From: a virus
Reading direction: 5' to 3' (one strand)
Length of the DNA stretch: 64,000 bases
IMG/VR virus record: IMGVR_UViG_3300028895_000122
Shown: positions 1-64,000 of the stretch, piece by piece
Position numbering within the stretch: position 1 is the stretch's first letter
How the letters are laid out: each line of letters begins with the position of its first letter
Translations under genes and position numbers: made by a program
The notes under the pieces: model-generated
The model's database searches: none
The model's input: the letters and a program-made list of their open reading frames with translations, nothing else
Told to the model about the DNA's origin: nothing

Positions 1-173
1 AAGCTAACATCATATTCATCGCCTGTTGCTAGGTTAGGATCAGTTGCTGCTGCCGGAAATTTATGAATACCTTCTCTTTGGAAAGTAACCCATATCATTT
101 TACTGGCACCGTTTCTACGATGTTGTATTATATCAAACTGTGCTTGTGCTCTTGCGTTGTCTATATCACTCAT
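1..173 (-). CDS. hypothetical protein (partial, C-terminus beyond window)
   Basis: ATG at 173-171 overlaps stop of upstream gene (ATGA). Frame stays open to window edge (MSDIDNARAQAQFDIIQHRRNGASKMIWVTFQREGIHKFP...). Not in ORF track because it is incomplete. Confidence 0.35.
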   Translation of the reverse strand, partial: MSDIDNARAQAQFDIIQHRRNGASKMIWVTFQREGIHKFPAAATDPNLATGDEYDVS

Positions 174-685
174 ACTTCTATATCGCCTGTATATTCACTC
201 CAGTGTGTGAAGGTACTACGATCCATTAAATCTCTTACGCTATGAACCCATACACCTGGATTAGTTTGTTTTTCGGGATCGTCATCTATTTTAAGAACAG
301 CATTGTAACCAAGTTGGTCAATGTATTCCATTCTAACAGCGATCATTGGTATAAAGTTATTATACTCTACCAATGACGATTCGAGCAAGTCTGTCATGTG
401 TTGAACGGGAATATCTAATGTACAAACATATCCTTGATCAAGAAAATGCCTAATAGGTTTATCCCATTCCATCCATTGATCATAAAGTTCTAAACTTTCT
501 GTTAATCTAAAACTCTGATTTGCTGCGAAGTATAAGTGTTCTATAGTTGGCATATTAGCATTAGCTAGTACGTCTTCGATTTCTGCTTGGTTAGGAACCC
601 CAACAATAAACAATGTTTCTTTACCATGCATTGGTGTGTTTTCTACTTCGATACCTGTAAAGTATTTTACATTCATTCTATCCAT
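170..685 (-). CDS. hypothetical protein (172 aa)
   Basis: ORF-track ORF 170..739. The ATG at 685 has a GAGGT Shine-Dalgarno 5 nt upstream and abuts the stop of the TGT-like gene. The 739 start would overlap it. Confidence 0.5.
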   Translation of the reverse strand: MDRMNVKYFTGIEVENTPMHGKETLFIVGVPNQAEIEDVLANANMPTIEHLYFAANQSFRLTESLELYDQWMEWDKPIRHFLDQGYVCTLDIPVQHMTDLLESSLVEYNNFIPMIAVRMEYIDQLGYNAVLKIDDDPEKQTNPGVWVHSVRDLMDRSTFTHWSEYTGDIEV

Positions 686-686
686 T

Positions 687-2204
687 TTATACCTCAAATA
701 ATGATTCAAACGTTTGGTCTGAAACAACAGTGTGTTCACGTGGAGCAGGTTTCTCGACTACTAATGTAGGAATATCAAATTGGTCTGCCATAGTCTGAGC
801 ATTAACAGCTTTCTTACCACCCATACCACGTGCTCCAGCAATTCGCATAAACGTGTCGTGATAGAAATCTAGTATTGCTAATCTATCTTCATAATCTGGT
901 GCAGCAAATACAGCGTCAATGATATCGGTTATTGTAGTTCCATCGTTGGCAATAAGCATTGATGGATAGCAACCATTGTCATATGCTCTATTTGCTTGCT
1001 GTACAGCATTAATATGATGCCATACATTGTGACCCATCATTAATGCATAACTAAATGAATCCCAGCTTGTTTTACCTTCCTTGCCAATCTTATTTAGGTC
1101 ACCAGGTGCATATACACAAATATCATTGATTGCTAATTTCTCACTGATAGGACTATCATCAAACCGAGGATGGATACCATCACGTATAACAACGTCACGG
1201 AAGCTATCTGTGACATGAGCATAGGCTTTATTATCAGCAGTTGGATCCATGTTAAACTTCCATTTCTTGTGGAAGTCAGTTTCGGTGTGTGTATATAGTT
1301 GTCCGTTAGCAGTTGCTAGAAATGGACTTGCGCTGTCGAAGGATATAGTAAAATTGGGATTGTGGTGTCGACGTACTGCTCTTTGGACAGAGGTAAGCAA
1401 TGCTCCCCATTCAAGTTTACTTGTTCCTAAAAAGTGCATCCAGTCGTGTTTTCCTGTTTCGAGGAGACCGTCATGTATAATAGTGACAATACGCTTAAGA
1501 GCAAGATGGGGATCAGCCATATTAGCACCCCCCATTGCCCATCCTCGGAAGTAGTTTTTGTGTTTTGTTGGGTCATTATATTCCTTCATTATCTCGTACC
1601 ACTCATCGGCATCTGCATGATTAGATCCTTGTAGTACGTTTAAGAATTTAGCATCATTGAAACTATTTTCCATAAAGTATTCATGATTTGCTTTTGTAAC
1701 GTCGATAGCATCTTGTACAGTGTGAATATTTGTTTTAGCAACACTCTCTGGGTTATGTACAATCCATGTTGGTATATCAAGTGTCATACTATAATCACTT
1801 ACTTGACATAACCATTTAAGCACTGTAGAACGATACTTCTGTGCTTTCTTATCCATGTTCTTCCAATCTGCTTCCCACACACCTTTAGCAATCTGGAATC
1901 CACCTGAGTCTGCTAATAGTGTAGTATGATTGTCACGATTGCGAATCATGTACTCACCAGGTACATCTTTAGTAAGATCTAAGTTGGCATGACCTGCAGA
2001 ATATAATCCCCATTTGTATTGGAATAACCCTTCTTTGTCATTGAAGAAATTAAGCATCTCCATTTCTGGAATACCATTTGGCATTCGTGTATGCGGAACA
2101 TATTCTTCTGCTTGCTGCTTTCCTATATACGTTGCGTAAAAGGAACTAATAGCAGGCAAGTATATTGCATAATCTTTTTGTTCTGTTGTTAAGTCTGTGT
2201 TCAT
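687..2204 (-). CDS. tRNA-guanine transglycosylase (TGT/DpdA) family protein with C-terminal clamp-binding-like tail
   Basis: Ordered TGT-fold motifs: LADSGGFQ (catalytic Asp loop), SMTLDIPT (~AFDECTP), FLNVLQGS (~LFGIVQGG), GWAMGGAN (~GFAIGGLSVGE), HFLGTSK (~YLMGVGKP), ISFDSASPFLATANGQ (~GVDMFDCVLPTRSGRNGQ, nucleophile Asp). No CxCxxC zinc site seen. The protein ends TFESLFEV. Confidence 0.7.
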   Translation of the reverse strand: MNTDLTTEQKDYAIYLPAISSFYATYIGKQQAEEYVPHTRMPNGIPEMEMLNFFNDKEGLFQYKWGLYSAGHANLDLTKDVPGEYMIRNRDNHTTLLADSGGFQIAKGVWEADWKNMDKKAQKYRSTVLKWLCQVSDYSMTLDIPTWIVHNPESVAKTNIHTVQDAIDVTKANHEYFMENSFNDAKFLNVLQGSNHADADEWYEIMKEYNDPTKHKNYFRGWAMGGANMADPHLALKRIVTIIHDGLLETGKHDWMHFLGTSKLEWGALLTSVQRAVRRHHNPNFTISFDSASPFLATANGQLYTHTETDFHKKWKFNMDPTADNKAYAHVTDSFRDVVIRDGIHPRFDDSPISEKLAINDICVYAPGDLNKIGKEGKTSWDSFSYALMMGHNVWHHINAVQQANRAYDNGCYPSMLIANDGTTITDIIDAVFAAPDYEDRLAILDFYHDTFMRIAGARGMGGKKAVNAQTMADQFDIPTLVVEKPAPREHTVVSDQTFESLFEV

Positions 2205-2239
2205 AATATTATTATAACAAATATTGTTTATTAATGCTA

Positions 2240-2473
2240 TTATTTAGATAAATTTCTAATAGTTAAATATTTTTCCCATGCATCTTTTAATGCAGGATTG
2301 TTTTCGTGTGCATCCAAAAACATTTGTTCTAGTGCATTAACACGATCCATTAAACTATAGATAATAGGTCTCATATCATCGCCGGTCTTAGGTGCTTTAT
2401 ATACAGGATCACCATCTTGGTCGTAACCATCGAATCCATATTCAACATAATCACCGTCTACAGTATATGGCAT
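2240..2473 (-). CDS. hypothetical small protein, paralog family A (C-terminal HP.L.D.WE.Y motif)
   Basis: ENNPALKDAWEKYLTIRNL resembles the C-termini of 2793..3080 and 56699..56965. Confidence 0.4.
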   Translation of the reverse strand: MPYTVDGDYVEYGFDGYDQDGDPVYKAPKTGDDMRPIIYSLMDRVNALEQMFLDAHENNPALKDAWEKYLTIRNLSK

Positions 2474-2796
2474 TATTTTACCAACTTTTTGGTTGCTTGT
2501 AACTGCTTAAACATATCTAGTAACGTTGGGTTGGATTCGATTAACTCTGCTTCATCTAATACTACTTCAGTTAGAGCTCGCATACGTTCGTCGAGCATAT
2601 CCAGCCGTTTAACTATATAATCCATACGATTGATTACTTCATAAGTTACTGGATCTACATTATGTCTACTACCGCGGAATGATGTTTCGTGTTGTTTACG
2701 GAACTCGTCACGGGATATGTTTTTACGATACTCATCATAATCTATTGTCAATGACTGCTGCCACCAATCTCCTTCGTAAGGACTTTTAACGCTCAT
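2473..2796 (-). CDS. hypothetical protein
   Basis: ORF in packed minus-strand array with start/stop overlap to neighbours. No motif recognised. Confidence 0.4.
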   Translation of the reverse strand: MSVKSPYEGDWWQQSLTIDYDEYRKNISRDEFRKQHETSFRGSRHNVDPVTYEVINRMDYIVKRLDMLDERMRALTEVVLDEAELIESNPTLLDMFKQLQATKKLVK

Positions 2797-3080
2797 GGTG
2801 CAGGCTCCTCTTCATGCTTTTCTTTCTCTTTTGCTAATGTAAGCATAACTTGGAATTGTTCCCATGCATCCTGTATTGCTGGATGTTTTTTAATTAATGC
2901 TTGATCTCGCATTCTCTCGGCTTCTATTAGAAGAACTTTATTTTCCAAGTCAGTAAATCGTTGCATAAAAGTAGGATTATCGTTAATAGTAACTTCGATA
3001 CCGGGCATTCCGTCACTTGTACTGTAATCTTGTATCCTGTCTACATTAATCATTTGCGAATATGAATTAAGTTTTATCAT
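2793..3080 (-). CDS. hypothetical small protein, paralog family A
   Basis: C-terminus KKHPAIQDAWEQFQVMLTLAKEKEK matches KHPGLQDLWEQYQAMLRLVE of 56699..56965. Confidence 0.4.
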   Translation of the reverse strand: MIKLNSYSQMINVDRIQDYSTSDGMPGIEVTINDNPTFMQRFTDLENKVLLIEAERMRDQALIKKHPAIQDAWEQFQVMLTLAKEKEKHEEEPAP

Positions 3081-3342
3081 CGTAACTCCATTTGAGTTTT
3101 GCTAGTGTAGCATCTTTCTCGCTTTCTAAGTGTATAATTGATGTCCAGGCACCGGGCATAATATAATAACTACCTTCACAATGTTCTGCACACCAGTCTT
3201 CTATTTCTTCTGTTGTATGAGAATGAAAATCAAAACGTACTTTATATGGCCATTGTGATTTAACTCTGGTGGCTAATAGTCGTCTTAGATTTTCACCACC
3301 ATCCTTTTCTTTTAACATTGCAAAGGTGAGTTCTTTTATCAT
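3067..3342 (-). CDS. hypothetical protein
   Basis: Packed-array ORF. Contains a HCEGSYYIMPGAW segment. No motif recognised. Confidence 0.4.
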   Translation of the reverse strand: MIKELTFAMLKEKDGGENLRRLLATRVKSQWPYKVRFDFHSHTTEEIEDWCAEHCEGSYYIMPGAWTSIIHLESEKDATLAKLKWSYDDKT

Positions 3343-4070
3343 TTACTCTGCGCTGGTAAGATATATGTGTAAGTTGCAATACCACTATCAACAGTAATTT
3401 CACATGCACCCTGATCACTAAATCTAACAGTTTTGTCACCTGTTAAATCCATAATCTTAATAAAGTGTGCAACTGGCCATAACCATTCTTGTTTTAAGTT
3501 GCCGGTGATATCAGTCTGGAATACAAACTCACCTGCGTGTGTAGAATGATCACCAAAATAGAATTTTAAGTTACCATCTTCTGTTTTTGATTTAAAAGTG
3601 ACTTCTTCACTATTTGCTGTGGCCTGCATTTTCATACGCTGAATACCTGCAATAGTTGGTTCGAACTCCACATTCCAGCTTGCACCTTTGAATTTAACTG
3701 CTTTAAGTTTTTCGTCGATGATTTCTTTAACCATAAAACGATAATCGTTTTTAAAGTCACCTGCATCGTTTTCGAAGTGCATGCCTACTGGCATTTCTTC
3801 ACCATTGCGGTCTTGACGTTTAATTGTAATGTTTGCATCTTCGCGATATGGCTCTAAGCCAAGTAAGATTTTAAGTTTGCCCAAGTTAGGCATACCAAAT
3901 GTGCCGATAAATTCTGCAATTGGATTAGCAAACTCTGCACTAATTACAACAGAACGATCTTCTGCAAGACCGTCGACTATTGTTTCTTTATCTGAACCTG
4001 TGATTTTGATTAGGTCGATAACTCCTAAATCATAAGTGTGCTCTACTAAGTCTAGTAAGTAATCACGCAT
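3339..4070 (-). CDS. hypothetical acidic protein; possible sliding-clamp (gp45-like) candidate
   Basis: 243 aa, acidic, first gene behind a perfect early promoter and next to the polymerase genes. Only weak resemblance to gp45 (LGKLKILLGL vs LNGFLGILSL; MKMQ). The call rests mainly on size and context. Confidence 0.25.
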   Translation of the reverse strand: MRDYLLDLVEHTYDLGVIDLIKITGSDKETIVDGLAEDRSVVISAEFANPIAEFIGTFGMPNLGKLKILLGLEPYREDANITIKRQDRNGEEMPVGMHFENDAGDFKNDYRFMVKEIIDEKLKAVKFKGASWNVEFEPTIAGIQRMKMQATANSEEVTFKSKTEDGNLKFYFGDHSTHAGEFVFQTDITGNLKQEWLWPVAHFIKIMDLTGDKTVRFSDQGACEITVDSGIATYTYILPAQSK

Positions 4071-4095
4071 TTAAAATTCTCCTATTTAATAATTT

Positions 4096-4124
4096 ATTAT
4101 AGTGTCACGTAACATATATGTCAA
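4096..4124 (-). promoter_or_regulatory. sigma70-type early promoter P1 (TTGACA-N17-TATAAT)
   Basis: Minus strand reads TTGACA tatatgttacgtgacac TATAAT, followed by aaattattaaaTAGGAGaattttaaaATG at 4070. Confidence 0.6.
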
Positions 4125-4129
4125 CGTAT

Positions 4130-5101
4130 TTAGATTACTTTGGATGGATCCGTAATAACCTGTGCTAATTCTTGACCACCACGCACTGATGTTAATTCGC
4201 CTGGTACCTTAACTTCAAACCAAGCAACATTGTCGTCTGGATAATTAACTTGATTAAGTAATTCAAAATCAAGTTTTTCTAATAATACCTTTAATAATCT
4301 ACCAGGTGTATATGTGTTCATCATATTTTCTGCATTGCGTACACCAGCAGTATAATCGCAATCATTATATGTAAACACAATAATTCCACCAGGCTTTAGA
4401 TATCTTTTTAGTTCTATTAGATAATCTTCGATAGCTTCAAGTGGCATATAGTTGAAATAATCATAAAGAACAATTAGACCAAGTTGATTCTCTGGCACAT
4501 TATGTACCTTATGATCACGTGTTTCTTCTATATTAAGATATCTAATTCTTTTCTGAAACTCAGGAGTCCATAGTTGTTTAACTTCATCAAACAATGACAT
4601 ATGAGTATCACCAATATACAACGGAGTACATGTTATCAATGGATCAACAAATTCTCCAGATTCTGGTCTAATAAATAATGCTGATCGTTTCCAATCAGCA
4701 TGAGTCTCGAGCCGGCCTATAAAGTGTTCTTTAACCTTGTCTCGTTTAATACATGGAAAGTTTTGATATCGTTCTTTAACATACTCGTGAGTATCATGCT
4801 CTTTAGCAGTATCGTACCACTCGTAACTTTGTTGAATTAATGGTTTTTCGAGTTCGTAAATAATGTCAGACATATCACTTTTATATTGTTCTAACATTTT
4901 ATCAAACTCATTGAGGTGTTGAGTTATTTTGGCTCCCATACCAACCATATCTGTTTGGTCACAAGCTAACCCAATATCTTGTGCTGATACATCACCTAAA
5001 ATTTTAGATAATTCAGTATTAACATATTGTGTTAACTCATTGACGTGCCATTGCTCAACTGCTGTACGATAACTTACTAAATCACTTAATTTCATTTTCA
5101 A
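4130..5101 (-). CDS. hypothetical protein, possible degenerate class-I methyltransferase-like fold
   Basis: ATGA overlap with the polymerase C-fragment. A C-terminal LKPGGIIVFTYNDCD resembles a post-motif MTase segment. No GxGxG motif I was found. Confidence 0.35.
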   Translation of the reverse strand: MKMKLSDLVSYRTAVEQWHVNELTQYVNTELSKILGDVSAQDIGLACDQTDMVGMGAKITQHLNEFDKMLEQYKSDMSDIIYELEKPLIQQSYEWYDTAKEHDTHEYVKERYQNFPCIKRDKVKEHFIGRLETHADWKRSALFIRPESGEFVDPLITCTPLYIGDTHMSLFDEVKQLWTPEFQKRIRYLNIEETRDHKVHNVPENQLGLIVLYDYFNYMPLEAIEDYLIELKRYLKPGGIIVFTYNDCDYTAGVRNAENMMNTYTPGRLLKVLLEKLDFELLNQVNYPDDNVAWFEVKVPGELTSVRGGQELAQVITDPSKVI

Positions 5102-6084
5102 AACTCGAATAAACTTTCAAATGTATTGCTAGTATCAGTTGCTGCTGCCAAATCCCATTCTAGTACACCTAATAGATTGTCAACCTTCTGATCAATGATT
5201 GTACTTTCCATTAAGTTATCATCAAACGGCAACTCTTTATACCACTCGGGTAAGTGTGCTTCATCTGTTGGATAACCGATGCTAGTCCATCCTAACGGAT
5301 TTTGTTTTAATTTACATACAATGGTTTTCATACCATCTACAATTTGCATGGTATAATTATCATTATTCATTTTGCGTAAAGTATTCCAATTTAATGCTGC
5401 TCGTACATGCCCGGGCATGTTAGCTTTACCTTGCGCTTTCTCCATATTACCGTATTTGGTTAAGTTGTTAACACGTTTTGGTGTTCCTTTTTCCCAACTA
5501 GGCTTTTCGTGGAATTCATTCTTAAATTCTTTAATTTCTTCGATTAATTCTTCTCTAGTTGAACCTGTTAGTAGACTATTTAGAATATTGCTCAAAAAGT
5601 CTTGTACTACCTTTGGCGTGTCGGAGCGTTTAAGGTCTAAGCCCATTGCTTTTACTTTGCCTGGCTTACCATCTACATCTTTGCGTTCGCCTTCGTCATC
5701 AACCACCATAATAGCATATCGCTTTTTCGTAATAAAAAGTCCACTACTGCCAACCACTTCTCGTCCACACGCAATAATTTCACCGTACGATTGTGGACAA
5801 TGAAATGCCCTCTTAGCAAACGCAGGAAAGGAGTCATTGACTTGTTGCCCAAGCTCGTCGTATAACGCGATCGCAACATCAGTGTTCCATTCTTGATCTC
5901 CTCTCTCAACTGCCTCCTTGACAACCGGCCAAGCAGAGAAATAAGCCGAGTCAGTGTTATGTACAAGCGATCCGTTTGCAAAAAAGAACGGATCCTGGTC
6001 AGCCATTGACACATCATAAACATACTCCTCTGTTGTATCTAACTTTTCTACGGATTTAACTCGTTGTCTTTTTAATTCAATCAT
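5098..6084 (-). CDS. 43: DNA polymerase (family B, gp43) C-terminal fragment carrying a C-intein
   Basis: It begins MIELKRQRVKSVEKLDTTEEYVYDVSMADQDPFFFANGSLVHN (intein blocks F/G ending HN), then TDSAYF, which completes YGD|TDS motif C. A 285-aa C-extein follows. The protein ends NTFESLFEF, a clamp-binding-like tail. Confidence 0.85.
   Translation of the reverse strand: MIELKRQRVKSVEKLDTTEEYVYDVSMADQDPFFFANGSLVHNTDSAYFSAWPVVKEAVERGDQEWNTDVAIALYDELGQQVNDSFPAFAKRAFHCPQSYGEIIACGREVVGSSGLFITKKRYAIMVVDDEGERKDVDGKPGKVKAMGLDLKRSDTPKVVQDFLSNILNSLLTGSTREELIEEIKEFKNEFHEKPSWEKGTPKRVNNLTKYGNMEKAQGKANMPGHVRAALNWNTLRKMNNDNYTMQIVDGMKTIVCKLKQNPLGWTSIGYPTDEAHLPEWYKELPFDDNLMESTIIDQKVDNLLGVLEWDLAAATDTSNTFESLFEF
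5956..6084 (-). other. split-intein C-fragment (43 aa) at the N-terminus of the polymerase C-fragment
   Basis: VYDVSM...NGSLVHN immediately precedes the +1 Thr of TDS. Confidence 0.7.
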
Positions 6085-6293
6085 TTTGAAAACCTTAATC
6101 TAAACCATATAGCATCTTCTTCTTTTTCGAACCACCATCTGGTATTGGTATAGTGGTTATAGAATCTGCCATCTGAGTCATGTTCTCTACACCACTTACC
6201 TGCTTCGTTGATCATGTCCCTTGGTGGTGGTGGAGATGTATACCATTCTGATCGTCTGGTATTTTTTAATTCTGCTGTATTATCCCACTTCAT
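6081..6293 (-). CDS. hypothetical small protein (between polymerase halves)
   Basis: Packed ORF. No motif recognised. Confidence 0.3.
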   Translation of the reverse strand: MKWDNTAELKNTRRSEWYTSPPPPRDMINEAGKWCREHDSDGRFYNHYTNTRWWFEKEEDAIWFRLRFSK

Positions 6294-6294
6294 C

Positions 6295-6516
6295 TTAATT
6301 CACACATACAACATTAATTGGTAGTTCTTCGTCTGTTGCATATTCTTCTGGAAAGAACTCATCGTCTTCAGACCAATGTCCTATTGTCGGTGCAAAATAA
6401 ATTGGATTATAACCATTGCCTTCGTCATCGATAGAAGCACATACTTCTAATTCTGCATAATCTGGGTTATTGTCTATAATTTTTTGTAGACCTTCTATAT
6501 ATTCTTTAAGTTTCAT
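6295..6516 (-). CDS. hypothetical small protein (between polymerase halves)
   Basis: Packed ORF, acidic. No motif recognised. Confidence 0.3.
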   Translation of the reverse strand: MKLKEYIEGLQKIIDNNPDYAELEVCASIDDEGNGYNPIYFAPTIGHWSEDDEFFPEEYATDEELPINVVCVN

Positions 6517-6748
6517 TATCGTTTACCTGTAATAGTTTAACGGTATGCTCGCATATCTGTAATTCTTTTATCAGATGATCATGTCTTGCAACCATCTTTT
6601 CGTAATTTTGATACATTTGATGTGACCATGAGATAAATTCATTTATTTTGTCGTCACCTCCGCGAGCTAGTTCGGCTGCAAGTTCTGTTGGAAATAATCT
6701 TAGATCTGCGGCATAATGATATTGTGGTAACCAAGATTTAGTTCCCAT
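6506..6748 (-). CDS. hypothetical small protein (between polymerase halves)
   Basis: Packed ORF. No motif recognised. Confidence 0.3.
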   Translation of the reverse strand: MGTKSWLPQYHYAADLRLFPTELAAELARGGDDKINEFISWSHQMYQNYEKMVARHDHLIKELQICEHTVKLLQVNDNET

Positions 6749-7004
6749 CGTTTACGCTCAAATCTTGAATTGCTCTAGATAATATTTCTGACAAGTCGTG
6801 GAATCTAGGATCATCACCTTTGTCTAAAGTCGTACAGCATTCCGCGATTGCCCACCCTAATGCTTGAATTCTTTCTTGTTCTATATAATTTACTAATTTA
6901 TAGTATGCTGTTGTGGTTGGGTAAATACCATGCTCATCAGGGTGATCAAGCATTTCGCTAACGATATCACATACTACTTGTCTGTCTTTATCCATTCTAT
7001 ACAC
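6738..7004 (-). CDS. hypothetical small protein (between polymerase halves)
   Basis: Packed ORF. No motif recognised. Confidence 0.3.
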   Translation of the reverse strand: MYRMDKDRQVVCDIVSEMLDHPDEHGIYPTTTAYYKLVNYIEQERIQALGWAIAECCTTLDKGDDPRFHDLSEILSRAIQDLSVNDGN

Positions 7005-7951
7005 CTTTCTATAGTTTCTTTTATGTTATTCTTAAATTCTGATTCCCATATCACTAAAGTAGGAATACTTCTTTCTTTGAATAACGCATCAATTTTTTCT
7101 TTATCTTTTTTCCAAATATCTTCGGCAAGTAAATCTGCCTGACTATGATAATAGTTTACACTATATTTCTCTGGATTGCAATGCCAATAATCACCATTAA
7201 ACTCTATTGCTCGTCCTTTATGTACAATATCGTAGAAATTTGGTTTATTGTTAGCATACACACAATATTGTTTGGTATTGGCAGAATATTCTAAAGTTTC
7301 TCCTAAATTTAATTCTATTTGTTTAATAAACTCTAATTCTAAATCACTTACATAACCGCCAGTATTGTATTCACTTCGTATTTGCACGGCTTCTTCTACT
7401 GAACAATTATGTCTATTTTGGATTGAATCTATTGTATGTGATTTACCCTTGCATATTTCTATATATTTTTGGTTACCTTCTTCTACACCATATTTTTCAA
7501 TAAAGTATTCTTTAGTGTTAGTATATGCTTGTCTATCACAATAGGCAATCCATCTTTGCGATCCTTCTTCCTCTCCGTATTTAGATATTAAATTCTCTAA
7601 CGTAACAGCACGAGAACGGTTAAATTCCTTAAATTCTTCTTCGCTCCAACCATATCGTTCTTTTTTATATTCGTACGAGTTCGACTTGCGTTGTTTTTCG
7701 ACATAGTTTTGCCATGCTTTTTCACCTTCTACTTTTCCGTATTTCTCGACGAGATTATCTCGTGTTATCGCTGTTTTCTTTGCTAATTCCGCATCAACTA
7801 ACTGAGCATTTGGATATGCTTGTTTATATTCTGTTCCATTCTTAAACTTTCCTGTACACTTGTAAGCAAAGTGAGTCCATTGTAATCTTGGTGCTGTAAA
7901 ACCACATTCTAAACATTTTGGCATTATGGTGCTTCTCCTATCCGCATACAA
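6974..7951 (-). CDS. putative homing/selfish endonuclease: Zn-finger N-terminus, three EKYG.EEG repeats, C-terminal Vsr/DUF559-like PD-(D/E)XK domain
   Basis: An N-terminal CLECG...KC cysteine cluster. Repeats LVEKYGKVEGEKAW, LISKYGEEEGSQRW and FIEKYGVEEGNQKY. The C-terminal GRAIEFNGDYWH...PTLVIWESEF is similar to the Vsr/DUF559 ...RFWEHE end. It lies inside the split-polymerase locus. Confidence 0.5.
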   Translation of the reverse strand: MYADRRSTIMPKCLECGFTAPRLQWTHFAYKCTGKFKNGTEYKQAYPNAQLVDAELAKKTAITRDNLVEKYGKVEGEKAWQNYVEKQRKSNSYEYKKERYGWSEEEFKEFNRSRAVTLENLISKYGEEEGSQRWIAYCDRQAYTNTKEYFIEKYGVEEGNQKYIEICKGKSHTIDSIQNRHNCSVEEAVQIRSEYNTGGYVSDLELEFIKQIELNLGETLEYSANTKQYCVYANNKPNFYDIVHKGRAIEFNGDYWHCNPEKYSVNYYHSQADLLAEDIWKKDKEKIDALFKERSIPTLVIWESEFKNNIKETIERCIEWIKTDK

Positions 7952-7986
7952 TTATTTATCATTTATCTTTCTAAATAAATAGTTTT

Positions 7987-8135
7987 ATGCGAATTAAAGA
8001 AGTCACAAAAAAGGTTGTTAAAGATGACGCAGACTATAACAATGATGTTATGTCTGGCCATCAAAAGCCTATTCCCGAACTTACACCTGCTCAAGTCAAA
8101 AAAGCAAAAGCCCTCAAAAAGATTAAGAATCTATA
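7987..8135 (+). CDS. possible small Lys-rich ORF (49 aa), opposite strand
   Basis: ATG..TAG open frame MRIKEVTKKVVKDDADYNNDVMSGHQKPIPELTPAQVKKAKALKKIKNL in the gap between the HEG-like gene and the polymerase N-fragment. It overlaps the polymerase stop and has no clear SD. Confidence 0.15.
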
Positions 8136-10315
8136 GAGATAATTAAGTCATCATCCTGCAATTCTGTAGGTTTAACTTCTATTGTAAATCCGTCTCTATC
8201 AACTATTAAACTATGATCCTCTGTAACGGTTATAGAACTACCATCTTCCATTGTGACCTTGTATAGTTGTTTGGATGTTTTATGACGCATCACATAGTTG
8301 ATCGCTCCAAATACAGCCTCATCTTCATGAGCATTATAACCAAGCACCTTTAGATCATGTTGTGCTTCTGTGGGTATGGCATATTCTTTACCGCCATCTT
8401 GCTCTACCTTGTATTGAATCTGATTGTATAAATCTTCTATGGATATGTTGCCTTTGTTGGTGTTTAATGTAGTATCGCCTGTAACTGAGTCGCCGTATAT
8501 GATGCATTCACCAACATGATCATATTCTCCTGTTAAACATTGATTAACATAAGCGTCCATGTGTTTAGCAATTGCTCGCCCTGTTAACGTTGTGCTTTGT
8601 CCTATCCTAGGGTCAAAAAATCTACAATGTGGGTTTAGGATAGCACCATATAAAGAGTTAAGGTTAATCTTTTTAACGAGTTGTCGTTTATCCCAGAAAG
8701 CAATTTCTTCTTTATCGCTTGCTGTTTTTTTCTTTGCTTGTAATTCTTTACGTTCGGCATACCAACGTTCTAGTAACCCTGGAACAACACCTTTCTTTTC
8801 GTATGTAAAGATGGTACCATTTGCACTTATACACCAATTGGTATTCTCGTTAAATATATGGTCATGTAACTCTTTTGCAGTATGTACGCTTTCTTCGCCG
8901 TTAACCCAATCGACAGTAATTTCTGTATCTGTTCTGCGATCCATAACTGCTGTATATTCCAATGTACCAAACAATCCTTCCCAGGCTGCTGCAAACGAAG
9001 CACCTACATATTTCTTACCATTTCTAAACGTCGGCTCTTGTTTCTTTTTAATGTAGTTGTTGGTCATTATAGGACGTAGTTGTCCTACAATAGTTTCATT
9101 AGCCATGTTCAATGCACGAATAACAGATGGATACAGTGAGTTCAAGTCAACCGACCCAATCCATTTATGTACACCTTTTTTAGGGTATGCTACATAAGCA
9201 CCTGCTGCTTGTGTATCTTCTTTGTCGTGGCGTTTACGATCTGGTACTACCATTCCGCGTTCATGTGCTTCGTTGATGATGGCTTGCTCTGTTACCGCCA
9301 CCGCGCCCATTGTTGTAGGAAGCAATACAGTATTAGCATGAGCTAGTTCGTTTGCTAAATCAAGGAACTTGAGTTTCTCATCCAGTTTAGCAAGTAACGC
9401 AACGTCCTGCCTGTTATAGTCAATAAACGTGTAAAAGTCTTGGTTGTATAGTTGGTCAAGTGTGCCTTCATATTCTACCTTACGCTCGCCAAGTTCATAT
9501 TCACCAATTGCATCTAAGCTATAAGAATGCATTTCGTGATATGTATATTTTCTGTACAGTTGCATATAATCCATATGAACCCTACCAACTGTATCATATG
9601 TAATATGTTCTGCACCAAACCGTTCAAATGTACGTTTCTTAGGTAACATACCCCACAAACATAATCTACGAGTGTCGTCTTTACTTAATACTCGTGTAAT
9701 ACGATTTACTGTGTATGGTATATCAAAGCCTTCGCTGTTCCAGCCGCTATACACGTCGGCGTCTTCGATTATATCCAAAAAGGTTAATAACATATCACGT
9801 TCGTGTTCGAAGATAAATGTATTAGGAAACTCTTTACACATTTCTTGTGCTTCTTCGACTGATAATGTTTTTGGCGGCACCGCCAATGTAATAAGACTTT
9901 CCATCCAATCTAAATATACTGTGATAGCAGTAATCTTATTAAACGGATCGTCTGTTGGTGCAAAACCTTTTTCTTGGTGGAAGTCCACCTCGATATCAAA
10001 AAACGCTGTTTGTAGTTTGGGTGAGTCAACATCTTTATAGTTTGTTTCTATACACCTAAAGATAGGATTAATATCAGATTCAAACAATTGTTGACCTGAA
10101 TGCATTTTAATTTCTTTTTGGAACTCTTTGCCAGTTCTACATGAAAACTTCGATACTGGTGTTCCATAAAGACTTATGTATTTCCCTTTTGCTGATGGGT
10201 AATAAAATACATAGTCGGCAGGATATTCTTTGAATAATCTCTGCCCATCTTTTGATCTTTCTACAATTTTAATACGATCATGTTCACGATCGTGTATAGC
10301 GTCAACATAACTCAT
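8123..10315 (-). CDS. 43: DNA polymerase (family B, gp43) N-terminal fragment carrying an N-intein
   Basis: FFDIEV (Exo I), DLNSLYPS (motif A) and KINLNSLYG (motif B) are present. The extein ends ECIIYGD. A 121-aa SVTGDTTL...VTEDHSLIV... tail follows, then stop. Confidence 0.85.
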   Translation of the reverse strand: MSYVDAIHDREHDRIKIVERSKDGQRLFKEYPADYVFYYPSAKGKYISLYGTPVSKFSCRTGKEFQKEIKMHSGQQLFESDINPIFRCIETNYKDVDSPKLQTAFFDIEVDFHQEKGFAPTDDPFNKITAITVYLDWMESLITLAVPPKTLSVEEAQEMCKEFPNTFIFEHERDMLLTFLDIIEDADVYSGWNSEGFDIPYTVNRITRVLSKDDTRRLCLWGMLPKKRTFERFGAEHITYDTVGRVHMDYMQLYRKYTYHEMHSYSLDAIGEYELGERKVEYEGTLDQLYNQDFYTFIDYNRQDVALLAKLDEKLKFLDLANELAHANTVLLPTTMGAVAVTEQAIINEAHERGMVVPDRKRHDKEDTQAAGAYVAYPKKGVHKWIGSVDLNSLYPSVIRALNMANETIVGQLRPIMTNNYIKKKQEPTFRNGKKYVGASFAAAWEGLFGTLEYTAVMDRRTDTEITVDWVNGEESVHTAKELHDHIFNENTNWCISANGTIFTYEKKGVVPGLLERWYAERKELQAKKKTASDKEEIAFWDKRQLVKKINLNSLYGAILNPHCRFFDPRIGQSTTLTGRAIAKHMDAYVNQCLTGEYDHVGECIIYGDSVTGDTTLNTNKGNISIEDLYNQIQYKVEQDGGKEYAIPTEAQHDLKVLGYNAHEDEAVFGAINYVMRHKTSKQLYKVTMEDGSSITVTEDHSLIVDRDGFTIEVKPTELQDDDLIISIDS
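8126..8488 (-). other. split-intein N-fragment (121 aa) at the C-terminus of the polymerase N-fragment
   Basis: Block A SVTGDTTL follows YGD directly. Block B is TxxH (SSITVTEDHSLIV). Confidence 0.7.
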
Positions 10316-10572
10316 TATTGAGTTCTGCCCACCGTTTCAAGAATTGTTTCAAGCAAATCATAATCTTCCTGTGCTTGATGGAAGTTTGATTTATATGCTG
10401 TATTAATTGCTTTCTTTAATACTGCTGGTTTAACATCCATTTCTTCTGCAATTGCTTTAATGGTGTCAGTAAGGCCGCCACGTAATACTTCGATTTCTCC
10501 AAGTACACCGCAACCCTCATTTACAAGGTGTGTAAGTTTTGCTTTTTCTTCTGAATTGAAAGTTTTAGACAT
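10315..10572 (-). CDS. hypothetical protein
   Basis: First gene downstream of promoter P2. SD TAGGAGAAT. Confidence 0.4.
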   Translation of the reverse strand: MSKTFNSEEKAKLTHLVNEGCGVLGEIEVLRGGLTDTIKAIAEEMDVKPAVLKKAINTAYKSNFHQAQEDYDLLETILETVGRTQ

Positions 10573-10598
10573 GCTATTCTCCTATAATCTAAAGTATA

Positions 10599-10627
10599 AT
10601 TATAGTTGAATAGCTTGGGTATGTCAA
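10599..10627 (-). promoter_or_regulatory. sigma70-type early promoter P2 (TTGACA-N17-TATAAT)
   Basis: Minus strand reads TTGACA tacccaagctattcaac TATAAT, then tatactttagattaTAGGAGAATagcATG. Confidence 0.6.
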
Positions 10628-10628
10628 T

Positions 10629-10892
10629 TTATTTTAGAGGTGTTTGCTCGATTTGGTCTAATCGATTTAAGATATTTTGGATAGTTTCGTCTTGACTATC
10701 TAACTGATGTTGCATAGAAGTAATATCTTGTTCGTCGTCTGATTGTTCATCGTGGTGTAAGTTAGCTAATGCTTCTACATCAGTATCAGCGTGAGCATAC
10801 TTAGCACGAGCCTTTTTGATTGTTCTCGCTGCGTCAGGATTTCGGATAGTTAAGTTGCCTTCGTCTTCGTTTAGGAATTCAAACGATTTCAT
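10629..10892 (-). CDS. hypothetical small protein, paralog family B
   Basis: RTIKKARAKYAHADTDVEAL matches RKGRAKYAYAKSDLEAF of the adjacent gene. Confidence 0.4.
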   Translation of the reverse strand: MKSFEFLNEDEGNLTIRNPDAARTIKKARAKYAHADTDVEALANLHHDEQSDDEQDITSMQHQLDSQDETIQNILNRLDQIEQTPLK

Positions 10893-11179
10893 TTTAGTTT
10901 ATCTACCTTGCGTTGTAATGCTTTAACATCAGCAGTTAAATCCTGAATACGTTTCTTATAGTGATCACTTGAACGTTCTAAGTTATTAATGCGTGTTGCT
11001 TGTTTGTATAGTTCTTTTTCTGTGCCTTTGTAGTCGTCATCGACCATTTTAACAAAGGCTTCCAAATCAGATTTGGCATAAGCATACTTAGCACGGCCTT
11101 TGCGTAATGCAGCCGTAGTCTTAGGATCCATTATGTTAATGGTTGTTTCGTATGCTTCACCTAGGTCAAACAGTTTCAT
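10889..11179 (-). CDS. hypothetical small protein, paralog family B
   Basis: Tandem paralog of 10629..10892. Confidence 0.4.
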   Translation of the reverse strand: MKLFDLGEAYETTINIMDPKTTAALRKGRAKYAYAKSDLEAFVKMVDDDYKGTEKELYKQATRINNLERSSDHYKKRIQDLTADVKALQRKVDKLK

Positions 11180-12348
11180 TAAAATCCTTTTAATCCTATT
11201 GCTTGTGGAGCTGGGTCTAATTCAATGCCCTTACGTCCGGCAACACCTGCTACTTTTTTGATTTGCTGTAATGAATCTCTGCGGCGTTTTGCATCTGGAT
11301 ATTCTTTATATTGTTTTAATAACATAACCCACATTTTTTGTATTTTATCAGCAATGTCTCTTTCTGAACGATGACGATCATCTTGTTTAACTGCTGCACC
11401 TGCAAACTCTGGTTGTGGTTCCCAGTCAAAATCTTCGTTGAGTACAGAGAAGTCATTTAATAATGCAATAGCTTCGACCATCCACTCATCCATTTGTTGT
11501 GGTGCGCCAATGCTGTATGTTACTTCTAATAATTCGTTATAGCATTCTGATAATAAATCATAATCGTTAGATGATTTAACAAAGTTACCTAATTCTCTTA
11601 ACTGTGAAAAAATTTCACGTTTCAATGCATGAACACTACCAGTCTCAGCGACAACGTTTTTGCTTGCTTCTGCAGATTCAAATGCATAACTTATTAAGTC
11701 TCCGCCGTGTAAGTTAGAACGTTTAACTTGAAGTTTTGCTACCTTGTCTTTGCCTAATGCTTGTTTTAAATCTCTAATTAAGTCTTGAGTTGAACCTGTT
11801 TTAGATTTAAGTCTATAGTCTATTCCAGCTTCACCAACTAATTCGTTATCTACAGCTTTTTTAGCAAATGGTTTTGGTTTTTTATTTGTTTCTTTTGTGT
11901 GGAACTCTTTAGATAAACGATCTTTAATATCTTCTTCGGTTTCATCCATGCTGCGTAGAATATCAACTAACGATGGCGACTTTTCAGCAGTAACAACATC
12001 TTCAACTACTTCGTCTTCGTTTTCTTCTTCTTCGCCAACGAATTTACCTTTGGTAGGATGATCCTTTTCAGGTGAATCTAATACTGGTGAAATATTTTTA
12101 GATTTGAATGTTGCATCTGCTTGACCTGCTTTCTTTTGATTGCTATCTAAACCTTCTGCTACTAATTGAGCACTAGGATCTTTAGGAGCAACCTTGTCAA
12201 ACGCACTAAGAATGTTCATCATTGCTTTTGAATCATTATTTTTCGGTGCCGCACTTTGTTCACCAGTCGTTGGGTTAACATTTGGGTTTGAAGTTCCTAC
12301 ATTATTTAAGTTCTGTAGAATGTTTAACATTGCTTTATCTTCTGACAT
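11179..12348 (-). CDS. hypothetical acidic/lysine-rich protein (389 aa)
   Basis: Packed ORF with low-complexity acidic runs. No motif recognised. Confidence 0.4.
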   Translation of the reverse strand: MSEDKAMLNILQNLNNVGTSNPNVNPTTGEQSAAPKNNDSKAMMNILSAFDKVAPKDPSAQLVAEGLDSNQKKAGQADATFKSKNISPVLDSPEKDHPTKGKFVGEEEENEDEVVEDVVTAEKSPSLVDILRSMDETEEDIKDRLSKEFHTKETNKKPKPFAKKAVDNELVGEAGIDYRLKSKTGSTQDLIRDLKQALGKDKVAKLQVKRSNLHGGDLISYAFESAEASKNVVAETGSVHALKREIFSQLRELGNFVKSSNDYDLLSECYNELLEVTYSIGAPQQMDEWMVEAIALLNDFSVLNEDFDWEPQPEFAGAAVKQDDRHRSERDIADKIQKMWVMLLKQYKEYPDAKRRRDSLQQIKKVAGVAGRKGIELDPAPQAIGLKGF

Positions 12349-12369
12349 AATTAAATACCTTTTTTATAT

Positions 12370-12561
12370 TTATCGTTTTATTGTCTTACTACCTAAAACA
12401 TTCTTCTTCATATCTAAGGCATTCTTAACAGTACCATCTGCATTTTTCGCTTGTGGTGCTTCCGGTGCACCATATTTGCCCTTTTTAACTTTTGTTTGAG
12501 GATTTGAGACTGTAGCAATACTACCAGCTGATGTTGCGCCTGCACTTGCAGTTTCGTTCAT
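12370..12561 (-). CDS. hypothetical small protein
   Basis: Track ORF 12370..12612 trimmed to the internal ATG (MNETASAG...), which abuts the stop of the upstream gene. Confidence 0.3.
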   Translation of the reverse strand: MNETASAGATSAGSIATVSNPQTKVKKGKYGAPEAPQAKNADGTVKNALDMKKNVLGSKTIKR

Positions 12562-12565
12562 TATT

Positions 12566-12910
12566 TCATAAATTCGCATGATGTTGTTCTCTTTTAGGAT
12601 TAGCAATACCACTAAGTATTTCTATACCAAAACGTGTGTCAGTGTCTCTTATCATTTTAACACTGTGCTCGCAGTATTTAATTCTTTGGTTTTCAAAACG
12701 GAAATTACTTATATTTGGATTAACTGTTTCTAAATGAATAAACTTTGGTTCATCCATTGGAAACTCAACCTGTATAATTTCAGTAACATATACAGGATCA
12801 TTCCAGACATATTCTCGTTCTGCTAATAATTCGTTATCCGCAAAAATACGATAGGTAGGTGGGATTCCATCCCAGTCACAATATAAATCAACAAGTATTT
12901 TAGCGAACAT
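12566..12910 (-). CDS. hypothetical protein
   Basis: Packed ORF. No motif recognised. Confidence 0.4.
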   Translation of the reverse strand: MFAKILVDLYCDWDGIPPTYRIFADNELLAEREYVWNDPVYVTEIIQVEFPMDEPKFIHLETVNPNISNFRFENQRIKYCEHSVKMIRDTDTRFGIEILSGIANPKREQHHANL

Positions 12911-12936
12911 AATGCTATTTATCGCTAAAATAATGT

Positions 12937-13185
12937 TTACTTTTTAGTAGAGCAATAATATTGAATTAAATCTTTTTCTTTTCTTCTGCGTTGCTTCTTG
13001 CAACTAGTTTTTAATTTTTTCTTTTTGCTAAAAATTCTTCTTCTTTCTGACTTTGTTAGTTCCTTGTCAGTGTCACTATGAGTTACATAGTAGTGAGCTG
13101 AGCATTCTAATTCATCGTGATAATATGATGTAAACTTCTCGCAATACTCGCACTCGGTTTCGGTGATACTGTCATAATCAGTCAT
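12937..13185 (-). CDS. hypothetical Cys-rich protein with strongly basic C-terminus
   Basis: CEYCEKF...C...H motif with a KKKKLKTSCKKQRRRKEK tail. Possible nucleic-acid binding. Confidence 0.35.
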   Translation of the reverse strand: MTDYDSITETECEYCEKFTSYYHDELECSAHYYVTHSDTDKELTKSERRRIFSKKKKLKTSCKKQRRRKEKDLIQYYCSTKK

Positions 13186-13272
13186 TTTGAAACCCCTTTA
13201 AAAGATGTTAAAAGTATTTAGTGAATTATGTATAGAAATACTTAATGTCCGTCCTAAAACATAAATAATAGT

Positions 13273-13947
13273 ATGAAACATTATACTTATATGATTACAA
13301 ATACGTTAAATGATATGCAATATATTGGAGTAAGATCTTGTGACTGTGAGCCCAACGAAGATCAGTATTGGAGTTCAAGTAAATATTTAAAAGAGGATAT
13401 TACTAAATTTGGCATTGAAAATTTCACAAAACAAATTTTGAATATTTGGAATACCAGAGAAGATGCTCTCGAACACGAAATATCTTTACATGAGCAATAT
13501 AATGTATCTACAAATAAATTATTTTATAATAAATCAAAACAAACGTCTGTTGGGTTTGATACAACCGGTATGCCTGGTCCTTGTAATATGCTTGGCAAAA
13601 AGCATACAGAAGAATCGAAACAAAAAATGAGTAAGTCAAAAAAAGGTAAACCCAAAACAACGGAACATAACTTAAAAAACTCTTTATCGCATAGAGGAGA
13701 GAAAAATCCTTTTTATGGTAAGAAGCACACACAGGAATCCATTGAGAAAATTAGAAAAGCATCAACTGGCAAAAATAATCCGATGTATGGAAAACAACAT
13801 TCCGACGAAGTTAAACAAAAGATTTCTCAAATAAACAAAGGTAAGAAAAGAGTTAAAGTAACTTGCCCGCATTGCGGTAAAGTAGGTGGTGGACCTGGGA
13901 TGAAAATGTATCACTTTGATAACTGTAAGGTTAGTAAAAGTATTTAA
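13273..13947 (+). CDS. GIY-YIG homing endonuclease with NUMOD3 repeats (Seg/I-TevI-like)
   Basis: YTYMITNTLNDMQYIGV is a GIY-YIG motif. Repeated GKKHTEESKQKMS / GKKHTQESIEKIR / GKQHSDEVKQKIS are NUMOD3-like. It is a lone plus-strand gene in a minus-strand block. Confidence 0.8.
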   Translation: MKHYTYMITNTLNDMQYIGVRSCDCEPNEDQYWSSSKYLKEDITKFGIENFTKQILNIWNTREDALEHEISLHEQYNVSTNKLFYNKSKQTSVGFDTTGMPGPCNMLGKKHTEESKQKMSKSKKGKPKTTEHNLKNSLSHRGEKNPFYGKKHTQESIEKIRKASTGKNNPMYGKQHSDEVKQKISQINKGKKRVKVTCPHCGKVGGGPGMKMYHFDNCKVSKSI

Positions 13948-15823
13948 TTGATTCCCACCAGTGTTTCCCTTTTGATGGTGCATTCATCCAAGCGGTAAAT
14001 TCCTCCTCGTCGACACCATTGATGAAGTATTCGCGACCACCATGTGTAGTCATCATTACACCTTGACTACCATCTTTAAATTTATAATGATCTAAGTCTG
14101 AAATCCATGACGACCAAACAGGTTCTTCGTTTACCTGTTCTTCTTGTAACTCATCATGTATGATTTTATTTACGGTTTTTTTTAGAGATTCGTTAAGACC
14201 TAAGTGTCTTGATTCTTTACGCATGTTGGCTGGAATACCACCTTTGTCAACATCAAAGCCCATTTTTTCTGCTTCGATTCTAATTTGGTCTGGACCAACA
14301 TCTACTGTTTGATTTTGTTTAGTAATAATACCTACAGCTTCATTCATATTTTTTTTTGATAATGCGTTTCGAAGTTGTTGTATTTCTTTTCGATTACTTA
14401 ATCCTGCTACTTGAGCTGCTTTAAGTAATGCAAATTCTTTTGGAATGTCACGAGATGGATCATTCATAATCTTTATGAATATCTCTGTTGCAGTTTCATA
14501 ATTTTTTTGATGTAGTTTTGAACGTAACCAATCTAATATAAATTCTGGAAACAGAGATAATAACATGTCTGTGCCTATACCTTCGTCAAGTTGTTCGCTA
14601 AACAGGTAAACTGGGATTGAGCGTAATTTAGATTTTACTGCTTTATTTGTTCTATGGTGCCCGTCGATGATGTGCATACCATCTTGGTCTTTATATACAA
14701 CAGGGAAGTCTTCGTAGTCTTGAAATACTGATTCACCACCGCCTGTGTTACTTAACCAATCTTGTGTTGCTTGTAAGTTACGTGGATCAACATGTACTAC
14801 CTTTGGTTTTAAATCTTGTGATTCTATTTTCCAAACTATAGATTCGATATGATTTTTGGCATCCCAATCGTTTGACCAACTTGACGACATTGGCATGTCG
14901 TGTGTGTACATTTCGTCTTCTAATAATTGTTTGGCATTAGCATAATCTTTTGCACGTTCTGCTAAGTCTAATGCACGTTCTATATGCTCTACATCATTCT
15001 TAAAAATCATTGCTACCATTGGGTGGAAGTCTTGTGTGATACGTTTTTGTGCTGGCATTGTTTCTAATCCCATTGCACGTCTAAATGATTCTTCTAACGA
15101 TTCTTGTTCAACATGTTCTAAACTTAATTCTTGATCTTCTAATTCTAATCTACGAGCATATAAACGACCGATGTAACCATGATTACGAAGCATCTTAAAT
15201 GCTAAATTCTCTGGACTGAATTCGCCACCTTCTGCTAATCCTGCTTTGCGATATCTGCGTACAACATCAGCAACATTATCTACGGCATCTAAATCATTCG
15301 ATGCGATGGCATGTAATAATAATTCTTTTAGTTTTTCGTACTTTTCGAATGTTAAATCTTCATCTAAGTTAGCACGTTGTTGAGTTGGTATCTTAATCCA
15401 ATCTTTATTGGCAACACTATAGATACCCATACTAATATGTGGTTGGTTACTGTCTTGAACATATAATTCAACATCAAATCCTTTTACTTTGATATCGTGT
15501 GCATCATTATACTGTGACTTCTTGGCGTTAAATAATTCTGAATATACTTCTGATTGAGTTAATTTTTTAAAATCAACGATAAGATGTAAATCAATATCAC
15601 TATAAGGTGTGTAAGTGAATGCAGCATTAGAACCAGATACTTGTAAGTCTTCGATTACTAAATCTTCGAGACCTAAATGTTCACGGAAGTCATCAGCAAT
15701 GCGTAATAATGCAATACGCACATCAGTCTTCATATCGGTTCCATCCCATAACTCTGGATTGAGTTCATCGTGGAAGTTGATGTGATCGTCTAGTTTCTTA
15801 TTATCTAATTCCGTTAATTTCAT
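13931..15823 (-). CDS. hypothetical 630-aa protein with pol-beta-type nucleotidyltransferase motif and ParB/Srx-like DGHHR motif
   Basis: GSNAAFTYTPYSDIDLHLIV is a GS...DxD NTase signature. HIIDGHHRTNKA is a ParB-like DGHHR motif. The stop overlaps the NMNAT gene start. Confidence 0.4.
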   Translation of the reverse strand: MKLTELDNKKLDDHINFHDELNPELWDGTDMKTDVRIALLRIADDFREHLGLEDLVIEDLQVSGSNAAFTYTPYSDIDLHLIVDFKKLTQSEVYSELFNAKKSQYNDAHDIKVKGFDVELYVQDSNQPHISMGIYSVANKDWIKIPTQQRANLDEDLTFEKYEKLKELLLHAIASNDLDAVDNVADVVRRYRKAGLAEGGEFSPENLAFKMLRNHGYIGRLYARRLELEDQELSLEHVEQESLEESFRRAMGLETMPAQKRITQDFHPMVAMIFKNDVEHIERALDLAERAKDYANAKQLLEDEMYTHDMPMSSSWSNDWDAKNHIESIVWKIESQDLKPKVVHVDPRNLQATQDWLSNTGGGESVFQDYEDFPVVYKDQDGMHIIDGHHRTNKAVKSKLRSIPVYLFSEQLDEGIGTDMLLSLFPEFILDWLRSKLHQKNYETATEIFIKIMNDPSRDIPKEFALLKAAQVAGLSNRKEIQQLRNALSKKNMNEAVGIITKQNQTVDVGPDQIRIEAEKMGFDVDKGGIPANMRKESRHLGLNESLKKTVNKIIHDELQEEQVNEEPVWSSWISDLDHYKFKDGSQGVMMTTHGGREYFINGVDEEEFTAWMNAPSKGKHWWESIKYFY

Positions 15824-16523
15824 CTTCTGCTGCTTCTTGTTCTAATATTTTAATTTGTTTCATGATATCTAAATATCTATTAGCAATATCATCTCTTGAT
15901 TCTGTTAACGGCATTCTAAATAGTGATTCTTCTAATCTAGAAATGCTTTCTGCTAACGATAATTCTTTATCAAATATTTCTTTAATGCGTTCGTTTGGAT
16001 TACCGTATAAGTCTGTGATAACTTTCATACGAGTTTCGTCATCACCTTCGATATACATTTTTCTAATTTCACTAGCACTTTTAATTGATTTACCTAGTAT
16101 TGTAAAGTTAATAGTAGGAGCAACAAAAACATATCCGTGTTCTGACATAGGTGCTAGTTTATTTGTTAGTGGTTGTAAGTAACTTGGGCTTCCATCTTTC
16201 TTTGGTTTGAAACTAATGCGATCAACATCCTTTTGACTTAATGCATAAATTACTGCGGTGTTGTTTGCATCAAATTGACTTGTAACTTCTACAGCATTGT
16301 ACGGGCTTTTAACTTGTACAATCTGTTGAGCAGGAACACCAAGTTCTTGCATCATTACAGTCTTTTGTTCAAAACTAAAAGGACTTGTTACAGGTGCCTG
16401 TTTGCCAGAACTAACCACAAAGACATTATTAGCACCATACTGTTTAACTAACGTTTCGTAGGTGCCTGCATGACCTTTATGAAATGGGTGGAATCGACCG
16501 GGATAAATTACTATTTTACGCAT
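15801..16523 (-). CDS. NadM-type nicotinamide-mononucleotide adenylyltransferase-like protein
   Basis: The N-terminal IYPGRFHPFHKGH equals the GRFQPFHKGH (H/T)xGH signature of archaeal-type NMNAT (NadM) and cytidylyltransferases. Confidence 0.65.
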   Translation of the reverse strand: MRKIVIYPGRFHPFHKGHAGTYETLVKQYGANNVFVVSSGKQAPVTSPFSFEQKTVMMQELGVPAQQIVQVKSPYNAVEVTSQFDANNTAVIYALSQKDVDRISFKPKKDGSPSYLQPLTNKLAPMSEHGYVFVAPTINFTILGKSIKSASEIRKMYIEGDDETRMKVITDLYGNPNERIKEIFDKELSLAESISRLEESLFRMPLTESRDDIANRYLDIMKQIKILEQEAAEDEINGIR

Positions 16524-16546
16524 AATGTAGTATTTATGCGAAAGTA

Positions 16547-16717
16547 TTAATCGTCAGCTGGGTAAATTTCTACTAGTACGCCTTCGCCGGCAAGCTCTTT
16601 TAAAACTGCATCTAAGTTTTCTAAGATGTCTGCTGTTAATACTGTTTGTGTTTCATCATCATCACGTACTAATTTACTGAACTTAATTGTTAATGCGTTT
16701 TCAACTACTTTAGCCAT
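16547..16717 (-). CDS. small acidic protein (56 aa), missed by 60-aa cutoff
   Basis: TGAGGAAatataATG SD context. The ATG abuts the stop of 16718..17431. Protein MAKVVENALTIKFSKLVRDDDETQTVL... Confidence 0.35.
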   Translation of the reverse strand: MAKVVENALTIKFSKLVRDDDETQTVLTADILENLDAVLKELAGEGVLVEIYPADD

Positions 16718-17431
16718 TTATATTTCCTCATTAATTATGTTGTATGTTTTCTTTAAAAGTCCGGGCGCACATATATTAAAAATAGTTTCTATGCCAGGAT
16801 CATTATAGTCAAAGAAAAAATGTTCTTGACAGTATTTACTTGGAAAATTTAACCAACGTTTAAAAGTTCGACATGGTACAACTGTATCGTGATAAATCTT
16901 TAAAAATTGTTTTAGTTTTTGTTTGTGATCGTTTGTTACAATACACGTTTTTAAATAAGTTCTATACTTGTAATCAGAATTTTTTCTAACCAATGAACCC
17001 GAATCGGAATTAATCTTTATTTCTGTTATGCCGGGATCTACTATACCAGGCAATGTTAATAATTCTTCTAAAAACGGTATATTATTCGAATAACAATAAA
17101 AACGGTGTGTTGTAAGAACCAACCGATATTTAAGATCCTGTTCATTGAAGAAGTTAATAAATGAATTTAAGTTTTCTTTTGTGATATCGGTAATCGGTTC
17201 TCTATGCATTGAGCCAACCATACCAAGTGAACGCGGTACATAAAACCCCGAACGTTTATATCTTTCTTTAATTCGTAAGCGTTCATCTAATCCGACACTG
17301 GTTAATCCTCGTACAGAATTAACTTCTTGAAGATACCCACATGCAGACCATTGATACTCATTAAAGAATAGTTTATTGCTTTTCTTTATACTATAATTTA
17401 GGTTTGAATTGGTCCAAGACAATGTATCCAT
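16718..17431 (-). CDS. hypothetical protein
   Basis: Packed ORF. No motif recognised. Confidence 0.4.
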   Translation of the reverse strand: MDTLSWTNSNLNYSIKKSNKLFFNEYQWSACGYLQEVNSVRGLTSVGLDERLRIKERYKRSGFYVPRSLGMVGSMHREPITDITKENLNSFINFFNEQDLKYRLVLTTHRFYCYSNNIPFLEELLTLPGIVDPGITEIKINSDSGSLVRKNSDYKYRTYLKTCIVTNDHKQKLKQFLKIYHDTVVPCRTFKRWLNFPSKYCQEHFFFDYNDPGIETIFNICAPGLLKKTYNIINEEI

Positions 17432-19688
17432 CGTCGCTTATTGTGCCCTCGGGCATTTTCTCCGTTGTTAATTTATTATTCTGTTCGAAGATTATTTCTT
17501 CACCATCTAAAAGAACTGTTAATGTTGTGTCTTTAAGATTTTCAAATAATATCTTTTTACTTAGCGGTACTTTAAGTAATTCATTGATTTTTCTTGATAT
17601 AGGTCTAGCACCCATTTTGCTATCATAACCAACATCTGCAAGAAAATCAATTACAGCTTCAGTAACATTAATTTTAATATTTTTATTTTTAAGTTGTTCT
17701 TTAAGATCTATAATAAACTTATTAACAACCTTCTTAATACTTAGCTCATCTAATTTGTTGAACTTAACAATCGCATCTAATCTATTACGCAATTCAGGTT
17801 TGAAGAACTCTTTAACAGCTTTATCTTCTTCTCCAGACTTTTCTAAGTCTTGCCCAAAGCCGATGTTAAAGTTTTCGTTATCTCTTGCACCTAAGTTACT
17901 TGTTAATAAAATAATGCAGTTCTTTATATTTACTGTTTTTCCTGAAGAACTTGTAATATGTCCTTCGTCGAGCATCTGTAACATAATGTTAGACACATCT
18001 GGATGAGCCTTTTCAATTTCATCAAACAATAAGATACTATATGGATCTTTAGTAATGTCTTGAATAAGTTTACCACCACCTAAATTACCATCTTCGTATC
18101 CTACATATCCAGGCGGTGCACCAATTAACTGTGACACACTATGTCGTTCTTGATATTCTGACATGTCATAACGTAACAGTTCCATGTCTAGGTTCTTGCT
18201 TAACAATTTAGCAAACTCAGTTTTACCGCAGCCTGTAGGTCCAAGTAATAAGAAGCTAGCAACTGGTTTATTTTCTGTAGTTAATCCACCGAAGCTAACA
18301 TAGATACGATCAAGCATTTCATCTACTGCGTCATCTTGACCGTAAAGTTTCTCTTTGATGTTGGCTCCTAAGTCGCGCACCTTATTACAATCTTCATTTT
18401 TAAGACGTTCAACAGGAACAGTAGTAATCTTCTCTGCTTCTCTGAAAATAAGGTCTGGTGTAATCTCAACATCCTTATTATCTTTAGCACGTTGTTTAGC
18501 ACATGCCGCATCTAATAGATCGATTGATTTATCTGGATTCTGTCTATCGTGGATATAACGTGTTGCTAAGTCCACCGCAGTAATACAGGCCTCTTTATCG
18601 ATTCGAACGCTGTGGAATTCTTCGAGTCGACTAGAAAGTCCGTTTAGGATTTTGATAGTTGTATCATGATCTGGCTCGTCGATATTGAGTTTATAGAATC
18701 GACGCATTAATGCACGATCCTGTTCAAATGTTTCGTAAAACTCTTCCCAGGTAGTTGAAGCAATTACTTTAAGTTTGCCGCGTGTAATAGCAGGCTTTAA
18801 CATGTTGGCCATATCTAAGTTGCCATTGCTACCAGCACCAGCACCTGACATAGTGTGTGCTTCGTCGATGAACAAGATACCGTTATTAAGTGTTTCCAAT
18901 GCTTTAATAACTTCTTGGAACTTTTCTTCAAACTCACCACGATACTTCGAACCAGCTAATAAAGATCCAACTTCCAATGACCATACTGTATGTCCTTTAA
19001 GAAACTCAGGAACATCACCTTCGGCTATTTCCTGTGCAAGGCCTTCTACGATTGCTGTTTTACCAACGCCAGGGTCACCTACCATTAGTACATTTGATTT
19101 AAACTTCTTAGCAAGAATTTCAACCGCGTCTTGAATTTCGTTTGCACGACCAATCAATGGTTCGAACTTACCTTCTTCTGCTAATTCGGTTAAGTTAGTA
19201 CAGTGCTCATACAGAATGTCTTCCGCTTGGTCGTTGTTTAATGTTACTTTAGCGCCTTCTTTGTAACTCTTGTTCCAGTGCTCAACAAATGAATCTTTAT
19301 CGACACCGTGTTTCAATAAGAAGTAAGATGCATGACTATTTGTTTCTGCAGAAATACTTAGGTAAAGATCAATGGTTGTAATTTGTTTACGTCCAGAGAA
19401 AAGAACTTGTGTTCCTGCTCTATTGAATATGCGTTCTAATGCATTTGTACGTTTTGGTGTGTCTTTGTATTGTGGGTTAACAATATTTTTAAGATTGACT
19501 AAATATCCTTCGAGTTCTGAATCAAATAAATCAGTATCAACTCCGTAGTTCTTTAATACTTCATCAAATGGTTCGAATCGAATAAGTGCTAACAGTAAAT
19601 GTTCTGTTAATACATATTCATGTTTCTTCTGTTTTGCAATGTGAATTGCATATTCTGTAATTTGTTCAATCTCTGGATTTACTTGCAT
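17391..19688 (-). CDS. ClpA/ClpC-like two-AAA+ domain unfoldase (765 aa)
   Basis: A Clp_N-like [10 protein letters not shown] segment. AAA1 Walker [23 protein letters not shown]2 [16 protein letters not shown]. The length matches ClpA (no ClpB middle domain). Confidence 0.8.
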
Positions 19689-20043
19689 TGGCTTTTTTCT
19701 TCCTAGTAGTTTTTTTCTTAGTAGGTTTAAGACTTTTTATAGCCTCTTCTAAAAATGGTGATAATTCTGTACGTTTAATATTACCTAAATAATCTGTAAA
19801 CTTAACAAAATCTTTAATATTATCCTCATCTTTGTATTCTATAACAGGATTAAAATAATAATGTGGTTTTTCTTTTGTTACTAATAAATTAACTTGTTCA
19901 CCAACATCTGGACCAATTATATAGTCTTTGTCTGTAGTGTTTAATGTTATTAACATTTCTAAACCAAGTTTCTGATTTTTAAAAGGTGCTGTAAAATCAA
20001 CATCCTTCATTCCTGTCTTTTTCGCTTTTACTAATTTTAACAT
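19666..20043 (-). CDS. hypothetical protein with basic C-terminal tail
   Basis: Packed ORF. No motif recognised. Confidence 0.4.
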   Translation of the reverse strand: MLKLVKAKKTGMKDVDFTAPFKNQKLGLEMLITLNTTDKDYIIGPDVGEQVNLLVTKEKPHYYFNPVIEYKDEDNIKDFVKFTDYLGNIKRTELSPFLEEAIKSLKPTKKKTTRKKKANASKSRD

Positions 20044-20051
20044 AAAAATAT

Positions 20052-20831
20052 TTATTCTTGCAAGTCTTTTATTGATTTAATTAACTCGGTTGGAATATTT
20101 TTCGGTAATCGAGCAAGTAACTTAACATACATATCTCCCTGTCTGTTATGTTTTCCTTTTAACCCTTTGCCTTTGACCCTCATTAAGGTATTAGGTTGAC
20201 TTTTTGCTGGTACAGTTAGTACAATTTTTTGTCCTAAAATAGTTTCAACTTCTAATTTCTTTCCTAGTATGAAATCCCAAAAGTCTAAGGTATATTCCTT
20301 AGTTAAATCTAATCCATGTCTTAACCATTCCTTATCATCTTGTATATTGAATATTATGTGTACTTCAGAATTAGGAATTAAATTTGGGTAGCTAATAACA
20401 TCTCCGTCGTTTATACCTAACGGAATTTCAATTTCTGCTGATCTTACCTGGCCAGAGGCATCTTGAATTGTAACTATCTTTTTGCCGCCGGTAGCAATAG
20501 TTTCTAATTCGACAATTAGTCTAACCCTGACGATATTCGTTCTACGATGTTGTCTTTGCGAGTGATTAAAGAAGTCGTTGAATACACTATTAAAGTCTTG
20601 ACCTTGTCTAAAGTTAAATTCCCTAAAATGTTCTCCGTTTCCAAATTGGTCATGTTGCTTACGTTTAGATTCATCACCTACTATAGCATACGCATCACCA
20701 ATTTCTTTAAATTTAGTTTCATCACCGCCGCGGTCAGGATGATGCTGCATCGCTAGTTTGCGATATGCTTTTTTAATTTCATCTTGGGTGGCTGTTTTTT
20801 TAACACCTAATACTTCATACGGATCACGCAT
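20052..20831 (-). CDS. DnaJ-like J-domain protein (no Zn-finger)
   Basis: N-terminal [36 protein letters not shown] is a J domain with HPD. Confidence 0.7.
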
Positions 20832-20835
20832 AATA

Positions 20836-21093
20836 TTAATTATTCCATAAGTATATGAGGCCAGGAATTATTATAAAAAATTGAGGAAGAAAGTTAGTTA
20901 TAATAGCTTTTTCATTCCACTTATATCCTACATAAACCCAACCGCTCGCGCCAATTAGTTGTAAGTAACTGTTCCACGGAGTCATGCCTAATACATGGAA
21001 TACCATTGCTATTAGAATTATTATAGCACTAGCCCATTTAACAATGAATACAGGATCAGTGTAGGTTTTTGTTTTTGTTTCTGTCGTTGGCAC
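20836..21093 (-). CDS. small membrane protein
   Basis: Hydrophobic helices, two or three predicted. Confidence 0.3.
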
Positions 21094-21442
21094 TTAGTTC
21101 TTCTTCTAATTCTTCGAATGCTGCGTCGACTTGTTCTTCTATGTTGTCGCCTTCATCTAATGTAAAGATATATTCTTTTTCATCGGTGGTAACATGTACT
21201 TCATATTGTTCGTCTTGGTTCGCTTGTCGATCCCACCAATCTTTGTATAATGTTGTAAATTCATCTGTATCTAAATCAACATCAAACCCTTCATCTTCTA
21301 GTGATGGATCAAAGTGAACAAGTTTCATTAAGTTACCGAAGTTAACGTTATTCAACCCATTTTGATATAGTATTATTAGAAGCTCTAATAACATTTCTCT
21401 CGTAGGTGGTGTGAATTCTTCTAGTCTTTGTGTTAGTGTCAT
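21056..21442 (-). CDS. hypothetical acidic protein
   Basis: Packed ORF. No motif recognised. Confidence 0.4.
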   Translation of the reverse strand: MTLTQRLEEFTPPTREMLLELLIILYQNGLNNVNFGNLMKLVHFDPSLEDEGFDVDLDTDEFTTLYKDWWDRQANQDEQYEVHVTTDEKEYIFTLDEGDNIEEQVDAAFEELEEELSANDRNKNKNLH

Positions 21443-21454
21443 TATAATACTTAT

Positions 21455-21488
21455 TAAAAAAGATAGGTGCCCTGTATTATCAAGGCAC
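21455..21488 (-). terminator. putative rho-independent terminator after the TctC-like gene
   Basis: Minus strand reads GTGCC-12 nt loop-GGCAC followed by CTATCTTTTTT. Confidence 0.35.
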
Positions 21489-21498
21489 TTTATCTAAT

Positions 21499-22566
21499 TT
21501 ATTTTACTAAGTTTTCTTTATATACTGATCTAAGACCTAAGGCTTGTGTGTTGAACTTAACCAGTGTTTTTAGAGCATCTTCAGTAGCAAGACCCATTAA
21601 GATATCAACAGTTTTGTTACCATCTTCACCGATAACCCAATCATACTCTCCAATCTTCTGATGGAATACTGATGCTGATTCAGGATTCTCTGCCATTTGT
21701 TTACAAGCTAAACGATACTTCTCGGTATTAGGATTACCTTTGTTAACCCACAATGCTTTTTGAATACTATCACGCCATGTGTGAATCAACGTGTATGCAT
21801 CATAAAGTTCGCCACTAGGTGCTTTACCCCATTTTGCTTTAAACACATCTTCAAACCGTTTACCTGCATAGTTAGGATCATCGTTGTGTTTACCAGTTGA
21901 AATATCTAGTACACCATGATGGAACCAAGTTTCAGCTTCACCTTTGGCAATAATAGGTTCTACTTTCTTTTTGTATGCTGCTGGGTTCTCACGTGAACCA
22001 AGTAACTCACCGCGTTGGAAAGCTAGTCGACGTTCGCCACCTGACATGCCTGATACCCATGCTACTTTATCTTTAAAGATAGCAATGTATTCATCAGTGG
22101 TTTTATCTGGACCACCAATCATTAATGCAATAGCGATACCTTCTGGAACCATACCAGATCCTGCTGCAAATGAGAAGCCATCGTCTTCGTTAACACCTGT
22201 ACGTTTTGCAACGATGATGTTTAAGTTTTGATGACATACTGAATCGTATTCACGATAATCGTAATCTACTTTTTCCTGCACAAACGATACACCGTTACCA
22301 CCATGTGATACCATAATTACATTATCATTTTCATGACGTACTGTATTGTGAAATTTGTTAGGACCTGCCTTATCACGTGCGCCAGGGTTGTAAGAAATCA
22401 CAACATTCTCGCCTTCTAATGCTGGTGCCTTAGCAAATTCTTTTGCTACAATTTCAGCCCATACACTTGTACCACCACCAGGTTTCTGTGGTGACATAAG
22501 CTCAACATCAGCGTATGCAGAAGTTGAAACTAATGCTGCTGCGATTACTATATTTTTAAATTTCAT
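21499..22566 (-). CDS. TctC/Bug-family periplasmic substrate-binding protein
   Basis: A signal peptide, then KPGGGTSVWAEIVAKEFAKAPALEGENVVISYNPGARDKAG matching the PGGGTDxxAR...V(V)xNxPGAxG core of the tripartite tricarboxylate transporter binding family. Confidence 0.6.
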   Translation of the reverse strand: MKFKNIVIAAALVSTSAYADVELMSPQKPGGGTSVWAEIVAKEFAKAPALEGENVVISYNPGARDKAGPNKFHNTVRHENDNVIMVSHGGNGVSFVQEKVDYDYREYDSVCHQNLNIIVAKRTGVNEDDGFSFAAGSGMVPEGIAIALMIGGPDKTTDEYIAIFKDKVAWVSGMSGGERRLAFQRGELLGSRENPAAYKKKVEPIIAKGEAETWFHHGVLDISTGKHNDDPNYAGKRFEDVFKAKWGKAPSGELYDAYTLIHTWRDSIQKALWVNKGNPNTEKYRLACKQMAENPESASVFHQKIGEYDWVIGEDGNKTVDILMGLATEDALKTLVKFNTQALGLRSVYKENLVK

Positions 22567-22575
22567 TTTTTTCTC

Positions 22576-24162
22576 CTATGAATAGTTAATGTTTCCTTTA
22601 TTCTTCCAACCCCACGCTAGAACAATAAAAATTAATGTAAAAATAATAACAAACAATGGGTGTCCTAGTAAATCTTTTGAATCCATGCTTGCCATCATAA
22701 GTTGTCCTTTGCCTACAGACTCACCTGTAAACCAAGACTTTATTTGTATTAAAGGATAACCACCTATGTTGTATAATTTTAGTTGGTATGTTAGTAGTTC
22801 AATTTTATCACCTAATATAAATCCAATCATCATTGCTGGTCTACTAAACTTAAATTGTCTCATTGCTAAACCTAACAATGTAAATATTAATAATAAGATT
22901 ATGTTTTCTATTCCGTATGTCCCGAAGCCACTTGTGTAAGTTGCCCATAATATGAATATCAGTAAGAATGGGAAATAGTATTTGTAAGGCACATAAGCAA
23001 TCATTGTAAAGTATCGCATGAAGTACAAACATAATAGTCCTGTTATTAATGTTGCACCTAAAAAGCCAATGCTCAAGCTATTAAAGAATAACTTGTCACC
23101 TAATAGACTTTGTCCTTCTAAAGTTAGTTCGAATCCTACAGCACCAAATAATCCAATTACTATTGCAGCAAATGGTGCTCCTGGAATACCAAACAAAATA
23201 GTAGGAATAAATGAACTAGCCTTTTGTGCATTGTTACTACCTTCCGGTCCAATGACACCTTTAATGTTACCGTTACCAAACTTTTCTTTTGGGTTAGTTG
23301 CTACGGCTTGACCATAGCTTAACCAATCAGACATAGCACCACCTAAGCCTGGCAGGAATCCAATAATAGATCCAATTAATCCTCCACGCATTGATAGCTT
23401 CCATTCTTTAAATGATACTTTAATCCCATCCCAAAGTTGTTGTGTATGCTCACCTAAGTCGCGTCTTTCTGCTAATGCTGTTTTCTTTAGTGCGAGTAAA
23501 ATCTCAGGCATTGCAAACAATCCAGCAATAACAGGAATAAGCGGAATGCCTTTACCTACGCCACTACCAGACAAGAATTCAAAACCCATTGTAAATCGTG
23601 GCTCTGCTGTTACTGGATCAGTTCCAATCATTGCTAAGAACACGCCCAATGATAATGCTACTAAAGAACGTATCCAATATTGATTAGATACAAAGCCGAC
23701 AGTAACAAAAGCAAGGACACACATTGCCCATAATTCTGCTTGTCCTACACCACCTTCTGTTGGCGGCAATATAACAAAGTCATAATAATAAGGTAACAAT
23801 AAGAATACAGCCGAACCCCATATTAAGCCATTTACCGTGCTTGTTGTGATGGCTGCGCTTAATGCATACGTTGCCTTACCTTGTTGTGCTAACGGAAACC
23901 CATCAACCATTGTTGCTGCGGAACTATTAGCACCAGGTATACCTAATAACACAGATGCAAAGGTATCCCCTGTTGTACTTGCTGCGACAACTGCTGTAAT
24001 GAATATAACGGCTAGATAAGGATCAACTGACTTTAACGCAACAATAAAAGGAAACAAGGCTACGAGGCCTGTTGTTGCTCCTGCTGCTGGAATAATGCCA
24101 ATTAATAGTCCATAAACTATTCCTGCGAATAATGCTAAAAATGCGAGTAAATAAAATTCCAT
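22576..24162 (-). CDS. TctA-like (DUF112) multi-pass membrane permease
   Basis: 528 aa with more than 12 hydrophobic helices. Two internally repeated halves carry Gly-rich GIPGA/LPGLGG segments. It lies 9 nt upstream of the TctC-like gene. Confidence 0.5.
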   Translation of the reverse strand: MEFYLLAFLALFAGIVYGLLIGIIPAAGATTGLVALFPFIVALKSVDPYLAVIFITAVVAASTTGDTFASVLLGIPGANSSAATMVDGFPLAQQGKATYALSAAITTSTVNGLIWGSAVFLLLPYYYDFVILPPTEGGVGQAELWAMCVLAFVTVGFVSNQYWIRSLVALSLGVFLAMIGTDPVTAEPRFTMGFEFLSGSGVGKGIPLIPVIAGLFAMPEILLALKKTALAERRDLGEHTQQLWDGIKVSFKEWKLSMRGGLIGSIIGFLPGLGGAMSDWLSYGQAVATNPKEKFGNGNIKGVIGPEGSNNAQKASSFIPTILFGIPGAPFAAIVIGLFGAVGFELTLEGQSLLGDKLFFNSLSIGFLGATLITGLLCLYFMRYFTMIAYVPYKYYFPFLLIFILWATYTSGFGTYGIENIILLLIFTLLGLAMRQFKFSRPAMMIGFILGDKIELLTYQLKLYNIGGYPLIQIKSWFTGESVGKGQLMMASMDSKDLLGHPLFVIIFTLIFIVLAWGWKNKGNINYS

Positions 24163-24260
24163 TGGGTGTATTATACTTTAATTAAAATGTTAAAGCAATC
24201 GCTTTTGGAATCTTTACTCTAAAGATTTGAAGTATAACAATCGTTATACTGGTTTATTTA

Positions 24261-24998
24261 TTATTGTTTTTCGAATACAAAATAAAAACGTTCGCCGTTT
24301 TTAAATGTTTGGTTTTTGTCTGCTGGTTCATCAATTCTTAATTGTAAAACCTCGCAGTTAAATGTATGGGCTACATTCATAATAAATGCTTGATCCCATT
24401 CAAAGAAATCAATCCATTCTGCATGTTTATCTTGATGTTGTATTCCTGGATTGGCGCGGAATATAATTAATCCACCTTTCTTTGTTAAGCCAACAACCTT
24501 TTTAATCTCGTTAACAATTTTATCCGCACTACCAAAGTTAATACTACCTAAACAAATAGTAACATCATACTCAATATCTGTTTCATATTCTAATGTATGT
24601 AACATTATGTCAGCACGAGTATTAAAAGGATCAATGCCTGTTAAGTTTTGTATCTTACCTTTAAATTCATTATAACCACAGCCAACATCTAATACAGCTT
24701 TTGGGTTCAATGCGTTAACTTGATCTATAATTGCTAATCCACTGTACTTGTATTTCTTTGTTTCTGGTTGCCAAACTTTAGCAAAGTAATTACTTAATAC
24801 TTCTTCGTTGATTACATGAGCAATATCAACTAAGCTGTCCGGCATATCTTCTATATCAGAATGAAATGTACAGTTTATTACTTCACGCATTGCGTTCTTG
24901 TTTAACAATACATGAGGACTATCTTTTATGATTTCATTTAATTTTTTATATATTTTTCTATTCATTTCTTTACCATTGTTACTAATATGTCTGGCCAT
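24261..24998 (-). CDS. class-I SAM-dependent methyltransferase-like protein
   Basis: VLDVGCGYNEF (motif I), GIDPF (post-I) and LTKKGGLIIFRANPG (motif-IV-like region). Confidence 0.5.
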   Translation of the reverse strand: MARHISNNGKEMNRKIYKKLNEIIKDSPHVLLNKNAMREVINCTFHSDIEDMPDSLVDIAHVINEEVLSNYFAKVWQPETKKYKYSGLAIIDQVNALNPKAVLDVGCGYNEFKGKIQNLTGIDPFNTRADIMLHTLEYETDIEYDVTICLGSINFGSADKIVNEIKKVVGLTKKGGLIIFRANPGIQHQDKHAEWIDFFEWDQAFIMNVAHTFNCEVLQLRIDEPADKNQTFKNGERFYFVFEKQ

Positions 24999-25552
24999 AT
25001 ATCTGGTATTTCTACTTTATGTCCGAATGTTTCTTCTACCCATGTACTTGAAAAGTGACTCCACTTTGCATCTACATCATACGCAAACTCAAGTATCTTT
25101 TTATTTTGCCTTTGTATCTCAGTTAACATGTTTGCACTGTCTTGATACCAATCATACTTAGGGTAAGTTATTTTAAACCCGCCTGCTTCATGCCACCAAG
25201 CATAACTGGCCATATCTGGTCTATAAACAAGCATAATCCAATCACCTTGCTTATATGTTCGATATATGTGAATGCCTTTAAGGTCGTGTGCCCATTCGTG
25301 AGACTTAACTATCATACAGCCTGCGTTAGGATCCTGCCATGCTTCATCTGTAAACGAACAATTAGGTTCAAATTCCATGCCTGTGCCAAAGTATGCACCT
25401 TTATGACCGCTATATGAATGATGTGTATAATCTCGCTCTGGTGTTCGATCTGTTGTATTAAATCCTGGCACTTGTTCTTCGATTATTTGTGCAATACCCG
25501 ACCAACGTGATCCAGGTACACCAGTTAAAAATATTCGTTTAGGTAAAGTCAT
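24962..25552 (-). CDS. hypothetical protein with P-loop-like N-terminus
   Basis: FLTGVPGSRWSG is a nucleotide/sulfotransferase-like loop. The assignment is open. Confidence 0.3.
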   Translation of the reverse strand: MTLPKRIFLTGVPGSRWSGIAQIIEEQVPGFNTTDRTPERDYTHHSYSGHKGAYFGTGMEFEPNCSFTDEAWQDPNAGCMIVKSHEWAHDLKGIHIYRTYKQGDWIMLVYRPDMASYAWWHEAGGFKITYPKYDWYQDSANMLTEIQRQNKKILEFAYDVDAKWSHFSSTWVEETFGHKVEIPDIWPDILVTMVKK

Positions 25553-26309
25553 AATTATCTCTTATGTGTTTAAATGCCGCTTCGTGTGCTTCTTCTAACG
25601 GATGCCATGTTTCGCTGATTGCAAAGTTTTTATCTTTTGCCCAGTGATAAAATCCTTTATCCTCAAACCATACTAATTTATCTTTAATTTCATTCTGTAT
25701 ATTTTGATTATATACAGGATTATTCCACATTGTATCTAATGTAATGTCGTCGACTATTGACATTATAAACGGAATGTTTTTATATTTTAATAAAGTATAA
25801 ATGCCAATGATGTTTTGTAACGTGTCGTACTTTGCTTGTAACTCAGAGAATAGATGTTTATAATATAACTTTGCTTCTTTGCTCGTTGAGTCTGGTCGAA
25901 TTTGTTCCCAACGCTTTGATTCTATTTCTAACGTTTCGTTATACCATTCTAATCTATCTACCCATGTCCAGTTGATAACTAACAAATCATCTTCGTTAAA
26001 ATGATTTAAGTATCTGTATATCAATCTAGTAATTTTATGATTACTTGATCCTGGACGAGCATGACAAACATATTCCTTATCTAAATACTTTGCTAGTAAT
26101 GCTGGCCAAGTTTTTTTGCTTGGGTAGTGGAATCCGGAACGTATTCTAAAATCAAAATCCATTTCGTCGGTAAATGCAAATGGAAGGTCAGAGGAATGAT
26201 ATTTCGAAATCTTTTCTCTTTCTTCTAACTCTTTTGCTGAACCTTCGACACAATCTTTTAGGTCTGTTCCGTAGGTAAAACTGTCTCCGAATGCTATTAA
26301 TCTACTCAT
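25539..26309 (-). CDS. SGNH/GDSL-family hydrolase
   Basis: MSRLIAFGDSFTYGTDL is a GDSxxxG block I. Start moved to the ATG at 26309, because the track's TTG at 26339 lies inside promoter P3. Confidence 0.55.
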   Translation of the reverse strand: MSRLIAFGDSFTYGTDLKDCVEGSAKELEEREKISKYHSSDLPFAFTDEMDFDFRIRSGFHYPSKKTWPALLAKYLDKEYVCHARPGSSNHKITRLIYRYLNHFNEDDLLVINWTWVDRLEWYNETLEIESKRWEQIRPDSTSKEAKLYYKHLFSELQAKYDTLQNIIGIYTLLKYKNIPFIMSIVDDITLDTMWNNPVYNQNIQNEIKDKLVWFEDKGFYHWAKDKNFAISETWHPLEEAHEAAFKHIRDNYDFT

Positions 26310-26329
26310 AATTTGTTTATACTCGAAAA

Positions 26330-26358
26330 AGTATAGCAAAACAAATTGATTTTGTCAA
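26330..26358 (-). promoter_or_regulatory. sigma70-type early promoter P3 (TTGACA-N17-TATACT)
   Basis: Minus strand reads TTGACA aaatcaatttgttttgc TATACT. Confidence 0.55.
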
Positions 26359-26368
26359 GGAGATAAGA

Positions 26369-26959
26369 TTAAAGACCTGCTATAGCTTTAAATGCTTTTA
26401 TGTCTTTGTCATTTTCGTAAATGCGTTTGGTAGGTAATCCGGCTTGTTCACGCATTTCGTTTAATTCTAATTCTTTTGCTTCTCTATAATCTTTTGGTGA
26501 TAATATTAATGTCTTTTTAAGTTGTTCTTTATTGAAGATAAATTCTTTATCTTTGTATGAAATGATCCAATCTTCGGGCTTTTCATACTCACATAATGTA
26601 CCTAAGTCATTCAATAATTCTTCGAGCCACGCCGGAACAAATGATCTACGTTTTACTTCAATGAAAACCAGAAAACGGTTTGGTTTAATTTCACCAGGGC
26701 TACGATCAGCATCTAATATGAAATCATATCCTTTTTCAAACCAATCAATTAAGTCGTTTGCTACTTTGTTATTTCTTACATAAAAACTTATAACACAGAT
26801 TTCATCTTCGCTGCCCATTTTAGATTCGAATTCATCAATATGGACAGTTTGTTTAATTAACCCTTCCATGTCTTTGTGGTTCAAGCCTTCGTTTAACGTT
26901 TTATTATACATTAAATTCGTCCTCGTCGGCTTCCATATCATCTCGGTTCTCGCCGGCAA
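26369..26959 (-). CDS. hypothetical protein
   Basis: Packed ORF. No motif recognised. Confidence 0.4.
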   Translation of the reverse strand: MPARTEMIWKPTRTNLMYNKTLNEGLNHKDMEGLIKQTVHIDEFESKMGSEDEICVISFYVRNNKVANDLIDWFEKGYDFILDADRSPGEIKPNRFLVFIEVKRRSFVPAWLEELLNDLGTLCEYEKPEDWIISYKDKEFIFNKEQLKKTLILSPKDYREAKELELNEMREQAGLPTKRIYENDKDIKAFKAIAGL

Positions 26960-27503
26960 TGGTTGTTTGATCTTGTACTTCTTCTTGTGCGAAATCTTCT
27001 TGGTCTAAGTCTTGCTCGTATGCTGCATCTAAATCTGATAAGTCAATGTCCTGACCTTCAAGTTCGATGCTACCCTCACGTATGTCAGACATTAAATCTT
27101 TTGGCATTGTGATCTCTACAACCCAAACAGGCATGTCACGCATAGAAGGTTTCTTTGTACCAGGTTTAAAGTCATCGTATGATTCTACTTTGGCAGGAAC
27201 TTTGATTGTTGTTTTCATATACTCAACATCACAATCAAACGGTAGTAAACGTTTTGCACCACGTGGGTCTGGCATTAAGTCTGCAGGCCACATAAATGTA
27301 CATGCCACTTTATAACGACTAATCTCTGGACCACGGATTAGTTCACCTTCACTCCAGTGTTTAAATGCATAGATATCAACCTCATCTAATACACGTTCAA
27401 AGTCTAATATTGTTTGCATACTACCATCAGACATATAAACGTCTTTGATAGTTTCGGTTACTTGCCAATAAGCACGATCGTCTTGTAAGAAATCTTTTTC
27501 CAT
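26904..27503 (-). CDS. hypothetical protein with acidic C-terminus
   Basis: Packed ORF. No motif recognised. Confidence 0.4.
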   Translation of the reverse strand: MEKDFLQDDRAYWQVTETIKDVYMSDGSMQTILDFERVLDEVDIYAFKHWSEGELIRGPEISRYKVACTFMWPADLMPDPRGAKRLLPFDCDVEYMKTTIKVPAKVESYDDFKPGTKKPSMRDMPVWVVEITMPKDLMSDIREGSIELEGQDIDLSDLDAAYEQDLDQEDFAQEEVQDQTTIAGENRDDMEADEDEFNV

Positions 27504-27519
27504 GATATAGTATTTATTA

Positions 27520-28515
27520 TTAATCGTATGTATTCAAATCTAGTTGATAAAATTCTTGTCCGAATTTATACAATGGATGCATATGACTACAAAATGTAAG
27601 AGCGTCGCGATAACGTTGACTAAACTCTGATTTTGCATCAGTATAATAAGTAACACCAATTTCTAATATGAATTGAATTACTCTAATTAATGTTTTTTTG
27701 CTGTATGCATATTGTGTGTTACGTCTATTCCAAAATTCATTGGTTGGAATGGTTTCTCCTAATGTATCTAAGTTTTCTTCCCATTGCATTAGCATAGTAG
27801 CAACTTCAGTTTCTAATTTGTTTAATTCAAAGTCTGCTCCGGTATAATTAAACTTCTTAGCATGTTCTTTGATATCTAAAAATAGCTGATGTGTTAATCC
27901 ACAGTGATTAGAAATAAAACAGTAACTAGCAAAGTTACTTTGATTAAAAAACATTTCAGTACCATGTATACCGAGTATATGTTCTGGGTTTAACTCGTGA
28001 TTATCAACAACAAGTGTACCTGCTTTAGCAATTTCCATTCCGATTGGTGTAAAAAAGTTATAGTCTAACTCGTGCGAGTCTTTGTTATGCAAGTCCATCC
28101 AAATAAGTTTCACACCTTCGTCTGAATCAATTTGCATAACAGCATAGTCAGCTTGATCCAAGTTACTAAACCATTGCTTTCTACCATTTAGTGTGAGGCC
28201 ATTTAGTGTAATTGCATCACTGCGTTTAACAATGCTATAACAACCAATAACTTCATTGAAGTCTTTTGATAATACTTTTTCTTTAGCTTCGTTACAATTT
28301 GACATTTGTACAATAATTTTAGGAACTATATTATGTTGTATAGCATGTGATAACCCGAGACTCTGTCTTGCTAGTTTACGCATATTATGGAAGAATGTTT
28401 TCTTCTCATTTAAATCTGCTTCTGGAAAGTTGATATTAAAGTAGGGTTCTAAGTTTACAAGGTTTTCTCTAGTAAACTCAAAGTTGGTTAATGTTTCATT
28501 GAATGGTTTGATCAT
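27520..28515 (-). CDS. hypothetical protein
   Basis: Packed ORF. No motif recognised. Confidence 0.4.
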   Translation of the reverse strand: MIKPFNETLTNFEFTRENLVNLEPYFNINFPEADLNEKKTFFHNMRKLARQSLGLSHAIQHNIVPKIIVQMSNCNEAKEKVLSKDFNEVIGCYSIVKRSDAITLNGLTLNGRKQWFSNLDQADYAVMQIDSDEGVKLIWMDLHNKDSHELDYNFFTPIGMEIAKAGTLVVDNHELNPEHILGIHGTEMFFNQSNFASYCFISNHCGLTHQLFLDIKEHAKKFNYTGADFELNKLETEVATMLMQWEENLDTLGETIPTNEFWNRRNTQYAYSKKTLIRVIQFILEIGVTYYTDAKSEFSQRYRDALTFCSHMHPLYKFGQEFYQLDLNTYD

Positions 28516-28620
28516 TTAGTAATCCGTATATTTAGTAAAAATCTTTCGAAGATCTATGTATTGTAATTATCGTTATAATATAGAAGTAAATAATTTTAAC
28601 TATACAAAAGGAGACATAAC

Positions 28621-29325
28621 TTGTCAAAGAAAAAGGCTTTACGAAAAGAAAACATAATAAATTTTCAACAACAATCACGAGCAAGAGATATTAGACTCGT
28701 CCCAAAGTCACTGAATCAAGAGACATATATAGTAGGCTTACTAAATAAAACGACAGATATTGTTATAGCGTATGGACCGGCTGGAACAGGAAAGACTTAT
28801 CTAGCAATGCAAGCGGCCATTCGTTGTTTAAAACAAGGAACTTGCAACAAAATTATATTAACACGTCCGGCGATCGGCGTGGAAGATGAACAGCACGGTT
28901 TCCTACCAGGCACGTTAGAAGAAAAGATGGCACCATGGACGAGGCCATTATTAGATGTACTCAAGGAATACTACTCACAACAAGAAATCGAGAGGATGCT
29001 AAACGAGCAAATCGTGGAGATCGCGCCATTGGCTTTTATGCGTGGTAGAACATTTAAGGACTCATGGATTATTGCAGATGAAATGCAAAATGCTACACCG
29101 GGTCAAATGAAAATGTTATTAACACGCATCGGAGAAGGATCAAAAATCGTTGTTACTGGAGATGTGGAACAAACAGACCGTAAACGTAAAGAAAATGGAT
29201 TAATTGATATTTGTAAGAAACTTGATGGTAGTCATGAAGGTTTCGAAGTATGTCACTTAACTAAAAAGGACATACAACGTCACCCTATCATTGACACTGT
29301 ATTGGATTTATATAAAGACGATTAA
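28621..29325 (+). CDS. phoH: PhoH-like ATPase
   Basis: Walker A GPAGTGKTYLAM. PhoH signature ILTRPAIGVEDEQHGFLPGTLEEKMAPW...IADEMQNAT...VVTGDVEQTD. TTG start with AAGGAG SD. It is a lone plus-strand gene in a minus-strand block. Confidence 0.85.
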   Translation: MSKKKALRKENIINFQQQSRARDIRLVPKSLNQETYIVGLLNKTTDIVIAYGPAGTGKTYLAMQAAIRCLKQGTCNKIILTRPAIGVEDEQHGFLPGTLEEKMAPWTRPLLDVLKEYYSQQEIERMLNEQIVEIAPLAFMRGRTFKDSWIIADEMQNATPGQMKMLLTRIGEGSKIVVTGDVEQTDRKRKENGLIDICKKLDGSHEGFEVCHLTKKDIQRHPIIDTVLDLYKDD

Positions 29326-29954
29326 TTAACTTGATGATGAATATATGAAGAGTCTGGCTCAGATATTTTACCGTCGATGATAATTTGGTAAATTTCCTTC
29401 CAACTTCTTACCACAGTAATTCCTGGGTTGTTTATTCCTAGGTTGTAACCGTGTTCCATTAGTAATGGTTTTAAACCAACATCTAAACCAGCACGGGCAT
29501 TATCTAAATGATCTTCGATCCAGTAATGACCCCGACCTGTGTAGTTTTTGAGATATTGGTTTTTAGGACTGCCAATAGGTAAACATTCTACTCTGTCAAA
29601 TATTTCTTCACCAAATACTTTTTCTAAGTTCATACGTCTTAGTTCACCTGCAGAAGGATCATCACTCATGCTAGTGATAGCATGAAAAGTATAACCATGC
29701 TCATGATGTAATTTATTAACATAAGTTACAGCATCGCGCAATGGCGGCAGGAATCCTATTGCTGCACTTTCATTAAAAATTTCGACAAGCTCTAACGCTT
29801 TCTCATCTGTGATATCGTATTGTTTGGATAAGTTCCAGAACAGTCCTTTATCTTCTACACGGACCTTCCACCCTTTGGTTTTCATCCAGACATGGAAGGC
29901 ATACTCCCAATTCAACAAGACACCGTCTACATCTGTTAATATTATCTTATCCAT
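29322..29954 (-). CDS. HAD-superfamily hydrolase
   Basis: N-terminal ILTDVDGVLLNW is HAD motif I DxDGxL. Confidence 0.5.
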   Translation of the reverse strand: MDKIILTDVDGVLLNWEYAFHVWMKTKGWKVRVEDKGLFWNLSKQYDITDEKALELVEIFNESAAIGFLPPLRDAVTYVNKLHHEHGYTFHAITSMSDDPSAGELRRMNLEKVFGEEIFDRVECLPIGSPKNQYLKNYTGRGHYWIEDHLDNARAGLDVGLKPLLMEHGYNLGINNPGITVVRSWKEIYQIIIDGKISEPDSSYIHHQVN

Positions 29955-30228
29955 TAATTTCTTTTAACGCTTCTAATGCTTCGTATTTTGTATCAAGTTT
30001 TTCGACGATGTCTTTGTAATGTTCAAAGTAATAAGCATGTATTTTATCCCAATCTTTGTCAACTTGCATACCTGCTTCTAACCGTAATTTAATAACTTTT
30101 TTGTCTTTGAAGTCTAGTATAACATTAGCCATACTTACGACTTTAGATTTTACTTTGTTTTCTACGGACACAATTTCATCATACTGCCCGTCTGCTTTTT
30201 TCTTGTATGTTACTATAAAATATCTCAT
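29947..30228 (-). CDS. hypothetical small protein
   Basis: Packed ORF. Confidence 0.35.
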   Translation of the reverse strand: MRYFIVTYKKKADGQYDEIVSVENKVKSKVVSMANVILDFKDKKVIKLRLEAGMQVDKDWDKIHAYYFEHYKDIVEKLDTKYEALEALKEING

Positions 30229-30455
30229 TTAATTTCCTTTAATTCTGTTATTAAATGCTTGCAGAGTTCTATCTGTTGTTCAACACTGTAACCATTTTGT
30301 AAACCAATTTCGATGTTCCTGTCAAATTCTTCTAGTGTAATTCCCATTTCATCTAGAATACCTACAATAAATTCTTGTTTGTCTTCGTTGGACATCCAGT
30401 CTTCAAAAAATAACTCAAAAAATTGTTTAATAGCTTCGTCGTGTTTTATTCTCAT
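30225..30455 (-). CDS. hypothetical small acidic protein
   Basis: Packed ORF. Confidence 0.35.
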   Translation of the reverse strand: MRIKHDEAIKQFFELFFEDWMSNEDKQEFIVGILDEMGITLEEFDRNIEIGLQNGYSVEQQIELCKHLITELKEIK

Positions 30456-31366
30456 GAAGTTAACTCCACTAAAGTTGCTGCTAAGTTAATTTCTGGGTCA
30501 GCAACGAAACTATGGTCTACTAGTCCTTTTTTAATAACAAGTATTGCATTATCCTTTGCTTCGTCATCTTTACCCCACAAATCTAAGTTATCGTACATCC
30601 AACGATATAAGTCTTCCATTTCTTCTGCTCGTACACTAGATAACAGTAGTTGTCTTGCCTCACGAATTTTACCTGCTTTCATTAAGTTAACAGTATCAAT
30701 CTTATAATCCTGGCTTCCGCCCTCGTCACCGTGTGGTGCTACAAGTGTACCACTCGTTGAATTCATTTGTGTCATGTTTAGACATTTACGCAAGTCTGGA
30801 TAAGTTGCTTTAACATAACTGTCTAAAGTATCAATGTCGAATGTAACTTCTTCATCAATTAATACTTGAGCGATGCGAGCAGTAAACTCAGTTTGGTCAA
30901 TTTTGTCAATATGGAATCCTTGACAACGAGAATGGAGTGCTGGAATAATGCGGTTTGGATAATTACACGTGAGTATAAATCTTGCCGACGCATGGTATGT
31001 TTCCATGACCCCACGGAGAGCGGCTTGTCCATTGGGACTAATGTAATCCGCTTCATCAAGCAAGACAACCTTAAAATCACCGAAGGGCATTGTTTGCACG
31101 AATCCTGTAATCTTTTCTCTAATGGTGTCAACGCTATTCTCCCTTGATGCGTTGATCTCTAACACATCGTAATCTTCAACTCCGATTTGTTTAATAAGGA
31201 TTTTTGCCAATGTAGTTTTACCTACACCTGCTGCACCACTGAATAGTAAATGCGGTATTGCTTTTTCATTAATCCAGGATTGGATTTGATTCTTTTGTTC
31301 AACGTCACGGAATACATATCCGTCTACGTTATCCGGTCTATATTTTTCTGTCCAAAGTTCTCTCAT
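30452..31366 (-). CDS. 44: clamp-loader ATPase subunit (gp44/RFC-like)
   Basis: EKYRP box, Walker A GAAGVGKTT, DEAD(Y) Walker B and SRC sensor motif. Confidence 0.8.
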   Translation of the reverse strand: MRELWTEKYRPDNVDGYVFRDVEQKNQIQSWINEKAIPHLLFSGAAGVGKTTLAKILIKQIGVEDYDVLEINASRENSVDTIREKITGFVQTMPFGDFKVVLLDEADYISPNGQAALRGVMETYHASARFILTCNYPNRIIPALHSRCQGFHIDKIDQTEFTARIAQVLIDEEVTFDIDTLDSYVKATYPDLRKCLNMTQMNSTSGTLVAPHGDEGGSQDYKIDTVNLMKAGKIREARQLLLSSVRAEEMEDLYRWMYDNLDLWGKDDEAKDNAILVIKKGLVDHSFVADPEINLAATLVELTS

Positions 31367-31675
31367 TTATTCCTCTGATAATTTGTGTGCTAATAATTTT
31401 TGTTCCCACTCTTTCTTCCATTCGGGATTAATTTTGTTATACATTGTATCTAATAGATATTTTAACATAAAAACTTCTTTCTGGTATGTATTATGGACAT
31501 ATCCATCCGTGTCTGTTGAAAAGGCATTAATAGTTATGTAGTGTAGCTTTTTCATAACCTCGTGGTATGCTTCGGTACGTTCCTCGTCTGGGAACAATGG
31601 TACTGCTCGTTTAATCATGTTTTGTCCATTCTGGTTGATTACGTTTTGTCCACTTGAACAAATGTTTCTTTTCAC
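31367..31675 (-). CDS. hypothetical protein
   Basis: Packed ORF. Confidence 0.35.
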   Translation of the reverse strand: MKRNICSSGQNVINQNGQNMIKRAVPLFPDEERTEAYHEVMKKLHYITINAFSTDTDGYVHNTYQKEVFMLKYLLDTMYNKINPEWKKEWEQKLLAHKLSEE

Positions 31676-32078
31676 CTAAGTAATACTTTCGGTATGCAAT
31701 GATAGCATCGTCATCTCTGTATTCGTCTGGCATTGCTTGTGCAAATGGTGTTAACCCGTTATCTTCTAATTTAGGGTCCGGGAGGGTTTCTATCATATCC
31801 CAGGATTTATGATTGCGAGTATGATTGAATCGGAATTGCCATTCTTTATGTAATGCTTCTGTTAAGTCTCGAAGGTAATTGTAATTAGATTGAGATTCTC
31901 TAGTCCAAATTGTGCATGGATGATTTTTATGTGTTAGCCTATAACCAGCATCGTAACCAGCAAGCCTGACAGTAGCAGAGAGCATCTGGGCATGTTCTAC
32001 AATCATTTTAACAACATGTTTGTCGCCGTATGATTGCACGTTTTTATTAATATCAGAATCTAATAGAAATATATTCAT
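31611..32078 (-). CDS. hypothetical protein
   Basis: Trimmed to the ATG at 32078 (MNIFLLDSD...), which has AGGAGG SD 6 nt upstream. Confidence 0.4.
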   Translation of the reverse strand: MNIFLLDSDINKNVQSYGDKHVVKMIVEHAQMLSATVRLAGYDAGYRLTHKNHPCTIWTRESQSNYNYLRDLTEALHKEWQFRFNHTRNHKSWDMIETLPDPKLEDNGLTPFAQAMPDEYRDDDAIIAYRKYYLGEKKHLFKWTKRNQPEWTKHD

Positions 32079-32145
32079 AAAAAACCTCCTAACTGATTGT
32101 ATTATAGCAAATACCAGAAAGGAGGTCAATGAAATTTCTTTGAAA

Positions 32146-32439
32146 TTATTCTAAAGTTTCGCCCGGGTTTAATTGTTGTAATTGGTCAGCGCCTTGTGTT
32201 TTAACTAATACTGGTTGAGGACCAGTATATGAACGTATCCATCCGTCAACCTCGCCCGAAGAATCATGTGTATAACGTTTAGTCATCCATCCTAGTTCTT
32301 CTAAATCACCCATTGTGTAAATTGATTGATCGGCAACATATGATGCATTATAAATTACTGGCATATCACCATTTTTAATTTGTTTTGCTAGTTGGTCTAA
32401 GCGAGGATCAGTATCCTCATTGAATTCGAATAATCTCAT
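32146..32439 (-). CDS. hypothetical protein
   Basis: Packed ORF. Confidence 0.4.
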   Translation of the reverse strand: MRLFEFNEDTDPRLDQLAKQIKNGDMPVIYNASYVADQSIYTMGDLEELGWMTKRYTHDSSGEVDGWIRSYTGPQPVLVKTQGADQLQQLNPGETLE

Positions 32440-32450
32440 AAAACTATTTA

Positions 32451-32876
32451 TTAAAAAATAATTTCGTTTTGTGTACCGACATTGTGTAAAGAACCATCTA
32501 GAATCTTTTGTTTATGGTCGGCGTGTGTAGCTTCAGAGAATGTATCATCGCTTTGTGGTTCATCACTTATTAGTAGTATGTCGTTATTGTCGACTCTGCG
32601 TAGTACCATTTCTTCACCATTGATATCAACGGTAATACCACGTGTCCATCTACCATGTTTAACAAGAATATATTCACCAACCTGTACATCAGTTTGGTCA
32701 TCACCTACTGCATATACTTCTGCCCAACGTGGACGAATACCTTGTGTTTTGGCATCGTCTTTAGGAAGTAAAATCCCACCAGATGTTTTACGTTCACCAA
32801 ACTCCATATCCTTTACTAGAATATGATCATGTAATGGTTTAAGACCTTTGATATTGTATTTTGTGATGGTTGACAT
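32451..32876 (-). CDS. GroES-like co-chaperonin (gp31 analogue)
   Basis: LKPLHDHILVKDMEFGERKTSGGILLP...AEVYAVGDD follows the GroES pattern (RPLHDRVIVK...SAGGIVL...VLAVG). The mobile-loop region is extended. Confidence 0.6.
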   Translation of the reverse strand: MSTITKYNIKGLKPLHDHILVKDMEFGERKTSGGILLPKDDAKTQGIRPRWAEVYAVGDDQTDVQVGEYILVKHGRWTRGITVDINGEEMVLRRVDNNDILLISDEPQSDDTFSEATHADHKQKILDGSLHNVGTQNEIIF

Positions 32877-33173
32877 TTATTCTCCTTTTATGATAAACAA
32901 TTTTTGGAATTTTGCAATTTTAAAAATTTCCATAATATCAGATGATGCATTTATAATTTTTACTTTATCTTTTGATATTTCTCTAATTCGTAATAACATA
33001 CCCAATGCAGAGCTATCAATATATTTTGTACCTCTTAGATCAACAATATAACTCTTTACATTCGAATCGATATCTTAATATGATTTCATTATCGGCTCGT
33101 GACACGAAAAATCAAACGTCTCTGGTGGATATATTGTAACTGTAGTTTCGGTTTCATCTATTCTAGCAGTCAT
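32877..33173 (-). pseudogene. STAS-domain (anti-sigma-factor antagonist, SpoIIAA-like) gene interrupted by one in-frame TAA
   Basis: MTARIDETETTVTIYPPETFDFSCHEPIMKSY, then TAA at 33075..33077, then DIDSNVKSYIVDLRGTKYIDSSALGMLLRIREISKDKVKIINASSDIMEIFKIAKFQKLF in the same frame. The DLxGxxYIDSSGLGxLL core is STAS-typical. Absent from the ORF track because each half is under 60 aa. Confidence 0.45.
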
Positions 33174-33330
33174 TTATCTCTTTCCTAATGTTTCTTTTAG
33201 CTTCTCTACGATCAGCACGTTTACGGTCGTGGTGGTTAATTTCTACTTCCCACCAGTTGCTATATCCTTTGGGAGGATGACAATCTGTCTTAGATGGAAA
33301 CTTAACAGGTTTACGACCCAATGGTTGCAT
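33163..33330 (-). CDS. small basic protein (55 aa), missed by cutoff
   Basis: ATG overlaps the stop of 33330..33836 (TAATG). Protein MQPLGRKPVKFPSKTDCHPPKGYSNWWEVEINHHDRKRADREAKRNIRKEINDC. Confidence 0.3.
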   Translation of the reverse strand: MQPLGRKPVKFPSKTDCHPPKGYSNWWEVEINHHDRKRADRREAKRNIRKEINDC

Positions 33331-33836
33331 TAGATTTTGCTAACTCCAGGTTTCTCGCGTTCGATTTGTTGAGGTGTTTTTAACGGCTCTTGTTTTGCTT
33401 CGCGAGCTTTTGCTAATGCACTAGCTAACCCACCGGTTGATTTTGCTTCTTCTGTTACAGGTTCATTGTGAACTGTTGGATCAACGTCTGGCGAAACAGT
33501 TTTTGTTTCCACTGGCAGCGGAGTGTCTAACCCGTCAATTGTTTTTGTAACAGGCTGCTCTGTTGATGATGCATATTCAGATGCGATGCTTTGCGCTCGT
33601 TTTGCTGCACGTTGGCTAGAGTAAATTGGCTCATCTGCTACAGTTGTACCAATCTGTTTACGGTACTGTGCGCTTACTCGTTGGTTCTTGCTTTGTATTT
33701 TCTTATCTGTACTATCGAGCAAATCACCACGAGCATTAACGTCCATATTACCTACAGCTCGAACATTTTCATGTTTTGATGTAAAGGCGTCAATATCAAT
33801 TTGAGCACCTTTTGATGTTTTGTACATTTTTGGCAT
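33330..33836 (-). CDS. hypothetical protein (possible late/structural)
   Basis: Preceded 38 nt upstream by GATAAATACTCATT, a late-promoter-like motif. Confidence 0.4.
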   Translation of the reverse strand: MPKMYKTSKGAQIDIDAFTSKHENVRAVGNMDVNARGDLLDSTDKKIQSKNQRVSAQYRKQIGTTVADEPIYSSQRAAKRAQSIASEYASSTEQPVTKTIDGLDTPLPVETKTVSPDVDPTVHNEPVTEEAKSTGGLASALAKAREAKQEPLKTPQQIEREKPGVSKI

Positions 33837-33876
33837 ATTATTACCTCTGTTAATTATGTATGTATATAATGAGTAT

Positions 33877-34383
33877 TTATCTTAAAAATTCTCGGACATC
33901 TAAATCATAGAAGATGCTATCCACTCTATGAATACCTAAAAGATATAATACATATGAGCTAACAGAGCTACCACGTCCTACGCCCCAAATAATATTATTT
34001 TCCTTCATGGTATCAACAAGATAAACAAGATACTTTAATAGATCAAACAAATCACGTTCTTGATATAGAAGTAATTCCTCACCTACTCTTTGTAGTTCGT
34101 AATCCTCCTTACAAAGTTTAAGTATATGTTCAGCAATGTCCATTTCTTTGTATTGGTCTGGCATGTACCAATTTTCTTGGTTATTTCTATCAAACTCATC
34201 TATAGTTATATCTAACTCTTGATATGGTTTAACTAATTCTTTGTTGGCAAATTTGTTTACAGTTTTAACATTGCTATCATTGATTAAGAAATCGTTATAA
34301 CTTGAAATGTCAGGATTCTGCATTAAGATATCAATAACATCATCTTCATTATAAACAAACTGTCCAAATTTATCTTTTGTCAT
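33877..34383 (-). CDS. hypothetical protein
   Basis: Packed ORF. Confidence 0.4.
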   Translation of the reverse strand: MTKDKFGQFVYNEDDVIDILMQNPDISSYNDFLINDSNVKTVNKFANKELVKPYQELDITIDEFDRNNQENWYMPDQYKEMDIAEHILKLCKEDYELQRVGEELLLYQERDLFDLLKYLVYLVDTMKENNIIWGVGRGSSVSSYVLYLLGIHRVDSIFYDLDVREFLR

Positions 34384-34655
34384 GATATATCAATTTTATC
34401 TTGGTGATCATTGCCGTCTTCTTTCTTGGTCATATCGGCAAATTTCTTTTGTAATGCTGCATTATAACTTTCTAAGGCCATTTGTAATTGATGAACAACA
34501 AGTTGATTATTCATACTATACGCAAAGCCAAGTTTCTTTGTTATCTCAGAAATTTTTTCTTGTATATCATCTATAGATAATTCACTAAGTTCTGTTGTGC
34601 TTAAGAATGGGTGTTCCATGTTTAAATAAATTGGTCTAATTGTGGTGGCTGCCAA
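34380..34655 (-). CDS. hypothetical small protein
   Basis: Packed ORF. Confidence 0.4.
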   Translation of the reverse strand: MAATTIRPIYLNMEHPFLSTTELSELSIDDIQEKISEITKKLGFAYSMNNQLVVHQLQMALESYNAALQKKFADMTKKEDGNDHQDKIDIS

Positions 34656-34978
34656 CCTTCTGGTTTTAATACTTTGCCATCTTTACGTTTATGTACTTTG
34701 CCTGTTTCCGGATCAATTTTAGCAAAGTTGGTACGCATAACTTCTTCCCAAGCTCCGGCGCCATTGAAACCGCCAGTACGGATTGCACCAATCGTAACGA
34801 CCAAAATATCAATTAGGGCATCTAATTGTTCTACTTTGTTTTCGTCTTCGATTGCTTCTTGAAGTTCTTTGTATTCTTCTGCGATTAAGTCTAGATACAT
34901 TGCATAGTTTGGACAGCTAGGTTCTTGGTCACATGCAATGTGGAATTTTTCGATATCGTTAAATGGATTCAGGTTCAA
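34622..34978 (-). CDS. MazG-like all-alpha NTP pyrophosphohydrolase candidate
   Basis: IAEEYKELQEAIED...EQLDALIDILVV is an EExxE...D.L.D pattern. Start moved to the TTG at 34978, which has AGGAG 7 nt upstream. Confidence 0.35.
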   Translation of the reverse strand: MNLNPFNDIEKFHIACDQEPSCPNYAMYLDLIAEEYKELQEAIEDENKVEQLDALIDILVVTIGAIRTGGFNGAGAWEEVMRTNFAKIDPETGKVHKRKDGKVLKPEGWQPPQLDQFI

Positions 34979-35001
34979 TATTATACTCCTATTAAAATAA
35001 A

Positions 35002-35030
35002 AGTATAACTGAACCTGAATCAAAAGTCAA
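35002..35030 (-). promoter_or_regulatory. sigma70-type promoter P8 (TTGACT-N17-TATACT)
   Basis: Minus strand reads TTGACT tttgattcaggttcagt TATACT, then ttttattttaaTAGGAGtataataTTG. Confidence 0.5.
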
Positions 35031-35042
35031 TATATTTTGATA

Positions 35043-35621
35043 TTATTGAATTAATGGAACAATAATAACTGATGAGCCGCCATCGTATGTTGAAAATTCA
35101 TACATACGTTTGCCTACAGTACCGTAATCGATTGTGTTAGGACTTGTACCTTCCCAGCCTGTGATGTTATCAACACCAACTGAAACTGATACCGGTAATG
35201 TTACCTGGTGAGCAATATTAGCAACATCAATTAACATTCTCCATTTAACGTAATCACCAGATGCAGCAATACCTGTAAAGTCAAGTGATACATCGCCTGA
35301 TGTTTGTAATGTTTGGAAGCCGCCTGCTGATACGTCTACTTCAACGTTACCACTTTGTAGGCCTAAGTTAACCCACGTTTCACGAGTGTCTTGTAATTTT
35401 GCTGCGCTAATTAATGCGCCGCCCATGTCGTTGTTTAATGTAGTTCCTGTTAAGCCTGCTTTCAAGATTACTTTGTTTTGTAAATCTTCAATTTCTTCTT
35501 GTGAATATTCGAAGTTTGTTTTAATGTTTGTAAAGTTATCACGGAAACCTTGTGAGTCATTGTCTTGACCTGCAACTGGATATGCCGTGTCTATGTTATT
35601 TGGGTTTATGCTACTAGCCAT
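35043..35621 (-). CDS. hypothetical structural-like protein
   Basis: Gly/Ser/Thr-rich and beta-rich, co-transcribed with the large Ig-repeat protein. Confidence 0.35.
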   Translation of the reverse strand: MASSINPNNIDTAYPVAGQDNDSQGFRDNFTNIKTNFEYSQEEIEDLQNKVILKAGLTGTTLNNDMGGALISAAKLQDTRETWVNLGLQSGNVEVDVSAGGFQTLQTSGDVSLDFTGIAASGDYVKWRMLIDVANIAHQVTLPVSVSVGVDNITGWEGTSPNTIDYGTVGKRMYEFSTYDGGSSVIIVPLIQ

Positions 35622-38133
35622 TGTCTATGATCCTTTCTTGTGGAAATATAATATATTTATCATATTTATCGGTATACTCACGGTCAATTGAATTAATAAC
35701 AAACTTAGTTGAACCACCATCAAACGTAGTTTCATTCTCGACGCCAAATTGTCTATCAAATGTTGTCATTCTTGAATTACGAATAAACTCAGTTTCATCT
35801 GTATCGAAGGTTGTAGTATCTTCGTCAAATGTTTCTGGATCTGGTTTATCCCATTCACCATTTATAGTATCCCATCCTTGTATGCTAAAGTTATCAAGTA
35901 CATAACGATCAGCTTGGAAATCCACTATATTAAGTTGGTTACCAAAATCAGTTTCTAAACGATACTTCATTTGTTCTGATTGCCCTGGGATTGTATAAGC
36001 AATAACCCAAGCTCTTGTGAACCCTAATACCGTACCATCTTCTTGTTTGCTTAACATCCAACGAGGTAATATAGGAGCAATTTGACCTACAGTATCTACA
36101 ACTTCATTACGCATGTTATCAAAACTATTTGGATATACAGTTAATGTATCGCCTACTGTTCCTGTTAAACTCGAAAACTCTTGTGTAATACTTGGGCTTG
36201 TACTTTCGCCTTTGCTGTTTTCTTGGTCGTCATTGATGTGTGCATATACAACTTCGTATAAAACTGTTTCACCATCATCAGATAATGCACGAGCAGTTCT
36301 AATATCACCTATTGTAATTTGTTTACGGTAATGATTAGTAGTTACACTATCAATATAATCGCCCATGATTGATGGATTTAATCCGTATGCATGTTCGTAG
36401 AATACTTTAGTGTTAGAACCAAACCAAGGATCATCTGGTCTATAAACCCATTCTGGTTTAATAATGTCTTGGTTTCTTACTAACGATTCAACAATGTCTC
36501 TATCTTCTTGTGGTGGATATGCTTCGATGCGTAGTGTTTGTGCTGGTGTATTATATTCTCTGTTAACTAATATCGAGAACTGTCTACTAACACGGACTAA
36601 TTCATCTAAGTTATATGCTTCGATGGTGAATTCAAATAACATATCAAATGTGGTTTCTTCACCTACTGTTAAACGTGTTTCTGCTTCTGCGTCAAATGTT
36701 GTAGTGCCACCATCTAATGCAAATGTTTGGAAACTTACCTGCCCTGAAATATTACCTGATGGCAATAATTCTAGCCCTTGTGGTAAACTTGAATTTGAAC
36801 CAGGAACTAAACGGTATTGTAAACTAACTCCATTTTTGTGTTCTGCTTCTACAAAGAATGTTGAAATCTCACCGTTATTAATTACTCCTAAGAAATCTGA
36901 AGTAATCCACGATGCATCATATGTTGTTTCTGTGTTTATTTGTACACCATCGTTTAACCAAGTAACACCGGTGTCAATATCACCGTAAAGTGTCATTGTA
37001 TATTCATATGCTGTTCCGACTGCTGGAGTTGCATAATCATATGGGAATTCATCAAACCCTGCTGTACTAACGTCCCAGCCAGATATTAAATTAATACCAC
37101 CTGAAACTTCTTCGTTTACTTTATAAACTATTACGCTGAAATTATATGTTACTTCTTGTAAACCGATATCGTCGAGATAACCATAAAGGTATCCAGTCTC
37201 CATATCTAGGTTTAACCCTGGCGGTAATTCACCTGATGCTAATAGATATGATATTGGTTCACCGTCGGGATCAATGCCTTCGAAATTATGAACAAAGAAG
37301 TTATCATGTCTATAACGCCCGATATCTGACACATAGTTATCTATGTACGGTGTACGTTTATTAACAGTGTCAGCAGTAATCCAGGTATCATCTGCTGTCT
37401 GTTCTTCGTTGTCTGCTGTCATACTATCACGACTATAAACGAAAATAGAAAATGATCTTAGTCTATATTCTTTACCGTCTGTGATTTTAATTGAAAATTC
37501 GTAGTTTTTAGATATTGATCTGGTACCGAAGTCCCAGGGATAGATGTCCCAATTAATTGATTCGTCATCAAACCCTGCTGTACCATCTATATCCAATGAT
37601 GATATTGGATCAACGTGCCCTGTAATGCGACCATTCTCATCCATTGATAAACCAACTGGTAATTCACCAGAGGCTATGTATGCTTGTACTTCGTCGCCTG
37701 GGTCGTCGTCTGAGAATTCAATTTGCAGGTCGACGTATTCGCCATCGTAATAACGACCTATTTCGCCTGGTGGCGTATCAAATTCTGGAATATCTTGACC
37801 AGTTACAGTGATATTAAATGTTCTATCACGTACTGTATCAATCTGTCCCAAAAGATTTTTGGTATAAACTCTAACAGAAAATTCAGATGTAACATTTGCT
37901 CCTACCTCTTCTGGCACACCTTGTGAACTAGCAACAGCTCTAGGAATGCCTGCAATTAAACCGGTCTCGCCAACTTGTACACCATCTGGAAGTTCTCCAG
38001 ATAATAATCTAAAGAATAAATCATCTGAATCACCTGTGTCTGGATCATAGGCAAGTAACGAGAGTTGGAAAAACTCTCCTTCGGATACTGTGCCTAAACT
38101 ACCTTCTTCGGTTACCCATTCTGGTTGCGCCAT
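35614..38133 (-). CDS. large (839 aa) protein with repeated putative Ig-like (He_PIG-type) domains; probable virion/adhesin component
   Basis: Recurrent SGELP.G(L/V)...G.I.G segments (LLSGELPDGVQV, YIASGELPVGLSMDENGRITG, LLASGELPPGLNLDMETGYLYG, SLPQGLELLPSGNISG). Confidence 0.45.
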   Translation of the reverse strand: MAQPEWVTEEGSLGTVSEGEFFQLSLLAYDPDTGDSDDLFFRLLSGELPDGVQVGETGLIAGIPRAVASSQGVPEEVGANVTSEFSVRVYTKNLLGQIDTVRDRTFNITVTGQDIPEFDTPPGEIGRYYDGEYVDLQIEFSDDDPGDEVQAYIASGELPVGLSMDENGRITGHVDPISSLDIDGTAGFDDESINWDIYPWDFGTRSISKNYEFSIKITDGKEYRLRSFSIFVYSRDSMTADNEEQTADDTWITADTVNKRTPYIDNYVSDIGRYRHDNFFVHNFEGIDPDGEPISYLLASGELPPGLNLDMETGYLYGYLDDIGLQEVTYNFSVIVYKVNEEVSGGINLISGWDVSTAGFDEFPYDYATPAVGTAYEYTMTLYGDIDTGVTWLNDGVQINTETTYDASWITSDFLGVINNGEISTFFVEAEHKNGVSLQYRLVPGSNSSLPQGLELLPSGNISGQVSFQTFALDGGTTTFDAEAETRLTVGEETTFDMLFEFTIEAYNLDELVRVSRQFSILVNREYNTPAQTLRIEAYPPQEDRDIVESLVRNQDIIKPEWVYRPDDPWFGSNTKVFYEHAYGLNPSIMGDYIDSVTTNHYRKQITIGDIRTARALSDDGETVLYEVVYAHINDDQENSKGESTSPSITQEFSSLTGTVGDTLTVYPNSFDNMRNEVVDTVGQIAPILPRWMLSKQEDGTVLGFTRAWVIAYTIPGQSEQMKYRLETDFGNQLNIVDFQADRYVLDNFSIQGWDTINGEWDKPDPETFDEDTTTFDTDETEFIRNSRMTTFDRQFGVENETTFDGGSTKFVINSIDREYTDKYDKYIIFPQERIIDNG

Positions 38134-38139
38134 GAATTA

Positions 38140-38438
<299 letters not shown>

Positions 38439-38444
38439 TCAAAA

Positions 38445-38627
38445 TCATTCTTCTACTTTAGTTAATCTCCATGTACCATTTGGTTCTTCAATCCAATGAA
38501 TAGTATCATCTGGGCTCCAACCTAGTTCTTGTAGAAGTTCTTTTGGGAGGGGAATATATAGGTCTCCAGTAACTGGATCTTCATCTACCGTTGCAGTATA
38601 AGTTCGCTGTAGACCTATATATGTCAT
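38445..38627 (-). CDS. hypothetical small protein
   Basis: Packed ORF. Confidence 0.35.
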   Translation of the reverse strand: MTYIGLQRTYTATVDEDPVTGDLYIPLPKELLQELGWSPDDTIHWIEEPNGTWRLTKVEE

Positions 38628-38628
38628 A

Positions 38629-38805
38629 TTACATCTCGTTTTTCTTATCTATAATTTCTTTACGGCGTTCTTTAGCAAGTTTGCCAATTTCACCCAATGC
38701 TTTACGAGCACGAGTTGCCGCAGCTTTAACACCTTTCTCTTCGAATTTTTCATGTTCTGCAAGATAGGCTTCGTATTGTTCAACAATTTGTTCATGTGTA
38801 GACAT
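38629..38805 (-). CDS. small basic histone-like/DNA-binding-like protein (58 aa), missed by cutoff
   Basis: AAGGAaaaaaataATG context. Protein MSTHEQIVEQYEAYLAEHEKFEEKGVKAAATRARKALGEIGKLAKERRKEIIDKKNEM. Confidence 0.35.
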   Translation of the reverse strand: MSTHEQIVEQYEAYLAEHEKFEEKGVKAAATRARKALGEIGKLAKERRKEIIDKKNEM

Positions 38806-38826
38806 ATTATTTTTTTCCTTATATTA

Positions 38827-39108
38827 TTACCACCAAGCCATAGCTCGGCCTAATCCTACGATATTTATTATTGTAAATATCTTATTCAAAGTAAGTGGCA
38901 TAATTAATTGTCTACGATAAAACGCAATGGTTCCGGAAATACTACCTACTAAAAATAAAGGATAAGCATAACGTAAATCTGGATCACCTGCTACTATTGC
39001 AACATAAACACTTGCAACGACAGTAAACACCAAGCTAACAGTTTCTAAAACAAAAGCAAGTTTATCACTATGATAACTTGATGTAATAAAATGTTTTACA
39101 GATTCCAT
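38827..39108 (-). CDS. small membrane protein
   Basis: Three hydrophobic helices. Confidence 0.35.
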   Translation of the reverse strand: MESVKHFITSSYHSDKLAFVLETVSLVFTVVASVYVAIVAGDPDLRYAYPLFLVGSISGTIAFYRRQLIMPLTLNKIFTIINIVGLGRAMAWW

Positions 39109-39344
39109 TAGTGCATAGTCGCAGTAGGTCGTAAATCAACACCTGTTAGCTCAGCATAATCATCGAAGAATTCGTCATCAAATGCGATAGCACATCCTTC
39201 ATATGCAGCAACAGTTTCGTCTGGGAGTTGCATGAGTCTTAGTAGAGCCGCCATATCAACATCCTCTACTAAGTGTGACTCATACAATATTCCCATGATC
39301 TCTAACAATGTATTACGAACATTATCCGTTAGAGTATCTGTCAT
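39108..39344 (-). CDS. hypothetical small acidic protein
   Basis: Packed ORF. Confidence 0.35.
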   Translation of the reverse strand: MTDTLTDNVRNTLLEIMGILYESHLVEDVDMAALLRLMQLPDETVAAYEGCAIAFDDEFFDDYAELTGVDLRPTATMH

Positions 39345-39733
39345 GCTTTAGACAGTTCTTTCTCAATAAAAGCCGCTACTTTCGGATCTGTCTCTTTTCC
39401 AGTTTTAACCGCTGTATCAATGTTACCACTGATAGTTACTTTAGTTTCTGCACGTTTAGCCATCTTAGACTTTTCTGCAATTTTATGTGCGAGAATTTCT
39501 TTCTGGTCATCTGTAAGACCTTCTTTATTATTATAGAAATACTCTGCAGCATCGAGTTTGGTCATACCTTCGTCGAGCTCAATCAAATCAATGTCGGTGC
39601 AACCTGCTTTGTCAAGAATTTTAATCCTTGCTACGAGATCGTTCGCCCAACGAACTTTAATAGTTCCGTCAGCGTTAATAGCAGTACCAACAACAGTGAA
39701 TGTTTTTTCAGTCATATTATTTCTCCGGGACAA
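39341..39733 (-). CDS. hypothetical protein
   Basis: Packed ORF. Confidence 0.4.
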   Translation of the reverse strand: MSRRNNMTEKTFTVVGTAINADGTIKVRWANDLVARIKILDKAGCTDIDLIELDEGMTKLDAAEYFYNNKEGLTDDQKEILAHKIAEKSKMAKRAETKVTISGNIDTAVKTGKETDPKVAAFIEKELSKA

Positions 39734-40502
39734 AGTCCCATCTGTTTACATTATAAAATTTAAAGTTTGGGAATCCATTTAAGGATGCCATTGAAAAATA
39801 ACCAGTGATAGTTATTTCATTATTCCTTTGTTCTAGGTAATGGTTGAACAAAGGTAATAATTCGTTTTTAAGATCAAACATCATACGATAGGTCTCTTTA
39901 GTCTGATCGTCACGGAACCAATATTCCCATTGTTTGATTCTTTTAGTATTTCTGTATGCTTTATCAACAAAGGCGAGTTTTTGTTCACCTTCGAACCAAC
40001 CTAAACCTAATTTAGGTGGATTAATTTCTTCTGCGCCAGCTGCTATAGATTCAAGTTTCATATCGTATGCATAAAACTCTTGTATCTTACAAAGAATTTT
40101 AATATGATCTTGATCTACTTCGTTAACTTGATCGTTGAGTAATGTGTATAAGTGTTTGCGAAACTTTGATACTCTGCCTTCTTTTATTTTACGCATCATA
40201 AGTTTATTTGTATAGTATCTGCGAATCTCAGTTGCTTTTTTGAAATGCTCTTTTTGTGGAGCATTCATATTTGAAACTTCGGGTTGCTTACTCGAAAAAT
40301 GTGATTGATCAAAATCTGTTAGGAACGCTACCGCAGTATTTGTATCCTTTGAATTAGCTAACATAACAGCTAACACATCTACTTCAGAACAAAGTTTCGG
40401 CCATACTGTATGAGCATCTGCATCGTCGATACTCTTAAAAAATTGATCAGCAGTCTTTAGATCAAACGTTCCCTTATTTGGGTTTTCTTTATAAAATAAC
40501 AT
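39717..40502 (-). CDS. hypothetical protein
   Basis: Packed ORF. Confidence 0.4.
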   Translation of the reverse strand: MLFYKENPNKGTFDLKTADQFFKSIDDADAHTVWPKLCSEVDVLAVMLANSKDTNTAVAFLTDFDQSHFSSKQPEVSNMNAPQKEHFKKATEIRRYYTNKLMMRKIKEGRVSKFRKHLYTLLNDQVNEVDQDHIKILCKIQEFYAYDMKLESIAAGAEEINPPKLGLGWFEGEQKLAFVDKAYRNTKRIKQWEYWFRDDQTKETYRMMFDLKNELLPLFNHYLEQRNNEITITGYFSMASLNGFPNFKFYNVNRWDFVPEK

Positions 40503-40510
40503 TATAATTA

Positions 40511-40897
40511 TTATACTGGATCAGTTTGGTTGTTGTCAACTGGTTGTTTAAGTTTCTTCATAATTATTTGTTCTTCGACATACTTCTTAAACGTAGCCCT
40601 GTGACCATCCGGATCTTCACACCAATATTCGATGTGTTCGTAACTACCCCATGCCTGTGGTGGCATAACATTCATCACCCAATCCATAATGCCCCACATT
40701 CTTTGAGCATTGGCTGTGTCTGCTGTTTTAACAGCCCGAAACATATCACCTGCTAGGCATGCTTCTAGGAAGCCACCAGGTTTAATACCATCAACAACAT
40801 AAAGCTCTAATGCCTTCTGTGAATGGTCAGGAATTGATTGACCAATTTGCATGGCCTTTTCGCCCATGTCAAAACAAATATATTTGTTAGCTGCCAT
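40511..40897 (-). CDS. hypothetical protein
   Basis: Trimmed to the ATG at 40897 (MAANKYICF...). The track start at 40924 is a TTG. Confidence 0.35.
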   Translation of the reverse strand: MAANKYICFDMGEKAMQIGQSIPDHSQKALELYVVDGIKPGGFLEACLAGDMFRAVKTADTANAQRMWGIMDWVMNVMPPQAWGSYEHIEYWCEDPDGHRATFKKYVEEQIIMKKLKQPVDNNQTDPV

Positions 40898-41022
40898 TAT
40901 CTTGTAATCGAAATTAATGCACAAACAAAAAACCCAAGAATAACACCAAGTGATAATCCTTGGTAATATCTATCTAGGTTTACAAACCATCTAAAAAATC
41001 TATCCATTAAATTACGTTTCAT
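40897..41022 (-). CDS. small membrane peptide (41 aa), missed by cutoff
   Basis: MKRNLMDRFFRWFVNLDRYYQGLSLGVILGFFVCALISITR. Its stop overlaps the next ATG. Confidence 0.25.
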   Translation of the reverse strand: MKRNLMDRFFRWFVNLDRYYQGLSLGVILGFFVCALISITR

Positions 41023-41024
41023 AT

Positions 41025-41237
41025 CTAGTCCTGAAATCTCAGCCAATGTGTGAATACTACAATAAACGTTCTTGTATCTTGAAAATGCTCATACCCGTCG
41101 TGCGATGGTTTATCAAATAACCAATAACCAAAAATAGTAATTAATTCAGTTATTGCAATAAACAGTATTATAAACAATGAAATTGGTAAGAGCAAGAGTG
41201 CAATTAAAAACCTTATCAATCTTCTTAGGTTATTCAT
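41025..41237 (-). CDS. small membrane protein
   Basis: Two hydrophobic helices. Confidence 0.35.
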   Translation of the reverse strand: MNNLRRLIRFLIALLLLPISLFIILFIAITELITIFGYWLFDKPSHDGYEHFQDTRTFIVVFTHWLRFQD

Positions 41238-41238
41238 A

Positions 41239-41436
41239 TTAACCTACTGCCATAGTTTTATTATACACTTCTTTAAGAATGGTTGTTAACTCTTTAATCT
41301 GTGCATGTTGTTCAGTTACAATATCTTCGACCCTGTTGAGACGGATTTGTAAATTACGATTTTGATTTTGAAGTTTGATCGCTAGATCAAATGCTGGGTT
41401 ACCAGTTTCGAGTTCTTTTGTCATTTTCCGTCCCAT
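41239..41436 (-). CDS. hypothetical small coiled-coil protein
   Basis: Packed ORF. Confidence 0.35.
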   Translation of the reverse strand: MGRKMTKELETGNPAFDLAIKLQNQNRNLQIRLNRVEDIVTEQHAQIKELTTILKEVYNKTMAVG

Positions 41437-42128
41437 CCTTTTAATACAGCCATTGTCAATAATGCAGTATGATCACTATTTGGCATTGTGAAAGTTTCTT
41501 GTATTGTGTCAAACTTAAATTCTCTAGACTTGTCATCTAAGTTATCACCAGGTACAGCCCAAACATTATGGTTTGTCCAACGTGTAATTCGACCAATACC
41601 TAAACGCTTGCGGGGTAATACGCCTACAACCCAATCACCCCTTTGCAGTTCCTGTTGATATTTGTTAACAGGATTTTTAACTTCTTTCTTTTTGTCTGCA
41701 TGTGATTTTACATTACGGACGTACTTTAAGTTACCGTATTCAGGATCCAACGGGTCCATAAAATCAACATACGATTTTTGAATGCGACCTTTCTTTTTCT
41801 TGCCTTTGTTGTCAATTGATTCGTAAATTAAAGTGGCACTATATTCGGAAATTTGTCCTTCGACTTTAGCCCACCGTTCATCTTGTACGTCGAGTTCCAT
41901 ATCTACAATCTTAGCAACAGTACCTTTGGTTGCAGTTGATTTAATTCTAATAAACTGGTCTGGAGGTACAATAAATTCCTCACCAGTTAGATAAAGATAT
42001 GTTTTATCTTCGGGTTGTCCCTTCCAGTTTTTTTCTTGAATAGTTGTTTTGTCAATACCATTACAATCTAGAAGTAGTTGTTTAAAACGACTAGACTGAA
42101 TTGCATAGTTAGTCATATTAGCAGCCAT
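41421..42128 (-). CDS. hypothetical protein
   Basis: Packed ORF immediately downstream of the GGDEF gene. Confidence 0.4.
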   Translation of the reverse strand: MAANMTNYAIQSSRFKQLLLDCNGIDKTTIQEKNWKGQPEDKTYLYLTGEEFIVPPDQFIRIKSTATKGTVAKIVDMELDVQDERWAKVEGQISEYSATLIYESIDNKGKKKKGRIQKSYVDFMDPLDPEYGNLKYVRNVKSHADKKKEVKNPVNKYQQELQRGDWVVGVLPRKRLGIGRITRWTNHNVWAVPGDNLDDKSREFKFDTIQETFTMPNSDHTALLTMAVLKGWDGK

Positions 42129-42132
42129 GATG

Positions 42133-42969
42133 TCACCTTAGGTGTTGGGTTTCTTTAACTATAAAATTTTTGTCTTTATACATGCGCTGGTCAGCTAAGT
42201 GGATTATATCATCAATATCACTAGCTTCTAAACTTGTTGCATAGCCCATACTACAAGAAATTTGTTGCGGTCCTGCATCTGTAAAAATAGGTTTATTAAT
42301 TGCATCATAAATCTTATCCATGATCATGTTAATAACTTTGGTACTAATTGTTTTATTAATTAAAATAACAAATTCATCACCACCGTAACGACATACAATA
42401 TCGCTATCGCGAAGTAAGTGCTGCAATCGTTTTGCTACGACAGCCAGGACTTGATCACCTGCAGAATGACCACCAGGACCATCATTGACTGCTTTAAACT
42501 TGTTTAAGTCAATAAAGATTAATGAAAAATGATCAACTATAAACGATGCTTCGTTAAAAAATGCACGTCTAGTTAATGTGCCTGTTAGCGAATCAAAATT
42601 AATTTCATCATGGTAATCATCAAATCGAGCCACAGCATGTTCATCATCTAGTTTAAAAACATCAATGGCCAAACGAATCGTTTCCATGTTGCGATTTTTT
42701 GCTAGTATTACCCGTCTATCACTTAGCGTGTATCTATCCTCAGCTGTTGATCTGTCCATAAATTTATGCATCATATCAGCATGTTTTAATGCTGGGTTCT
42801 CGATTAAAATGTCTAAATCTTTGCCAATGAGCTCGTTTGGTTTATACCCAAATACATGAGCACCATACTCATTTATTGTAACAATTTTATGCTCTTTATT
42901 AAGCATAAGCATTCCAGAGCCGCACATATCAAGCATCTTTAAGAGAACTTCCGTTGTTGGTGTATTCAT
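42133..42969 (-). CDS. PAS-GGDEF diguanylate cyclase with intact A-site and RxxD I-site
   Basis: DSLTGTLTRRAF...FIDLNKFKAVNDGPGGHSAGDQVL...LRDSDIVCRYGGDEFVIL...LADQRMYKDK. RDSD lies five residues before GGDEF (the I-site). The N-terminal ~110 aa are PAS-like. Confidence 0.8.
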   Translation of the reverse strand: MNTPTTEVLLKMLDMCGSGMLMLNKEHKIVTINEYGAHVFGYKPNELIGKDLDILIENPALKHADMMHKFMDRSTAEDRYTLSDRRVILAKNRNMETIRLAIDVFKLDDEHAVARFDDYHDEINFDSLTGTLTRRAFFNEASFIVDHFSLIFIDLNKFKAVNDGPGGHSAGDQVLAVVAKRLQHLLRDSDIVCRYGGDEFVILINKTISTKVINMIMDKIYDAINKPIFTDAGPQQISCSMGYATSLEASDIDDIIHLADQRMYKDKNFIVKETQHLR

Positions 42970-43295
42970 TGATCTTCCTTTGGTGGGTTAATATGAATTA
43001 TATCTATTTCTTCATCGTCGTCGAGGTCAATGTGTTCATACGCTTCGAGCATAATAAGTTGCTCAGACAACTCGTTAATTAAATCATCGGAAACATCGGA
43101 TTCATAATATTCAACGATATCTGGATCTTTAATTTCGTCAATTTTAAATTCTGGTTTTTTCTTTTTGCCAGTTAAATCTTTGATTTTGTCTTGAATGCTT
43201 TCTCGCAGAGTATCATCGTTATCATATAAACTTGCATAACGATTACTATTTTTCTTTTCTGCTTTTTTAAACATTCCAAACAACCAATTAAACAT
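42966..43295 (-). CDS. hypothetical acidic protein
   Basis: Packed ORF. Confidence 0.35.
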   Translation of the reverse strand: MFNWLFGMFKKAEKKNSNRYASLYDNDDTLRESIQDKIKDLTGKKKKPEFKIDEIKDPDIVEYYESDVSDDLINELSEQLIMLEAYEHIDLDDDEEIDIIHINPPKEDQ

Positions 43296-43470
43296 TACTC
43301 TTCCTGTATTACATCAATGATACTTAGTGTAAAACTTGCACCGTCGACTCTGTCACGTGCTGCCTCAGAGAGATTTTCCTCTCCGTGTGCTGCTGCTTCT
43401 TCTGCTGAATCCGCTTCAACATGAACATACAAAGGAAATTCAACAAGTGCTTCTACTAGGTACTTTGCCA
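43295..43470 (-). CDS. hypothetical small protein
   Basis: ATG (MAKYLVEA...) with GAGGAA SD. Confidence 0.3.
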
Positions 43471-43510
43471 TATTTATATTCCTCAATTAAGTGTAGCAAC
43501 AATTCTGCTA

Positions 43511-43702
43511 TTAGTCAACATGTTTCTTATTCATTTCGTCAATGGCTTTTTTGTAACCATCTTCAAAACCTTTTCGGTATGACATTCTTGACGCTAACCA
43601 ATCTCTTAAATCTTCTTGGCATTTCTTTACACCGGCAAGAAAACCTTTTTCATACTCAGTCGTCATGTACTTCCAAAAAGAAAGTAGACATGTAAAATAC
43701 AA
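43511..43702 (-). CDS. hypothetical small protein
   Basis: Packed ORF. Confidence 0.3.
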   Translation of the reverse strand: MYFTCLLSFWKYMTTEYEKGFLAGVKKCQEDLRDWLASRMSYRKGFEDGYKKAIDEMNKKHVD

Positions 43703-43705
43703 ATT

Positions 43706-43927
43706 TCATTTTATCCACTCCCAAGAGTCGTCGAGTTCGCGTTCATAAATTTGGTCAATTGTTTTATGTTCCCAATCTAGTTGGGCACGAATTAAGTCAC
43801 CCAATGAAGGTGGACCTAACGGTTCTTCAGTTAATGCAGCTTCTAATCTTTCACGCTCGCCCATCCAGGCTTCGTAATCAAGATAGTCCTGCATTGGGCT
43901 CTCCTGGTTCATGTCTATTGTAAACAT
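43706..43927 (-). CDS. hypothetical small protein (start uncertain)
   Basis: Overlaps the 3' end of 43878..44111. An internal start is likely. Confidence 0.3.
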   Translation of the reverse strand: MFTIDMNQESPMQDYLDYEAWMGERERLEAALTEEPLGPPSLGDLIRAQLDWEHKTIDQIYERELDDSWEWIK

Positions 43928-44111
43928 AATTTGTCCACCTTACCAACCATTTACGATCCTCAAGTAAGTCTAACACCACTATCTCAGTGTTAACAAACCT
44001 TTTCTGCCATTCTGTAAAAAACTCAAGTCTATTACCATTAAACTCTACCACTGTGGTGTATATATAAGTTTTCTCTATGGCGTAAGGATCAAGTTTAATA
44101 TCTCGTTTCAT
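43878..44111 (-). CDS. hypothetical small protein
   Basis: Packed ORF. Confidence 0.3.
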   Translation of the reverse strand: MKRDIKLDPYAIEKTYIYTTVVEFNGNRLEFFTEWQKRFVNTEIVVLDLLEDRKWLVRWTNYVYNRHEPGEPNAGLS

Positions 44112-44302
44112 TAGTCCAAATATAAAACGTGTGTCGCTTCAGGAAAGCCAATTGATTCAGCTTCTTCCTCTTCTTCAATTTGACGAACCAGCTCGTCAAG
44201 TTGGACCGGCTCACCAGCCATATTTGAGTATGCAACAATAACAGCATCATCCGGAATTGCGTTAACAAGTTCCAAAAGATCTTGTTTAGTAATTGTATTC
44301 AT
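44111..44302 (-). CDS. hypothetical small acidic protein
   Basis: Packed ORF. Confidence 0.3.
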   Translation of the reverse strand: MNTITKQDLLELVNAIPDDAVIVAYSNMAGEPVQLDELVRQIEEEEEAESIGFPEATHVLYLD

Positions 44303-44532
44303 TACGATGTTCCTTTCCAGAAATTTAATACATCTTCCTCGGAAGTATTCTCGAGTACGGTTAGAACACTTTGTCGTAGAACACTTTGTCGGACTTGTTC
44401 GTATTGCTCGTTTGAAATAGTTAAATTACCACCTTGCATAACTTTAATCGAACTCAACAATACAATATCGATAATATTTTTTTCGCGATCACTCAAAATC
44501 ATCATCATCCTCGTACATGTTACCAAACACAA
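44302..44532 (-). CDS. hypothetical small protein
   Basis: Packed ORF. Confidence 0.3.
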   Translation of the reverse strand: MCLVTCTRMMMILSDREKNIIDIVLLSSIKVMQGGNLTISNEQYEQVRQSVLRQSVLTVLENTSEEDVLNFWKGTS

Positions 44533-44677
44533 ATGCGATATCGTTTTGTTTAGCCATTTCAGTTACATCAGCTTCGCTCAGCCAACCAAGACACATATCA
44601 GCAATCTGACGTGAATCAAGCATACCTTCATCCATAAGTTCCATAATGCGATTGGTTGTTTTTCTTGCGTTAGACAT
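44489..44677 (-). CDS. hypothetical small acidic protein
   Basis: Packed ORF. Confidence 0.3.
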   Translation of the reverse strand: MSNARKTTNRIMELMDEGMLDSRQIADMCLGWLSEADVTEMAKQNDIAFVFGNMYEDDDDFE

Positions 44678-44859
44678 TATGCATCTCCTAAATCGATATT
44701 CAGTTTATCTTTCAGCAGGTATTTGAGTTCATCGGCAGCATCTTCACGACCATAGTCAGCTCCACTGTCCCATTCAGGGTCGGATGAATATGGCATTGCT
44801 TGCGGAATTCGCATGTTGGCAATAAATTCTTTTAACAGTTTAATTTCTTTTTTAGTCAT
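44677..44859 (-). CDS. hypothetical small protein
   Basis: Packed ORF. Confidence 0.3.
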   Translation of the reverse strand: MTKKEIKLLKEFIANMRIPQAMPYSSDPEWDSGADYGREDAADELKYLLKDKLNIDLGDA

Positions 44860-45383
44860 TACGCTGCCTCCTGAAAGTAATCATCCGGAAGGTCCAATAC
44901 ATAACGAAGTTCATCATAACCGCGTTCAACATCTTCGGCTTCCATGATCCATTTAATAGCAGTTTCACGATTACCTGCACCCATAGCAATGGTTTCCTGA
45001 ACACGTTGTTCAAACTTCTCAACATTGCGGGCTTGCTGTTTGGCTTCTGCTTCACGCTCAAGCTCTGCTGAACGAGTAAGTGACTCAAGCTCTGCTTCGA
45101 GCTCATCATCGGACATTGCATTCAACGCACCCCAGTTTGGTTTGTAACCATAGACTTCACGGGTAATTTCAAACACCTCTGAAACAAGAGTGTGATGCTC
45201 ATAATCAGCAACACTACGAACACCGTAGGATTCCCAGTGATCCAAATCTGTGGTAGCATAACCACCCCAACGATGATTAGGATCTTCGGCAACCCACGCT
45301 TCCATTTCGGCCTTCTTAGATTCAAGAAGTTCTTTAAGGGCTAACTGTTCGGCAGAGTAATTCATTATGATCTCCTTAAACAA
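44859..45383 (-). CDS. hypothetical acidic protein
   Basis: Packed ORF. The 44852..45121 and 45122..45325 ORFs in other frames are taken as shadows. Confidence 0.4.
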   Translation of the reverse strand: MFKEIIMNYSAEQLALKELLESKKAEMEAWVAEDPNHRWGGYATTDLDHWESYGVRSVADYEHHTLVSEVFEITREVYGYKPNWGALNAMSDDELEAELESLTRSAELEREAEAKQQARNVEKFEQRVQETIAMGAGNRETAIKWIMEAEDVERGYDELRYVLDLPDDYFQEAA

Positions 45384-45579
45384 AAGAAGGTGCTTTTTTG
45401 TACATTGTTGGAGCGCCAGGATGGCTGCGGCTCATATCAATCTTGTGTACAACACCAGCGGCAATCAGTTCATTCAACGCATTCATTCCAGTGCTGATAT
45501 CATCGACACCGCGGATTGCTGCAAAAGCATTAATTGGATACACCCGACCGGACAGATTTTTGAGAATTTGCTCTTTCAC
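45376..45579 (-). CDS. hypothetical small protein (GTG start)
   Basis: First gene after promoter P4. AAGGA SD 8 nt before the GTG. Confidence 0.35.
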   Translation of the reverse strand: MKEQILKNLSGRVYPINAFAAIRGVDDISTGMNALNELIAAGVVHKIDMSRSHPGAPTMYKKAPSFV

Positions 45580-45610
45580 TTTGTAGATCCTTTTTCCTAA
45601 CTATGTGCAT

Positions 45611-45639
45611 ATTATAGGATATTTGAGTCAAAAGGTCAA
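45611..45639 (-). promoter_or_regulatory. sigma70-type early promoter P4 (TTGACC-N17-TATAAT) within conserved cassette
   Basis: Minus strand reads AAAAAGGTTGACC ttttgactcaaatatcc TATAAT ATGCACATAGTTAGGA. Confidence 0.6.
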
Positions 45640-45750
45640 CCTTTTTCTGCTATTTTTTGCATTTATTTTTGCAATAAAATCAATAACTTAGCAGATTTTA
45701 CAAAAAAAATATGGATTTGGGGTGAATTTTTCTGGGATTTCCCCATGAAA

Positions 45751-46122
45751 TTAGTAGTCTAGTTGGTAAAATTCTAGCTCTAGTCCTTTCTTTATCCACT
45801 GTTCAATGAACTCAGTGCCAACGTCACAGCTTACATAATCGTTACCTTGCATACCCTGTTCGCTGTATGTAACATCATCACCAATTAGACCCAAAAAGTT
45901 CAATTCGGCTCGCAACTCGTTCATGAATGTTTTATCAGTGTAAATAAGTCCATCTTCGTTGATATTCCAAGAACTAGTATCAAATTCGATCTGTAACTCA
46001 CCCCACATCTTACCATCTGCATCTTTGGTTGCATCCAGTTCGAGCTCGGTTGTCTTAACTGATTTAACAGAACTTGACCAGAGTCCATCGCCACCTGTTT
46101 TAATTGAACGATCAAATCTCAT
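45751..46122 (-). CDS. hypothetical protein
   Basis: Packed ORF. Confidence 0.4.
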   Translation of the reverse strand: MRFDRSIKTGGDGLWSSSVKSVKTTELELDATKDADGKMWGELQIEFDTSSWNINEDGLIYTDKTFMNELRAELNFLGLIGDDVTYSEQGMQGNDYVSCDVGTEFIEQWIKKGLELEFYQLDY

Positions 46123-46125
46123 AAT

Positions 46126-46551
46126 TTACTCCACTTCACACAGGTAAGCATAAGCCCTGTGATATTTCTCAAGGCGTTTAAAGTCTTTCTCGCGCAAACC
46201 TTTCATGCGAGTAATATCGCTGTTATGTCTTAGGTCTGCTTTCTTAATAGCACGAGCAATGTGATTTAACGAAACTCGTTCAATATAATCATCGTATGGT
46301 TCGTGATCAGCATGAGTGAGTAATTTAATGATCGTAACAGTATGCTCTTTAAATCCTTCTGATATTAACTGTTCTGCCGTCCATTCCGTGTCTTCAATGA
46401 GATCATGTAACACCGCCGCGATCATTGCTTCTATGCCAAACGATTTAACTTCGTGCATAACGTGTAAACAATGCAGGATATAAGGCTGACCGCCTTTATC
46501 TTTCTTATCTGCAAAAGCTTCTGATGCAATTGCAATAGCTTTACCTAACAT
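46126..46551 (-). CDS. HD-domain small alarmone hydrolase (SpoT/Mesh1-like (p)ppGpp hydrolase) candidate
   Basis: GGQPYILHCLHVMHEV...AMIAAVLHDLIEDTEWTAEQLISEGFKEHTVTIIKLLT matches the RelA/SpoT HD-domain pattern GEPYI.HPL.VA...AALLHDV(I)EDT...FG..VA.LV.GVTK. Confidence 0.65.
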   Translation of the reverse strand: MLGKAIAIASEAFADKKDKGGQPYILHCLHVMHEVKSFGIEAMIAAVLHDLIEDTEWTAEQLISEGFKEHTVTIIKLLTHADHEPYDDYIERVSLNHIARAIKKADLRHNSDITRMKGLREKDFKRLEKYHRAYAYLCEVE

Positions 46552-46580
46552 TTCAACTCCTTTTAGTTACTATATTTCAT

Positions 46581-46609
46581 AGTATAGGTGATTTTGGAGA
46601 AATTGTCAA
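46581..46609 (-). promoter_or_regulatory. sigma70-type promoter P5 (TTGACA-N17-TATACT)
   Basis: Minus strand reads TTGACA atttctccaaaatcacc TATACT, then ...AAAAGGAGttgaaATG for the HD gene. The -35 overlaps the upstream stop codon. Confidence 0.5.
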
Positions 46610-47007
46610 CTGGTTTTTAGAAAGATTTTGGAAAAAATTCCTGGTTTTGGTGGCTGCAAAAGATCGTGATTTTTTTCAATTAAACGATCGTTTTGTTTAG
46701 CTAACGAGTCGTTCATTTTTTCGAGCTCTTTTATGTGCTTTTTCAATGATTTAACATCGTCGCCTTTAAGAGTTTCGATTTCTTGTTGAAGTTCCTTCAT
46801 ACGCAATCCAGCACGATTGAGCTTACTAGTCAATGATGTCCAAACTGCACCATCGCTTTTCCAATTAACCGAGTGTCCGTGATAGTCGAAGTCAACACCT
46901 TTAACCTCTTCGGTTAACTTAACCATTTTCTCGTGTTCTTTAAGTTCTTGATATTCCATATACTCTGCTAAAGTAATATGGACTTGCTGTTCTGTTGTTT
47001 CATTCAT
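46606..47007 (-). CDS. hypothetical coiled-coil protein
   Basis: Packed ORF. Confidence 0.4.
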   Translation of the reverse strand: MNETTEQQVHITLAEYMEYQELKEHEKMVKLTEEVKGVDFDYHGHSVNWKSDGAVWTSLTSKLNRAGLRMKELQQEIETLKGDDVKSLKKHIKELEKMNDSLAKQNDRLIEKNHDLLQPPKPGIFSKIFLKTS

Positions 47008-47239
47008 TTTCTTCCTCCCGCCGAGTATTTGTTAATTCGTAAAATGTTCTTGCAGCTAACATCTTATCAAATGCTGCTTTAATATGTGGAAAGTTTTCTA
47101 AGATACTAGGCATATAATAATCACAGTATCGTCTATTAGTACCTGGTATTTTTTCATGTATTAACCGATCGTATTCCTTACTAGCGTCTAATTCATACTC
47201 CGATAACGGTCTATTATTTCTTTCTATCCTATAATCCAT
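47000..47239 (-). CDS. hypothetical small protein
   Basis: Packed ORF. Confidence 0.35.
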   Translation of the reverse strand: MDYRIERNNRPLSEYELDASKEYDRLIHEKIPGTNRRYCDYYMPSILENFPHIKAAFDKMLAARTFYELTNTRREEENE

Positions 47240-47435
47240 ACTTTTGATTTAATACATTTTCTCTACGTTGTCTAATAGATTGTTTTGCAGTAGTTGATGT
47301 AGACTTTAACTTACGCATCAATTCTTCTTGTTCATGATTTTTAATTAATGTACGTTTAAAAACATATTCAAGAGTTTGAATAACTGCGATCCAAAAAATA
47401 CCTATTGCTATACAGGCCAATAATAAATCAGTCAT
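47229..47435 (-). CDS. small membrane protein
   Basis: N-terminal hydrophobic helix. Confidence 0.35.
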   Translation of the reverse strand: MTDLLLACIAIGIFWIAVIQTLEYVFKRTLIKNHEQEELMRKLKSTSTTAKQSIRQRRENVLNQKYGL

Positions 47436-47568
47436 TTTTTAATGCTTCCCATATTCTTTTTTGTTCTTGTTCTTTTCTTGCTTTTCGCTTGTAAAGATAA
47501 TTATCGACAGCAACATAGATATTAATGCTAACTAGGATCAACATTGCTACTATCGAAAATTCAGTCAT
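47428..47568 (-). CDS. small membrane peptide (46 aa), missed by cutoff
   Basis: ATGA overlaps at both ends. MTEFSIVAMLILVSINIYVAVDNYLYKRKARKEQEQKRIWEALKND. Confidence 0.25.
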   Translation of the reverse strand: MTEFSIVAMLILVSINIYVAVDNYLYKRKARKEQEQKRIWEALKND

Positions 47569-47987
47569 ATCTCTTTCAATACCTCAAAGGTTCTATAATG
47601 TTCTTCTGCACGTTTAATTTCTTCATGTATCTTAATAAGAAATTCTTTAATATCATATCTTGAATTGATAATAAAATTCATATACGGTTTCCATCCTTCG
47701 CACTCACAACCATATACAAATCCTCGCCCGGCAAGTTCCAATATAGTAAAAGTATCAAAGTCGCCGTAATCCAAAATCATATTAGGATTATTTTTTGCCA
47801 TCTCTTCAAAGTATGCCACGGCAGTTGCATGATCATCATTTTCGTCGGGGCTACTATACCAACCCAAATCAATTGAGTTCATTGCTACGTGGGTTTTACC
47901 ACAGTTGCAATCAGCAACCACACTTCCAGTACCAGACCAACAGTCCCAAAATGCTTCAGAAAAATCTATGTCATTTATGTTCAGCAT
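47565..47987 (-). CDS. hypothetical Cys-containing protein
   Basis: Packed ORF. Confidence 0.4.
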   Translation of the reverse strand: MLNINDIDFSEAFWDCWSGTGSVVADCNCGKTHVAMNSIDLGWYSSPDENDDHATAVAYFEEMAKNNPNMILDYGDFDTFTILELAGRGFVYGCECEGWKPYMNFIINSRYDIKEFLIKIHEEIKRAEEHYRTFEVLKEI

Positions 47988-48183
47988 CTTTATAATCCGG
48001 GTTTACATGCACACATCTATATCTTGCCCATCCGCTAACATCCTTGTAAATAGTTTGCTTTACTGGACAACCATGATGAGCTGTTAATGCATCACGAATG
48101 TAATACTTGACGTTTCCATAGTCCTCTTTCCATTCTGGGTCAATGAGTGTTACGAGTTGTGTTTGTAAAACATCTGTTGGCAT
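47971..48183 (-). CDS. hypothetical small protein
   Basis: Packed ORF. Confidence 0.35.
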   Translation of the reverse strand: MPTDVLQTQLVTLIDPEWKEDYGNVKYYIRDALTAHHGCPVKQTIYKDVSGWARYRCVHVNPDYKDAEHK

Positions 48184-48395
48184 TAAAACGGACCATCCTG
48201 TGTTAAACTAAAGTCATTAAGAAACTCGTAATCATCGTAATCCTCTGCGTCGGCAGTAATAGGATTATAAACTTGGTCTTCGGAAAATAATGGTGTACCC
48301 CAAGCATCACGCTGAGTAGATTTTTCTCCGCGCTGTACTTGATAACCCATTTCTTGCCATTCATCGTATGTTTTCCATTCACATTCGAAAGACAT
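48183..48395 (-). CDS. hypothetical small acidic protein
   Basis: Packed ORF. Confidence 0.35.
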   Translation of the reverse strand: MSFECEWKTYDEWQEMGYQVQRGEKSTQRDAWGTPLFSEDQVYNPITADAEDYDDYEFLNDFSLTQDGPF

Positions 48396-48508
48396 TATAA
48401 TCCTCCAAAGAATTCAGCAATGCCAACGATAGCGTTTCTGATCTGTTTCCAGAATAGAACTATTGCTGCAATAATAACAATAGTTAAAACTATTAAAAAT
48501 TTAATCAT
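48395..48508 (-). CDS. small membrane peptide (37 aa), missed by cutoff
   Basis: MIKFLIVLTIVIIAAIVLFWKQIRNAIVGIAEFFGGL. Stop/start overlaps on both sides. Confidence 0.25.
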   Translation of the reverse strand: MIKFLIVLTIVIIAAIVLFWKQIRNAIVGIAEFFGGL

Positions 48509-48761
48509 TTTGTGTGGCCCTTATCATAAAACATTTGGTGCATACTTCACCACCAGTGACAACTTCGTTATCAGCAGAAACCCAATTATGGTCACATACA
48601 GGTTCATCATTTAATACATCCTCAAATACAAAGTAGTCAGTTATATTGTTCATAACTGATTCGAATATTAAATCGGCTATTTGTTGTTTTGATGGTGTTT
48701 CGTGTTTAGTGTATGCTAATTGTAAACCAGCATCAATCCCACTACTAACTTGATCTTCCAT
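48501..48761 (-). CDS. hypothetical protein (start uncertain)
   Basis: Track ORF 48501..48845 trimmed to the internal ATG (MEDQVSS...) to avoid a 74-nt overlap with 48772..48978. Confidence 0.3.
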   Translation of the reverse strand: MEDQVSSGIDAGLQLAYTKHETPSKQQIADLIFESVMNNITDYFVFEDVLNDEPVCDHNWVSADNEVVTGGEVCTKCFMIRATQND

Positions 48762-48771
48762 TACTGCATAT

Positions 48772-48978
48772 TCATTTGTTTTCAATTTTTTCTCTCCAGG
48801 ATATAGATAATTTACTATAGCAACAATCTTCAACAACATTGCCATTCATAAATTCAAAACGAATATTATTAGGATTGAATTCTTCGGAAAATTTAATTCC
48901 TTGTGTTAAGAGATAATTCAAAACAGCCACACGCATTTCTTTTTCTGAAATCTCAACTTCATGTTTTATTTCTTTCAT
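48772..48978 (-). CDS. hypothetical small protein
   Basis: Packed ORF. Confidence 0.3.
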   Translation of the reverse strand: MKEIKHEVEISEKEMRVAVLNYLLTQGIKFSEEFNPNNIRFEFMNGNVVEDCCYSKLSISWREKIENK

Positions 48979-49163
48979 ACTGGTTTTAACTCCCCCATTG
49001 CATTTTCTTCAAAACGTGCTACAGCAAAGCCGCCATCAACTTGAGTTGCTGATTGTGGTGGCATGTAACCTATTTGAACATGATATCCCATACGTCCTTC
49101 TTCGTTGGCTATCTCTATAGCACGTTGAAAATCTCGTTGCGATATGGTAAAGTATTCATTCAT
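48975..49163 (-). CDS. hypothetical small protein
   Basis: Packed ORF. Confidence 0.3.
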   Translation of the reverse strand: MNEYFTISQRDFQRAIEIANEEGRMGYHVQIGYMPPQSATQVDGGFAVARFEENAMGELKPV

Positions 49164-49354
49164 TTTTTTATTTCCTTACAGTAAATTTCTTTGGCTGCAT
49201 GTTGACAATGCATCATGTTACTTTCTTCATTGCATTTTAAAACAAACTCAGCACGGTCGGCTTGTGTGCTTTCGGAACATCTATATTCAGGTCCGCAATC
49301 ACACCCTACCAGAAATATAGGAATTAATAATACTAAGTATTTCATTGATCCCAC
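49160..49354 (-). CDS. small Cys-rich lipoprotein candidate
   Basis: [15 protein letters not shown] is a lipobox-like signal. Six further Cys residues. Confidence 0.4.
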
Positions 49355-49701
49355 CTTTTATGTTTGCGAAAAACGAAGTTGTCTGGATCGGTTCCTTCTG
49401 GTTCTGGCTGTCCAGTAAATCCTTCTGCTTTTTGCTGCTTAATTAATTCTTTCAACTCGGCAATTTCATTGCGTAGTTCTTGAATTTCGTTGTTGTTATC
49501 AACCTCGTTGCGTAGTTCTTGAACAACACTCTTTGTTTCTTTTTTTGTAACTCGTTTATATGCTTCAGGGGACTTTTGCTTACATACAAGGAGATCTTGC
49601 TTACAAGTATAATCTTGATATGCCGGAATAGCGATTGCTGCTAGGATTGCGACTATTGCTACAACAATCATCATTTCAATTAACGTAAAACCTTTATTCA
49701 C
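49342..49701 (-). CDS. type IV pilin / pseudopilin-like protein
   Basis: MNKG|[27 protein letters not shown] is a canonical short-leader class III signal with the GFTLIE N-methylation box and a hydrophobic alpha-1 helix. The short body has a Cys pair and two QELRNE repeats. Confidence 0.7.
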
Positions 49702-49775
49702 TGTTATCTCCTAACCTAATTGTTTTCACCCGAAAGCCCCCAATTAAGGAGGCTACGGTTACTTCTTAGTTAAGG

Positions 49776-51410
49776 TTACTTGGTAGTGCTACGATCGTAT
49801 GTTAGCTGTTTTGCAGCCTGCATAGTCATCATGTTCATGAAGTTTGCTACTTCACTATCACCACCTACTACAGGTCCTGTGCCATCACCACTACCACCAA
49901 AGCTAGTAACGTTCTGTGGTACTGCACGATTAGCATAAGCCTGTGCCCATACGTTGTGGATCTTAACCTCTGCATCAAGTTTCTGCTGCAAGGCACCATC
50001 CGCTTCAAGTACCAAACGTTTGTACTCAGAGTCACCACGACCTTCTGCTTTCTTCATTTCCTCGTACTCAAGAGCCGCAAGTTTCAACTGTTCTTTTTCA
50101 AGCTTCTGTTGTGCTGCAACCTCTACAAGTTTTTCCGCACCAAGGATTGCCACTGCTTTTGCTTTTTCGGCATCTACAACAGCTCGGATCTTTTCCTGCT
50201 CTTTCTCATACTTTGCAATGGTTACGTCACGTTTACCATTTTCTTCCGCAGTAATCGCTTCCTGCTTAGCCTGTTCAGCTTTTGCTTTTGCAGTAATAAT
50301 CGCCATTGTTGCTTTACGTTTCTCAGCAATCTGATCCAACGTTTTCTGTTCAAAGCCCCAGTCAGTAATCTGATATCCAGATACAGTAATACCGTACGCT
50401 TTCAAGTCAGTTTCGAAACGTTTAGCAAGACCATCTTCACCATATGCAATAACTGGAATGTTCTTAACAACTGATTTGCCAGTTACTTCATCCTTAACAA
50501 CATCCTGTTTCAACTCAGTGCGATACTTACCGTTAGTAACCTGATCACGTGACCACTCAATATAAGTACCACGCTGTTCTGCGTATGCACCCTCAGAAGT
50601 CATAAGACCAGCAGTCAAGTTCTGTGCTTCGTCTGTTACTGTTTTAATAAGTTTATATGCCACACCACCGTTTGAACGAAATGCTTTATGTAGTTTAAGC
50701 ATATTTGCATCATCTTTTGGCAAGTCAAAACGTGCTTTACCGAAAATAGTACCCGTACCACCATCTTGGTAACGAACCGGGATACCATCTACATCAATTG
50801 ACGTTTCACCATCTGCTGCGGTACGATCAAAGTCGTAAGTTACAACGTCACGATAAACTGTGACATTACCAAACCATTGTGTATAAAATCCTGGTTCAAA
50901 CTTAACAAAAAGTTTACCGTTTGGATACTGTACAACCGTTCGGTTACCAGCATCGTTAATACCAAATAGCAATGGGCTCACTGCCACAGTAAGGATCAAA
51001 ACCACAATCCCCAAAATCGCCTTCCAATTAATTACCATGTTAAAATTTCCTCTAAAGTTAGTATTTGGTGGCTCATCATTACCCTCATCTCCGCCGCCAC
51101 CGTTAGCAGAGTTGCCTACAAAAGTTTCCTTTAGTTTGGGTTTAATATTACGTTCCCAAGCCTTTCGCAAGAAACCTTTAGAATTTTCGATTTTTTCTCT
51201 ATGTTCGGTTATAGTTCTATCTTTATAACGCTCAATGATTTCAACTGTTTCGTCAAACGTTAAATTGTCACGTTCATTGATATGATCAATTAATGCTTTA
51301 ACTCTGCCCGGAACATGTCTAAGGTTTTCATTTTCGAATGCCGTTGCAAGACTATCAACATACATCTTGAGTTTTTCTAACTCGGCATCAGTATATTTTT
51401 CTTTACTCAT
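49776..51410 (-). CDS. SPFH/band-7 (HflK/C-, flotillin-like) membrane protein
   Basis: One TM helix (ILGIVVLILTVAVSPLLFGI). SPFH core ...GITVSGYQITDWGFEQKTLDQIAEKRKATMAIITAKAKAEQAKQEAITAEENGKR... followed by a long Ala/Glu/Lys coiled coil. Confidence 0.6.
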   Translation of the reverse strand: MSKEKYTDAELEKLKMYVDSLATAFENENLRHVPGRVKALIDHINERDNLTFDETVEIIERYKDRTITEHREKIENSKGFLRKAWERNIKPKLKETFVGNSANGGGGDEGNDEPPNTNFRGNFNMVINWKAILGIVVLILTVAVSPLLFGINDAGNRTVVQYPNGKLFVKFEPGFYTQWFGNVTVYRDVVTYDFDRTAADGETSIDVDGIPVRYQDGGTGTIFGKARFDLPKDDANMLKLHKAFRSNGGVAYKLIKTVTDEAQNLTAGLMTSEGAYAEQRGTYIEWSRDQVTNGKYRTELKQDVVKDEVTGKSVVKNIPVIAYGEDGLAKRFETDLKAYGITVSGYQITDWGFEQKTLDQIAEKRKATMAIITAKAKAEQAKQEAITAEENGKRDVTIAKYEKEQEKIRAVVDAEKAKAVAILGAEKLVEVAAQQKLEKEQLKLAALEYEEMKKAEGRGDSEYKRLVLEADGALQQKLDAEVKIHNVWAQAYANRAVPQNVTSFGGSGDGTGPVVGGDSEVANFMNMMTMQAAKQLTYDRSTTK

Positions 51411-51583
51411 TTTATTGATATCTCTTCGGTTGGTTCTTCTTGTTTTACATCAACGTTAACATTAACGTCTGGTGCAAGCCATATTAATGCTGCGGTTATT
51501 AAAAATGCAGCAATCCCATCTTCGGTCATGGCTAATGCTGTAAAAAATATCACAGCAACAACAAGTAAATAAAAAACTTCCAT
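51407..51583 (-). CDS. small two-helix membrane protein (58 aa), missed by cutoff
   Basis: MEVFYLLVVAVIFFTALAMTEDGIAAFLITAALIWLAPDVNVNVDVKQEEPTEEISIK. ATGA overlap with the SPFH start. Confidence 0.35.
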   Translation of the reverse strand: MEVFYLLVVAVIFFTALAMTEDGIAAFLITAALIWLAPDVNVNVDVKQEEPTEEISIK

Positions 51584-51837
51584 TACTGGTCCAGTTTGGA
51601 TTCTTTTTCTGAGATTGCCTTTTCGCGTGTTTGAACTTTCTTTTTCTGCTTAACAACCTTTTCTTTAATGTTAAGTACATCTTCACGCATTGCAAGATCT
51701 TGAAGTTCTTCTTTTGCGGCTGTTAGGTTGGCGCGATCAGTTTCCTGACGCTTTTCGATTTTTGTTTGTTTCCAAATCTGTCGGCTAATAAAAACAATTA
51801 AGCCAACAATAATCATACCAATGATAAATTTAAGCAT
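51583..51837 (-). CDS. small membrane-anchored coiled-coil protein
   Basis: N-terminal TM helix, then a charged helix. Confidence 0.4.
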   Translation of the reverse strand: MLKFIIGMIIVGLIVFISRQIWKQTKIEKRQETDRANLTAAKEELQDLAMREDVLNIKEKVVKQKKKVQTREKAISEKESKLDQ

Positions 51838-51872
51838 CTCTAATCCTCTATTTTCTTAGTTTCTAAATTATA

Positions 51873-52100
51873 TTAAAAATCGGGCTGTTTGTCAAGTTCT
51901 TCAAAGTAAATGTCTAAGAGGTACATCATGTGTTCGCCATTATCACCATCGCCGCCCATTTTAATATCTAAATAATCATTACCAAAATGAAAGTCCATGT
52001 CAGCCAGTGCGCGAACAAGCTCTACGCTTTTAGGATGATGTGGCGTACCTTCTTCCCACCGTTTATTAATATCCGTTTCGACCATGTTATACCTCTTCAA
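51873..52100 (-). CDS. hypothetical small protein
   Basis: Packed ORF. Confidence 0.35.
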   Translation of the reverse strand: MKRYNMVETDINKRWEEGTPHHPKSVELVRALADMDFHFGNDYLDIKMGGDGDNGEHMMYLLDIYFEELDKQPDF

Positions 52101-52782
52101 TTAAATATCGACGTTCTTCTTTACGTATTAGCAATGAAAGGAATTCTTCATCCTTTGTGACTTGTTCAGGATCCTGCCAAGTTTTGGTATGAGTAAGCAC
52201 ATATTCTTTTCGTTTGTAATACTGCTTATTCAATTTAGCCCAAACAGCATGACGATCTTCTTCCTCTTCGTGTGCAATAATTTCTGCACCTACACCGTCG
52301 GCGAATGCAGGGAAGTCTTCTAAGAAGAATTTATAATCCCAACTATAAATCTGTGGTTCTGGTGCCAACTGTTTGAAACGCTTTGGCGCGCGATAACGCT
52401 TAGATGCAAACTCTTCCCAGGGCCCACCGTAACCACCGAAGCCGCCTGTACCAGTATATGTCAATGAGTTGCGAAATGGGTCACTGCCAAAACCACTCTT
52501 GTCACTGTCGTTTGTAAAACGTACCCATACTCGTCCTTGAAATCCTGGGTAGCCAGTTGGAAGATTAGGATCACGAGATGACCAATTCTGTGCTTTTCCG
52601 ATAGGAGCGCAATGTGTATTGCCAACATTATTTCTGTAGGATACTTTCCAAGATAAACCAGCAACAGCACGACTTTCGTTTACTGTGGCTTTCACAGCAT
52701 CAAAGATTTCGTTGAGGTTTTCTGGATGCTTGCCGTAAATGTTGGCAATGTGTTGAATTCGATTATGTACTTTTTTTGTCAT
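52087..52782 (-). CDS. hypothetical Gly-rich protein
   Basis: GTGGFGGYGGPW segment. No motif recognised. Confidence 0.4.
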   Translation of the reverse strand: MTKKVHNRIQHIANIYGKHPENLNEIFDAVKATVNESRAVAGLSWKVSYRNNVGNTHCAPIGKAQNWSSRDPNLPTGYPGFQGRVWVRFTNDSDKSGFGSDPFRNSLTYTGTGGFGGYGGPWEEFASKRYRAPKRFKQLAPEPQIYSWDYKFFLEDFPAFADGVGAEIIAHEEEEDRHAVWAKLNKQYYKRKEYVLTHTKTWQDPEQVTKDEEFLSLLIRKEERRYLIEEV

Positions 52783-52787
52783 TTATT

Positions 52788-52988
52788 TCACTTTAGGTTT
52801 AATAAAGTTTCACGTAGATAAGTTTCGCCTTCTTCTGTTAGTAATGCAGTACCAAAATGCCATTCAATTAAATCATCATATAACAATTCTAAGTATTCAG
52901 AATATAATGACTTGTGATCTACTTTTTTGGTTAATACATTCTCCAACAGATAAAGTTTACGTTTCTCAGAAATTTCACTCACCTTCAT
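52788..52988 (-). CDS. hypothetical small protein (start uncertain)
   Basis: Trimmed to an internal ATG to reduce overlap with the EndoVII-like gene. Confidence 0.3.
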   Translation of the reverse strand: MKVSEISEKRKLYLLENVLTKKVDHKSLYSEYLELLYDDLIEWHFGTALLTEEGETYLRETLLNLK

Positions 52989-53253
52989 ATTCCCATAATA
53001 CTGCATTGCAATGATTATGAACTGCACCTATTGTCATGCCTGTAACATGATCGTGGTGTAAGTGTACTGGCCATTTGAAAAACCCATCTGGATAATATTC
53101 AGGGTGAACTTTCTTTTTTGCTATCTTTAAAGCAGGCATTCCATCTAGAGGTGCGCCACAATAATAGCAAAGACCTTTTTGGTGACGTACATACTCTTCC
53201 CTGAGTGTACGTCTCTCCTTTGGTTTAAGTTTATCATAGTTTTGTGGTTCCAT
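52975..53253 (-). CDS. Endonuclease VII-family (His-Me finger/HNH) protein
   Basis: CYYCGAPL...VHLHHDHVTGMTIGAVHNHCNAV parallels T4 endo VII CLICQREL...NHLDHDHELNG...RGLLCNLCNAAEG. Start taken at the ATG overlapping the PseT stop. Confidence 0.55.
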   Translation of the reverse strand: MEPQNYDKLKPKERRTLREEYVRHQKGLCYYCGAPLDGMPALKIAKKKVHPEYYPDGFFKWPVHLHHDHVTGMTIGAVHNHCNAVLWEYEGE

Positions 53254-54119
53254 TAGAACGCTCCGTAATTTACCTGGAACACCGTAAATCCCAAATGTCG
53301 CCACATATGAACCACTTGGTCACGATCGTCAAATACTCCAATCACATTATAACGACCTTTGATGTGATTGTTATAAATTTCTTCTTTAATAAGAGTATCT
53401 TTACGATTGTCACCTGCAGGACGAATATAAAACTCATCAAACGGAACACCATGCTTTGTTAGCCAATCTGCAGTCTCATCTTTACATGATCCATCACGTC
53501 CTGACACTACAACCAATTTGGTTGATGGTCCTGCTACTTTTGATACCGCGTAGATAACATCTGGGTTAGGAAGATCTGTTCCGACTTTGTCCCATTCGAA
53601 TGGTCCACGTCCGTTCATTTGTGCAACAGTACCATCAACATCAACAATAATACAATCTTCCAAATTGCTATCATACTCTGGTGTTGGCCACCAATGTTCA
53701 CGATGACGATCAAACATACCCATAATAACTTTAGCACCTACAGGATGTTCGCGTTTAGCATCGCGGTCCAGACATACACCAAGATGTACATCAGTAAACA
53801 GTTCTTCACGATAACCAATACCACGATCGTCAGCAATGCCTTTCCAGTTTTTGTTGCGATCTGGATTCAGGTTAGTGTCAGATACGATAACAGATTTACC
53901 GTGCGACAGAGCTTCTTGAGCCATAGCCATTGCTGTAACAGTTACAGTAGACTCGCGCCATTTGCTGAACTTGTTATAACGATCACGGCCCTGCATTGCT
54001 AGACGAATGTCATCACGATTTACATTAATATAATCTGGGTTTTGTTTAATGAACTCGTTAGTCCAAGTAGTTTTACCTGAAGCTGGCAGTCCAACTGTTA
54101 GTACGATTTCTTGTGTCAT
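53253..54119 (-). CDS. pseT: polynucleotide 5'-kinase/3'-phosphatase (T4 PseT orthologue)
   Basis: Collinear with T4 Pnk: VLTVGLPASGKTTWTNEFIKQNPDYINVNRDD, VIVSDTNLNPDRN, IIVDVDGTVAQMNGRGPF (HAD DxDGT), RKDTLIKEEIY, DDRDQVVHMWRHLGF. Confidence 0.85.
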   Translation of the reverse strand: MTQEIVLTVGLPASGKTTWTNEFIKQNPDYINVNRDDIRLAMQGRDRYNKFSKWRESTVTVTAMAMAQEALSHGKSVIVSDTNLNPDRNKNWKGIADDRGIGYREELFTDVHLGVCLDRDAKREHPVGAKVIMGMFDRHREHWWPTPEYDSNLEDCIIVDVDGTVAQMNGRGPFEWDKVGTDLPNPDVIYAVSKVAGPSTKLVVVSGRDGSCKDETADWLTKHGVPFDEFYIRPAGDNRKDTLIKEEIYNNHIKGRYNVIGVFDDRDQVVHMWRHLGFTVFQVNYGAF

Positions 54120-54151
54120 GTTTAACCTTCTTTATTCCTAACTATGTGCAT

Positions 54152-54180
54152 ATTATAGGTGATCTGAGCTAAATGGTCAA
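54152..54180 (-). promoter_or_regulatory. sigma70-type early promoter P6 (TTGACC-N17-TATAAT) within conserved cassette
   Basis: Minus strand reads AAAAAAAGGTTGACC atttagctcagatcacc TATAAT ATGCACATAGTTAGGAA. Confidence 0.6.
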
Positions 54181-54196
54181 CCTTTTTTTCGGCAGG

Positions 54197-54808
54197 TTAA
54201 GTCCTTGATTTCGAAGGATCTTTGACCCATCCGTTGTGTGTAGGAAGCATTAATTCCTCCCATTCTACTAAAATGGAGCCATTCCTAGCGATATTTGCCT
54301 CTACACAGACGTTAATATAGTCTGGGTCGTCCATTTCATATTCGGAATCCGTATCAGGATCTAATACCAATTTCTGTACAGTATTGTGATGAACGTGTCC
54401 GTGTATGTTATATCTTCCACGTAATTCAGCAGGATGAATAGGACTGTGGGTTAACCAGTGTCCTCTATAACGATCCATGCCGCGTACCACCTGGAAGTAT
54501 TTCATATATGCTTCAATAGGCATATCATCATGGTTGCCGAGAATAACTTTCTTATTGCCGTTGAGTTTTCCTACCTTTGCTAGATTATCCCAGCCTGACC
54601 CGGGCTCATCTTTAGTGCCAGGTCTTCCCATTGCAACATCACCTAAAACCCAAACCATGTCACGCTTCTTAACAATCGAATTCCAAGAGTCGTGTATCCA
54701 CTCGTCATGTTCTTTAGAGTTACTACCTTGGCGGCCATGTTCGCCGCTGAACTTAATAATGTTCTTGTGTCCTAAATGGAGATCACTTGTGAAATATACT
54801 TTACTCAA
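54197..54808 (-). CDS. calcineurin-like metallophosphoesterase
   Basis: SDLHLGH, WVLGDVAMG, ILGNHD and GHVHH motifs. Confidence 0.65.
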   Translation of the reverse strand: MSKVYFTSDLHLGHKNIIKFSGEHGRQGSNSKEHDEWIHDSWNSIVKKRDMVWVLGDVAMGRPGTKDEPGSGWDNLAKVGKLNGNKKVILGNHDDMPIEAYMKYFQVVRGMDRYRGHWLTHSPIHPAELRGRYNIHGHVHHNTVQKLVLDPDTDSEYEMDDPDYINVCVEANIARNGSILVEWEELMLPTHNGWVKDPSKSRT

Positions 54809-55041
54809 AATACCATCCTATATGCCACTGCATCTTTTTCATGCGCGAAATGCCAAACCATTAAATGATCAAAATGCCATGGCCCTGTTGAATTTTCTAT
54901 TAACCAATCTTTGCGTTCTATAATTGCGTCATAACTCTTAAATGGGCCATCAACTATATTGTATGGATACTTCCTATTGAATTCGCGTTTTTCTTTCCTG
55001 CGTTGTTTGCTATTCATAAAATCCTTTCCGAGATCAATCAT
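54805..55041 (-). CDS. hypothetical small protein
   Basis: Packed ORF. Confidence 0.35.
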   Translation of the reverse strand: MIDLGKDFMNSKQRRKEKREFNRKYPYNIVDGPFKSYDAIIERKDWLIENSTGPWHFDHLMVWHFAHEKDAVAYRMVF

Positions 55042-55243
55042 CTACCCACCTTAAGGGTTTCCAATAATACGGAAACCCCTCGTGAAGTTCCACAACGGCA
55101 TCAACTTCGGTATATTCTTCCTCCCATGATGCACGTTGTAACCATTTACGTTTGCCGTCGAGGGTCATTGGCAGAAATAGAAACTTATTACGTTGTATCC
55201 GCTTATCCCCGATCATTGGTTTTCTAAAAATAATCATACCCAT
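55034..55243 (-). CDS. hypothetical small protein
   Basis: Packed ORF. Confidence 0.35.
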   Translation of the reverse strand: MGMIIFRKPMIGDKRIQRNKFLFLPMTLDGKRKWLQRASWEEEYTEVDAVVELHEGFPYYWKPLRWVDD

Positions 55244-56295
55244 TCCAAACGTTTGATCTGTTTCAACAAAAATGCTTTCCAGTCTGGTTCTTCATTCTTG
55301 CTGTAATACATCATAGCAAGTGAGAACTCATAACCTTCTAATTCATTCTGACCTTTAATAGCAAACTCTTTACGGTCTAAATGCTTGTTAGCATTATAAT
55401 ACTCTGTAACAGAATTTACAATTAAGTTGGCTTTATGAATTACCTTATGCTGTAACTCTTGCATTTCTTTCAACACTTCAGGCTGATCAGCAATTAACGC
55501 AAAAACATCATCAGCTTCATCTTTCAACACTAATTCAATAAATGCATTAGGCTGGTTAACAAAGTCTTTAGCACGGTGACGTTCCAAATACCATGCACAC
55601 TTTTCTTTCCACCAGTTACCTTGACGATCAATTACAACATAACCTTCGACGTTAGTTAAAGTATCAAGTTCATCCAATTTTATAAGGCTTTCAAAACCAG
55701 TAAAGTATTCTTTTGGAATTGAACCTGGGTACATATACATACCAGTATCACGCTGACGAGCATTTAGCACAATCAAACGTGGTTCTGGATAGTGAAGCAC
55801 AATACGGAACTTTGGATCTGGATGAACCAATTCCATGTTTACAGTATAACCATCACGTTCGCACCACTTAACAAAATCAAACAAATCGTTGTCATTGTAC
55901 AAGATATCCATTGCCATGTTTGCATAATCAGAATGAATAGAAGTTTTAGACTTTAAACGCAAATCACCTTCGGAATCAACATAAGAGCTGATTAAAGAAC
56001 CATCTGCTTTGTTCATTACATACTGTGGATCTTCATATTCGATAAAGTCTACTTCACCTTTGTTAAAAAACTTATGCATCGGACGAGAAGCAATACGCAA
56101 TGGATTACCTTCGCAGTCAATCTGAAACATGATACCACGTGACTCTAATGCATCTGGCAGTAACCATGAGTCTTTATCAGTGAAGTGATAAGAGAATATG
56201 CGATAGCAGTCCTTACCAATTTCCTGATCAGAGTGGTAAAATGGAGTGTCGTCGTTTAACGACAAGTTCATTAAGTTGTTATATAATTCTTTCAT
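55234..56295 (-). CDS. rnlA: RNA ligase 1 (T4 RnlA orthologue)
   Basis: N-terminus MKELYNNLMNLS...YRIFSYHF...SWLLPDALESRGIMF...LRIASRPMHKFFN is near-collinear with T4 Rnl1 MQELFNNLMEL...YRIFSYNY...DWLLPDALECRGIMF...VRIASRPMEKFFN. VMNKADGSL is the KxDG nucleotidyl-lysine motif. Confidence 0.85.
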   Translation of the reverse strand: MKELYNNLMNLSLNDDTPFYHSDQEIGKDCYRIFSYHFTDKDSWLLPDALESRGIMFQIDCEGNPLRIASRPMHKFFNKGEVDFIEYEDPQYVMNKADGSLISSYVDSEGDLRLKSKTSIHSDYANMAMDILYNDNDLFDFVKWCERDGYTVNMELVHPDPKFRIVLHYPEPRLIVLNARQRDTGMYMYPGSIPKEYFTGFESLIKLDELDTLTNVEGYVVIDRQGNWWKEKCAWYLERHRAKDFVNQPNAFIELVLKDEADDVFALIADQPEVLKEMQELQHKVIHKANLIVNSVTEYYNANKHLDRKEFAIKGQNELEGYEFSLAMMYYSKNEEPDWKAFLLKQIKRLEWV

Positions 56296-56464
56296 TGTCT
56301 TCTAAATCCTTTAATAAGATAAACTTCATTACATCACCCTTCACAACATAGTGAGGATGGTACCTTTCCATTTGTTCAGTTAATGTTCCAGCTTGCTCAT
56401 GTTCACCTAATAATTTAAAGGCTTCCTGTTTTGACATTGTAAATATGTTTTCTAAGTTCTTCAT
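56279..56464 (-). CDS. hypothetical small protein
   Basis: Packed ORF. Confidence 0.3.
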   Translation of the reverse strand: MKNLENIFTMSKQEAFKLLGEHEQAGTLTEQMERYHPHYVVKGDVMKFILLKDLEDNERII

Positions 56465-56698
56465 TTATCTTACCATATTTTGTAGAGCACGTTTAACTCT
56501 TGGTAATGCTCTATTATAAATTCTTTTATAGTCGTTCCAATACAAATCTGCATCCCAGGCACTTCTTGGTAACGTGTCGAGGTATCTAGGTTTTGCATAA
56601 CGTTCAGCTATACCTTCAGAAACAACCTTCGCACCTTTGTTGACAGTTTTATAAACCTGGCCGTCAACTATTATAACCTTCTGTATTCGAACTTCCAT
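56465..56698 (-). CDS. hypothetical small protein
   Basis: Packed ORF. Confidence 0.35.
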   Translation of the reverse strand: MEVRIQKVIIVDGQVYKTVNKGAKVVSEGIAERYAKPRYLDTLPRSAWDADLYWNDYKRIYNRALPRVKRALQNMVR

Positions 56699-56965
56699 TT
56701 ATTCCACCAATCTAAGCATTGCTTGATATTGTTCCCACAAGTCTTGCAGCCCTGGGTGTTTTTCGCGCAATGATTCTTCCTTTGCTTTATGTAAGCGAAT
56801 AGCTCGCAGTTCCTTTTTGAGTGCTGCAAACTCGTCATCTAACTCTTCAGTAACTAGCCAGTCATGATCATACGTTTCGGTATCATACGTCCAAGACGTT
56901 ACTTCGTCTTCTTTTTCGTTTCTTAACTTATGAAGTTTTATTTTCATGTATTTCTCAGGTAACAT
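56699..56965 (-). CDS. hypothetical small protein, paralog family A
   Basis: C-terminus KHPGLQDLWEQYQAMLRLVE. Confidence 0.4.
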   Translation of the reverse strand: MLPEKYMKIKLHKLRNEKEDEVTSWTYDTETYDHDWLVTEELDDEFAALKKELRAIRLHKAKEESLREKHPGLQDLWEQYQAMLRLVE

Positions 56966-57143
56966 TTTAATACATCAAAGCCATTCAAATTCTTTGGTCT
57001 TGGGATTGTACTGAGCCTTGCCTTTTTTAATAGCATCCTTCTCTATCTTTTGTCTTCCGACACCTAGGCCAATTACAAAAAACGTGAATGCTGTAAATAA
57101 AAATATAAAAAGCAATATTCCTGCCATTTCGCCACTATTCATT

Positions 57144-57356
57144 TTAAAACTCCACCTTGTTTATAGTTGCATCACGACAGGCTTGACAAGCAACCCATCC
57201 AACTACGCCACCATATTCCAATTCAGGATTAAGGCCATTATTAAACAATAAGCATTCACCGGTGCGAATCAAAGGTGAAGTATCTGTTTTCTTAAACATA
57301 CAAGTTTCACCGCAAGTACCATCTTTCTCAATTTGTATCTCTACAGGAAATATCAT
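57144..57356 (-). CDS. hypothetical small Cys-rich protein
   Basis: CGETC...C...C..C pattern. Confidence 0.35.
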   Translation of the reverse strand: MIFPVEIQIEKDGTCGETCMFKKTDTSPLIRTGECLLFNNGLNPELEYGGVVGWVACQACRDATINKVEF

Positions 57357-57604
57357 TTGAAATCCTTTAATATGTCTAACATTTCTTCAGCAACATATTC
57401 TTTACCGTCGTTATAATCTGATTCGGTACGTGACATAGCCATATAATCTTCAGCGGAACATATATTTAAACGGGCTTCTTCATTAACTGCTTTAACTAAT
57501 TTGTTAAAACGTTCTTCCCAATAGTCCCAAGCGGCTTCAGCAGCATCCATTGAACCTTCACCACCAAATATTTCCTGTTCGCCCCACCACTGCTTAAAGT
57601 CCAT
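57353..57604 (-). CDS. hypothetical small acidic protein
   Basis: Packed ORF. Confidence 0.35.
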   Translation of the reverse strand: MDFKQWWGEQEIFGGEGSMDAAEAAWDYWEERFNKLVKAVNEEARLNICSAEDYMAMSRTESDYNDGKEYVAEEMLDILKDFK

Positions 57605-57906
57605 TATGCTGTCCTATGAATTAGTTGATTTTTCAAACCATTTACGATACTGTCAATATCACTTTTAGGTCCACAAGTTGTTGTAGCCGCTATTCCGGAA
57701 TCTAAATCCCGTACTTGAATTGTCGTTAATATTGAACTTACTTCGTTTACAGTAACTTTGAATTCTGGTACTGAATCGTCTGCTTCGAATGCCTCGGCTA
57801 TTTTTTTGGCTCGTTTTATAGCTCTATTCATCTTGGTTCTGTTGAGTCTAGCCATGCAATACTCCTTATATTTTAAAAAGTCTTGAGCCTTTAGATTTGT
57901 AACCAA
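57604..57906 (-). CDS. hypothetical protein
   Basis: Packed ORF. Confidence 0.35.
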   Translation of the reverse strand: MVTNLKAQDFLKYKEYCMARLNRTKMNRAIKRAKKIAEAFEADDSVPEFKVTVNEVSSILTTIQVRDLDSGIAATTTCGPKSDIDSIVNGLKNQLIHRTA

Positions 57907-58192
57907 AGCCGTCCTTTGTTTGTACTACTTTAAATCCACGAAGCGAACCAAATTCAACTTCCTCGTTGAGATCAACTTTAAAGTCATTGTGAACGCGAAG
58001 TGCGATCATGCTGTACTTGTTAGAGTTCAGCAACCTGTTTAAGGTTGTGGTTTCGAGTTCGATGTCCTTTACGTTAATCTTTTCAGCACACTTAATCAAG
58101 TTGCCTAAACCAGAGGTACTAACATTCTCACGAGCAAACACTGAAAAACGTGAACCATTGGCATTAGTACGAGCATTAACTTCAAAACCCAT
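57866..58192 (-). CDS. hypothetical protein
   Basis: Packed ORF. Confidence 0.35.
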   Translation of the reverse strand: MGFEVNARTNANGSRFSVFARENVSTSGLGNLIKCAEKINVKDIELETTTLNRLLNSNKYSMIALRVHNDFKVDLNEEVEFGSLRGFKVVQTKDGFGYKSKGSRLFKI

Positions 58193-58506
58193 TATTTGTC
58201 TCCTACGATTGTAACAAAGTAATCTTCACGAGTTGCACTATAACCCCAGCTATCTGCTTTAGGATTGAAAACGCCAGTTTGGCGATTAAACTCTGTGCGG
58301 AGTTTAATCAAACCTTTCTTGGCCCACGACTCAAGCATTTTAATATCTTTTAGAGGTTTGCGATTGATATCCCAGAAACCGTTTTTGTCCCAACTGTTTT
58401 TACAATACCCACCAATATGAATTTCTTCACGGTTTTTATTGTAACCTTCTTGTGACAGTGCAACAAGCTCATTCCACACTTTCTGTTGTCTGGCTGATAA
58501 TTTCAC
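58192..58506 (-). CDS. hypothetical protein (GTG start)
   Basis: First gene after promoter P7. AGGAGAG SD 6 nt before the GTG. Confidence 0.4.
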   Translation of the reverse strand: MKLSARQQKVWNELVALSQEGYNKNREEIHIGGYCKNSWDKNGFWDINRKPLKDIKMLESWAKKGLIKLRTEFNRQTGVFNPKADSWGYSATREDYFVTIVGDK

Positions 58507-58537
58507 TGAACTCTCCTAATTTCCTAACTATGTGCAT

Positions 58538-58566
58538 ATTATAAGGGATTTTGGTCAAAAGGTCAA
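58538..58566 (-). promoter_or_regulatory. sigma70-type early promoter P7 (TTGACC-N17-TATAAT) within conserved cassette
   Basis: Minus strand reads AAAAATAGGTTGACC ttttgaccaaaatccct TATAAT ATGCACATAGTTAGGAAA. Confidence 0.6.
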
Positions 58567-58597
58567 CCTATTTTTGAAGAAATTTATCCTAATAAAA

Positions 58598-58807
58598 TCA
58601 ATAACTTACGTCGAGTATTTTCACGTCACTGTCGTCGGAATCTGGGTACCATGCACAAACTACTTCTGCCCCGGACGTCCAGGTATTATCGTAGACTGAA
58701 ACAACAATTTCGTCGCTAGTTTCGCATAATGTTGAAAAATCCTTCATTTCATCAGAAATGTCTGTACAGCCAATTAGTAATAAAGGCAGGAATAATAGTT
58801 TCTTCAT
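58598..58807 (-). CDS. small lipoprotein candidate
   Basis: MKKLLFLPLLLIGC is a lipobox. Confidence 0.4.
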   Translation of the reverse strand: MKKLLFLPLLLIGCTDISDEMKDFSTLCETSDEIVVSVYDNTWTSGAEVVCAWYPDSDDSDVKILDVSY

Positions 58808-59091
58808 CTTCTTTTCCTTGGGTTACGTTTATTACTCATTATACTAGGATCTATATAATTTGCGGGTTTTTTAGCCACCCATTTTGCGAATTTGCTTATT
58901 TCTTCATGTTCTAATAGTTTCTCAATTGTGTTGTACTGCTTAGCCAATTCCTTTTCAGTGAACGTTGCATGGATTTTATCGTGACATACACGATGTAGAG
59001 TCACAGTTTCTTTACCCTTTTTAGATTTAGGGATTAAGTGATGTTCGTCCATTGTATCATCATAAGGTCTTTTGCAAATTGGGCAATTCAT
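58804..59091 (-). CDS. HNH endonuclease
   Basis: MNCPICKRPY...EHHLIPKSKKGKETVTLHRVCHDKIH follows CxxC...HH...N...CxxCH. Start trimmed to the internal ATG at 59091. Confidence 0.55.
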   Translation of the reverse strand: MNCPICKRPYDDTMDEHHLIPKSKKGKETVTLHRVCHDKIHATFTEKELAKQYNTIEKLLEHEEISKFAKWVAKKPANYIDPSIMSNKRNPRKRR

Positions 59092-59126
59092 AAGTATAAG
59101 TATTACATAACTAGAATAAAAAGTCA

Positions 59127-59333
59127 ATGTCGAAATACGAATATATTTGTAAAGATTGTGAGGTAGTATATATTATCGAAAAAACTGCCGACAGGAAAAG
59201 TGATAGTTCAGTTTGTCCACATTGTCATGGAGTTTTAGAATACACCGGCGCCATTATTTCTGAAGATAAAAAAGAAAAACCTAAAAACGTTGTTTCATTG
59301 GCTGAAATGAGATTGCGTAAGAAAGGAATCTAA
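59127..59333 (+). CDS. FmdB-type zinc-ribbon protein
   Basis: MSKYEYICKDCEVVY...SVCPHCHG. First plus-strand gene at the strand switch. Confidence 0.45.
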   Translation: MSKYEYICKDCEVVYIIEKTADRKSDSSVCPHCHGVLEYTGAIISEDKKEKPKNVVSLAEMRLRKKGI

Positions 59334-59347
59334 TATCAAAAAAATAG

Positions 59348-59355
59348 TATAAATA
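59348..59355 (+). promoter_or_regulatory. T4-type late promoter core TATAAATA
   Basis: agTATAAATAcactaacaatAAGGATtcaaaaATG sits 22 nt before the ATG at 59378. Confidence 0.4.
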
Positions 59356-59377
59356 CACTAACAATAAGGATTCAAAA

Positions 59378-60652
59378 ATGAAAGTTAGTGATATCTTACG
59401 AAAAATTGCAGATGCAGTTGATGCAGATGCAGAACAACAAGCAAAAAATCAAGACGCACAAGCCGCTCTTCATGCTCAAGACATTGAACAAGCAAAAGCT
59501 GATGCTGCTGAATTACAAGCAGGACAGGTTGCTCAAGTAGTTCAAGCTGCTAATAATATCAAACGTGCTGCTGAAAAAGACGCAGATGCAGTTGCTATGA
59601 GTGCTAGTCAACAAGCGCCAACACCAAATACCTATGAACCAACTCCTGCAGATGATCAACAAGAACCAAACACGCACGAGTTAACACCTGCGGATAATAC
59701 CGATGATACAGAAATTGAAGTAATGGTAACACCATTACAACAAAAGCATGAGTTATTAAAGAAAGCAACAGATACTGCCAATGATGTAGATAAGTTTGAC
59801 GATGATATGAGTGATCATAGAGATAATGAGCTTGACTTATTAAAGAAAATGGCTGGTATTAAAGATTCGCAACCTGCACCAGATGATTTATCGGACACGG
59901 CATTAATTCAATTATCGTCAGACGAATTTGATGTTAAACTAGATTCTTCAGAATATGTAGGTGAAGATTCTTATATATTCTACGACATCGAAACCGGCTG
60001 TTTAAGACGTACAGATGGCACACCTGGCGGTACTCCAATATGTATCGAAGGTATGTCAAAGATTTTGGAGTTCCCTACATTTGGTGACTTTCCACAACCT
60101 GGCGAAAGCAATACCATTTATATTGCTGCCGACACTAACTTAATATATCGCTGGGATGGATCACAATACGTTTCACTTGTTAGTTTAGGTGATGACGACA
60201 ATGTCCAAGAACTTCCAACAGTTGGAGACTTCCCTGCTACTGGCACCACTGATGTTATATACATCGCAGCCGATACAAATTTATTATATCGTTGGGATGG
60301 TAGTAATTATGTTTTAATTAGTAACGATCACGAAAGTGCAACAGTAGTAAATATTTTACCAACCGAAACTAAAACTGTTATTGTAACAGTACCAGGTGGT
60401 AATTTGAGTGCCAAATACATTGTATCAATTTTAGATCAAGCAGATGGCCGCTTTGCTTCTTCGGAAGTAATGGCATCATATAAAACATTAGATAATTCTG
60501 TAAGCCATAATCATTACAGTTTACTTGGTGATAAAATCAAGTATCGCCCTGATGTATTGTTTAATACATCTTATATTGAACTCACAATCACAAACAACGA
60601 CACAAACCCAATAACCGCTAGTGTAAGCCGTATTCCTTCTATATCTGTATAA
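59378..60652 (+). CDS. tail-fibre/adhesin-like protein with N-terminal coiled coil and two tandem ~40-aa repeats
   Basis: Repeats ...FPTFGDFPQPGESNTIYIAADTNLIYRWDGSQYVSL / ...LPTVGDFPATGTTDVIYIAADTNLLYRWDGSNYVLI. Confidence 0.45.
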   Translation: MKVSDILRKIADAVDADAEQQAKNQDAQAALHAQDIEQAKADAAELQAGQVAQVVQAANNIKRAAEKDADAVAMSASQQAPTPNTYEPTPADDQQEPNTHELTPADNTDDTEIEVMVTPLQQKHELLKKATDTANDVDKFDDDMSDHRDNELDLLKKMAGIKDSQPAPDDLSDTALIQLSSDEFDVKLDSSEYVGEDSYIFYDIETGCLRRTDGTPGGTPICIEGMSKILEFPTFGDFPQPGESNTIYIAADTNLIYRWDGSQYVSLVSLGDDDNVQELPTVGDFPATGTTDVIYIAADTNLLYRWDGSNYVLISNDHESATVVNILPTETKTVIVTVPGGNLSAKYIVSILDQADGRFASSEVMASYKTLDNSVSHNHYSLLGDKIKYRPDVLFNTSYIELTITNNDTNPITASVSRIPSISV

Positions 60653-60694
60653 ATACAACATAGTAATTACTTAAAATAGGAGTTTAACTTAACA

Positions 60695-61900
60695 ATGGCT
60701 ATTGATTTATTTAGAATTATGCATGGCTTGGACATCGAAAATGATGTATCGGGCAAAAATGCACATATCTTAGTAGGTGATGGAATTCCAGGCGGTGACG
60801 CAGGCCCACAAGATGCTGCACCGATTGGTTCATTCTTCCTAAGAACAAACACAGAAACTGACGGATTACAGGTTTACTGGAAACACACTAACGTAAACAA
60901 CTCATCTGCTGACTGGAAACAATCAGCTGATAAAGACTACGTTGATGCAGTTGCTTCGGGCTTATCATGGCGCGAACCAGTTGTCGTAATGGACGACACT
61001 TTATATGCTAACTCAGCAGCAATCCCAACAACAGGCACAATCGACGGTGTTGCATTATCAGCAGGTGATCGTGTTTTATTCACAAACATCACAGATGGCA
61101 CTGAAGAAAACATTTGGATTTGGGACGGTGCAGCATGGACAGAAGATACTAACGCAGAATCAGACGGTGATGCGGTATTAGTACAAGGCGGTACTCACGC
61201 TGAACAGCAATGGGTATATGATGGTACTGACTGGGTTCAATTTGGTTCAGCAGCTGGCTTTACTGAATTAGAACATTTACGCAACTACACTGGTAAAACA
61301 GGTCCTGGTGCTGAAAATCCTACTTACTCATCAGTTGATGTTGTAACACAAGGTTCTAGCCTAGAAACTGCAATCGGTGACTTAGATGACAGTGTTGGTA
61401 CTCGTACATATACAAACGATAATGTTGTAACAGACGGCGAAGACATTACATCATCTATTGACGCATTAGATACAGCAGTAGGTAACCAAACTTATACAGA
61501 AGATAATGTTGTAACTGATGGTCAAACATTATCAGAATCTGTTGATGCTTTAGATATTGCAATTGGTGATTTACAAGCGGCTGATTTAACAATCACAGGT
61601 ACTAACGTAACTGGTCCGGTTGTTGCTGACACAATTCCAGTTGCAGAAGCTACAGAATCAAAATGGATTATCCAAGTGCGCGAAAATGCTACTCCAGCTA
61701 ACCGTCGTGCTGTCGAAGTTCACGCGTTAACTGATGGCACTAACGTTGACCACACACGTTATGCTGTATTAAAACTTGGCGCAAACATTGCTGGTTTCTC
61801 AGTTGACGTTGATATTTCAGGTACAGATATGCGTTTATTAATCGATGCTACAAATGCATTTGATTATGTTGTTAAACGTATTGCTTACTCAGCATTCTAA
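60695..61900 (+). CDS. tail-fibre-like protein with ~19-aa tandem repeats
   Basis: Repeats TRTYTNDNVVTDGEDITSSIDALDTAVG / NQTYTEDNVVTDGQTLSESVDALDIAIG. Confidence 0.45.
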   Translation: MAIDLFRIMHGLDIENDVSGKNAHILVGDGIPGGDAGPQDAAPIGSFFLRTNTETDGLQVYWKHTNVNNSSADWKQSADKDYVDAVASGLSWREPVVVMDDTLYANSAAIPTTGTIDGVALSAGDRVLFTNITDGTEENIWIWDGAAWTEDTNAESDGDAVLVQGGTHAEQQWVYDGTDWVQFGSAAGFTELEHLRNYTGKTGPGAENPTYSSVDVVTQGSSLETAIGDLDDSVGTRTYTNDNVVTDGEDITSSIDALDTAVGNQTYTEDNVVTDGQTLSESVDALDIAIGDLQAADLTITGTNVTGPVVADTIPVAEATESKWIIQVRENATPANRRAVEVHALTDGTNVDHTRYAVLKLGANIAGFSVDVDISGTDMRLLIDATNAFDYVVKRIAYSAF

Positions 61901-61927
61901 TTCATTTTAGAATTTTAATAAAAATAG

Positions 61928-61954
61928 AACCTCGCTTACGCGGGGTTTTATTTT
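61928..61954 (+). terminator. rho-independent terminator
   Basis: AACCTCGC-TTAC-GCGGGGTT stem (8 bp including a G-U) followed by TTATTTTG. Confidence 0.55.
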
Positions 61955-61968
61955 GTCTGTAATTTCTG

Positions 61969-61976
61969 CATAAATA
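61969..61976 (+). promoter_or_regulatory. late-promoter-like motif CATAAATACA
   Basis: Sits 27 nt upstream of the ATG at 62004 and matches ATAAATACA of the 59348 element. Confidence 0.35.
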
Positions 61977-62003
61977 CATTAAATTAAAATTTATAGGTAA
62001 CAC

Positions 62004-64000
62004 ATGGCTAATATCGATAATGGCTTTAGAGTCGAACTTTTATCTTTAGATGATCAAACATTAGTGGTTTCTGGAAGTGCTGACCCATCAGTTAATCCGG
62101 GTTATGAAGCTCCTGTTGGGTCTATCTATACCAGAACAACTGGTCAAGTTTATACAAAGATTGGCCCTGCTGATACAGAATGGGGATCACTTGCCAATGG
62201 CAATACCATAGACGCTATATATGATGCAATGGGCGAACCTACTGGTCATGTTGATAGGGATCAATCAACAATATCATTTGATAATTTAACTAGAACATTT
62301 TCAATAGAACCGCGCAACCCAACACATACCTTATTTGAATATTATATAAATGGTGTAAAGTACGCAAGAACCGTTACAGACACAGTGCAAATTCCAAACG
62401 TAGACGGGACTCATTATATCTATTATGATACTGATCAAATCTTACACATTGAATCAGGGTCATTCAAACCTTTCTTAGTAACCGATGTTGCATTAACTGG
62501 CGTAGTATATTGGAATGTAGCAACACAAAAAGCAGTTTACTTTGGTGATGAGCGCCACGGCATTACTATGGATGGCGACACTCATTCTCACTTCCATATC
62601 TCGTTAGGGACTCTTTATATTAGTGGTTTGGGGTTAGCAAACATTATTTCAACTGGAACAGGCGACCTTGATACAGAAGCTCAGTTATCAGTAGGAAGTG
62701 GTACAATACGAGATGAAGACTTATCACACTTCATTGCAGATACAGGTGCAGGAGTAAATTCTTTTGATTTAACACAAGAGTTAGATCCTATTGCACAATT
62801 ACCTATTATATACAGAACAGGTGCAACAGGTATTTGGGCATCTAAATCAACAGCAGATAACTTTCCGTTAATATATAGCGGAGACTCAAGTGGTTACGTT
62901 GGTGCTAACGGTCGTCCAGCGTTCAATGAATGGACCGGTGCTACATGGCAATTATCGGAAGTTGATAATAATAAATATTTCTTTGTACATATTTTAGCAA
63001 CAAATGATCCACGTCATCCTATCATTGGTGTACAAGGTACAGAACAATATCAAAATAAACCACAAGGCCAAGAAGAAGCACGATCTGAATTTGCAGCATT
63101 TACTGGTTTACCGTTTGCTGAATTCTTCCCTATTGCTACTGTTATCTTCAAGACGGAAGACGTATTTACCAATACACCTAAAGCAAGAATTGCACAAACA
63201 GATGATGGTACTGATTATATTGATTGGCGTAACACTGAAGAGTTTGGTTTAAAGATTGTCGATTCGTTATCAGACCACGGTAACTTGAGCGGATTAACAG
63301 ATGACGATCATACACAATATGCATTAGCAGGCAGTGGATCAACAAGAACATTTGACTTAAATGATTTAATTGACGTTAATACAACAGGCGTTGCCAATGA
63401 TTATGTATTAACATACTCTGGCGGTACTTGGGTTGCATCGTTGCCTCCGGGCAGCGGTGGAGGCGAAGCCAATACAGCAAGTAACCAAGGTACGGCAGGC
63501 GTTGGTGTATTCATTGCAAAAGCAGGAACAGATTTGCAATTTAAAAACATTAATGCAGGAAGCAATTTAGTTTCTATAACAGACGATGTTGCTAACAACG
63601 AAATTGACATTGATGTTAACCAAGCTAATTTGGCAATCACAGAATCACAAATTACAGATTTACAAGCATACCTAACAACAGAAACAGATCCAGTATTCAC
63701 AGCAAGTCCAGCAGGTGGTATTCTTGCAGGTGATATAACAAACTGGAATACAGCATTTAGTTGGGGTGACCATAGTGTTGCGGGTTACTTAACAAATGTT
63801 GCAGGACAAGATCACACTACTCTAGCTAACATTGGTACTAATACTCACGCACAAATTGATACACATATTGCATCAACTAGTAATCCGCATAGTACATCGT
63901 TAGTTAATTTAACAGATACAATTATTACAACTCCTGCTAATGGCGAAGTGTTAACATATAATGGAGTACAGTGGGTCAATGCCGCACCAGTAACTGGAGC
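62004..64000 (+). CDS. large tail-fibre protein (partial, continues beyond window)
   Basis: Uninterrupted frame from the ATG at 62004 to the window end (over 665 aa). Recurring fibre-type units ANDYVLTYSGGTWVA / ANGEVLTYNGVQWVNA. Ser/Thr/Gly/Asn-rich. Absent from the ORF track because there is no stop in the window. Confidence 0.6.
   Translation, partial: MANIDNGFRVELLSLDDQTLVVSGSADPSVNPGYEAPVGSIYTRTTGQVYTKIGPADTEWGSLANGNTIDAIYDAMGEPTGHVDRDQSTISFDNLTRTFSIEPRNPTHTLFEYYINGVKYARTVTDTVQIPNVDGTHYIYYDTDQILHIESGSFKPFLVTDVALTGVVYWNVATQKAVYFGDERHGITMDGDTHSHFHISLGTLYISGLGLANIISTGTGDLDTEAQLSVGSGTIRDEDLSHFIADTGAGVNSFDLTQELDPIAQLPIIYRTGATGIWASKSTADNFPLIYSGDSSGYVGANGRPAFNEWTGATWQLSEVDNNKYFFVHILATNDPRHPIIGVQGTEQYQNKPQGQEEARSEFAAFTGLPFAEFFPIATVIFKTEDVFTNTPKARIAQTDDGTDYIDWRNTEEFGLKIVDSLSDHGNLSGLTDDDHTQYALAGSGSTRTFDLNDLIDVNTTGVANDYVLTYSGGTWVASLPPGSGGGEANTASNQGTAGVGVFIAKAGTDLQFKNINAGSNLVSITDDVANNEIDIDVNQANLAITESQITDLQAYLTTETDPVFTASPAGGILAGDITNWNTAFSWGDHSVAGYLTNVAGQDHTTLANIGTNTHAQIDTHIASTSNPHSTSLVNLTDTIITTPANGEVLTYNGVQWVNAAPVTG

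Follow-up and report, generated by a model that had tools for sequence, protein, structure and literature searches.

Locus organization and viral context

Two co-oriented genes on the minus strand are the subject of this report; positions refer to the window, i.e., the whole 64-kb stretch of viral DNA that was analysed. The first gene (22576..24162, minus strand) encodes a polytopic permease of 528 residues that belongs to the TctA type (Pfam TctA, PF01970). The second (21499..22566, minus strand) encodes the 355-residue precursor of a divergent periplasmic solute-binding protein of the TctC/Bug fold, recognised through a profile chain and a fold search. The two open reading frames are separated by 9 nt (22567..22575), as had been stated in the sequence-only reading of this DNA. 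The segment that comprises the tctA stop codon and the 9-nt spacer with its ribosome-binding site (22567..22578, minus strand) belongs to a junction that reads ...tca TAG GAG aaaaaaa ATG, in which an AGGAG Shine-Dalgarno sequence overlaps the stop codon of TctA and is located 8 nt ahead of the ATG of the binding-protein gene. This spacing of stop codon, ribosome-binding site and start codon suggests that the two genes are co-transcribed and that their translation is coupled.

The two-gene unit is closed by an intrinsic-terminator-like hairpin followed by a T-run (21457..21488, minus strand), which is identified here by its match to the consensus. The hairpin, GTGCCTTGATAATACAGGGCAC, begins 10 nt past the stop codon of the binding-protein gene; its minus-strand stem (21488..21467) is 8 bp long with 5 G-C pairs and a 6-nt loop, and the T-run, CTATCTTTTT, follows. 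The hairpin proposed earlier is thus present, and terminator-like sites number 5 in the region 20700..25200, compared with 2.0 ± 1.5 expected from shuffles. At the other end of the unit, the 98-nt intergenic region 5' of tctA (24163..24260, minus strand) contains a perfect AT-rich 8-bp hairpin, AGTATAAC-GATT-GTTATACT (24250..24231), and a TATAAT hexamer 7 nt 5' of the tctA ATG. No Shine-Dalgarno sequence is evident in these 98 nt. A separate promoter scan showed no excess of sigma-70-like sites (16, compared with 19.3 ± 4.9 in shuffled sequence).

The genes surrounding the pair are those of a phage, in agreement with what had been claimed for this DNA. The window also encodes a T4-type DNA polymerase, Rnl1, PNK and PhoH, together with virion structural and head-decoration proteins, and the nearest relatives of its DNA polymerase and Clp ATPase are found in jumbo phages. 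Phage genes of the same strand flank the transporter pair on both sides, and G+C content is even across the window. The source is an uncultivated marine jumbo myovirus, a distant relative of PA5oct and Atu_ph07.

Next to the 98-nt region lie a methyltransferase-like gene (24261..24998), a P-loop-like gene (24962..25552) and an SGNH/DUF6071 gene (25539..26339). These three genes were considered as a transporter-specific module, but a functional link could not be established, as the first two are also found near DUF6552, a small membrane protein discussed below, in marine myovirus contigs that lack the transporter. A profile search of the methyltransferase-like protein against the PDB gave nothing significant, and its single-sequence structure model has a pLDDT of 35. 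A methyltransferase gene is located beside the pair in most loci. In two divergent loci, L013 and L014, the methyltransferases beside the pair have no BLAST similarity to the neighbour methyltransferase of the window, which leaves such a link conceivable.

The sequence-only reading also placed an NMNAT gene 5 kb away. A 240-aa open reading frame is indeed present (15801..16523, minus strand), but its assignment as a nucleotidyltransferase is weak to moderate, with 22.7 bits for Pfam CTP_transf_like (cutoff 21) and E=6.7e-11 for PHROG 395 'cytidyltransferase'. The NAD-salvage partners NAMPT, PncB and NadC are absent from the subset of window open reading frames that was scanned. To connect the transporter with the NMNAT-like gene, or to name a substrate for it, would be speculation.

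Identity of the permease and of the binding protein

The permease is recognised directly. The PF01970 match is full-length (E=1.4e-86, 291 bits, residues 9-446 against profile positions 2-423 of 423), which confirms the earlier placement of the membrane protein in the TctA family. Members of this family have a duplicated motif, G-Hy3-G-Hy3-G-Hy2-P-G-Hy-G (PMC5812351), which in the phage protein is exact in GGLIGSIIGFLPGLGG and nearly matched in GIVYGLLIGIIPAAG. The phage TctA is 34-37% identical to TctA proteins of cellular SBP-TctA-TctB operons and ~28% identical to enterobacterial TctA.

The binding protein starts with a Sec-type signal peptide (residues 1-19; 22510..22566, minus strand) that is predicted to be cleaved at AYA|D. 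As read by eye, the N-terminus consists of MKFK, a hydrophobic stretch and the cleavage site (MKFKNIVIAAALVSTSAYA|DVEL). Residues 6-24 form the only hydrophobic segment of the protein, and the absence of Cys from its sequence means that there is no lipobox. Each of the 38 aligned homologues has a corresponding signal at its N-terminus.

The peptide strings previously quoted as a Bug/TctC core are found in the 355-aa translation (PQKPGGGTSVWAEIVAKEF...ENVVISYNPGARDKAGPNKF). It should be noted that only two routes led to the family assignment of this protein, namely a search for similar folds and a chain of profile comparisons in two steps. Direct searches were negative: no match was obtained in Pfam (E<=0.1), NCBIfam or PHROGs, or in the PDB, the latter searched both by sequence and by family profile; the Pfam TctC model (PF03401) leaves the window protein unmatched, and no Pfam family is recorded for the listed members of its family. 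The chain, however, connects the protein to the Bug fold through cellular relatives. Thus, the viral family aligns with a cellular family of ~365-aa proteins over 309 columns (hhalign E=1.2e-43), and this cellular family, whose members are located in SBP-TctA-TctB operons, in turn aligns with BugE, BugD and MatC at profile-profile E-values of 5e-20 to 1.5e-16 (about 1e-20 for BugE and 1e-18 for BugD). Twelve of its 35 members match Pfam TctC, and one relative, P0179, reaches PF03401 with 30.4 bits (cutoff 27). Viral and cellular long binding proteins have the segments PSGxxYxAY and QKxLW in common. The phage protein is 23-26% identical to the cellular long TctC-like proteins and only 10-15% identical to solved Bug proteins. 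In the fold search (BFVD), the best viral structural matches are Bug proteins of uncultured Caudovirales phages (E=3e-9). The searches therefore place the membrane protein in TctA by PF01970, and the binding protein in the Bug/TctC fold by the profile chain.

The residues that are invariant among the binding proteins (PQKPGxGT, PGAR(D), HGGN, GSGMVPE and RxNP) cluster in strand-to-helix loops of the kind that line the cleft in the Bug fold. The first cleft loop, P-x-x-P-G-G-G-T, is kept. Other loops are changed relative to Bug proteins: PGAGG is replaced by PGARD, and the Asp of PGGxTD by Ser. Because of these altered positions, the ligand chemistry may differ from the classical carboxylate 'pincer'.

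Distribution, selective constraint and the small subunit

The gene pair is restricted to viral contigs, tightly linked and constrained. The binding protein was found in 448 IMG/VR contigs, the viral status of which is a computational call and some of which are 250-344 kb long, and in 6 MAG contigs among 185,579 GTDB species. The 6 MAGs belong to unrelated phyla, and 4 of the 6 contigs carry the same phage neighbour genes. Of 72 distinct loci, 66 have a co-oriented tctA as the gene immediately preceding that of the binding protein, and in another 5 tctA is no more than 1.6 kb away; moreover, the identical locus and gene order were recovered from at least 4 independent samples. Both transporter genes are under strong purifying selection, the median dN/dS being 0.075 for the binding protein (155 viral pairs) and 0.072 for TctA (132 pairs of viral homologues). 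Among cultured phages, neither the DNA search nor the binding-protein search gave a match, and the search with the TctA protein returned matches of at most 29% identity. Those TctA matches came from one Salmonella genome record, from four contigs of faecal metagenomes, and from two short records without annotation, whose names refer to E. coli and Salmonella phages.

To our knowledge, TctB belongs to every characterised TTT system. No small polytopic open reading frame resembling TctB is present in the window, in which a simple hydropathy scan predicts three or more TM helices for TctA only. The same type of scan revealed no recurrent small polytopic open reading frame within 5 kb across ~90 viral loci, these being incomplete genomes. 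A phmmer search with two cellular TctB queries against the open reading frames of 94 loci likewise returned nothing at E<10; this result should be read in light of the poor conservation of TctB. The earlier remark that no TctB is adjacent is therefore borne out and extends to the whole window and to ~90 related viral loci. TctB proteins of different systems share ~27% identity, so that BLAST searches with TctB fail, and the small subunit of the analogous TRAP transporters is essential (PMC5812351). Since TctB is absent and its TRAP counterpart is essential, the pair alone may be non-functional unless the host supplies TctB.

Proposed function and its alternatives

In our opinion, the gene pair probably constitutes a phage-encoded secondary uptake system of the TTT type, dependent on its binding protein and reduced to two parts. 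According to this model, a Gram-negative marine host would be infected and the pair transcribed as one unit. TctA would be inserted into the inner membrane, while the binding protein would be exported by Sec and its signal peptide cleaved after Ala19. In the periplasm, the binding protein would capture a small organic anion, most probably with a carboxylate group; the solute-loaded protein would then close and dock on TctA, which would drive the solute inward at the expense of a Na+ or H+ gradient. In this way the pair would act as an auxiliary metabolic module that raises or retargets nutrient uptake of the infected cell for phage production. The conservation of the pair in hundreds of viral contigs suggests that infected cells probably gain virus-made, high-affinity uptake of an organic acid.

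How such a system would manage without a small subunit of its own is the question on which two of the alternatives turn. In one of them, which is a variant of the two-part uptake system rather than an alternative to transport, the phage TctA and binding protein assemble with a host TctB, or the binding protein feeds a host TctAB, on the pattern proposed for cyanophage PstS and the host PstCAB. We regard such a hybrid as a real but lesser possibility. TctB is absent from the window and the related loci and yet present in the nearest cellular relatives; marine oligotrophs, e.g., SAR11, commonly possess TTT systems and express them strongly (PMC11796062); and the essential small subunit of TRAP transporters argues in the same direction (PMC5812351). 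On the other hand, a phage TctA that is only about one-third identical to cellular TctA proteins would have to fit a foreign TctB that is itself poorly conserved (PMC5812351), and, were the binding protein alone needed, the adjoining TctA would not stay constrained in nearly every locus. The missing third subunit might instead be encoded by the phage itself, as a functional analogue of TctB. The candidate is DUF6552, a small membrane protein with ~3 TM helices encoded two genes downstream of the binding-protein gene (20836..21093). It is highly conserved (65-88% identity) and, the window's own copies aside, is found within 5 kb in 16 related loci; in six of these or other related loci (L010, L058, L062, L075, L076 and L081) it lies directly 3' of the binding-protein gene, with stop and start codons overlapping or abutting. 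However, DUF6552 is widespread in marine myovirus-like contigs without TctA or the binding protein within 5 kb, and in the transporter-less contigs L100-L107 it clusters with homologues of the neighbour genes MT245 and p196; the majority of TctA/binding-protein loci have no DUF6552 within 5 kb. Moreover, it measures 75-85 aa with ~3 TM helices, compared with ~160 aa and 4-5 helices in TctB. Its occurrence together with MT245 and p196 homologues where transporter genes are lacking led us to downgrade this candidate: given that occurrence, its size and its TM count, the co-location looks like shared synteny. DUF6552 is probably not a dedicated TctB substitute, and its identity as the third subunit appears highly improbable.

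Two further explanations dispense with import by the phage-encoded pair altogether. The proteins could serve in periplasmic sensing, in blocking or remodelling of the envelope for superinfection exclusion, or in solute export. Some Bug/TctC proteins do signal and many are 'orphans' without a paired transporter (PMC5812351), and the cleft motifs described above depart from those of classical Bug proteins. Nevertheless, the binding protein is strictly paired with a full-length TctA under constraint, as is characteristic of a transport unit, no sensor-kinase partner is encoded nearby, and every characterised TTT system is an importer (PMC5812351), all of which makes a non-import role unlikely. 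The other explanation, that the genes are cellular DNA, whether misplaced in assembly or binning or captured recently and carried along without viral function, takes its support from the six GTDB MAG contigs, the two most divergent of which (L013 and L014) have non-phage-like neighbours, namely SAM methyltransferases, B12 radical SAM enzymes and an SBF symporter. It is largely refuted by the recovery of the same gene order from independent samples, by the flanking same-strand phage genes and uniform G+C content, by the number and length of the IMG/VR contigs, by strong purifying selection within the viral clade, and by the scatter of the MAGs over unrelated phyla, most of them with phage neighbour genes.

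The two-part uptake system could also be taken further. On this tentative and rather doubtful extension, the pair represents a virus-specific TTT lineage without TctB, in which an autonomous TctA and a long TctC-like protein have diversified almost only in marine jumbo and T4-like myoviruses and import a single solute that limits the phage. A methyltransferase beside the pair in most loci (in L013 and L014, methyltransferases that share no BLAST similarity with it), together with the NMNAT-like gene 5 kb away, hints that this solute could serve, for example, as precursor in a pathway linked to methylation or to pyridine nucleotides. Were the extension true, virus-made transporters would bring dissolved organic matter into a sizeable fraction of the marine cells that are infected.

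Phage genes that alter host uptake are few, and they are mostly single components such as PstS. What is unusual here is that one phage carries both a permease and a dedicated binding protein. Hundreds of marine viral contigs contain this pair, which is strongly constrained. Because the binding protein matches no curated family, surveys of viral metabolic genes have logged at best an orphan 'tctA domain'. The pair offers a well-delimited and testable instance in which a virus would control the uptake of dissolved organic acids at sea, as well as a natural experiment on the ability of a TTT permease to function in the absence of TctB; the identity of its substrate would reveal the nutrient that limits replication of these large marine phages.

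Comparison with known systems

The closest characterised counterparts are TctCBA of Salmonella enterica and BctCBA of Bordetella pertussis (TC 2.A.80), with which the phage pair shares a PF01970 permease and a Bug/TctC-fold protein that starts with a signal peptide, the two being encoded side by side in the same orientation. Unlike these systems, the phage pair is virus-encoded, has no TctB and is arranged in the order A-C rather than C-B-A; its binding protein is ~55 residues longer and is missed by the Pfam TctC model. The cellular long TctC-like proteins (e.g., P0181, from contig SKKH01000025.1 of GCA_007121555.1, and P0192) are of the same subfamily, with ~360-380 aa and an adjacent TctA. 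These cellular systems, in contrast to the phage pair, keep a 161-aa TctB (PF07331) and have the order C-A-B, and a third of the cellular proteins reach Pfam TctC, whereas the window protein matches no Pfam family.

Among phage-encoded uptake functions, PstS of cyanophages is a periplasmic phosphate-binding protein that is thought to boost host uptake during infection via the host PstCAB. That is an ABC system with a permease and ATPase provided by the host, whereas here the phage supplies the permease as well and the energy for transport would come from an ion gradient rather than from ATP. The TRAP transporters DctPQM are likewise secondary and binding-protein-dependent, and their architecture is analogous, with a small membrane subunit besides the large permease and the binding protein.

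Related observations have been made on viral DNA. A tctA gene appears among the putative auxiliary metabolic genes of viral contigs from SUP05 (Roux et al. 2014; PMC4164917), and 'tricarboxylate transport' genes were noted on a myovirus scaffold from an OMZ (Gazitua et al. 2020; PMC8115048). In both cases, as here, a TctA domain is found on marine myovirus-like DNA; these reports devote a single line to it ('protein domain hit only', role 'unknown'), and in them the cognate binding protein, the absence of TctB, the size of the clade and its restriction to viruses went unrecognised. Finally, BFVD contains PBP2_Bug_TTT or 'Bordetella uptake protein' entries from uncultured Caudovirales phage (e.g., A0A6J5T247), i.e., the Bug fold under viral taxonomy, as in the present case. 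Those proteins are of canonical length (280-317 aa), recognisable by sequence and only 11-14% identical to the protein described here, and hence represent a different subfamily.

The transporter pair and its phage setting

The sequence-only reading described a two-gene operon, encoding a TctA-like permease and a periplasmic binding protein, in a phage; every detail of that observation is confirmed. Both ORFs are present on the minus strand, 9 nt apart: the TctA ORF (528 aa, 22576..24162) and the binding-protein ORF (355 aa, 21499..22566), whose translation contains the peptide strings quoted in that reading. The binding protein also has the claimed signal peptide, MKFKNIVIAAALVSTSAYA preceding DVEL, which by sequence is of the Sec type, with an AxA cleavage site and without a lipobox; the only hydrophobic segment of the protein spans residues 6-24. 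An AGGAG motif, the ribosome-binding site of the second gene, lies across the TctA stop codon, 8 nt upstream of the second ATG. The suspected terminator corresponds to a hairpin (21488..21467; 8-bp stem with 5 G-C pairs) followed by CTATCTTTTT, 10 nt past the second stop codon. In the region upstream of tctA (24163..24260, minus strand), a perfect AT-rich 8-bp hairpin (24250..24231) is located just past the stop codon of the preceding gene, a TATAAT hexamer is found merely 7 nt ahead of the tctA ATG, and no Shine-Dalgarno sequence for tctA is evident. This layout could yield a transcript with a very short leader or none.

The window is indeed phage DNA. Its gene products include a family-B DNA polymerase of the T4 type, which an intein splits, along with RNA ligase 1, polynucleotide kinase, PhoH, a clamp-loader-like AAA+ protein, and both structural and head-decoration proteins of the virion. 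The closest relatives of the polymerase (~50% identity) and of the ClpA/B-like ATPase (~40%) belong to the jumbo myoviruses PA5oct, Phosso, Atu_ph07, and SCTP-2; the phage record search returned no near-identical record. The G+C content is even over the locus, and independent assemblies of at least 4 samples show the same gene order surrounding the two ORFs. The N-terminal part of the polymerase (8123..10315, minus strand) closes with the N-terminal splicing region of an intein; a separate ORF ~2 kb downstream (5098..6084, minus strand) opens with the C-terminal end of the intein and continues into polymerase sequence. The two are separated by unannotated ORFs (e.g., 6974..7951), an arrangement that could reflect an intein that is split or has been invaded. 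A GIY-YIG (SegE-like) homing endonuclease with four NUMOD3 motifs (13273..13947, plus strand) is encoded on the strand opposite to nearly all of its neighbors. A PAS-GGDEF diguanylate cyclase gene (42133..42969, minus strand; GGDEF E=1.8e-32, PAS_9 E=8e-7) suggests that the phage could manipulate host c-di-GMP signaling.

Identity of the two proteins

Profile searches and topology analysis, both among the checks proposed for the sequence-only reading, identify the permease as TctA and tie the binding protein to the Bug/TctC fold. The 528-aa protein matches Pfam TctA (PF01970) over the entire profile (E=1.4e-86). The TctA family motif, G-Hy3-G-Hy3-G-Hy2-P-G-Hy-G (PMC5812351), occurs exactly at GGLIGSIIGFLPGLGG and as a near-match at GIVYGLLIGIIPAAG. 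Hydropathy resembles that of cellular TctA, including the final C-terminal helix, and this comparison reveals no added TctB-like domain.

The 355-aa protein has no match in Pfam, NCBIfam, or PHROGs, and none among PDB sequences, whether searched as a single sequence or as a 38-member family profile. Three independent lines of evidence nevertheless place it in the TctC/Bug family. The first is the fold: a confident AlphaFold2 model built from the family alignment (pLDDT 92.3, pTM 0.89) retrieves TctC/Bug-family proteins as its top 17 PDB matches in Foldseek. The second is a chain of profiles. When 1.84 billion cluster representatives were searched exhaustively by profile, just 515 relatives emerged, so the family is not simply "TctC"; its distant relatives form a cellular family of ~365-aa proteins (alignment A2), which aligns with the viral family over 309 columns (hhalign probability 100%, E=1.2e-43). 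A2 in turn matches BugE (4.9e-20) and BugD (8e-19), as well as MatC, TphC, and Bug27; Pfam TctC picks up 12 of the 35 A2 sequences, and P0179 scores above the curated cutoff. The third is gene context, as the A2 members P0181 and P0192 are located in SBP-TctA-TctB operons; the window protein is 26% identical to the P0181 binding protein (blastp E=1.5e-25). Because all three lines agree, the earlier motif reading is right: the Bug loop PFAPGGxTD has its counterpart in PQKPGGGTSVW, and NxxGAGG in NPGARD. The viral cleft loops differ from those of Bug proteins, with PGARD for PGAGG and Ser for a conserved Asp. Invariant residues of the family map to loops leading from strand to helix that border the cleft of this fold, which suggests a single conserved ligand class.

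Gene neighborhood, distribution, and the third subunit

The absence of an adjacent TctB-like subunit, noted earlier, extends well beyond the immediate neighborhood. TctA is the sole ORF of the 64-kb window for which three or more TM segments are predicted; two cellular TctB sequences found no match in the ORFs of 94 loci; and within 5 kb of the pair, no small polytopic ORF recurs from locus to locus. Since none of these searches found TctB, the viral cassette is bipartite. A conceivable substitute is DUF6552, an 85-aa membrane protein with ~3 TM helices encoded two genes downstream (20836..21093, minus strand; Pfam E=6e-16, invariant NFLPQ motif). DUF6552 is very strongly conserved (65-88% identity on hundreds of contigs from marine metagenomes and viruses). 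In 16 other loci it is found close to the pair, where it often abuts the binding-protein gene. However, it is also widespread on marine myovirus-like contigs that have neither TctA nor the binding protein within 5 kb, where it clusters with homologs of two genes preceding tctA: a methyltransferase-like gene (24261..24998, minus strand; VLDVGCGYNEF motif, no Pfam family matched) and a 196-aa P-loop-like gene (24962..25552, minus strand) whose product has an N-terminus (GVPGSRWSG) resembling a degenerate P-loop or a sulfotransferase. These genes accompany DUF6552 in varying order and orientation on many marine myovirus contigs, transporter present or absent; the block is a common synteny unit adjoining the pair, so a specific TctB role for DUF6552 is unlikely.

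The adjacent SGNH/GDSL-like DUF6071 gene (25539..26339, minus strand) belongs to this cluster in several transporter-carrying loci. Directly downstream of the pair are genes for a DnaJ homolog (20052..20831, minus strand) and a 765-aa ClpA/ClpB-like double-AAA+ chaperone (17391..19688, minus strand), an arrangement kept in the closer viral relatives (L015-L025). On a related 267-kb jumbo-phage contig (L005-L008; 1131..3379 and 14053..15201), a 79-aa DUF2061 membrane protein is encoded directly 3' of the binding-protein gene, and a radical SAM enzyme, a carbamoyltransferase, a SPASM-domain protein, and an Hc1 histone-like protein are found near the pair. The most divergent pairs, L013 and L014, on contigs that may be cellular, lie amid Methyltransf_11 SAM methyltransferases, radical SAM enzymes that bind B12, another radical SAM enzyme, and an SBF-type Na+ symporter (regions 3986..7050 of L013, and 28..4519 and 7053..9864 of L014); there, a 348-aa polytopic membrane protein starts within the end of the binding-protein gene.

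The pair is virus-associated, tightly linked, and constrained. The binding-protein family comprises ~1,500 clusters at 90% identity, nearly all unnamed metagenome proteins without a Pfam domain. A motif-plus-tblastn scan located it in 448 viral contigs of IMG/VR, some of them 250-344 kb long, and in only 6 contigs of GTDB (genomes of 185,579 species), all of them MAG contigs from unrelated taxa, 4 with the same phage neighbor genes. No record of the phage collection contains it, and TctA matches there are at most 29% identical. In 66 of the 72 distinct loci whose upstream sequence is long enough, TctA is the immediate upstream neighbor and shares the strand; in 5 more it is within 1.6 kb. TctA homologs show the same two-way split as the binding protein (61-81% identity for those of ~520-535 aa, ~52% for those of ~472-488 aa), and median pairwise dN/dS is 0.072 for TctA and 0.075 for the binding protein.

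Probable transport function and comparison with known systems

The best-supported reading is that the pair constitutes a phage-encoded, binding-protein-dependent uptake system driven by an ion gradient. After export, the binding protein would capture a small anionic organic solute and hand it over to TctA, through which the ion gradient would drive uptake; TctA may act alone or together with a host TctB. Marine oligotrophs commonly have tripartite tricarboxylate transporter (TTT) systems and express them strongly (PMC11796062). No function has been assigned to TctB, and archaea carry TctA alone, while the small subunit of the analogous TRAP transporters is essential (PMC5812351).

Structural comparison does not single out a substrate: top structural neighbors with differing ligands (nicotinate or quinolinate, adipate, aspartate, glutamate, malate, terephthalate) score almost alike and the viral cleft loops diverge from Bug. 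The NMNAT gene reported 5 kb away stands as a nucleotidyltransferase-like ORF (240 aa, 15801..16523, minus strand), weakly matched by Pfam CTP_transf_like (22.7 bits, cutoff 21) and by the N-terminal half of PHROG 395 "cytidyltransferase" (E=6.7e-11); its identity as NMNAT is plausible. This ORF, together with quinolinate binding by Bug27 and Bug69 (PMC11452294), is the sole basis for the idea of an NAD-precursor substrate. The class-I SAM methyltransferases and B12 radical SAM enzymes of L013 and L014 may hint at a methylation-linked pathway; in the main clade, a methyltransferase-like gene is nearly always near the pair, without BLAST similarity to those methyltransferases.

Prior literature contains only passing mentions of viral tctA: Roux et al. 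2014 listed it as a "protein domain hit only" of unknown role (PMC4164917), a review repeated this (PMC6359870), and Gazitua et al. 2020 noted "tricarboxylate transport" genes near viral norB/nirK (PMC8115048). We found no prior description of the cognate viral binding-protein family, the TctB-less architecture, or its scale. The evidence supports the original interpretation and the reality of the finding; what is new is a bipartite TTT cassette restricted to viruses, whose binding protein escapes curated models. It overturns nothing, but provides a clean, widespread, and experimentally tractable example of nutrient uptake encoded by a phage, as well as a natural test of TctB dispensability. 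A few canonical Bug proteins have been deposited as "uncultured Caudovirales phage," but these belong to a different subfamily. Compared with TTT transporters, the phage system differs in lacking TctB and in that the curated TctC model does not recognize its binding protein, whereas it shares their permease, binding-protein fold, signal peptide, and operon organization.

Follow-up and report, generated by a model that had tools for sequence, protein, structure and literature searches.

Does the seemingly empty gap upstream of the GroES-like gene of an uncultured jumbo-type phage hold a gene and, if so, is the stop codon within that gene real, and is it decoded? In the window, by which we mean the whole stretch of 64,000 nucleotides analysed here (IMG/VR record IMGVR_UViG_3300028895_000122), this gap of 453 bp separates the gene for a 141-aa GroES-like co-chaperonin (32451..32876, minus strand; Pfam Cpn10, 47 bits) from that for a conserved 168-aa phage protein (33330..33836, minus strand). 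The original prediction placed in the gap a frame at 32877..33173, broken only by a TAA at 33075..33077, and on retranslation the coordinates and both peptide strings proved exact, and this TAA was the sole break. The gap, described as empty in the ORF track, does contain the frame, but it also contains a 55-aa ORF (33163..33330, minus strand), which had gone unmentioned.

Direct translation of the minus strand at 32877..33173 gave 98 codons with a single internal TAA, the frame reading MTARIDETETTVTIYPPETFDFSCHEPIMKSY as far as this stop and DIDSNVKSYIVDLRGTKYIDSSALGMLLRIREISKDKVKIINASSDIMEIFKIAKFQKLFIIKGE from there to the terminal stop. An ATG (33171..33173) and 31 sense codons form the N-terminal segment (codons 1–32, 33078..33173); the premature TAA is codon 33 (33075..33077; context TAT TAA G), and is followed by the 65 sense codons of the C-terminal segment (codons 34–98, 32880..33074) and by the normal terminal TAA (32877..32879), which abuts the GroES ATG directly (TAAATG). 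The frame has a purine-rich ribosome-binding site upstream, AGGAAAGAG, its start is overlapped by 11 nt by the 55-aa ORF, and the GroES Shine-Dalgarno sequence, read as AAGGAG, lies within its final codons. The first start codons of the C-terminal segment, a TTG and an ATG, are found at codons 57 and 59, 24–26 codons past the premature TAA. A 32-aa N-terminal ORF and a 40-aa C-terminal ORF have been annotated by gene callers. Promoter and terminator scans around the gene gave counts no higher than the shuffled expectation. Directly 3' of the in-frame TAA (33060..33074, minus strand), there are overlapping palindromic hexamers (GATATC, ATCGAT and TTCGAA), probably by chance.

Joined across the stop, the two halves would constitute a full-length single-domain STAS protein, as judged from sequence comparisons and a predicted model, and the original assignment to a SpoIIAA/RsbV-like STAS domain is borne out. 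The joined sequence matched Pfam STAS (PF01740) with 25.5 bits (gathering cutoff of 22.6 bits) over residues 8–93, so the match crosses the premature stop. A search of 5.8 billion proteins yielded 35 collinear single-domain STAS proteins of 99–101 aa, with 97–98% query coverage, the best of which was 48% identical (E = 1.3e-17, 98% query coverage). Taken separately, both halves were recognised by the family profile (26.6 bits for the N-terminal half and 86.0 bits for the C-terminal half), and the alignment places invariant family residues on either side of the stop: F20, F22 and the FDFSCH motif before it, and D53, S54, A56, L57, G58, M59, L60, L61 and F93 after it. The AlphaFold (AF2) model built from the homologue alignment (pLDDT 88.9, pTM 0.81) has the order beta-beta-helix-beta-helix-beta-helix-beta. 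In this model, the N-terminal segment is predicted to form beta1, beta2 and helix 1, the premature stop falls in a loop after helix 1, and the C-terminal segment is predicted to supply beta3, helix 2 with the YIDSSALGMLL motif, beta4, helix 3 and beta5. The top Foldseek match of the predicted model was SpoIIAA (1th8_B, TM 0.87), with RsbV and TM1442 at TM 0.74–0.77, and the family profile also found the SpoIIAA, RsbV and TM1442 PDB chains by sequence (E values of 3e-11 to 3e-5). Ser54 (codon at 33012..33014, minus strand) aligns as the counterpart of the phospho-serines of HsbA (S56) and SpoIIAA, the latter of which we take to be S58. The 32-residue product would lack helix 2 and this serine, so no STAS domain is possible in it. 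No second STAS copy was found in the 64-kb window, no PHROG family corresponded to the protein, and its scores against the NCBIfam models ant_ant_sig and spore_II_AA were below the cutoffs.

The closest homologues are bacterial, and three of them (P0001, P0013 and P0021) are located in chemotaxis clusters. P0001 and P0013 are directly followed by genes with a Response_reg-SpoIIE-HATPase_c_2 architecture, and the contig of P0021 ends before its downstream gene. In a scan of one genome per species, the DSSALGMLL motif was found at no fewer than 600 gammaproteobacterial loci, including Chromatiales, Marinobacter, Pseudomonas, Stutzerimonas and Cellvibrio. The Pseudomonas silvicola locus has the order fliI, fliJ, STAS, receiver-PP2C-kinase, Hpt, which is the hsbA-hsbR-hptB arrangement described in Pseudomonas (PMC6482189; bioRxiv 10.1101/2024.11.25.625174), and D53-S54-S55 of the phage sequence align with D55-S56-S57 of its HsbA-like protein, S56 being the site mutated in HsbA (PMC6482189). 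The HsbA-type locus in Pseudomonas and the S56/S54 alignment therefore identify the phage gene, by sequence, as a gammaproteobacterial anti-sigma-factor antagonist of the HsbA/CrsA type. Pseudomonas HsbA toggles between HsbR, FlgM and HsbD through the phosphorylation of S56, thereby controlling the availability of RpoS and FliA (PMC6482189). A phmmer search with three bacterial partner proteins against the six-frame translation of the 64-kb window identified no receiver-PP2C-kinase partner; a phage copy of the antagonist would be expected to use that of the host.

The stop codon was found to be a property of the phage population. The exact 32-aa truncated product is present on 11 contigs, and the exact GroES of the window on 10. 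The 11 contigs were obtained from at least six samples and through three assembly pipelines (Logan, JGI and ENA), the samples being SRR6963491 (Logan), JGI 3300017990, 3300018065, 3300028840 and 3300029267, and ENA ERZ27256780. The DNA, including the TAA, was 100% identical in SRR6963491, JGI 3300029267, 3300018065 and 3300028840, and ENA ERZ27256780; five sequences, the window among them, were 100% identical over 491 bp including the TAA, and over 2–6 kb the loci were 99.95–100% identical to the window. Apart from a single-nucleotide polymorphism at 33254, the only differences from the window were two mismatches, at 31970 and 31974, near the end of one contig (L005), and the TAA was common to every assembly aligned or compared with the window. 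An artefact of sequencing or assembly, the real phage having a sense codon, would require a difference of only one base, and all the data are short-read metagenome assemblies. However, the same TAA recurs in the 11 contigs, its context, CATATTAAGATATC, is not a homopolymer, and an intact version is absent among approximately 15 billion predicted proteins. Sequencing error is thus essentially excluded, and we consider an artefact of either kind highly improbable. The sampled population is essentially clonal, and is therefore uninformative about constraint (no dN/dS). In the comparison of sense codon and stop in orthologues, which the original prediction had proposed, the phage copies were approximately 100% identical and carried the TAA, and the databases yielded no diverged orthologue, the best match being bacterial and 51% identical.

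The source phage has no near DNA match among GenBank phages. Its clamp loader is 57.6% identical to those of Pseudomonas phage PA5oct and its relatives, and its GroES is approximately 48% identical to those of the 121Q/PBECO4-like phages (Escherichia phages of approximately 350 kb) and Atu_ph07. With the conserved GroES gene as an anchor for the search, relatives were found to share the gene order DNA-polymerase-III fragment, hypothetical protein, GroES and clamp loader, the last either immediately adjacent or separated by a few small genes. The counterpart of the 168-aa gene adjoins GroES on its upstream side, and no insert is present there in Pseudomonas phage Ettore, in two IMG/VR contigs or in metagenomic relatives with GroES proteins 82, 75, 67, 62 and 61% identical to that of the window. 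The closest of these is a 29,224-bp Logan contig (ERR13166146; GroES 82% identical), which leaves no space upstream of GroES for an insert. A profile search for a STAS remnant in the loci of the relatives with 47–53% identical GroES proteins, of Ettore and of the 75% and 67% relatives identified none; for the 61–62% relatives, neither the recorded Pfam annotation nor the small neighbouring ORFs, the two places checked, contained a STAS domain. Two separate small genes in place of the frame, the arrangement that the original prediction had opposed to a single STAS gene, were not seen in the relatives examined. As the insert is missing from all the related phages examined, the 55-aa ORF and the STAS gene form a lineage-specific insert, and the STAS gene sits in dispensable DNA. 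The 55-aa ORF itself scored below the cutoff of every Pfam family and had no PHROG match. On the other side of GroES, between this gene and the clamp loader gene (31367..32439, minus strand), there is a 97-aa ORF, a 172-aa protein of PHROG 624 (DNA-binding protein) and a 102-aa ORF; this interval is empty or occupied by different genes in Ettore and several metagenomic relatives, making it a second variable spot of the module.

Other genes of the window deserve mention in their own right. A ClpA/ClpB-like double AAA+ chaperone of 765 aa (17391..19688, minus strand) is encoded in addition to GroES, and related phages also encode DnaJ, suggesting a phage-borne chaperone set. An intein seems to split or interrupt the 730-aa family B DNA polymerase (8123..10315, minus strand), the end of which matches the intein splicing domain PF14890 (residues 617–726; 34.3 bits, just short of the cutoff of 35.8), and the next ORF (6974..7951, minus strand) may be the continuation of the polymerase. 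A 528-aa TctA large subunit of a tripartite tricarboxylate transporter (22576..24162, minus strand; 291 bits), an unusual host-like membrane transporter for a phage, is followed by a 355-aa ORF in the same frame past a TAG.

The sequence downstream from the stop has no sign of decay. With a leave-one-out profile constructed from the homologues alone, the full sequence scored 108.9 bits (family 124.7 +/- 12.3, minimum 98.9) and the part past the stop scored 78.1 bits, within one standard deviation of the intact members (84.2 +/- 8.0). The N-terminal part, with 19.5 bits against 31.3 +/- 5.0, was the most divergent of the set. The downstream segment contains no second stop and no frameshift, and all family-invariant residues are kept in it. 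The nonsense mutation is therefore either very recent or not fully inactivating; the undecayed segment fits a very young pseudogene and continued translation equally well. A single substitution is sufficient to account for the stop, since the homologues have E, K, Q, S or R, a variable polar position, in the aligned column (CAA, GAA, AAA or TCA to TAA, for example). The gene is not a fresh import, as its GC content (27.9%) and GC3 (19%) are at or below the averages of the phage (36% and 29%, respectively) and its synonymous codon usage is phage-like; the corresponding values for the closest bacterial homologue are 51% GC and 62% GC3. This amelioration towards the composition of the phage, together with the conserved motifs, suggests that the gene was long functional in the phage.

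Two observations speak for loss. In an exhaustive HMMER search of 1.84 billion sequences representing approximately 15 billion proteins, no intact protein was more than 51% identical, and the sole 100% matches were the 32-aa and 40-aa fragments called from the source phage. Furthermore, the only polymorphism within approximately 1 kb of the STAS gene across samples, the G-to-A change (minus strand) at 33254, found in a single sample (JGI 3300017990, locus L034, position 430), is itself a nonsense mutation: it converts a TGG (Trp) codon of the 55-aa ORF into TAG, so in that population both genes of the insert are broken. With respect to constraint, the downstream half is undecayed, one sample has a nonsense SNP in the 55-aa ORF, and relatives lack the insert. 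We conclude that the STAS gene is probably a host-derived accessory gene that a nonsense mutation has recently turned into a pseudogene. Of the three explanations originally offered, a recent pseudogene is thus the one favoured, sequencing error has been set aside, and read-through is left without support.

If the TAA were read through, by an ochre suppressor tRNA of the phage or host or by leaky termination, a full-length HsbA-like protein would be produced, perhaps deliberately at a low level. The part past the stop is as conserved as in intact family members, and the boundaries of the gene are intact (the ribosome-binding site, the 11-nt overlap upstream and the stop abutting the GroES ATG). 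Jumbo phages frequently carry sets of tRNAs, and the ARAGORN scan, which covered 64 kb of a probably much larger genome (the longest contig of the source phage is 109 kb and PA5oct-like relatives have genomes of approximately 287 kb), found no tRNA in the window. However, TAA ends 71 of the 114 ORFs of the window and is therefore the normal terminator here, so efficient ochre suppression would lengthen most proteins of the phage. No other gene with an in-frame stop was found in the window. The RNA around the stop has no stable structure (MFE of -13.8 kcal/mol versus a shuffle mean of -16.2; z = +0.92). To our knowledge, the stop-codon reassignments described for phages concern TAG and TGA, and UAA is the most efficient bacterial terminator. 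TAA reassignment or suppression was rejected for the window on the basis of stop usage, the lack of tRNAs and the lack of other interrupted genes, and read-through of the STAS gene appears unlikely. The only other stretch of the window in which segments in one frame are separated by single stops (56281..57160) proved to be a head-to-tail series of four small genes (56279..57142, minus strand), encoding 55, 88, 77 and 61 aa; each has its own ATG at, or a few codons from, the previous stop, so this is not an interrupted gene.

A more specific version of this idea has the TAA decoded, either through conditional read-through or by an ochre suppressor tRNA whose gene lies in another part of the jumbo phage genome, yielding small, controlled amounts of an HsbA mimic that would hijack the host HsbR/FlgM switch over RpoS, FliA, motility and biofilm. 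If true, the phage would have a take-over factor controlled through suppression of a stop codon, but we consider this version slightly less likely still than read-through in general. It is more likely that HsbA-like decoys are in use in this clade of phages, with an intact copy in a sister phage, and that the copy in the window is a fresh loss.

The fragments may also have roles of their own, the 32-aa peptide or a C-terminal fragment of 40–42 aa (from the TTG or ATG; 32877..33005) acting as micro-proteins, or the remnant being kept as a 5' leader carrying the GroES ribosome-binding site. The annotation of both ORFs by gene callers and the position of the GroES Shine-Dalgarno sequence inside the last STAS codons are consistent with this. 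However, neither fragment forms a STAS fold in the predicted model, the 32-aa peptide being devoid of helix 2 and the serine, and the 40-aa piece starting halfway through helix 2; no convincing ribosome-binding site precedes the internal ATG, and relatives express GroES without such a leader. Such roles are doubtful, and a little more so than a decoded stop. Independent translation of the C-terminal half was rejected, as this half lacks a ribosome-binding site and its first 24 codons include no start codon. Bypassing of the T4 gene 60 type could be imagined between the TAT at codon 32 (take-off) and the in-frame TAT at codon 42 (landing), both of which follow Lys-Ser (KSY...KSY): the matching codons are 30 nt apart and the stop comes right after the first. 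However, the product would lose the whole connection between helix 1 and strand 3, which has the same length in every homologue, the take-off site has no hairpin, and a three-residue repeat could easily occur by chance in an AT-rich gene. This bypass was rejected on structural grounds and is the least probable of the readings considered.

Returning to the loss of an accessory gene, the following history may be proposed. An ancestor of the present jumbo phage, which is distantly related to Pseudomonas phage PA5oct, would have gained a gammaproteobacterial STAS antagonist of the HsbA/CrsA type, which would have been placed in a two-gene insert between the conserved 168-aa gene and GroES, and would have resided in the phage for long enough to adopt its base composition. 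By homology, the intact protein was probably a mimic or decoy of the host antagonist, engaging a host HsbR/CrsR-type protein or FlgM, and such a decoy would shift the availability of sigma factors (RpoS and FliA) during infection. A single base change would then have made codon 33 a TAA, the likeliest ancestral codons being CAA, GAA, AAA and TCA. Translation would now end after 32 residues, at beta1-beta2-helix 1, giving a product with neither the phospho-serine helix nor a STAS domain, the remainder having no usable start codon. The TAA allele appears to have been fixed in the nearly clonal population sampled, presumably too recently for decay downstream.

Phage-encoded antagonists of this kind had been described as uncommon, which is consistent with the absence of a PHROG family, the lack of a significant tblastn match in 50,697 phage genomes and the finding of a single locus in IMG/VR; yet the closest relative has an intact one. 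A search for a sense-codon orthologue in IMG/VR was negative, and a scan of JGI metagenomes yielded only distant relatives without STAS. The contig ERR13166146 carries an intact 101-aa gene with Pfam STAS matches, directly upstream of the clamp loader gene and four genes downstream of GroES. It thus belongs to the same replication/chaperone module as the copy in the window, but differs from it in being intact and at a different position, and it is probably not a simple orthologue, because no protein among those searched is more than 51% identical to the window protein. This intact copy marks STAS antagonists as accessory genes of this group of phages. The sole STAS locus found in IMG/VR (L012, 1298..1681; IMGVR_UViG_3300028895_000039) encodes an intact 127-aa protein with an IDSSALGML motif, approximately 1 kb upstream of the terminase, portal and capsid genes of an unrelated small tailed phage. 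Both these genes are intact, whereas the copy in the window is broken. Phage DLP4 has also been reported to have a STAS structural homologue (PMC6469090).

For annotation, the seemingly empty gap upstream of GroES contains a small ORF and an HsbA-like gene that is probably dead, with a stop codon that is real. What is new here is a broken phage-borne member of a known protein family, and the idea of recoding is unsupported. The locus appears to be a clear-cut case of a gene that was gained within an accessory insert of a phage and lost again very recently. It also provides a lead, namely that uncultured jumbo phages of a clade related to PA5oct may have picked up partner-switch antagonists of the HsbA/CrsA type, with one member still intact. 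In gammaproteobacteria, this partner switch governs motility and the formation of biofilms, as well as the availability of RpoS and FliA. Descriptions of phage mimics of STAS antagonists are very few, and such mimics could be a simple route to reprogramming sigma-factor use in the host; a repaired version of the window gene, or the gene of the sister phage, would be a direct reagent for this idea.

The locus can finally be set against three known systems. It resembles recoded phages, in which TAG or TGA is reassigned, in having an in-frame stop within an otherwise conserved phage gene. Unlike the recoded phages with suppressor tRNAs, however, it has just one TAA, in a single gene, the main terminator of the window is TAA, and no tRNA is encoded there. 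With SpoIIAA, RsbV and TM1442, the protein shares only 12–21% sequence identity and, unlike them, it comes from the HsbA-type lineage of Gram-negative bacteria, but the predicted fold is the same and the serine is at the N terminus of helix 2. The closest likeness is with HsbA (Pseudomonas) and CrsA (Shewanella), single-domain STAS antagonists whose partners are the receiver-PP2C-kinase proteins HsbR and CrsR. The gene in the window differs from these in being phage-encoded and strongly AT-adapted, with a premature TAA and the most divergent N-terminal third of the set. Nevertheless, like HsbA and CrsA, the phage frame corresponds to one STAS domain of approximately 100 aa that is collinear over its full length. 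The phage protein is 35–49% identical to the genomic members of the motif family, and 40% identical to the Pseudomonas silvicola protein of the fliJ-hsbA-hsbR-hptB locus, and it shares with them the FDF(S/G)xH and Y(I/L)DSSALGMLL motifs, with the phospho-serine position of HsbA, S56, corresponding to S54 in the phage.

Follow-up and report, generated by a model that had tools for sequence, protein, structure and literature searches.

The window, the whole 64,000-nt stretch of viral DNA that was analysed, carries a complete minus-strand gene for a protein with a PAS domain and a GGDEF domain (Table 1). The span claimed for it in a first-pass annotation is exactly that of the ORF; the strand was absent from that account. 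The gene is small and its product looks soluble. It is compositionally ameliorated and translationally packed within a phage operon. The upstream ORF (42966..43295) overlaps its start by 4 nt and holds its Shine–Dalgarno sequence within the 3′ end, 4 nt lie between its stop and the start of the downstream ORF, and its GC and GC3 are like those of the remaining phage genes.

Table 1. Features of the PAS-GGDEF locus and positions in the window.
Feature	Position	Strand	Basis and remarks
PAS-GGDEF gene, complete	42133..42969	minus	ORF list; ATG to TGA; 278 aa + TGA stop
Shine–Dalgarno AGGAAG	42974..42979	minus	Sequence read-out; 5 nt upstream of PAS-GGDEF ATG
PAS domain, residues ~8–118	42616..42948	minus	DSSP on AF2 models, Foldseek, phmmer
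His63 codon, candidate proximal haem ligand, F-alpha helix KHADMMHKFM	42781..42783	minus	phmmer alignment to FixL
PAS-GGDEF linker, residues 119–123 (DYHDE), very short	42601..42615	minus	Precedes DxLT motif D126-S-L-T129
GGDEF (diguanylate cyclase) domain, residues 124–268	42166..42600	minus	Pfam PF00990, PleD residue map, Foldseek
Primary I-site RDSD, residues 187–190	42400..42411	minus	Direct read; R187, D190 invariant in clade
A-site GGDEF, residues 196–200, after R194-Y195	42370..42384	minus	Direct read; invariant in 14/14 clade members
HD_4 alarmone-hydrolase-like gene	46126..46551		In the window

The gene belongs to a phage and not to a bacterial contaminant, as first proposed. Alongside the phage-like GC and GC3, the window holds a phage gene set with a split family-B DNA polymerase, a clamp loader, T4 Rnl1, PNKP, a gp9/10-like protein and head decoration proteins, as well as long arrays of small co-oriented ORFs. 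The earlier description of the phage as T4-like is apt for its T4-type families (DNA polymerase phrog_262, clamp loader phrog_168, Rnl1, PNKP and gp9/10_N), but the closest core genes are of the PA5oct jumbo type and not of T4 proper. The best matches of the DNA polymerase and of a ClpA-like protein are in the jumbo phages PA5oct, Phosso, Atu_ph07 and SCTP-2 (39–50% identity), with the polymerase 49% identical to its nearest relatives, the PA5oct-like phages. The carrier is a T4-related jumbo phage whose replication and RNA-repair genes are of T4 type, and it lies outside the Straboviridae sensu stricto. A recent host-derived insertion or an assembly chimera is ruled out by the phage-like composition, by recurrence of the PAS-GGDEF protein on independent assemblies, and by its placement in a phage-only clade.

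The surroundings of the gene offer few annotated landmarks. Positions 41000–45000 show no nucleotide similarity to GenBank phages, and no integrase family matches window ORFs of at least 300 aa, the one result that bears on the earlier description of the phage as lytic. Pfam, NCBIfam and PHROG assign no family to the immediate neighbours, the 109-aa upstream ORF and a 235-aa ORF (41421..42128), or to the nearby ORFs at 39717..40502 (261 aa) and 40511..40924 (137 aa). Phages encode 48 homologues of the 235-aa protein, all unannotated; the protein was rejected as a dedicated cyclase partner, being unlinked to the cyclase in relatives.

The identification of the two domains is far beyond chance. 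The GGDEF domain scores 112.8 bits with its Pfam profile (E=1.8e-32, cut-off 23.8) and 103.7 bits with TIGR00254 (cut-off 37.4). The N-terminal region exceeds the cut-offs of Pfam PAS_9 (29.8 bits against 27), Pfam PAS (23.3 against 22.6) and TIGR00229 PAS (23.4 against 22.9). An AlphaFold2 (AF2) monomer model with a pLDDT of 86.9, rising above 90 across most of residues 140–270, predicts a PAS fold of five strands and, after it, a GGDEF fold. DSSP on the AF2 models places an N-cap helix at residues 6–14 of the PAS domain, strands at 19–24 and 28–32, helices at 34–72, and later strands at 86–91, 97–106 and 111–118. In Foldseek comparisons the PDB entries that match the model best are GGDEF and PAS-GGDEF structures, among them the TM1788 GGDEF structure (4urg; TM 0.80–0.84, rmsd 2.6–2.7 Å) and the PAS-GGDEF-EAL protein RbdA (5xgb; E=4e-17). 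The complete GGDEF domain and the PAS-like N-terminal domain described at first are both borne out, the former by the Pfam and TIGR00254 scores and the AF2 fold, the latter by the PAS and PAS_9 scores, the five-stranded fold and a Foldseek match at E=1e-8.

A direct read of the sequence likewise recovers the two motifs that had been reported, an RYGGDEF A-site and an RDSD I-site exactly five residues upstream of GGDEF, with IVCRY (residues 191–195) between them. PleD (1w25), with its sequence verified against the PDB, was the reference for a residue map, and the roles of its catalytic and I-site residues were taken from PMC7288161 and PMC12943098. In the alignment the metal-binding Asp is D154 (PleD D327), the transition-state Lys is K159 (K332), and the guanine-binding pair is N162 and D172 (N335 and D344). 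Further matches are L175 to L347, R194 to R366 and K267 to K442, with GGDEF in place of the GGEEF of PleD. At the I-site, R187xxD190 corresponds to R359xxD362 and K219 to R390. R446 is the sole PleD catalytic residue left unmatched.

The departures from PleD are few. PleD R446, which contacts the beta/gamma-phosphate, is without a counterpart; V271 stands at its position and K272 adjoins it. Both the AF2 model and the PleD alignment indicate that the C terminus is a long helix that lacks the usual GRN strand, or last strand. Two relatives terminate directly past the K442 equivalent, and short GRN-less C termini are present among bacterial homologues too. The guanine-binding pair is separated by one residue more than in PleD (NDGPGGH), an insertion confined to the window protein and a 99% identical twin. 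The position of the secondary I-site Arg (PleD R313) falls in a 7-residue deletion. The missing R446, the insertion and the loss of R313 each count against reading the protein as an active cyclase. The initial claim of intact catalytic and inhibitory sites thus holds for the A-site and the primary I-site and is less secure at R446 and R313, while "enzymatically competent" slightly overstates a canonical A-site that lacks R446 and carries an insertion in its guanine loop.

The same departures enter a different reading, in which the protein is mainly an I-site binder, or sponge, for c-di-GMP, or a weak or inactive cyclase, and free c-di-GMP is lowered or buffered. The conserved RxxD and K219, the absent R446 and the insertion in the guanine pocket are consistent with such a role, and the EAL phosphodiesterases of some relatives suggest that lowering c-di-GMP can also serve this phage group. 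Either form of this reading is nevertheless very improbable: the A-site has kept all of its metal-, base- and transition-state residues unchanged throughout a divergent clade, and bacterial homologues also have short GRN-less C termini. A Hypr GGDEF, making cGAMP, was also considered and is ruled out. The hallmark of that group is a Ser or Thr replacing Asp at the Watson–Crick-face position (GacA S348, equivalent to PleD D344) (PMC6456294); this position is Asp in the window protein (D172) and in all clade members, which favors specificity for GTP.

The protein belongs to a clade found only in phages. In an exhaustive HMMER search of 1.84 billion representatives, the clade comprises ~9 clusters at 50% identity that score 232–402 bits, set apart from bacterial proteins at no more than 218 bits. 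All members with a readable context are on phage contigs. In a set of 14 phage-clade sequences with 31–39% identity to the window protein, the catalytic residues and the primary I-site never vary, and for the A-site residues such constancy is hard to account for without selection for catalysis. The clade also has an architectural signature. From the strands at the end of the PAS domain to the DxLTG motif there are 23 residues in the phage clade versus 32–46 (mostly 36) in 54 bacterial PAS-GGDEF homologues, and all phage members lack 13 residues of the linker helix that is present in the bacterial proteins. The linker-less clade is also a natural test case for the control of GGDEF domains by PAS domains.

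Other aspects of distribution and context weigh against the favored explanation of an active cyclase. Occurrence of the gene is patchy, even among close relatives, and some relatives have an EAL phosphodiesterase, complete in its catalytic motifs, that replaces or accompanies the cyclase; one 344-kb relative codes for both the cyclase and an intact-looking EAL protein. Which direction of change in c-di-GMP would benefit the phage is consequently not self-evident. Motif and HMM scans of ORFs of at least 40 aa across the 64-kb window find no PilZ, MshEN, HD-GYP, EAL or second GGDEF, so no c-di-GMP target is visible there. Past the left end of the window, ~10 kb of further sequence hold genes of the sugar-nucleotide and preQ0 pathways and none related to c-di-GMP. 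A scan for promoters and terminators over positions 38000–47000 gave counts no higher than shuffled controls, and a promoter signal not above chance also counts against an active cyclase.

The PAS domain might be a sensor of the FixL/DosP type that binds haem through His63, such that O2 (or NO or CO) would switch c-di-GMP synthesis. This idea is a refinement of the active-cyclase explanation, compatible with it, and is advanced with low confidence. When the PAS region was compared with the PDB by phmmer, the sole matches at E<0.2 were DosP (2e-4) and FixL (3e-3), although the match to haem-PAS sequences is weak at 21 bits. Aligned by phmmer to Sinorhizobium meliloti FixL (1d06; residue numbering confirmed from PMC10765370), H63 corresponds to H194, K69 to R200 and R86 to R214, while the distal hydrophobic residues I209/I210 are replaced by Y80/T81. 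Foldseek with a PAS-only model puts haem-PAS domains in the top 11 PDB places, led by EcDOS (1vb6; E=1.4e-8), but by a small distance (1e-8 to 7e-7 versus 1e-6 for other PAS types). Among bacterial homologues, those closest over their full length (P0044, P0053, P0057 and P0007) carry the FixL signature HDGY..Y / R.V.G.RK.G, and low pLDDT at the F-alpha helix and FG loop of the phage protein would fit an apo haem pocket. Across the clade, however, the proximal His is missing in most members and the entire F-alpha region is deleted in three (P0005, P0171 and P0174), so haem sensing is not the conserved trait of the clade. By sequence and by structure the phage PAS matches FixL and DosP (EcDOS) best, and its distal pocket residues differ from theirs. 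DosP likewise controls c-di-GMP, though the outputs differ, with a kinase in FixL, an EAL phosphodiesterase in DosP and a GGDEF domain in the phage protein.

Genes near the cyclase in relatives raise the prospect that its product serves a phage-encoded effector and not host receptors, for example a PgaC/IcaA-like polysaccharide synthase that would coat the infected cell. In two relatives (L002 and L004) a 443-aa GT2 is encoded two genes upstream of the cyclase; this GT2 matches PgaC_IcaA best (TIGR03937, E=5e-57, under the cut-off), and Escherichia coli PgaCD is activated directly by c-di-GMP. For the window phage this reading is very improbable. The window has no homologues of the GT2, its 299-aa partner or an 81-aa gene, and PilZ and MshEN motifs are missing as well. 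Elsewhere the cyclase occurs without the GT2 (L006 and L021–L023) and the GT2 without a cyclase nearby (L018). A cyclase–GT2 partnership in the window phage was therefore rejected.

Synteny also raises the possibility of a role in counter-defence or RNA repair, where the product would disturb cyclic-nucleotide immune signalling or anticodon-nuclease systems. Such a role would account for the position of the gene in relatives, within an Rnl1–PNKP cluster and beside a calcineurin-like phosphoesterase. In five of six lineages Rnl1, a Metallophos protein and PNKP flank the gene or adjoin it, and in three lineages the start of the Metallophos gene overlaps the cyclase stop codon. Counter-nucleotide enzymes abound in jumbo phages, among them phosphodiesterases of the calcineurin-like and HD-alarmone kinds (PMC7824862), and the window contributes an HD_4 gene of its own (Table 1). 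The window cyclase, however, is outside the Rnl1–PNKP cluster and has no Metallophos neighbor, and PADLOC finds no defence family in the cyclase gene or three neighbors. Both the guanine-specific pocket, which is canonical, and the I-site suggest that the product is ordinary c-di-GMP, and the synteny may merely mark a variable accessory slot of the early-gene region. For the window gene, counter-defence is accordingly a remote prospect.

The favored explanation, held with somewhat better than even confidence, is that the protein is a functional diguanylate cyclase, subject to product inhibition, and that the jumbo phage produces it inside the infected cell. This reading draws on the domain scores, the PleD residue match, conservation across the clade, the phage context and precedents from the phage YIP peptides and PlzR. 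With hardly any linker between it and the catalytic domain, the PAS domain would pair two subunits, and the two GGDEF half-sites would then condense two GTP into c-di-GMP. Product bound at the RxxD I-site would limit output, sparing the GTP supply of the phage. Lacking a coiled-coil signalling linker of the bacterial type, the enzyme is probably controlled chiefly through the timing of its expression, to which the FixL-like PAS of the window protein may add haem or gas control. The phage can probably raise the c-di-GMP of the infected cell itself. The product would act on host receptors, likely turning motility and pili off and matrix or adhesion up, or tuning physiology for phage production. 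Manipulation of motility, biofilm or pili, as first suggested, is a reasonable inference by analogy. YIP peptides of PB1-like Pseudomonas phages raise host c-di-GMP via YfiN (De Smet et al. 2020, PMC8085984), and c-di-GMP induces PlzR, an inhibitor of T4P (PMC11461919).

The YIP peptides are the only phage interference with c-di-GMP signalling found described in the literature. They are the product of a lytic phage, and their expression results in less motility and more biofilm (PMC8085984). Whereas the small YIP peptides target the host cyclase YfiN, here the phage carries the cyclase, and the effect would be independent of any particular host enzyme. Literature searches found no characterised phage-encoded diguanylate cyclase, and the enzymes listed in a broad survey covering 224 jumbo phages include nucleotide-degrading ones but no GGDEF cyclase. 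GGDEF domains are nonetheless annotated in other phage genomes, so the general phenomenon is already in databases. Examples are gp350 of Bacillus phage G, a "diguanylate cyclase" of Bacillus phage SP-15, and proteins of Microcystis phage MaAM05, Acetobacter phage phiAX1 and some coliphages. The seven PHROG GGDEF families (5594, 14602, 9661, 11823, 8342, 26035 and 34213) are all labelled "unknown function," and many of 84 "phage" GGDEF records are bacterial contigs or prophage fragments. The other phage GGDEFs are 28–40% identical to the window protein, in the GGDEF domain only, and none has its short PAS-GGDEF architecture.

Bacterial PAS-GGDEF cyclases and their structural counterparts (the homologues P0007, P0044 and P0053, of the FixL-type haem-PAS-GGDEF kind; the solved structures TM1788 4urg, RbdA 5xgb and LOV-GGDEF 8c05; and the reference enzyme PleD 1w25) share the two-domain architecture and fold with the phage protein. 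Common to both are the A-site (GGDEF, D154, K159, N162, D172 and K267), RxxD five residues upstream, and a basic residue at R390. The phage protein differs in a PAS-to-DxLT segment 13 residues shorter with no coiled-coil signalling linker, in the absence of the GRN/R446 element or last strand, and in the deletion that removes R313. It is also virus-encoded, in a separate phage-only clade. Cyclases on mobile elements have a precedent in DgcK and DgcL of the SXT/R391 ICEs of Vibrio cholerae, where the imported cyclase alters c-di-GMP, motility and biofilm of the host. SXT/R391 elements integrate and persist as cells grow, whereas the carrier here, a jumbo phage whose replication module is of T4 type, would have its enzyme at work during a single infection cycle.

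In most bacteria c-di-GMP governs the choice between motile and sessile life, and it controls surface structures that serve as phage receptors. A virus with its own regulated cyclase could rewire host behavior in infection. Infected cells might be kept in place, superinfection that depends on pili or flagella might be blocked, or matrix might be induced. Relatives that bring the opposing phosphodiesterase indicate that the rewiring could go either way. If the haem-sensor reading is true, host reprogramming would be coupled to oxygen availability. A broader and rather unlikely proposal is that the lineage, far from just bearing a stray host gene, runs its own c-di-GMP circuit from the linker-less cyclase, perhaps haem-gated by O2 or NO, together with the EAL phosphodiesterase and PgaC-like synthase of relatives. 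Were this so, the virus would set the c-di-GMP of the infected cell both ways, possibly in response to oxygen.

The PAS–GGDEF gene is a real, canonical member of its family. Its ORF is tightly packed: the start, preceded by a ribosome-binding site (AGGAAG) 5 nt upstream, shares 4 nt with the end of the ORF before it, and 4 nt separate the stop from the next gene start. Pfam places a GGDEF domain at residues 124–268 (E=1.8e-32; 112.8 bits, cut-off 23.8), along with PAS_9 (29.8 bits, cut-off 27) and PAS (23.3 bits, cut-off 22.6), and the NCBIfam models are concordant on both domains. Read directly from the protein (...LLRDSDIVCRYGGDEFVIL...), RDSD at 187–190 and GGDEF at 196–200 are spaced by exactly five residues. 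The first-pass annotation had described this gene and this spacing; ORF, domain scores and sequence bear it out, the strand being the sole point left unstated. AlphaFold2 modelled the protein confidently (pLDDT 86.9), and structural matches of the model include the TM1788 GGDEF domain (TM 0.84) and RbdA (PAS–GGDEF–EAL; E=4e-17).

Alignment to the GGDEF domain of PleD (sequence verified against PDB 1w25 and 2wb4; residue roles in PleD-type domains from PMC7288161 and PMC12943098) pairs D154 with D327 for metal binding, K159 with K332 for the transition state, N162 and D172 with N335 and D344 for guanine binding, and K267 with K442 for phosphate binding. The A-site reads GGDEF for GGEEF. The primary I-site R187xxD190 corresponds to R359xxD362 and its basic residue K219 to R390, while L175 and R194 align with L347 and R366. 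The Hypr/cGAMP subtype, which has Ser at the D344 position (PMC6456294), is ruled out because Asp is found there. PleD R446 lacks an aligned residue; the C terminus forms a single long helix, the usual GRN strand being absent. The secondary I-site arginine, R313, falls in a 7-residue deletion. The initial description of intact catalytic and inhibitory sites therefore holds for the A-site and primary I-site residues but not for the counterparts of R446 and R313. NDGPGGH (residues 162–168) carries a one-residue insertion relative to NDTxGH, in the loop between guanine-binding residues. It is confined to this protein and P0001, a 99%-identical twin (which further differs at S83G, R85G and F125L) and is absent from the other 12 clade members. 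The protein is probably an active diguanylate cyclase.

This protein is part of a small clade from jumbo phages whose members have a shortened linker. A word-indexed search returned the twin, then four proteins (37–40% identity, 230–273 aa), then dropped sharply to bacterial PAS–GGDEF proteins. An exhaustive HMMER clade-profile search of 1.84 billion representatives gave about nine clusters at 232–402 bits, all of 236–278 aa; the next matches, at 218 bits or less, were large multidomain proteins. In a 14-sequence clade alignment every A-site and primary I-site residue is invariant at only 31–39% identity to the window protein, which indicates selection on catalysis and product binding. Members with readable context lie on phage contigs, including ones of 250 kb and 344 kb. 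A response-regulator-receiver–GGDEF protein (GGDEF E=1.6e-39) is encoded on a different 240-kb viral contig, IMGVR_UViG_3300030108_006260, so large phages have acquired more than one cyclase architecture.

In 54 bacterial homologues, the stretch between the last PAS strands and DxLTG spans 32–46 residues, mostly 36, and includes the helical linker by which the PAS signal is normally passed on. In the phage clade, by contrast, it is 23 residues (18 in one member), leaving a PAS core–GGDEF junction of about 7 residues. Because the helices in the middle of the PAS vary greatly across the clade and are wholly absent in three members, the PAS is, clade-wide, more likely to serve dimerisation than ligand sensing. 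No other clade member has as long a PAS as the window protein, and against the PDB at E<0.2 this sequence matches solely two oxygen sensors of the haem-PAS type, DosP (2e-4) and FixL (3e-3). The FixL alignment puts H63 on proximal His194, K69 on R200 and R86 on R214 (FixL numbering verified in PMC10765370). The top 11 Foldseek matches of a PAS-only model (pLDDT 82.8) are all haem-PAS domains, and the FixL signature is present in the closest full-length bacterial homologues. However, the FixL/DosP-type match is weak (21 bits), conservation does not extend to the distal haem-pocket residues, nor is the feature kept across the clade; that this PAS would sense haem or gas is doubtful.

The window is phage DNA, with a clamp loader, a gp9/10-like protein, head-decoration proteins and long runs of small co-oriented ORFs. 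It had been called T4-like. A T4-type replication and RNA-repair module is indeed present, but the closest phages are jumbo phages, first PA5oct, with a polymerase 49.6% identical, followed by Phosso, Atu_ph07 and SCTP-2, and a nucleotide search with window 41000..45000 matched no GenBank phage, so the label is valid only broadly. Pfam matches in the N-terminal part of the split polymerase include Intein_splicing (PF14890), making a split or degenerate intein possible. No ORF of at least 300 aa in the window matched integrase families, although this falls short of proving the phage lytic, as it had been described. The PAS–GGDEF gene equals other phage genes in GC (0.35) and GC3 (0.265), and independent assemblies carry the identical protein. 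The pilin-like ORF has a textbook type IV pilin N terminus (KG|...) and a charged, coiled-coil-like tail where a pilin would have its globular domain. Its product may be a pseudopilin by which the phage disturbs type IV pili or type II secretion of the host, and it hints at a Gram-negative host with prepilin peptidase. Left of the window (L027; ENA contig ERZ27256790 k141_364479) lie sugar-nucleotide genes. GTP cyclohydrolase I and PTPS/QueD genes there suggest a 7-deazaguanine DNA-modification pathway, likewise drawing on GTP.

In 5 of 6 lineages the PAS–GGDEF gene lies inside an RNA-repair cluster, often translationally coupled to a 253–259-aa calcineurin-like (Metallophos) phosphoesterase; such phosphatases are known to take part in RNA repair in jumbo phages (PMC7824862). 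In the window this arrangement has been lost: Rnl1 lies almost next to PNKP, with the cyclase 10 kb off, in a ~3.6 kb small-ORF block inserted between the HD_4 gene and a conserved 235-aa gene, whose homologues are adjacent or nearly so in relatives. With its changed position and this block, the gene behaves as a mobile accessory gene. The HD_4 protein, with an HDLIEDT motif, resembles small alarmone hydrolases of the RelA/SpoT type.

No EAL, HD-GYP, PilZ, MshEN or second GGDEF domain was found in the 64-kb window. Relatives encode an EAL protein in which every catalytic motif is present (EALVRP, SVNVS, ELTE, DDFGTGYSS, KIDK, EGVE, QGYYF), and the 344,483-bp contig IMGVR_UViG_3300032254_000001 carries both this gene and a PAS–GGDEF homologue (on L006). 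A membrane GT2 in jumbo-phage relatives best matches the PgaC/IcaA poly-beta-1,6-GlcNAc synthase (TIGR03937 E=5e-57, below cut-off), with lower matches to NodC, cellulose synthase and hyaluronan synthase. In L002 and L004 the GT2 gene is found two genes upstream of PAS–GGDEF; the two also occur apart, L018 having GT2 without a cyclase within 10 kb.

Features of the window and of DNA stretches from relatives (L handles; L027 is the DNA left of the window)
Feature	Stretch	Coordinates	Strand	Details
PAS–GGDEF ORF	window	42133..42969	-	ATG to TGA, 278 aa
NDGPGGH	window	42466..42486	-	
Family-B DNA polymerase, split in two genes	window	8123..10315 and 5098..6084	-	~2 kb of small ORFs between
Polymerase entry, also placed here	L027	1890..4082		
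ClpA-like ATPase	window	17391..19688	-	765 aa; phrog_4871, E=1e-234
Conserved gene	window	41421..42128		235 aa
HD_4 protein	window	46126..46551	-	141 aa; PF13328, 34 bits, cut-off 27.2
Pilin-like ORF	window	49342..49701	-	119 aa; N_methyl PF07963, E=7.7e-9
SPFH/Band-7 protein	window	49776..51410	-	544 aa; PF01145; phrog_11908
PNKP	window	53253..54119		
T4 Rnl1	window	55234..56295		
HD_4 homologues	L019; L020	5501..5989; 5331..5759		
ClpP-like protease	L019	9527..10111		carried by relatives
EAL protein	L019; L020	1042..1866; 225..1007	-	260–274 aa; also L024–L026
PAS–GGDEF homologue	L006	9965..10741		
Membrane GT2	L002; L004; L018	7455..8786; 3001..4332; 10001..11308		435–443 aa
Cluster	L021/L022	L021 2668..5344		Rnl1 - GGDEF - Metallophos
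Cluster	L023	2127..4995		Rnl1 - GGDEF - PNKP
Cluster	L006	8844..13934		Rnl1 - GGDEF - Metallophos - 353 aa - PNKP
Cluster	L002/L004	L002 10001..13703, with GT2 outside it at 7455..8786		GT2 - 299 aa - 81 aa - GGDEF - Metallophos - PNKP
Receiver–GGDEF protein	L007	1615..2613		
Sugar-nucleotide genes	L027	13607..20940		GT1-like, epimerase/dehydratase, DegT aminotransferase, UDP-glucose dehydrogenase; the range also takes in GTP cyclohydrolase I and PTPS/QueD

A few phage genomes have annotated GGDEF genes, and the seven PHROG families with GGDEF domains are all labelled 'unknown function'. Literature searches found no characterised phage diguanylate cyclase; the one case they gave of a phage interfering with c-di-GMP is that of the YIP peptides, which act on host YfiN (PMC8085984). 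A survey of 224 jumbo phages covers HD-GYP, alarmone, DHH and calcineurin-like phosphodiesterases and no GGDEF or EAL (PMC7824862). Phage-borne GGDEF genes are thus already on record. The full explanation that fits best, a cyclase acting on host c-di-GMP signalling, is somewhat favoured. Across the clade, activity would be switched mainly through expression of the gene, with the I-site serving as a safety valve that limits GTP consumption.
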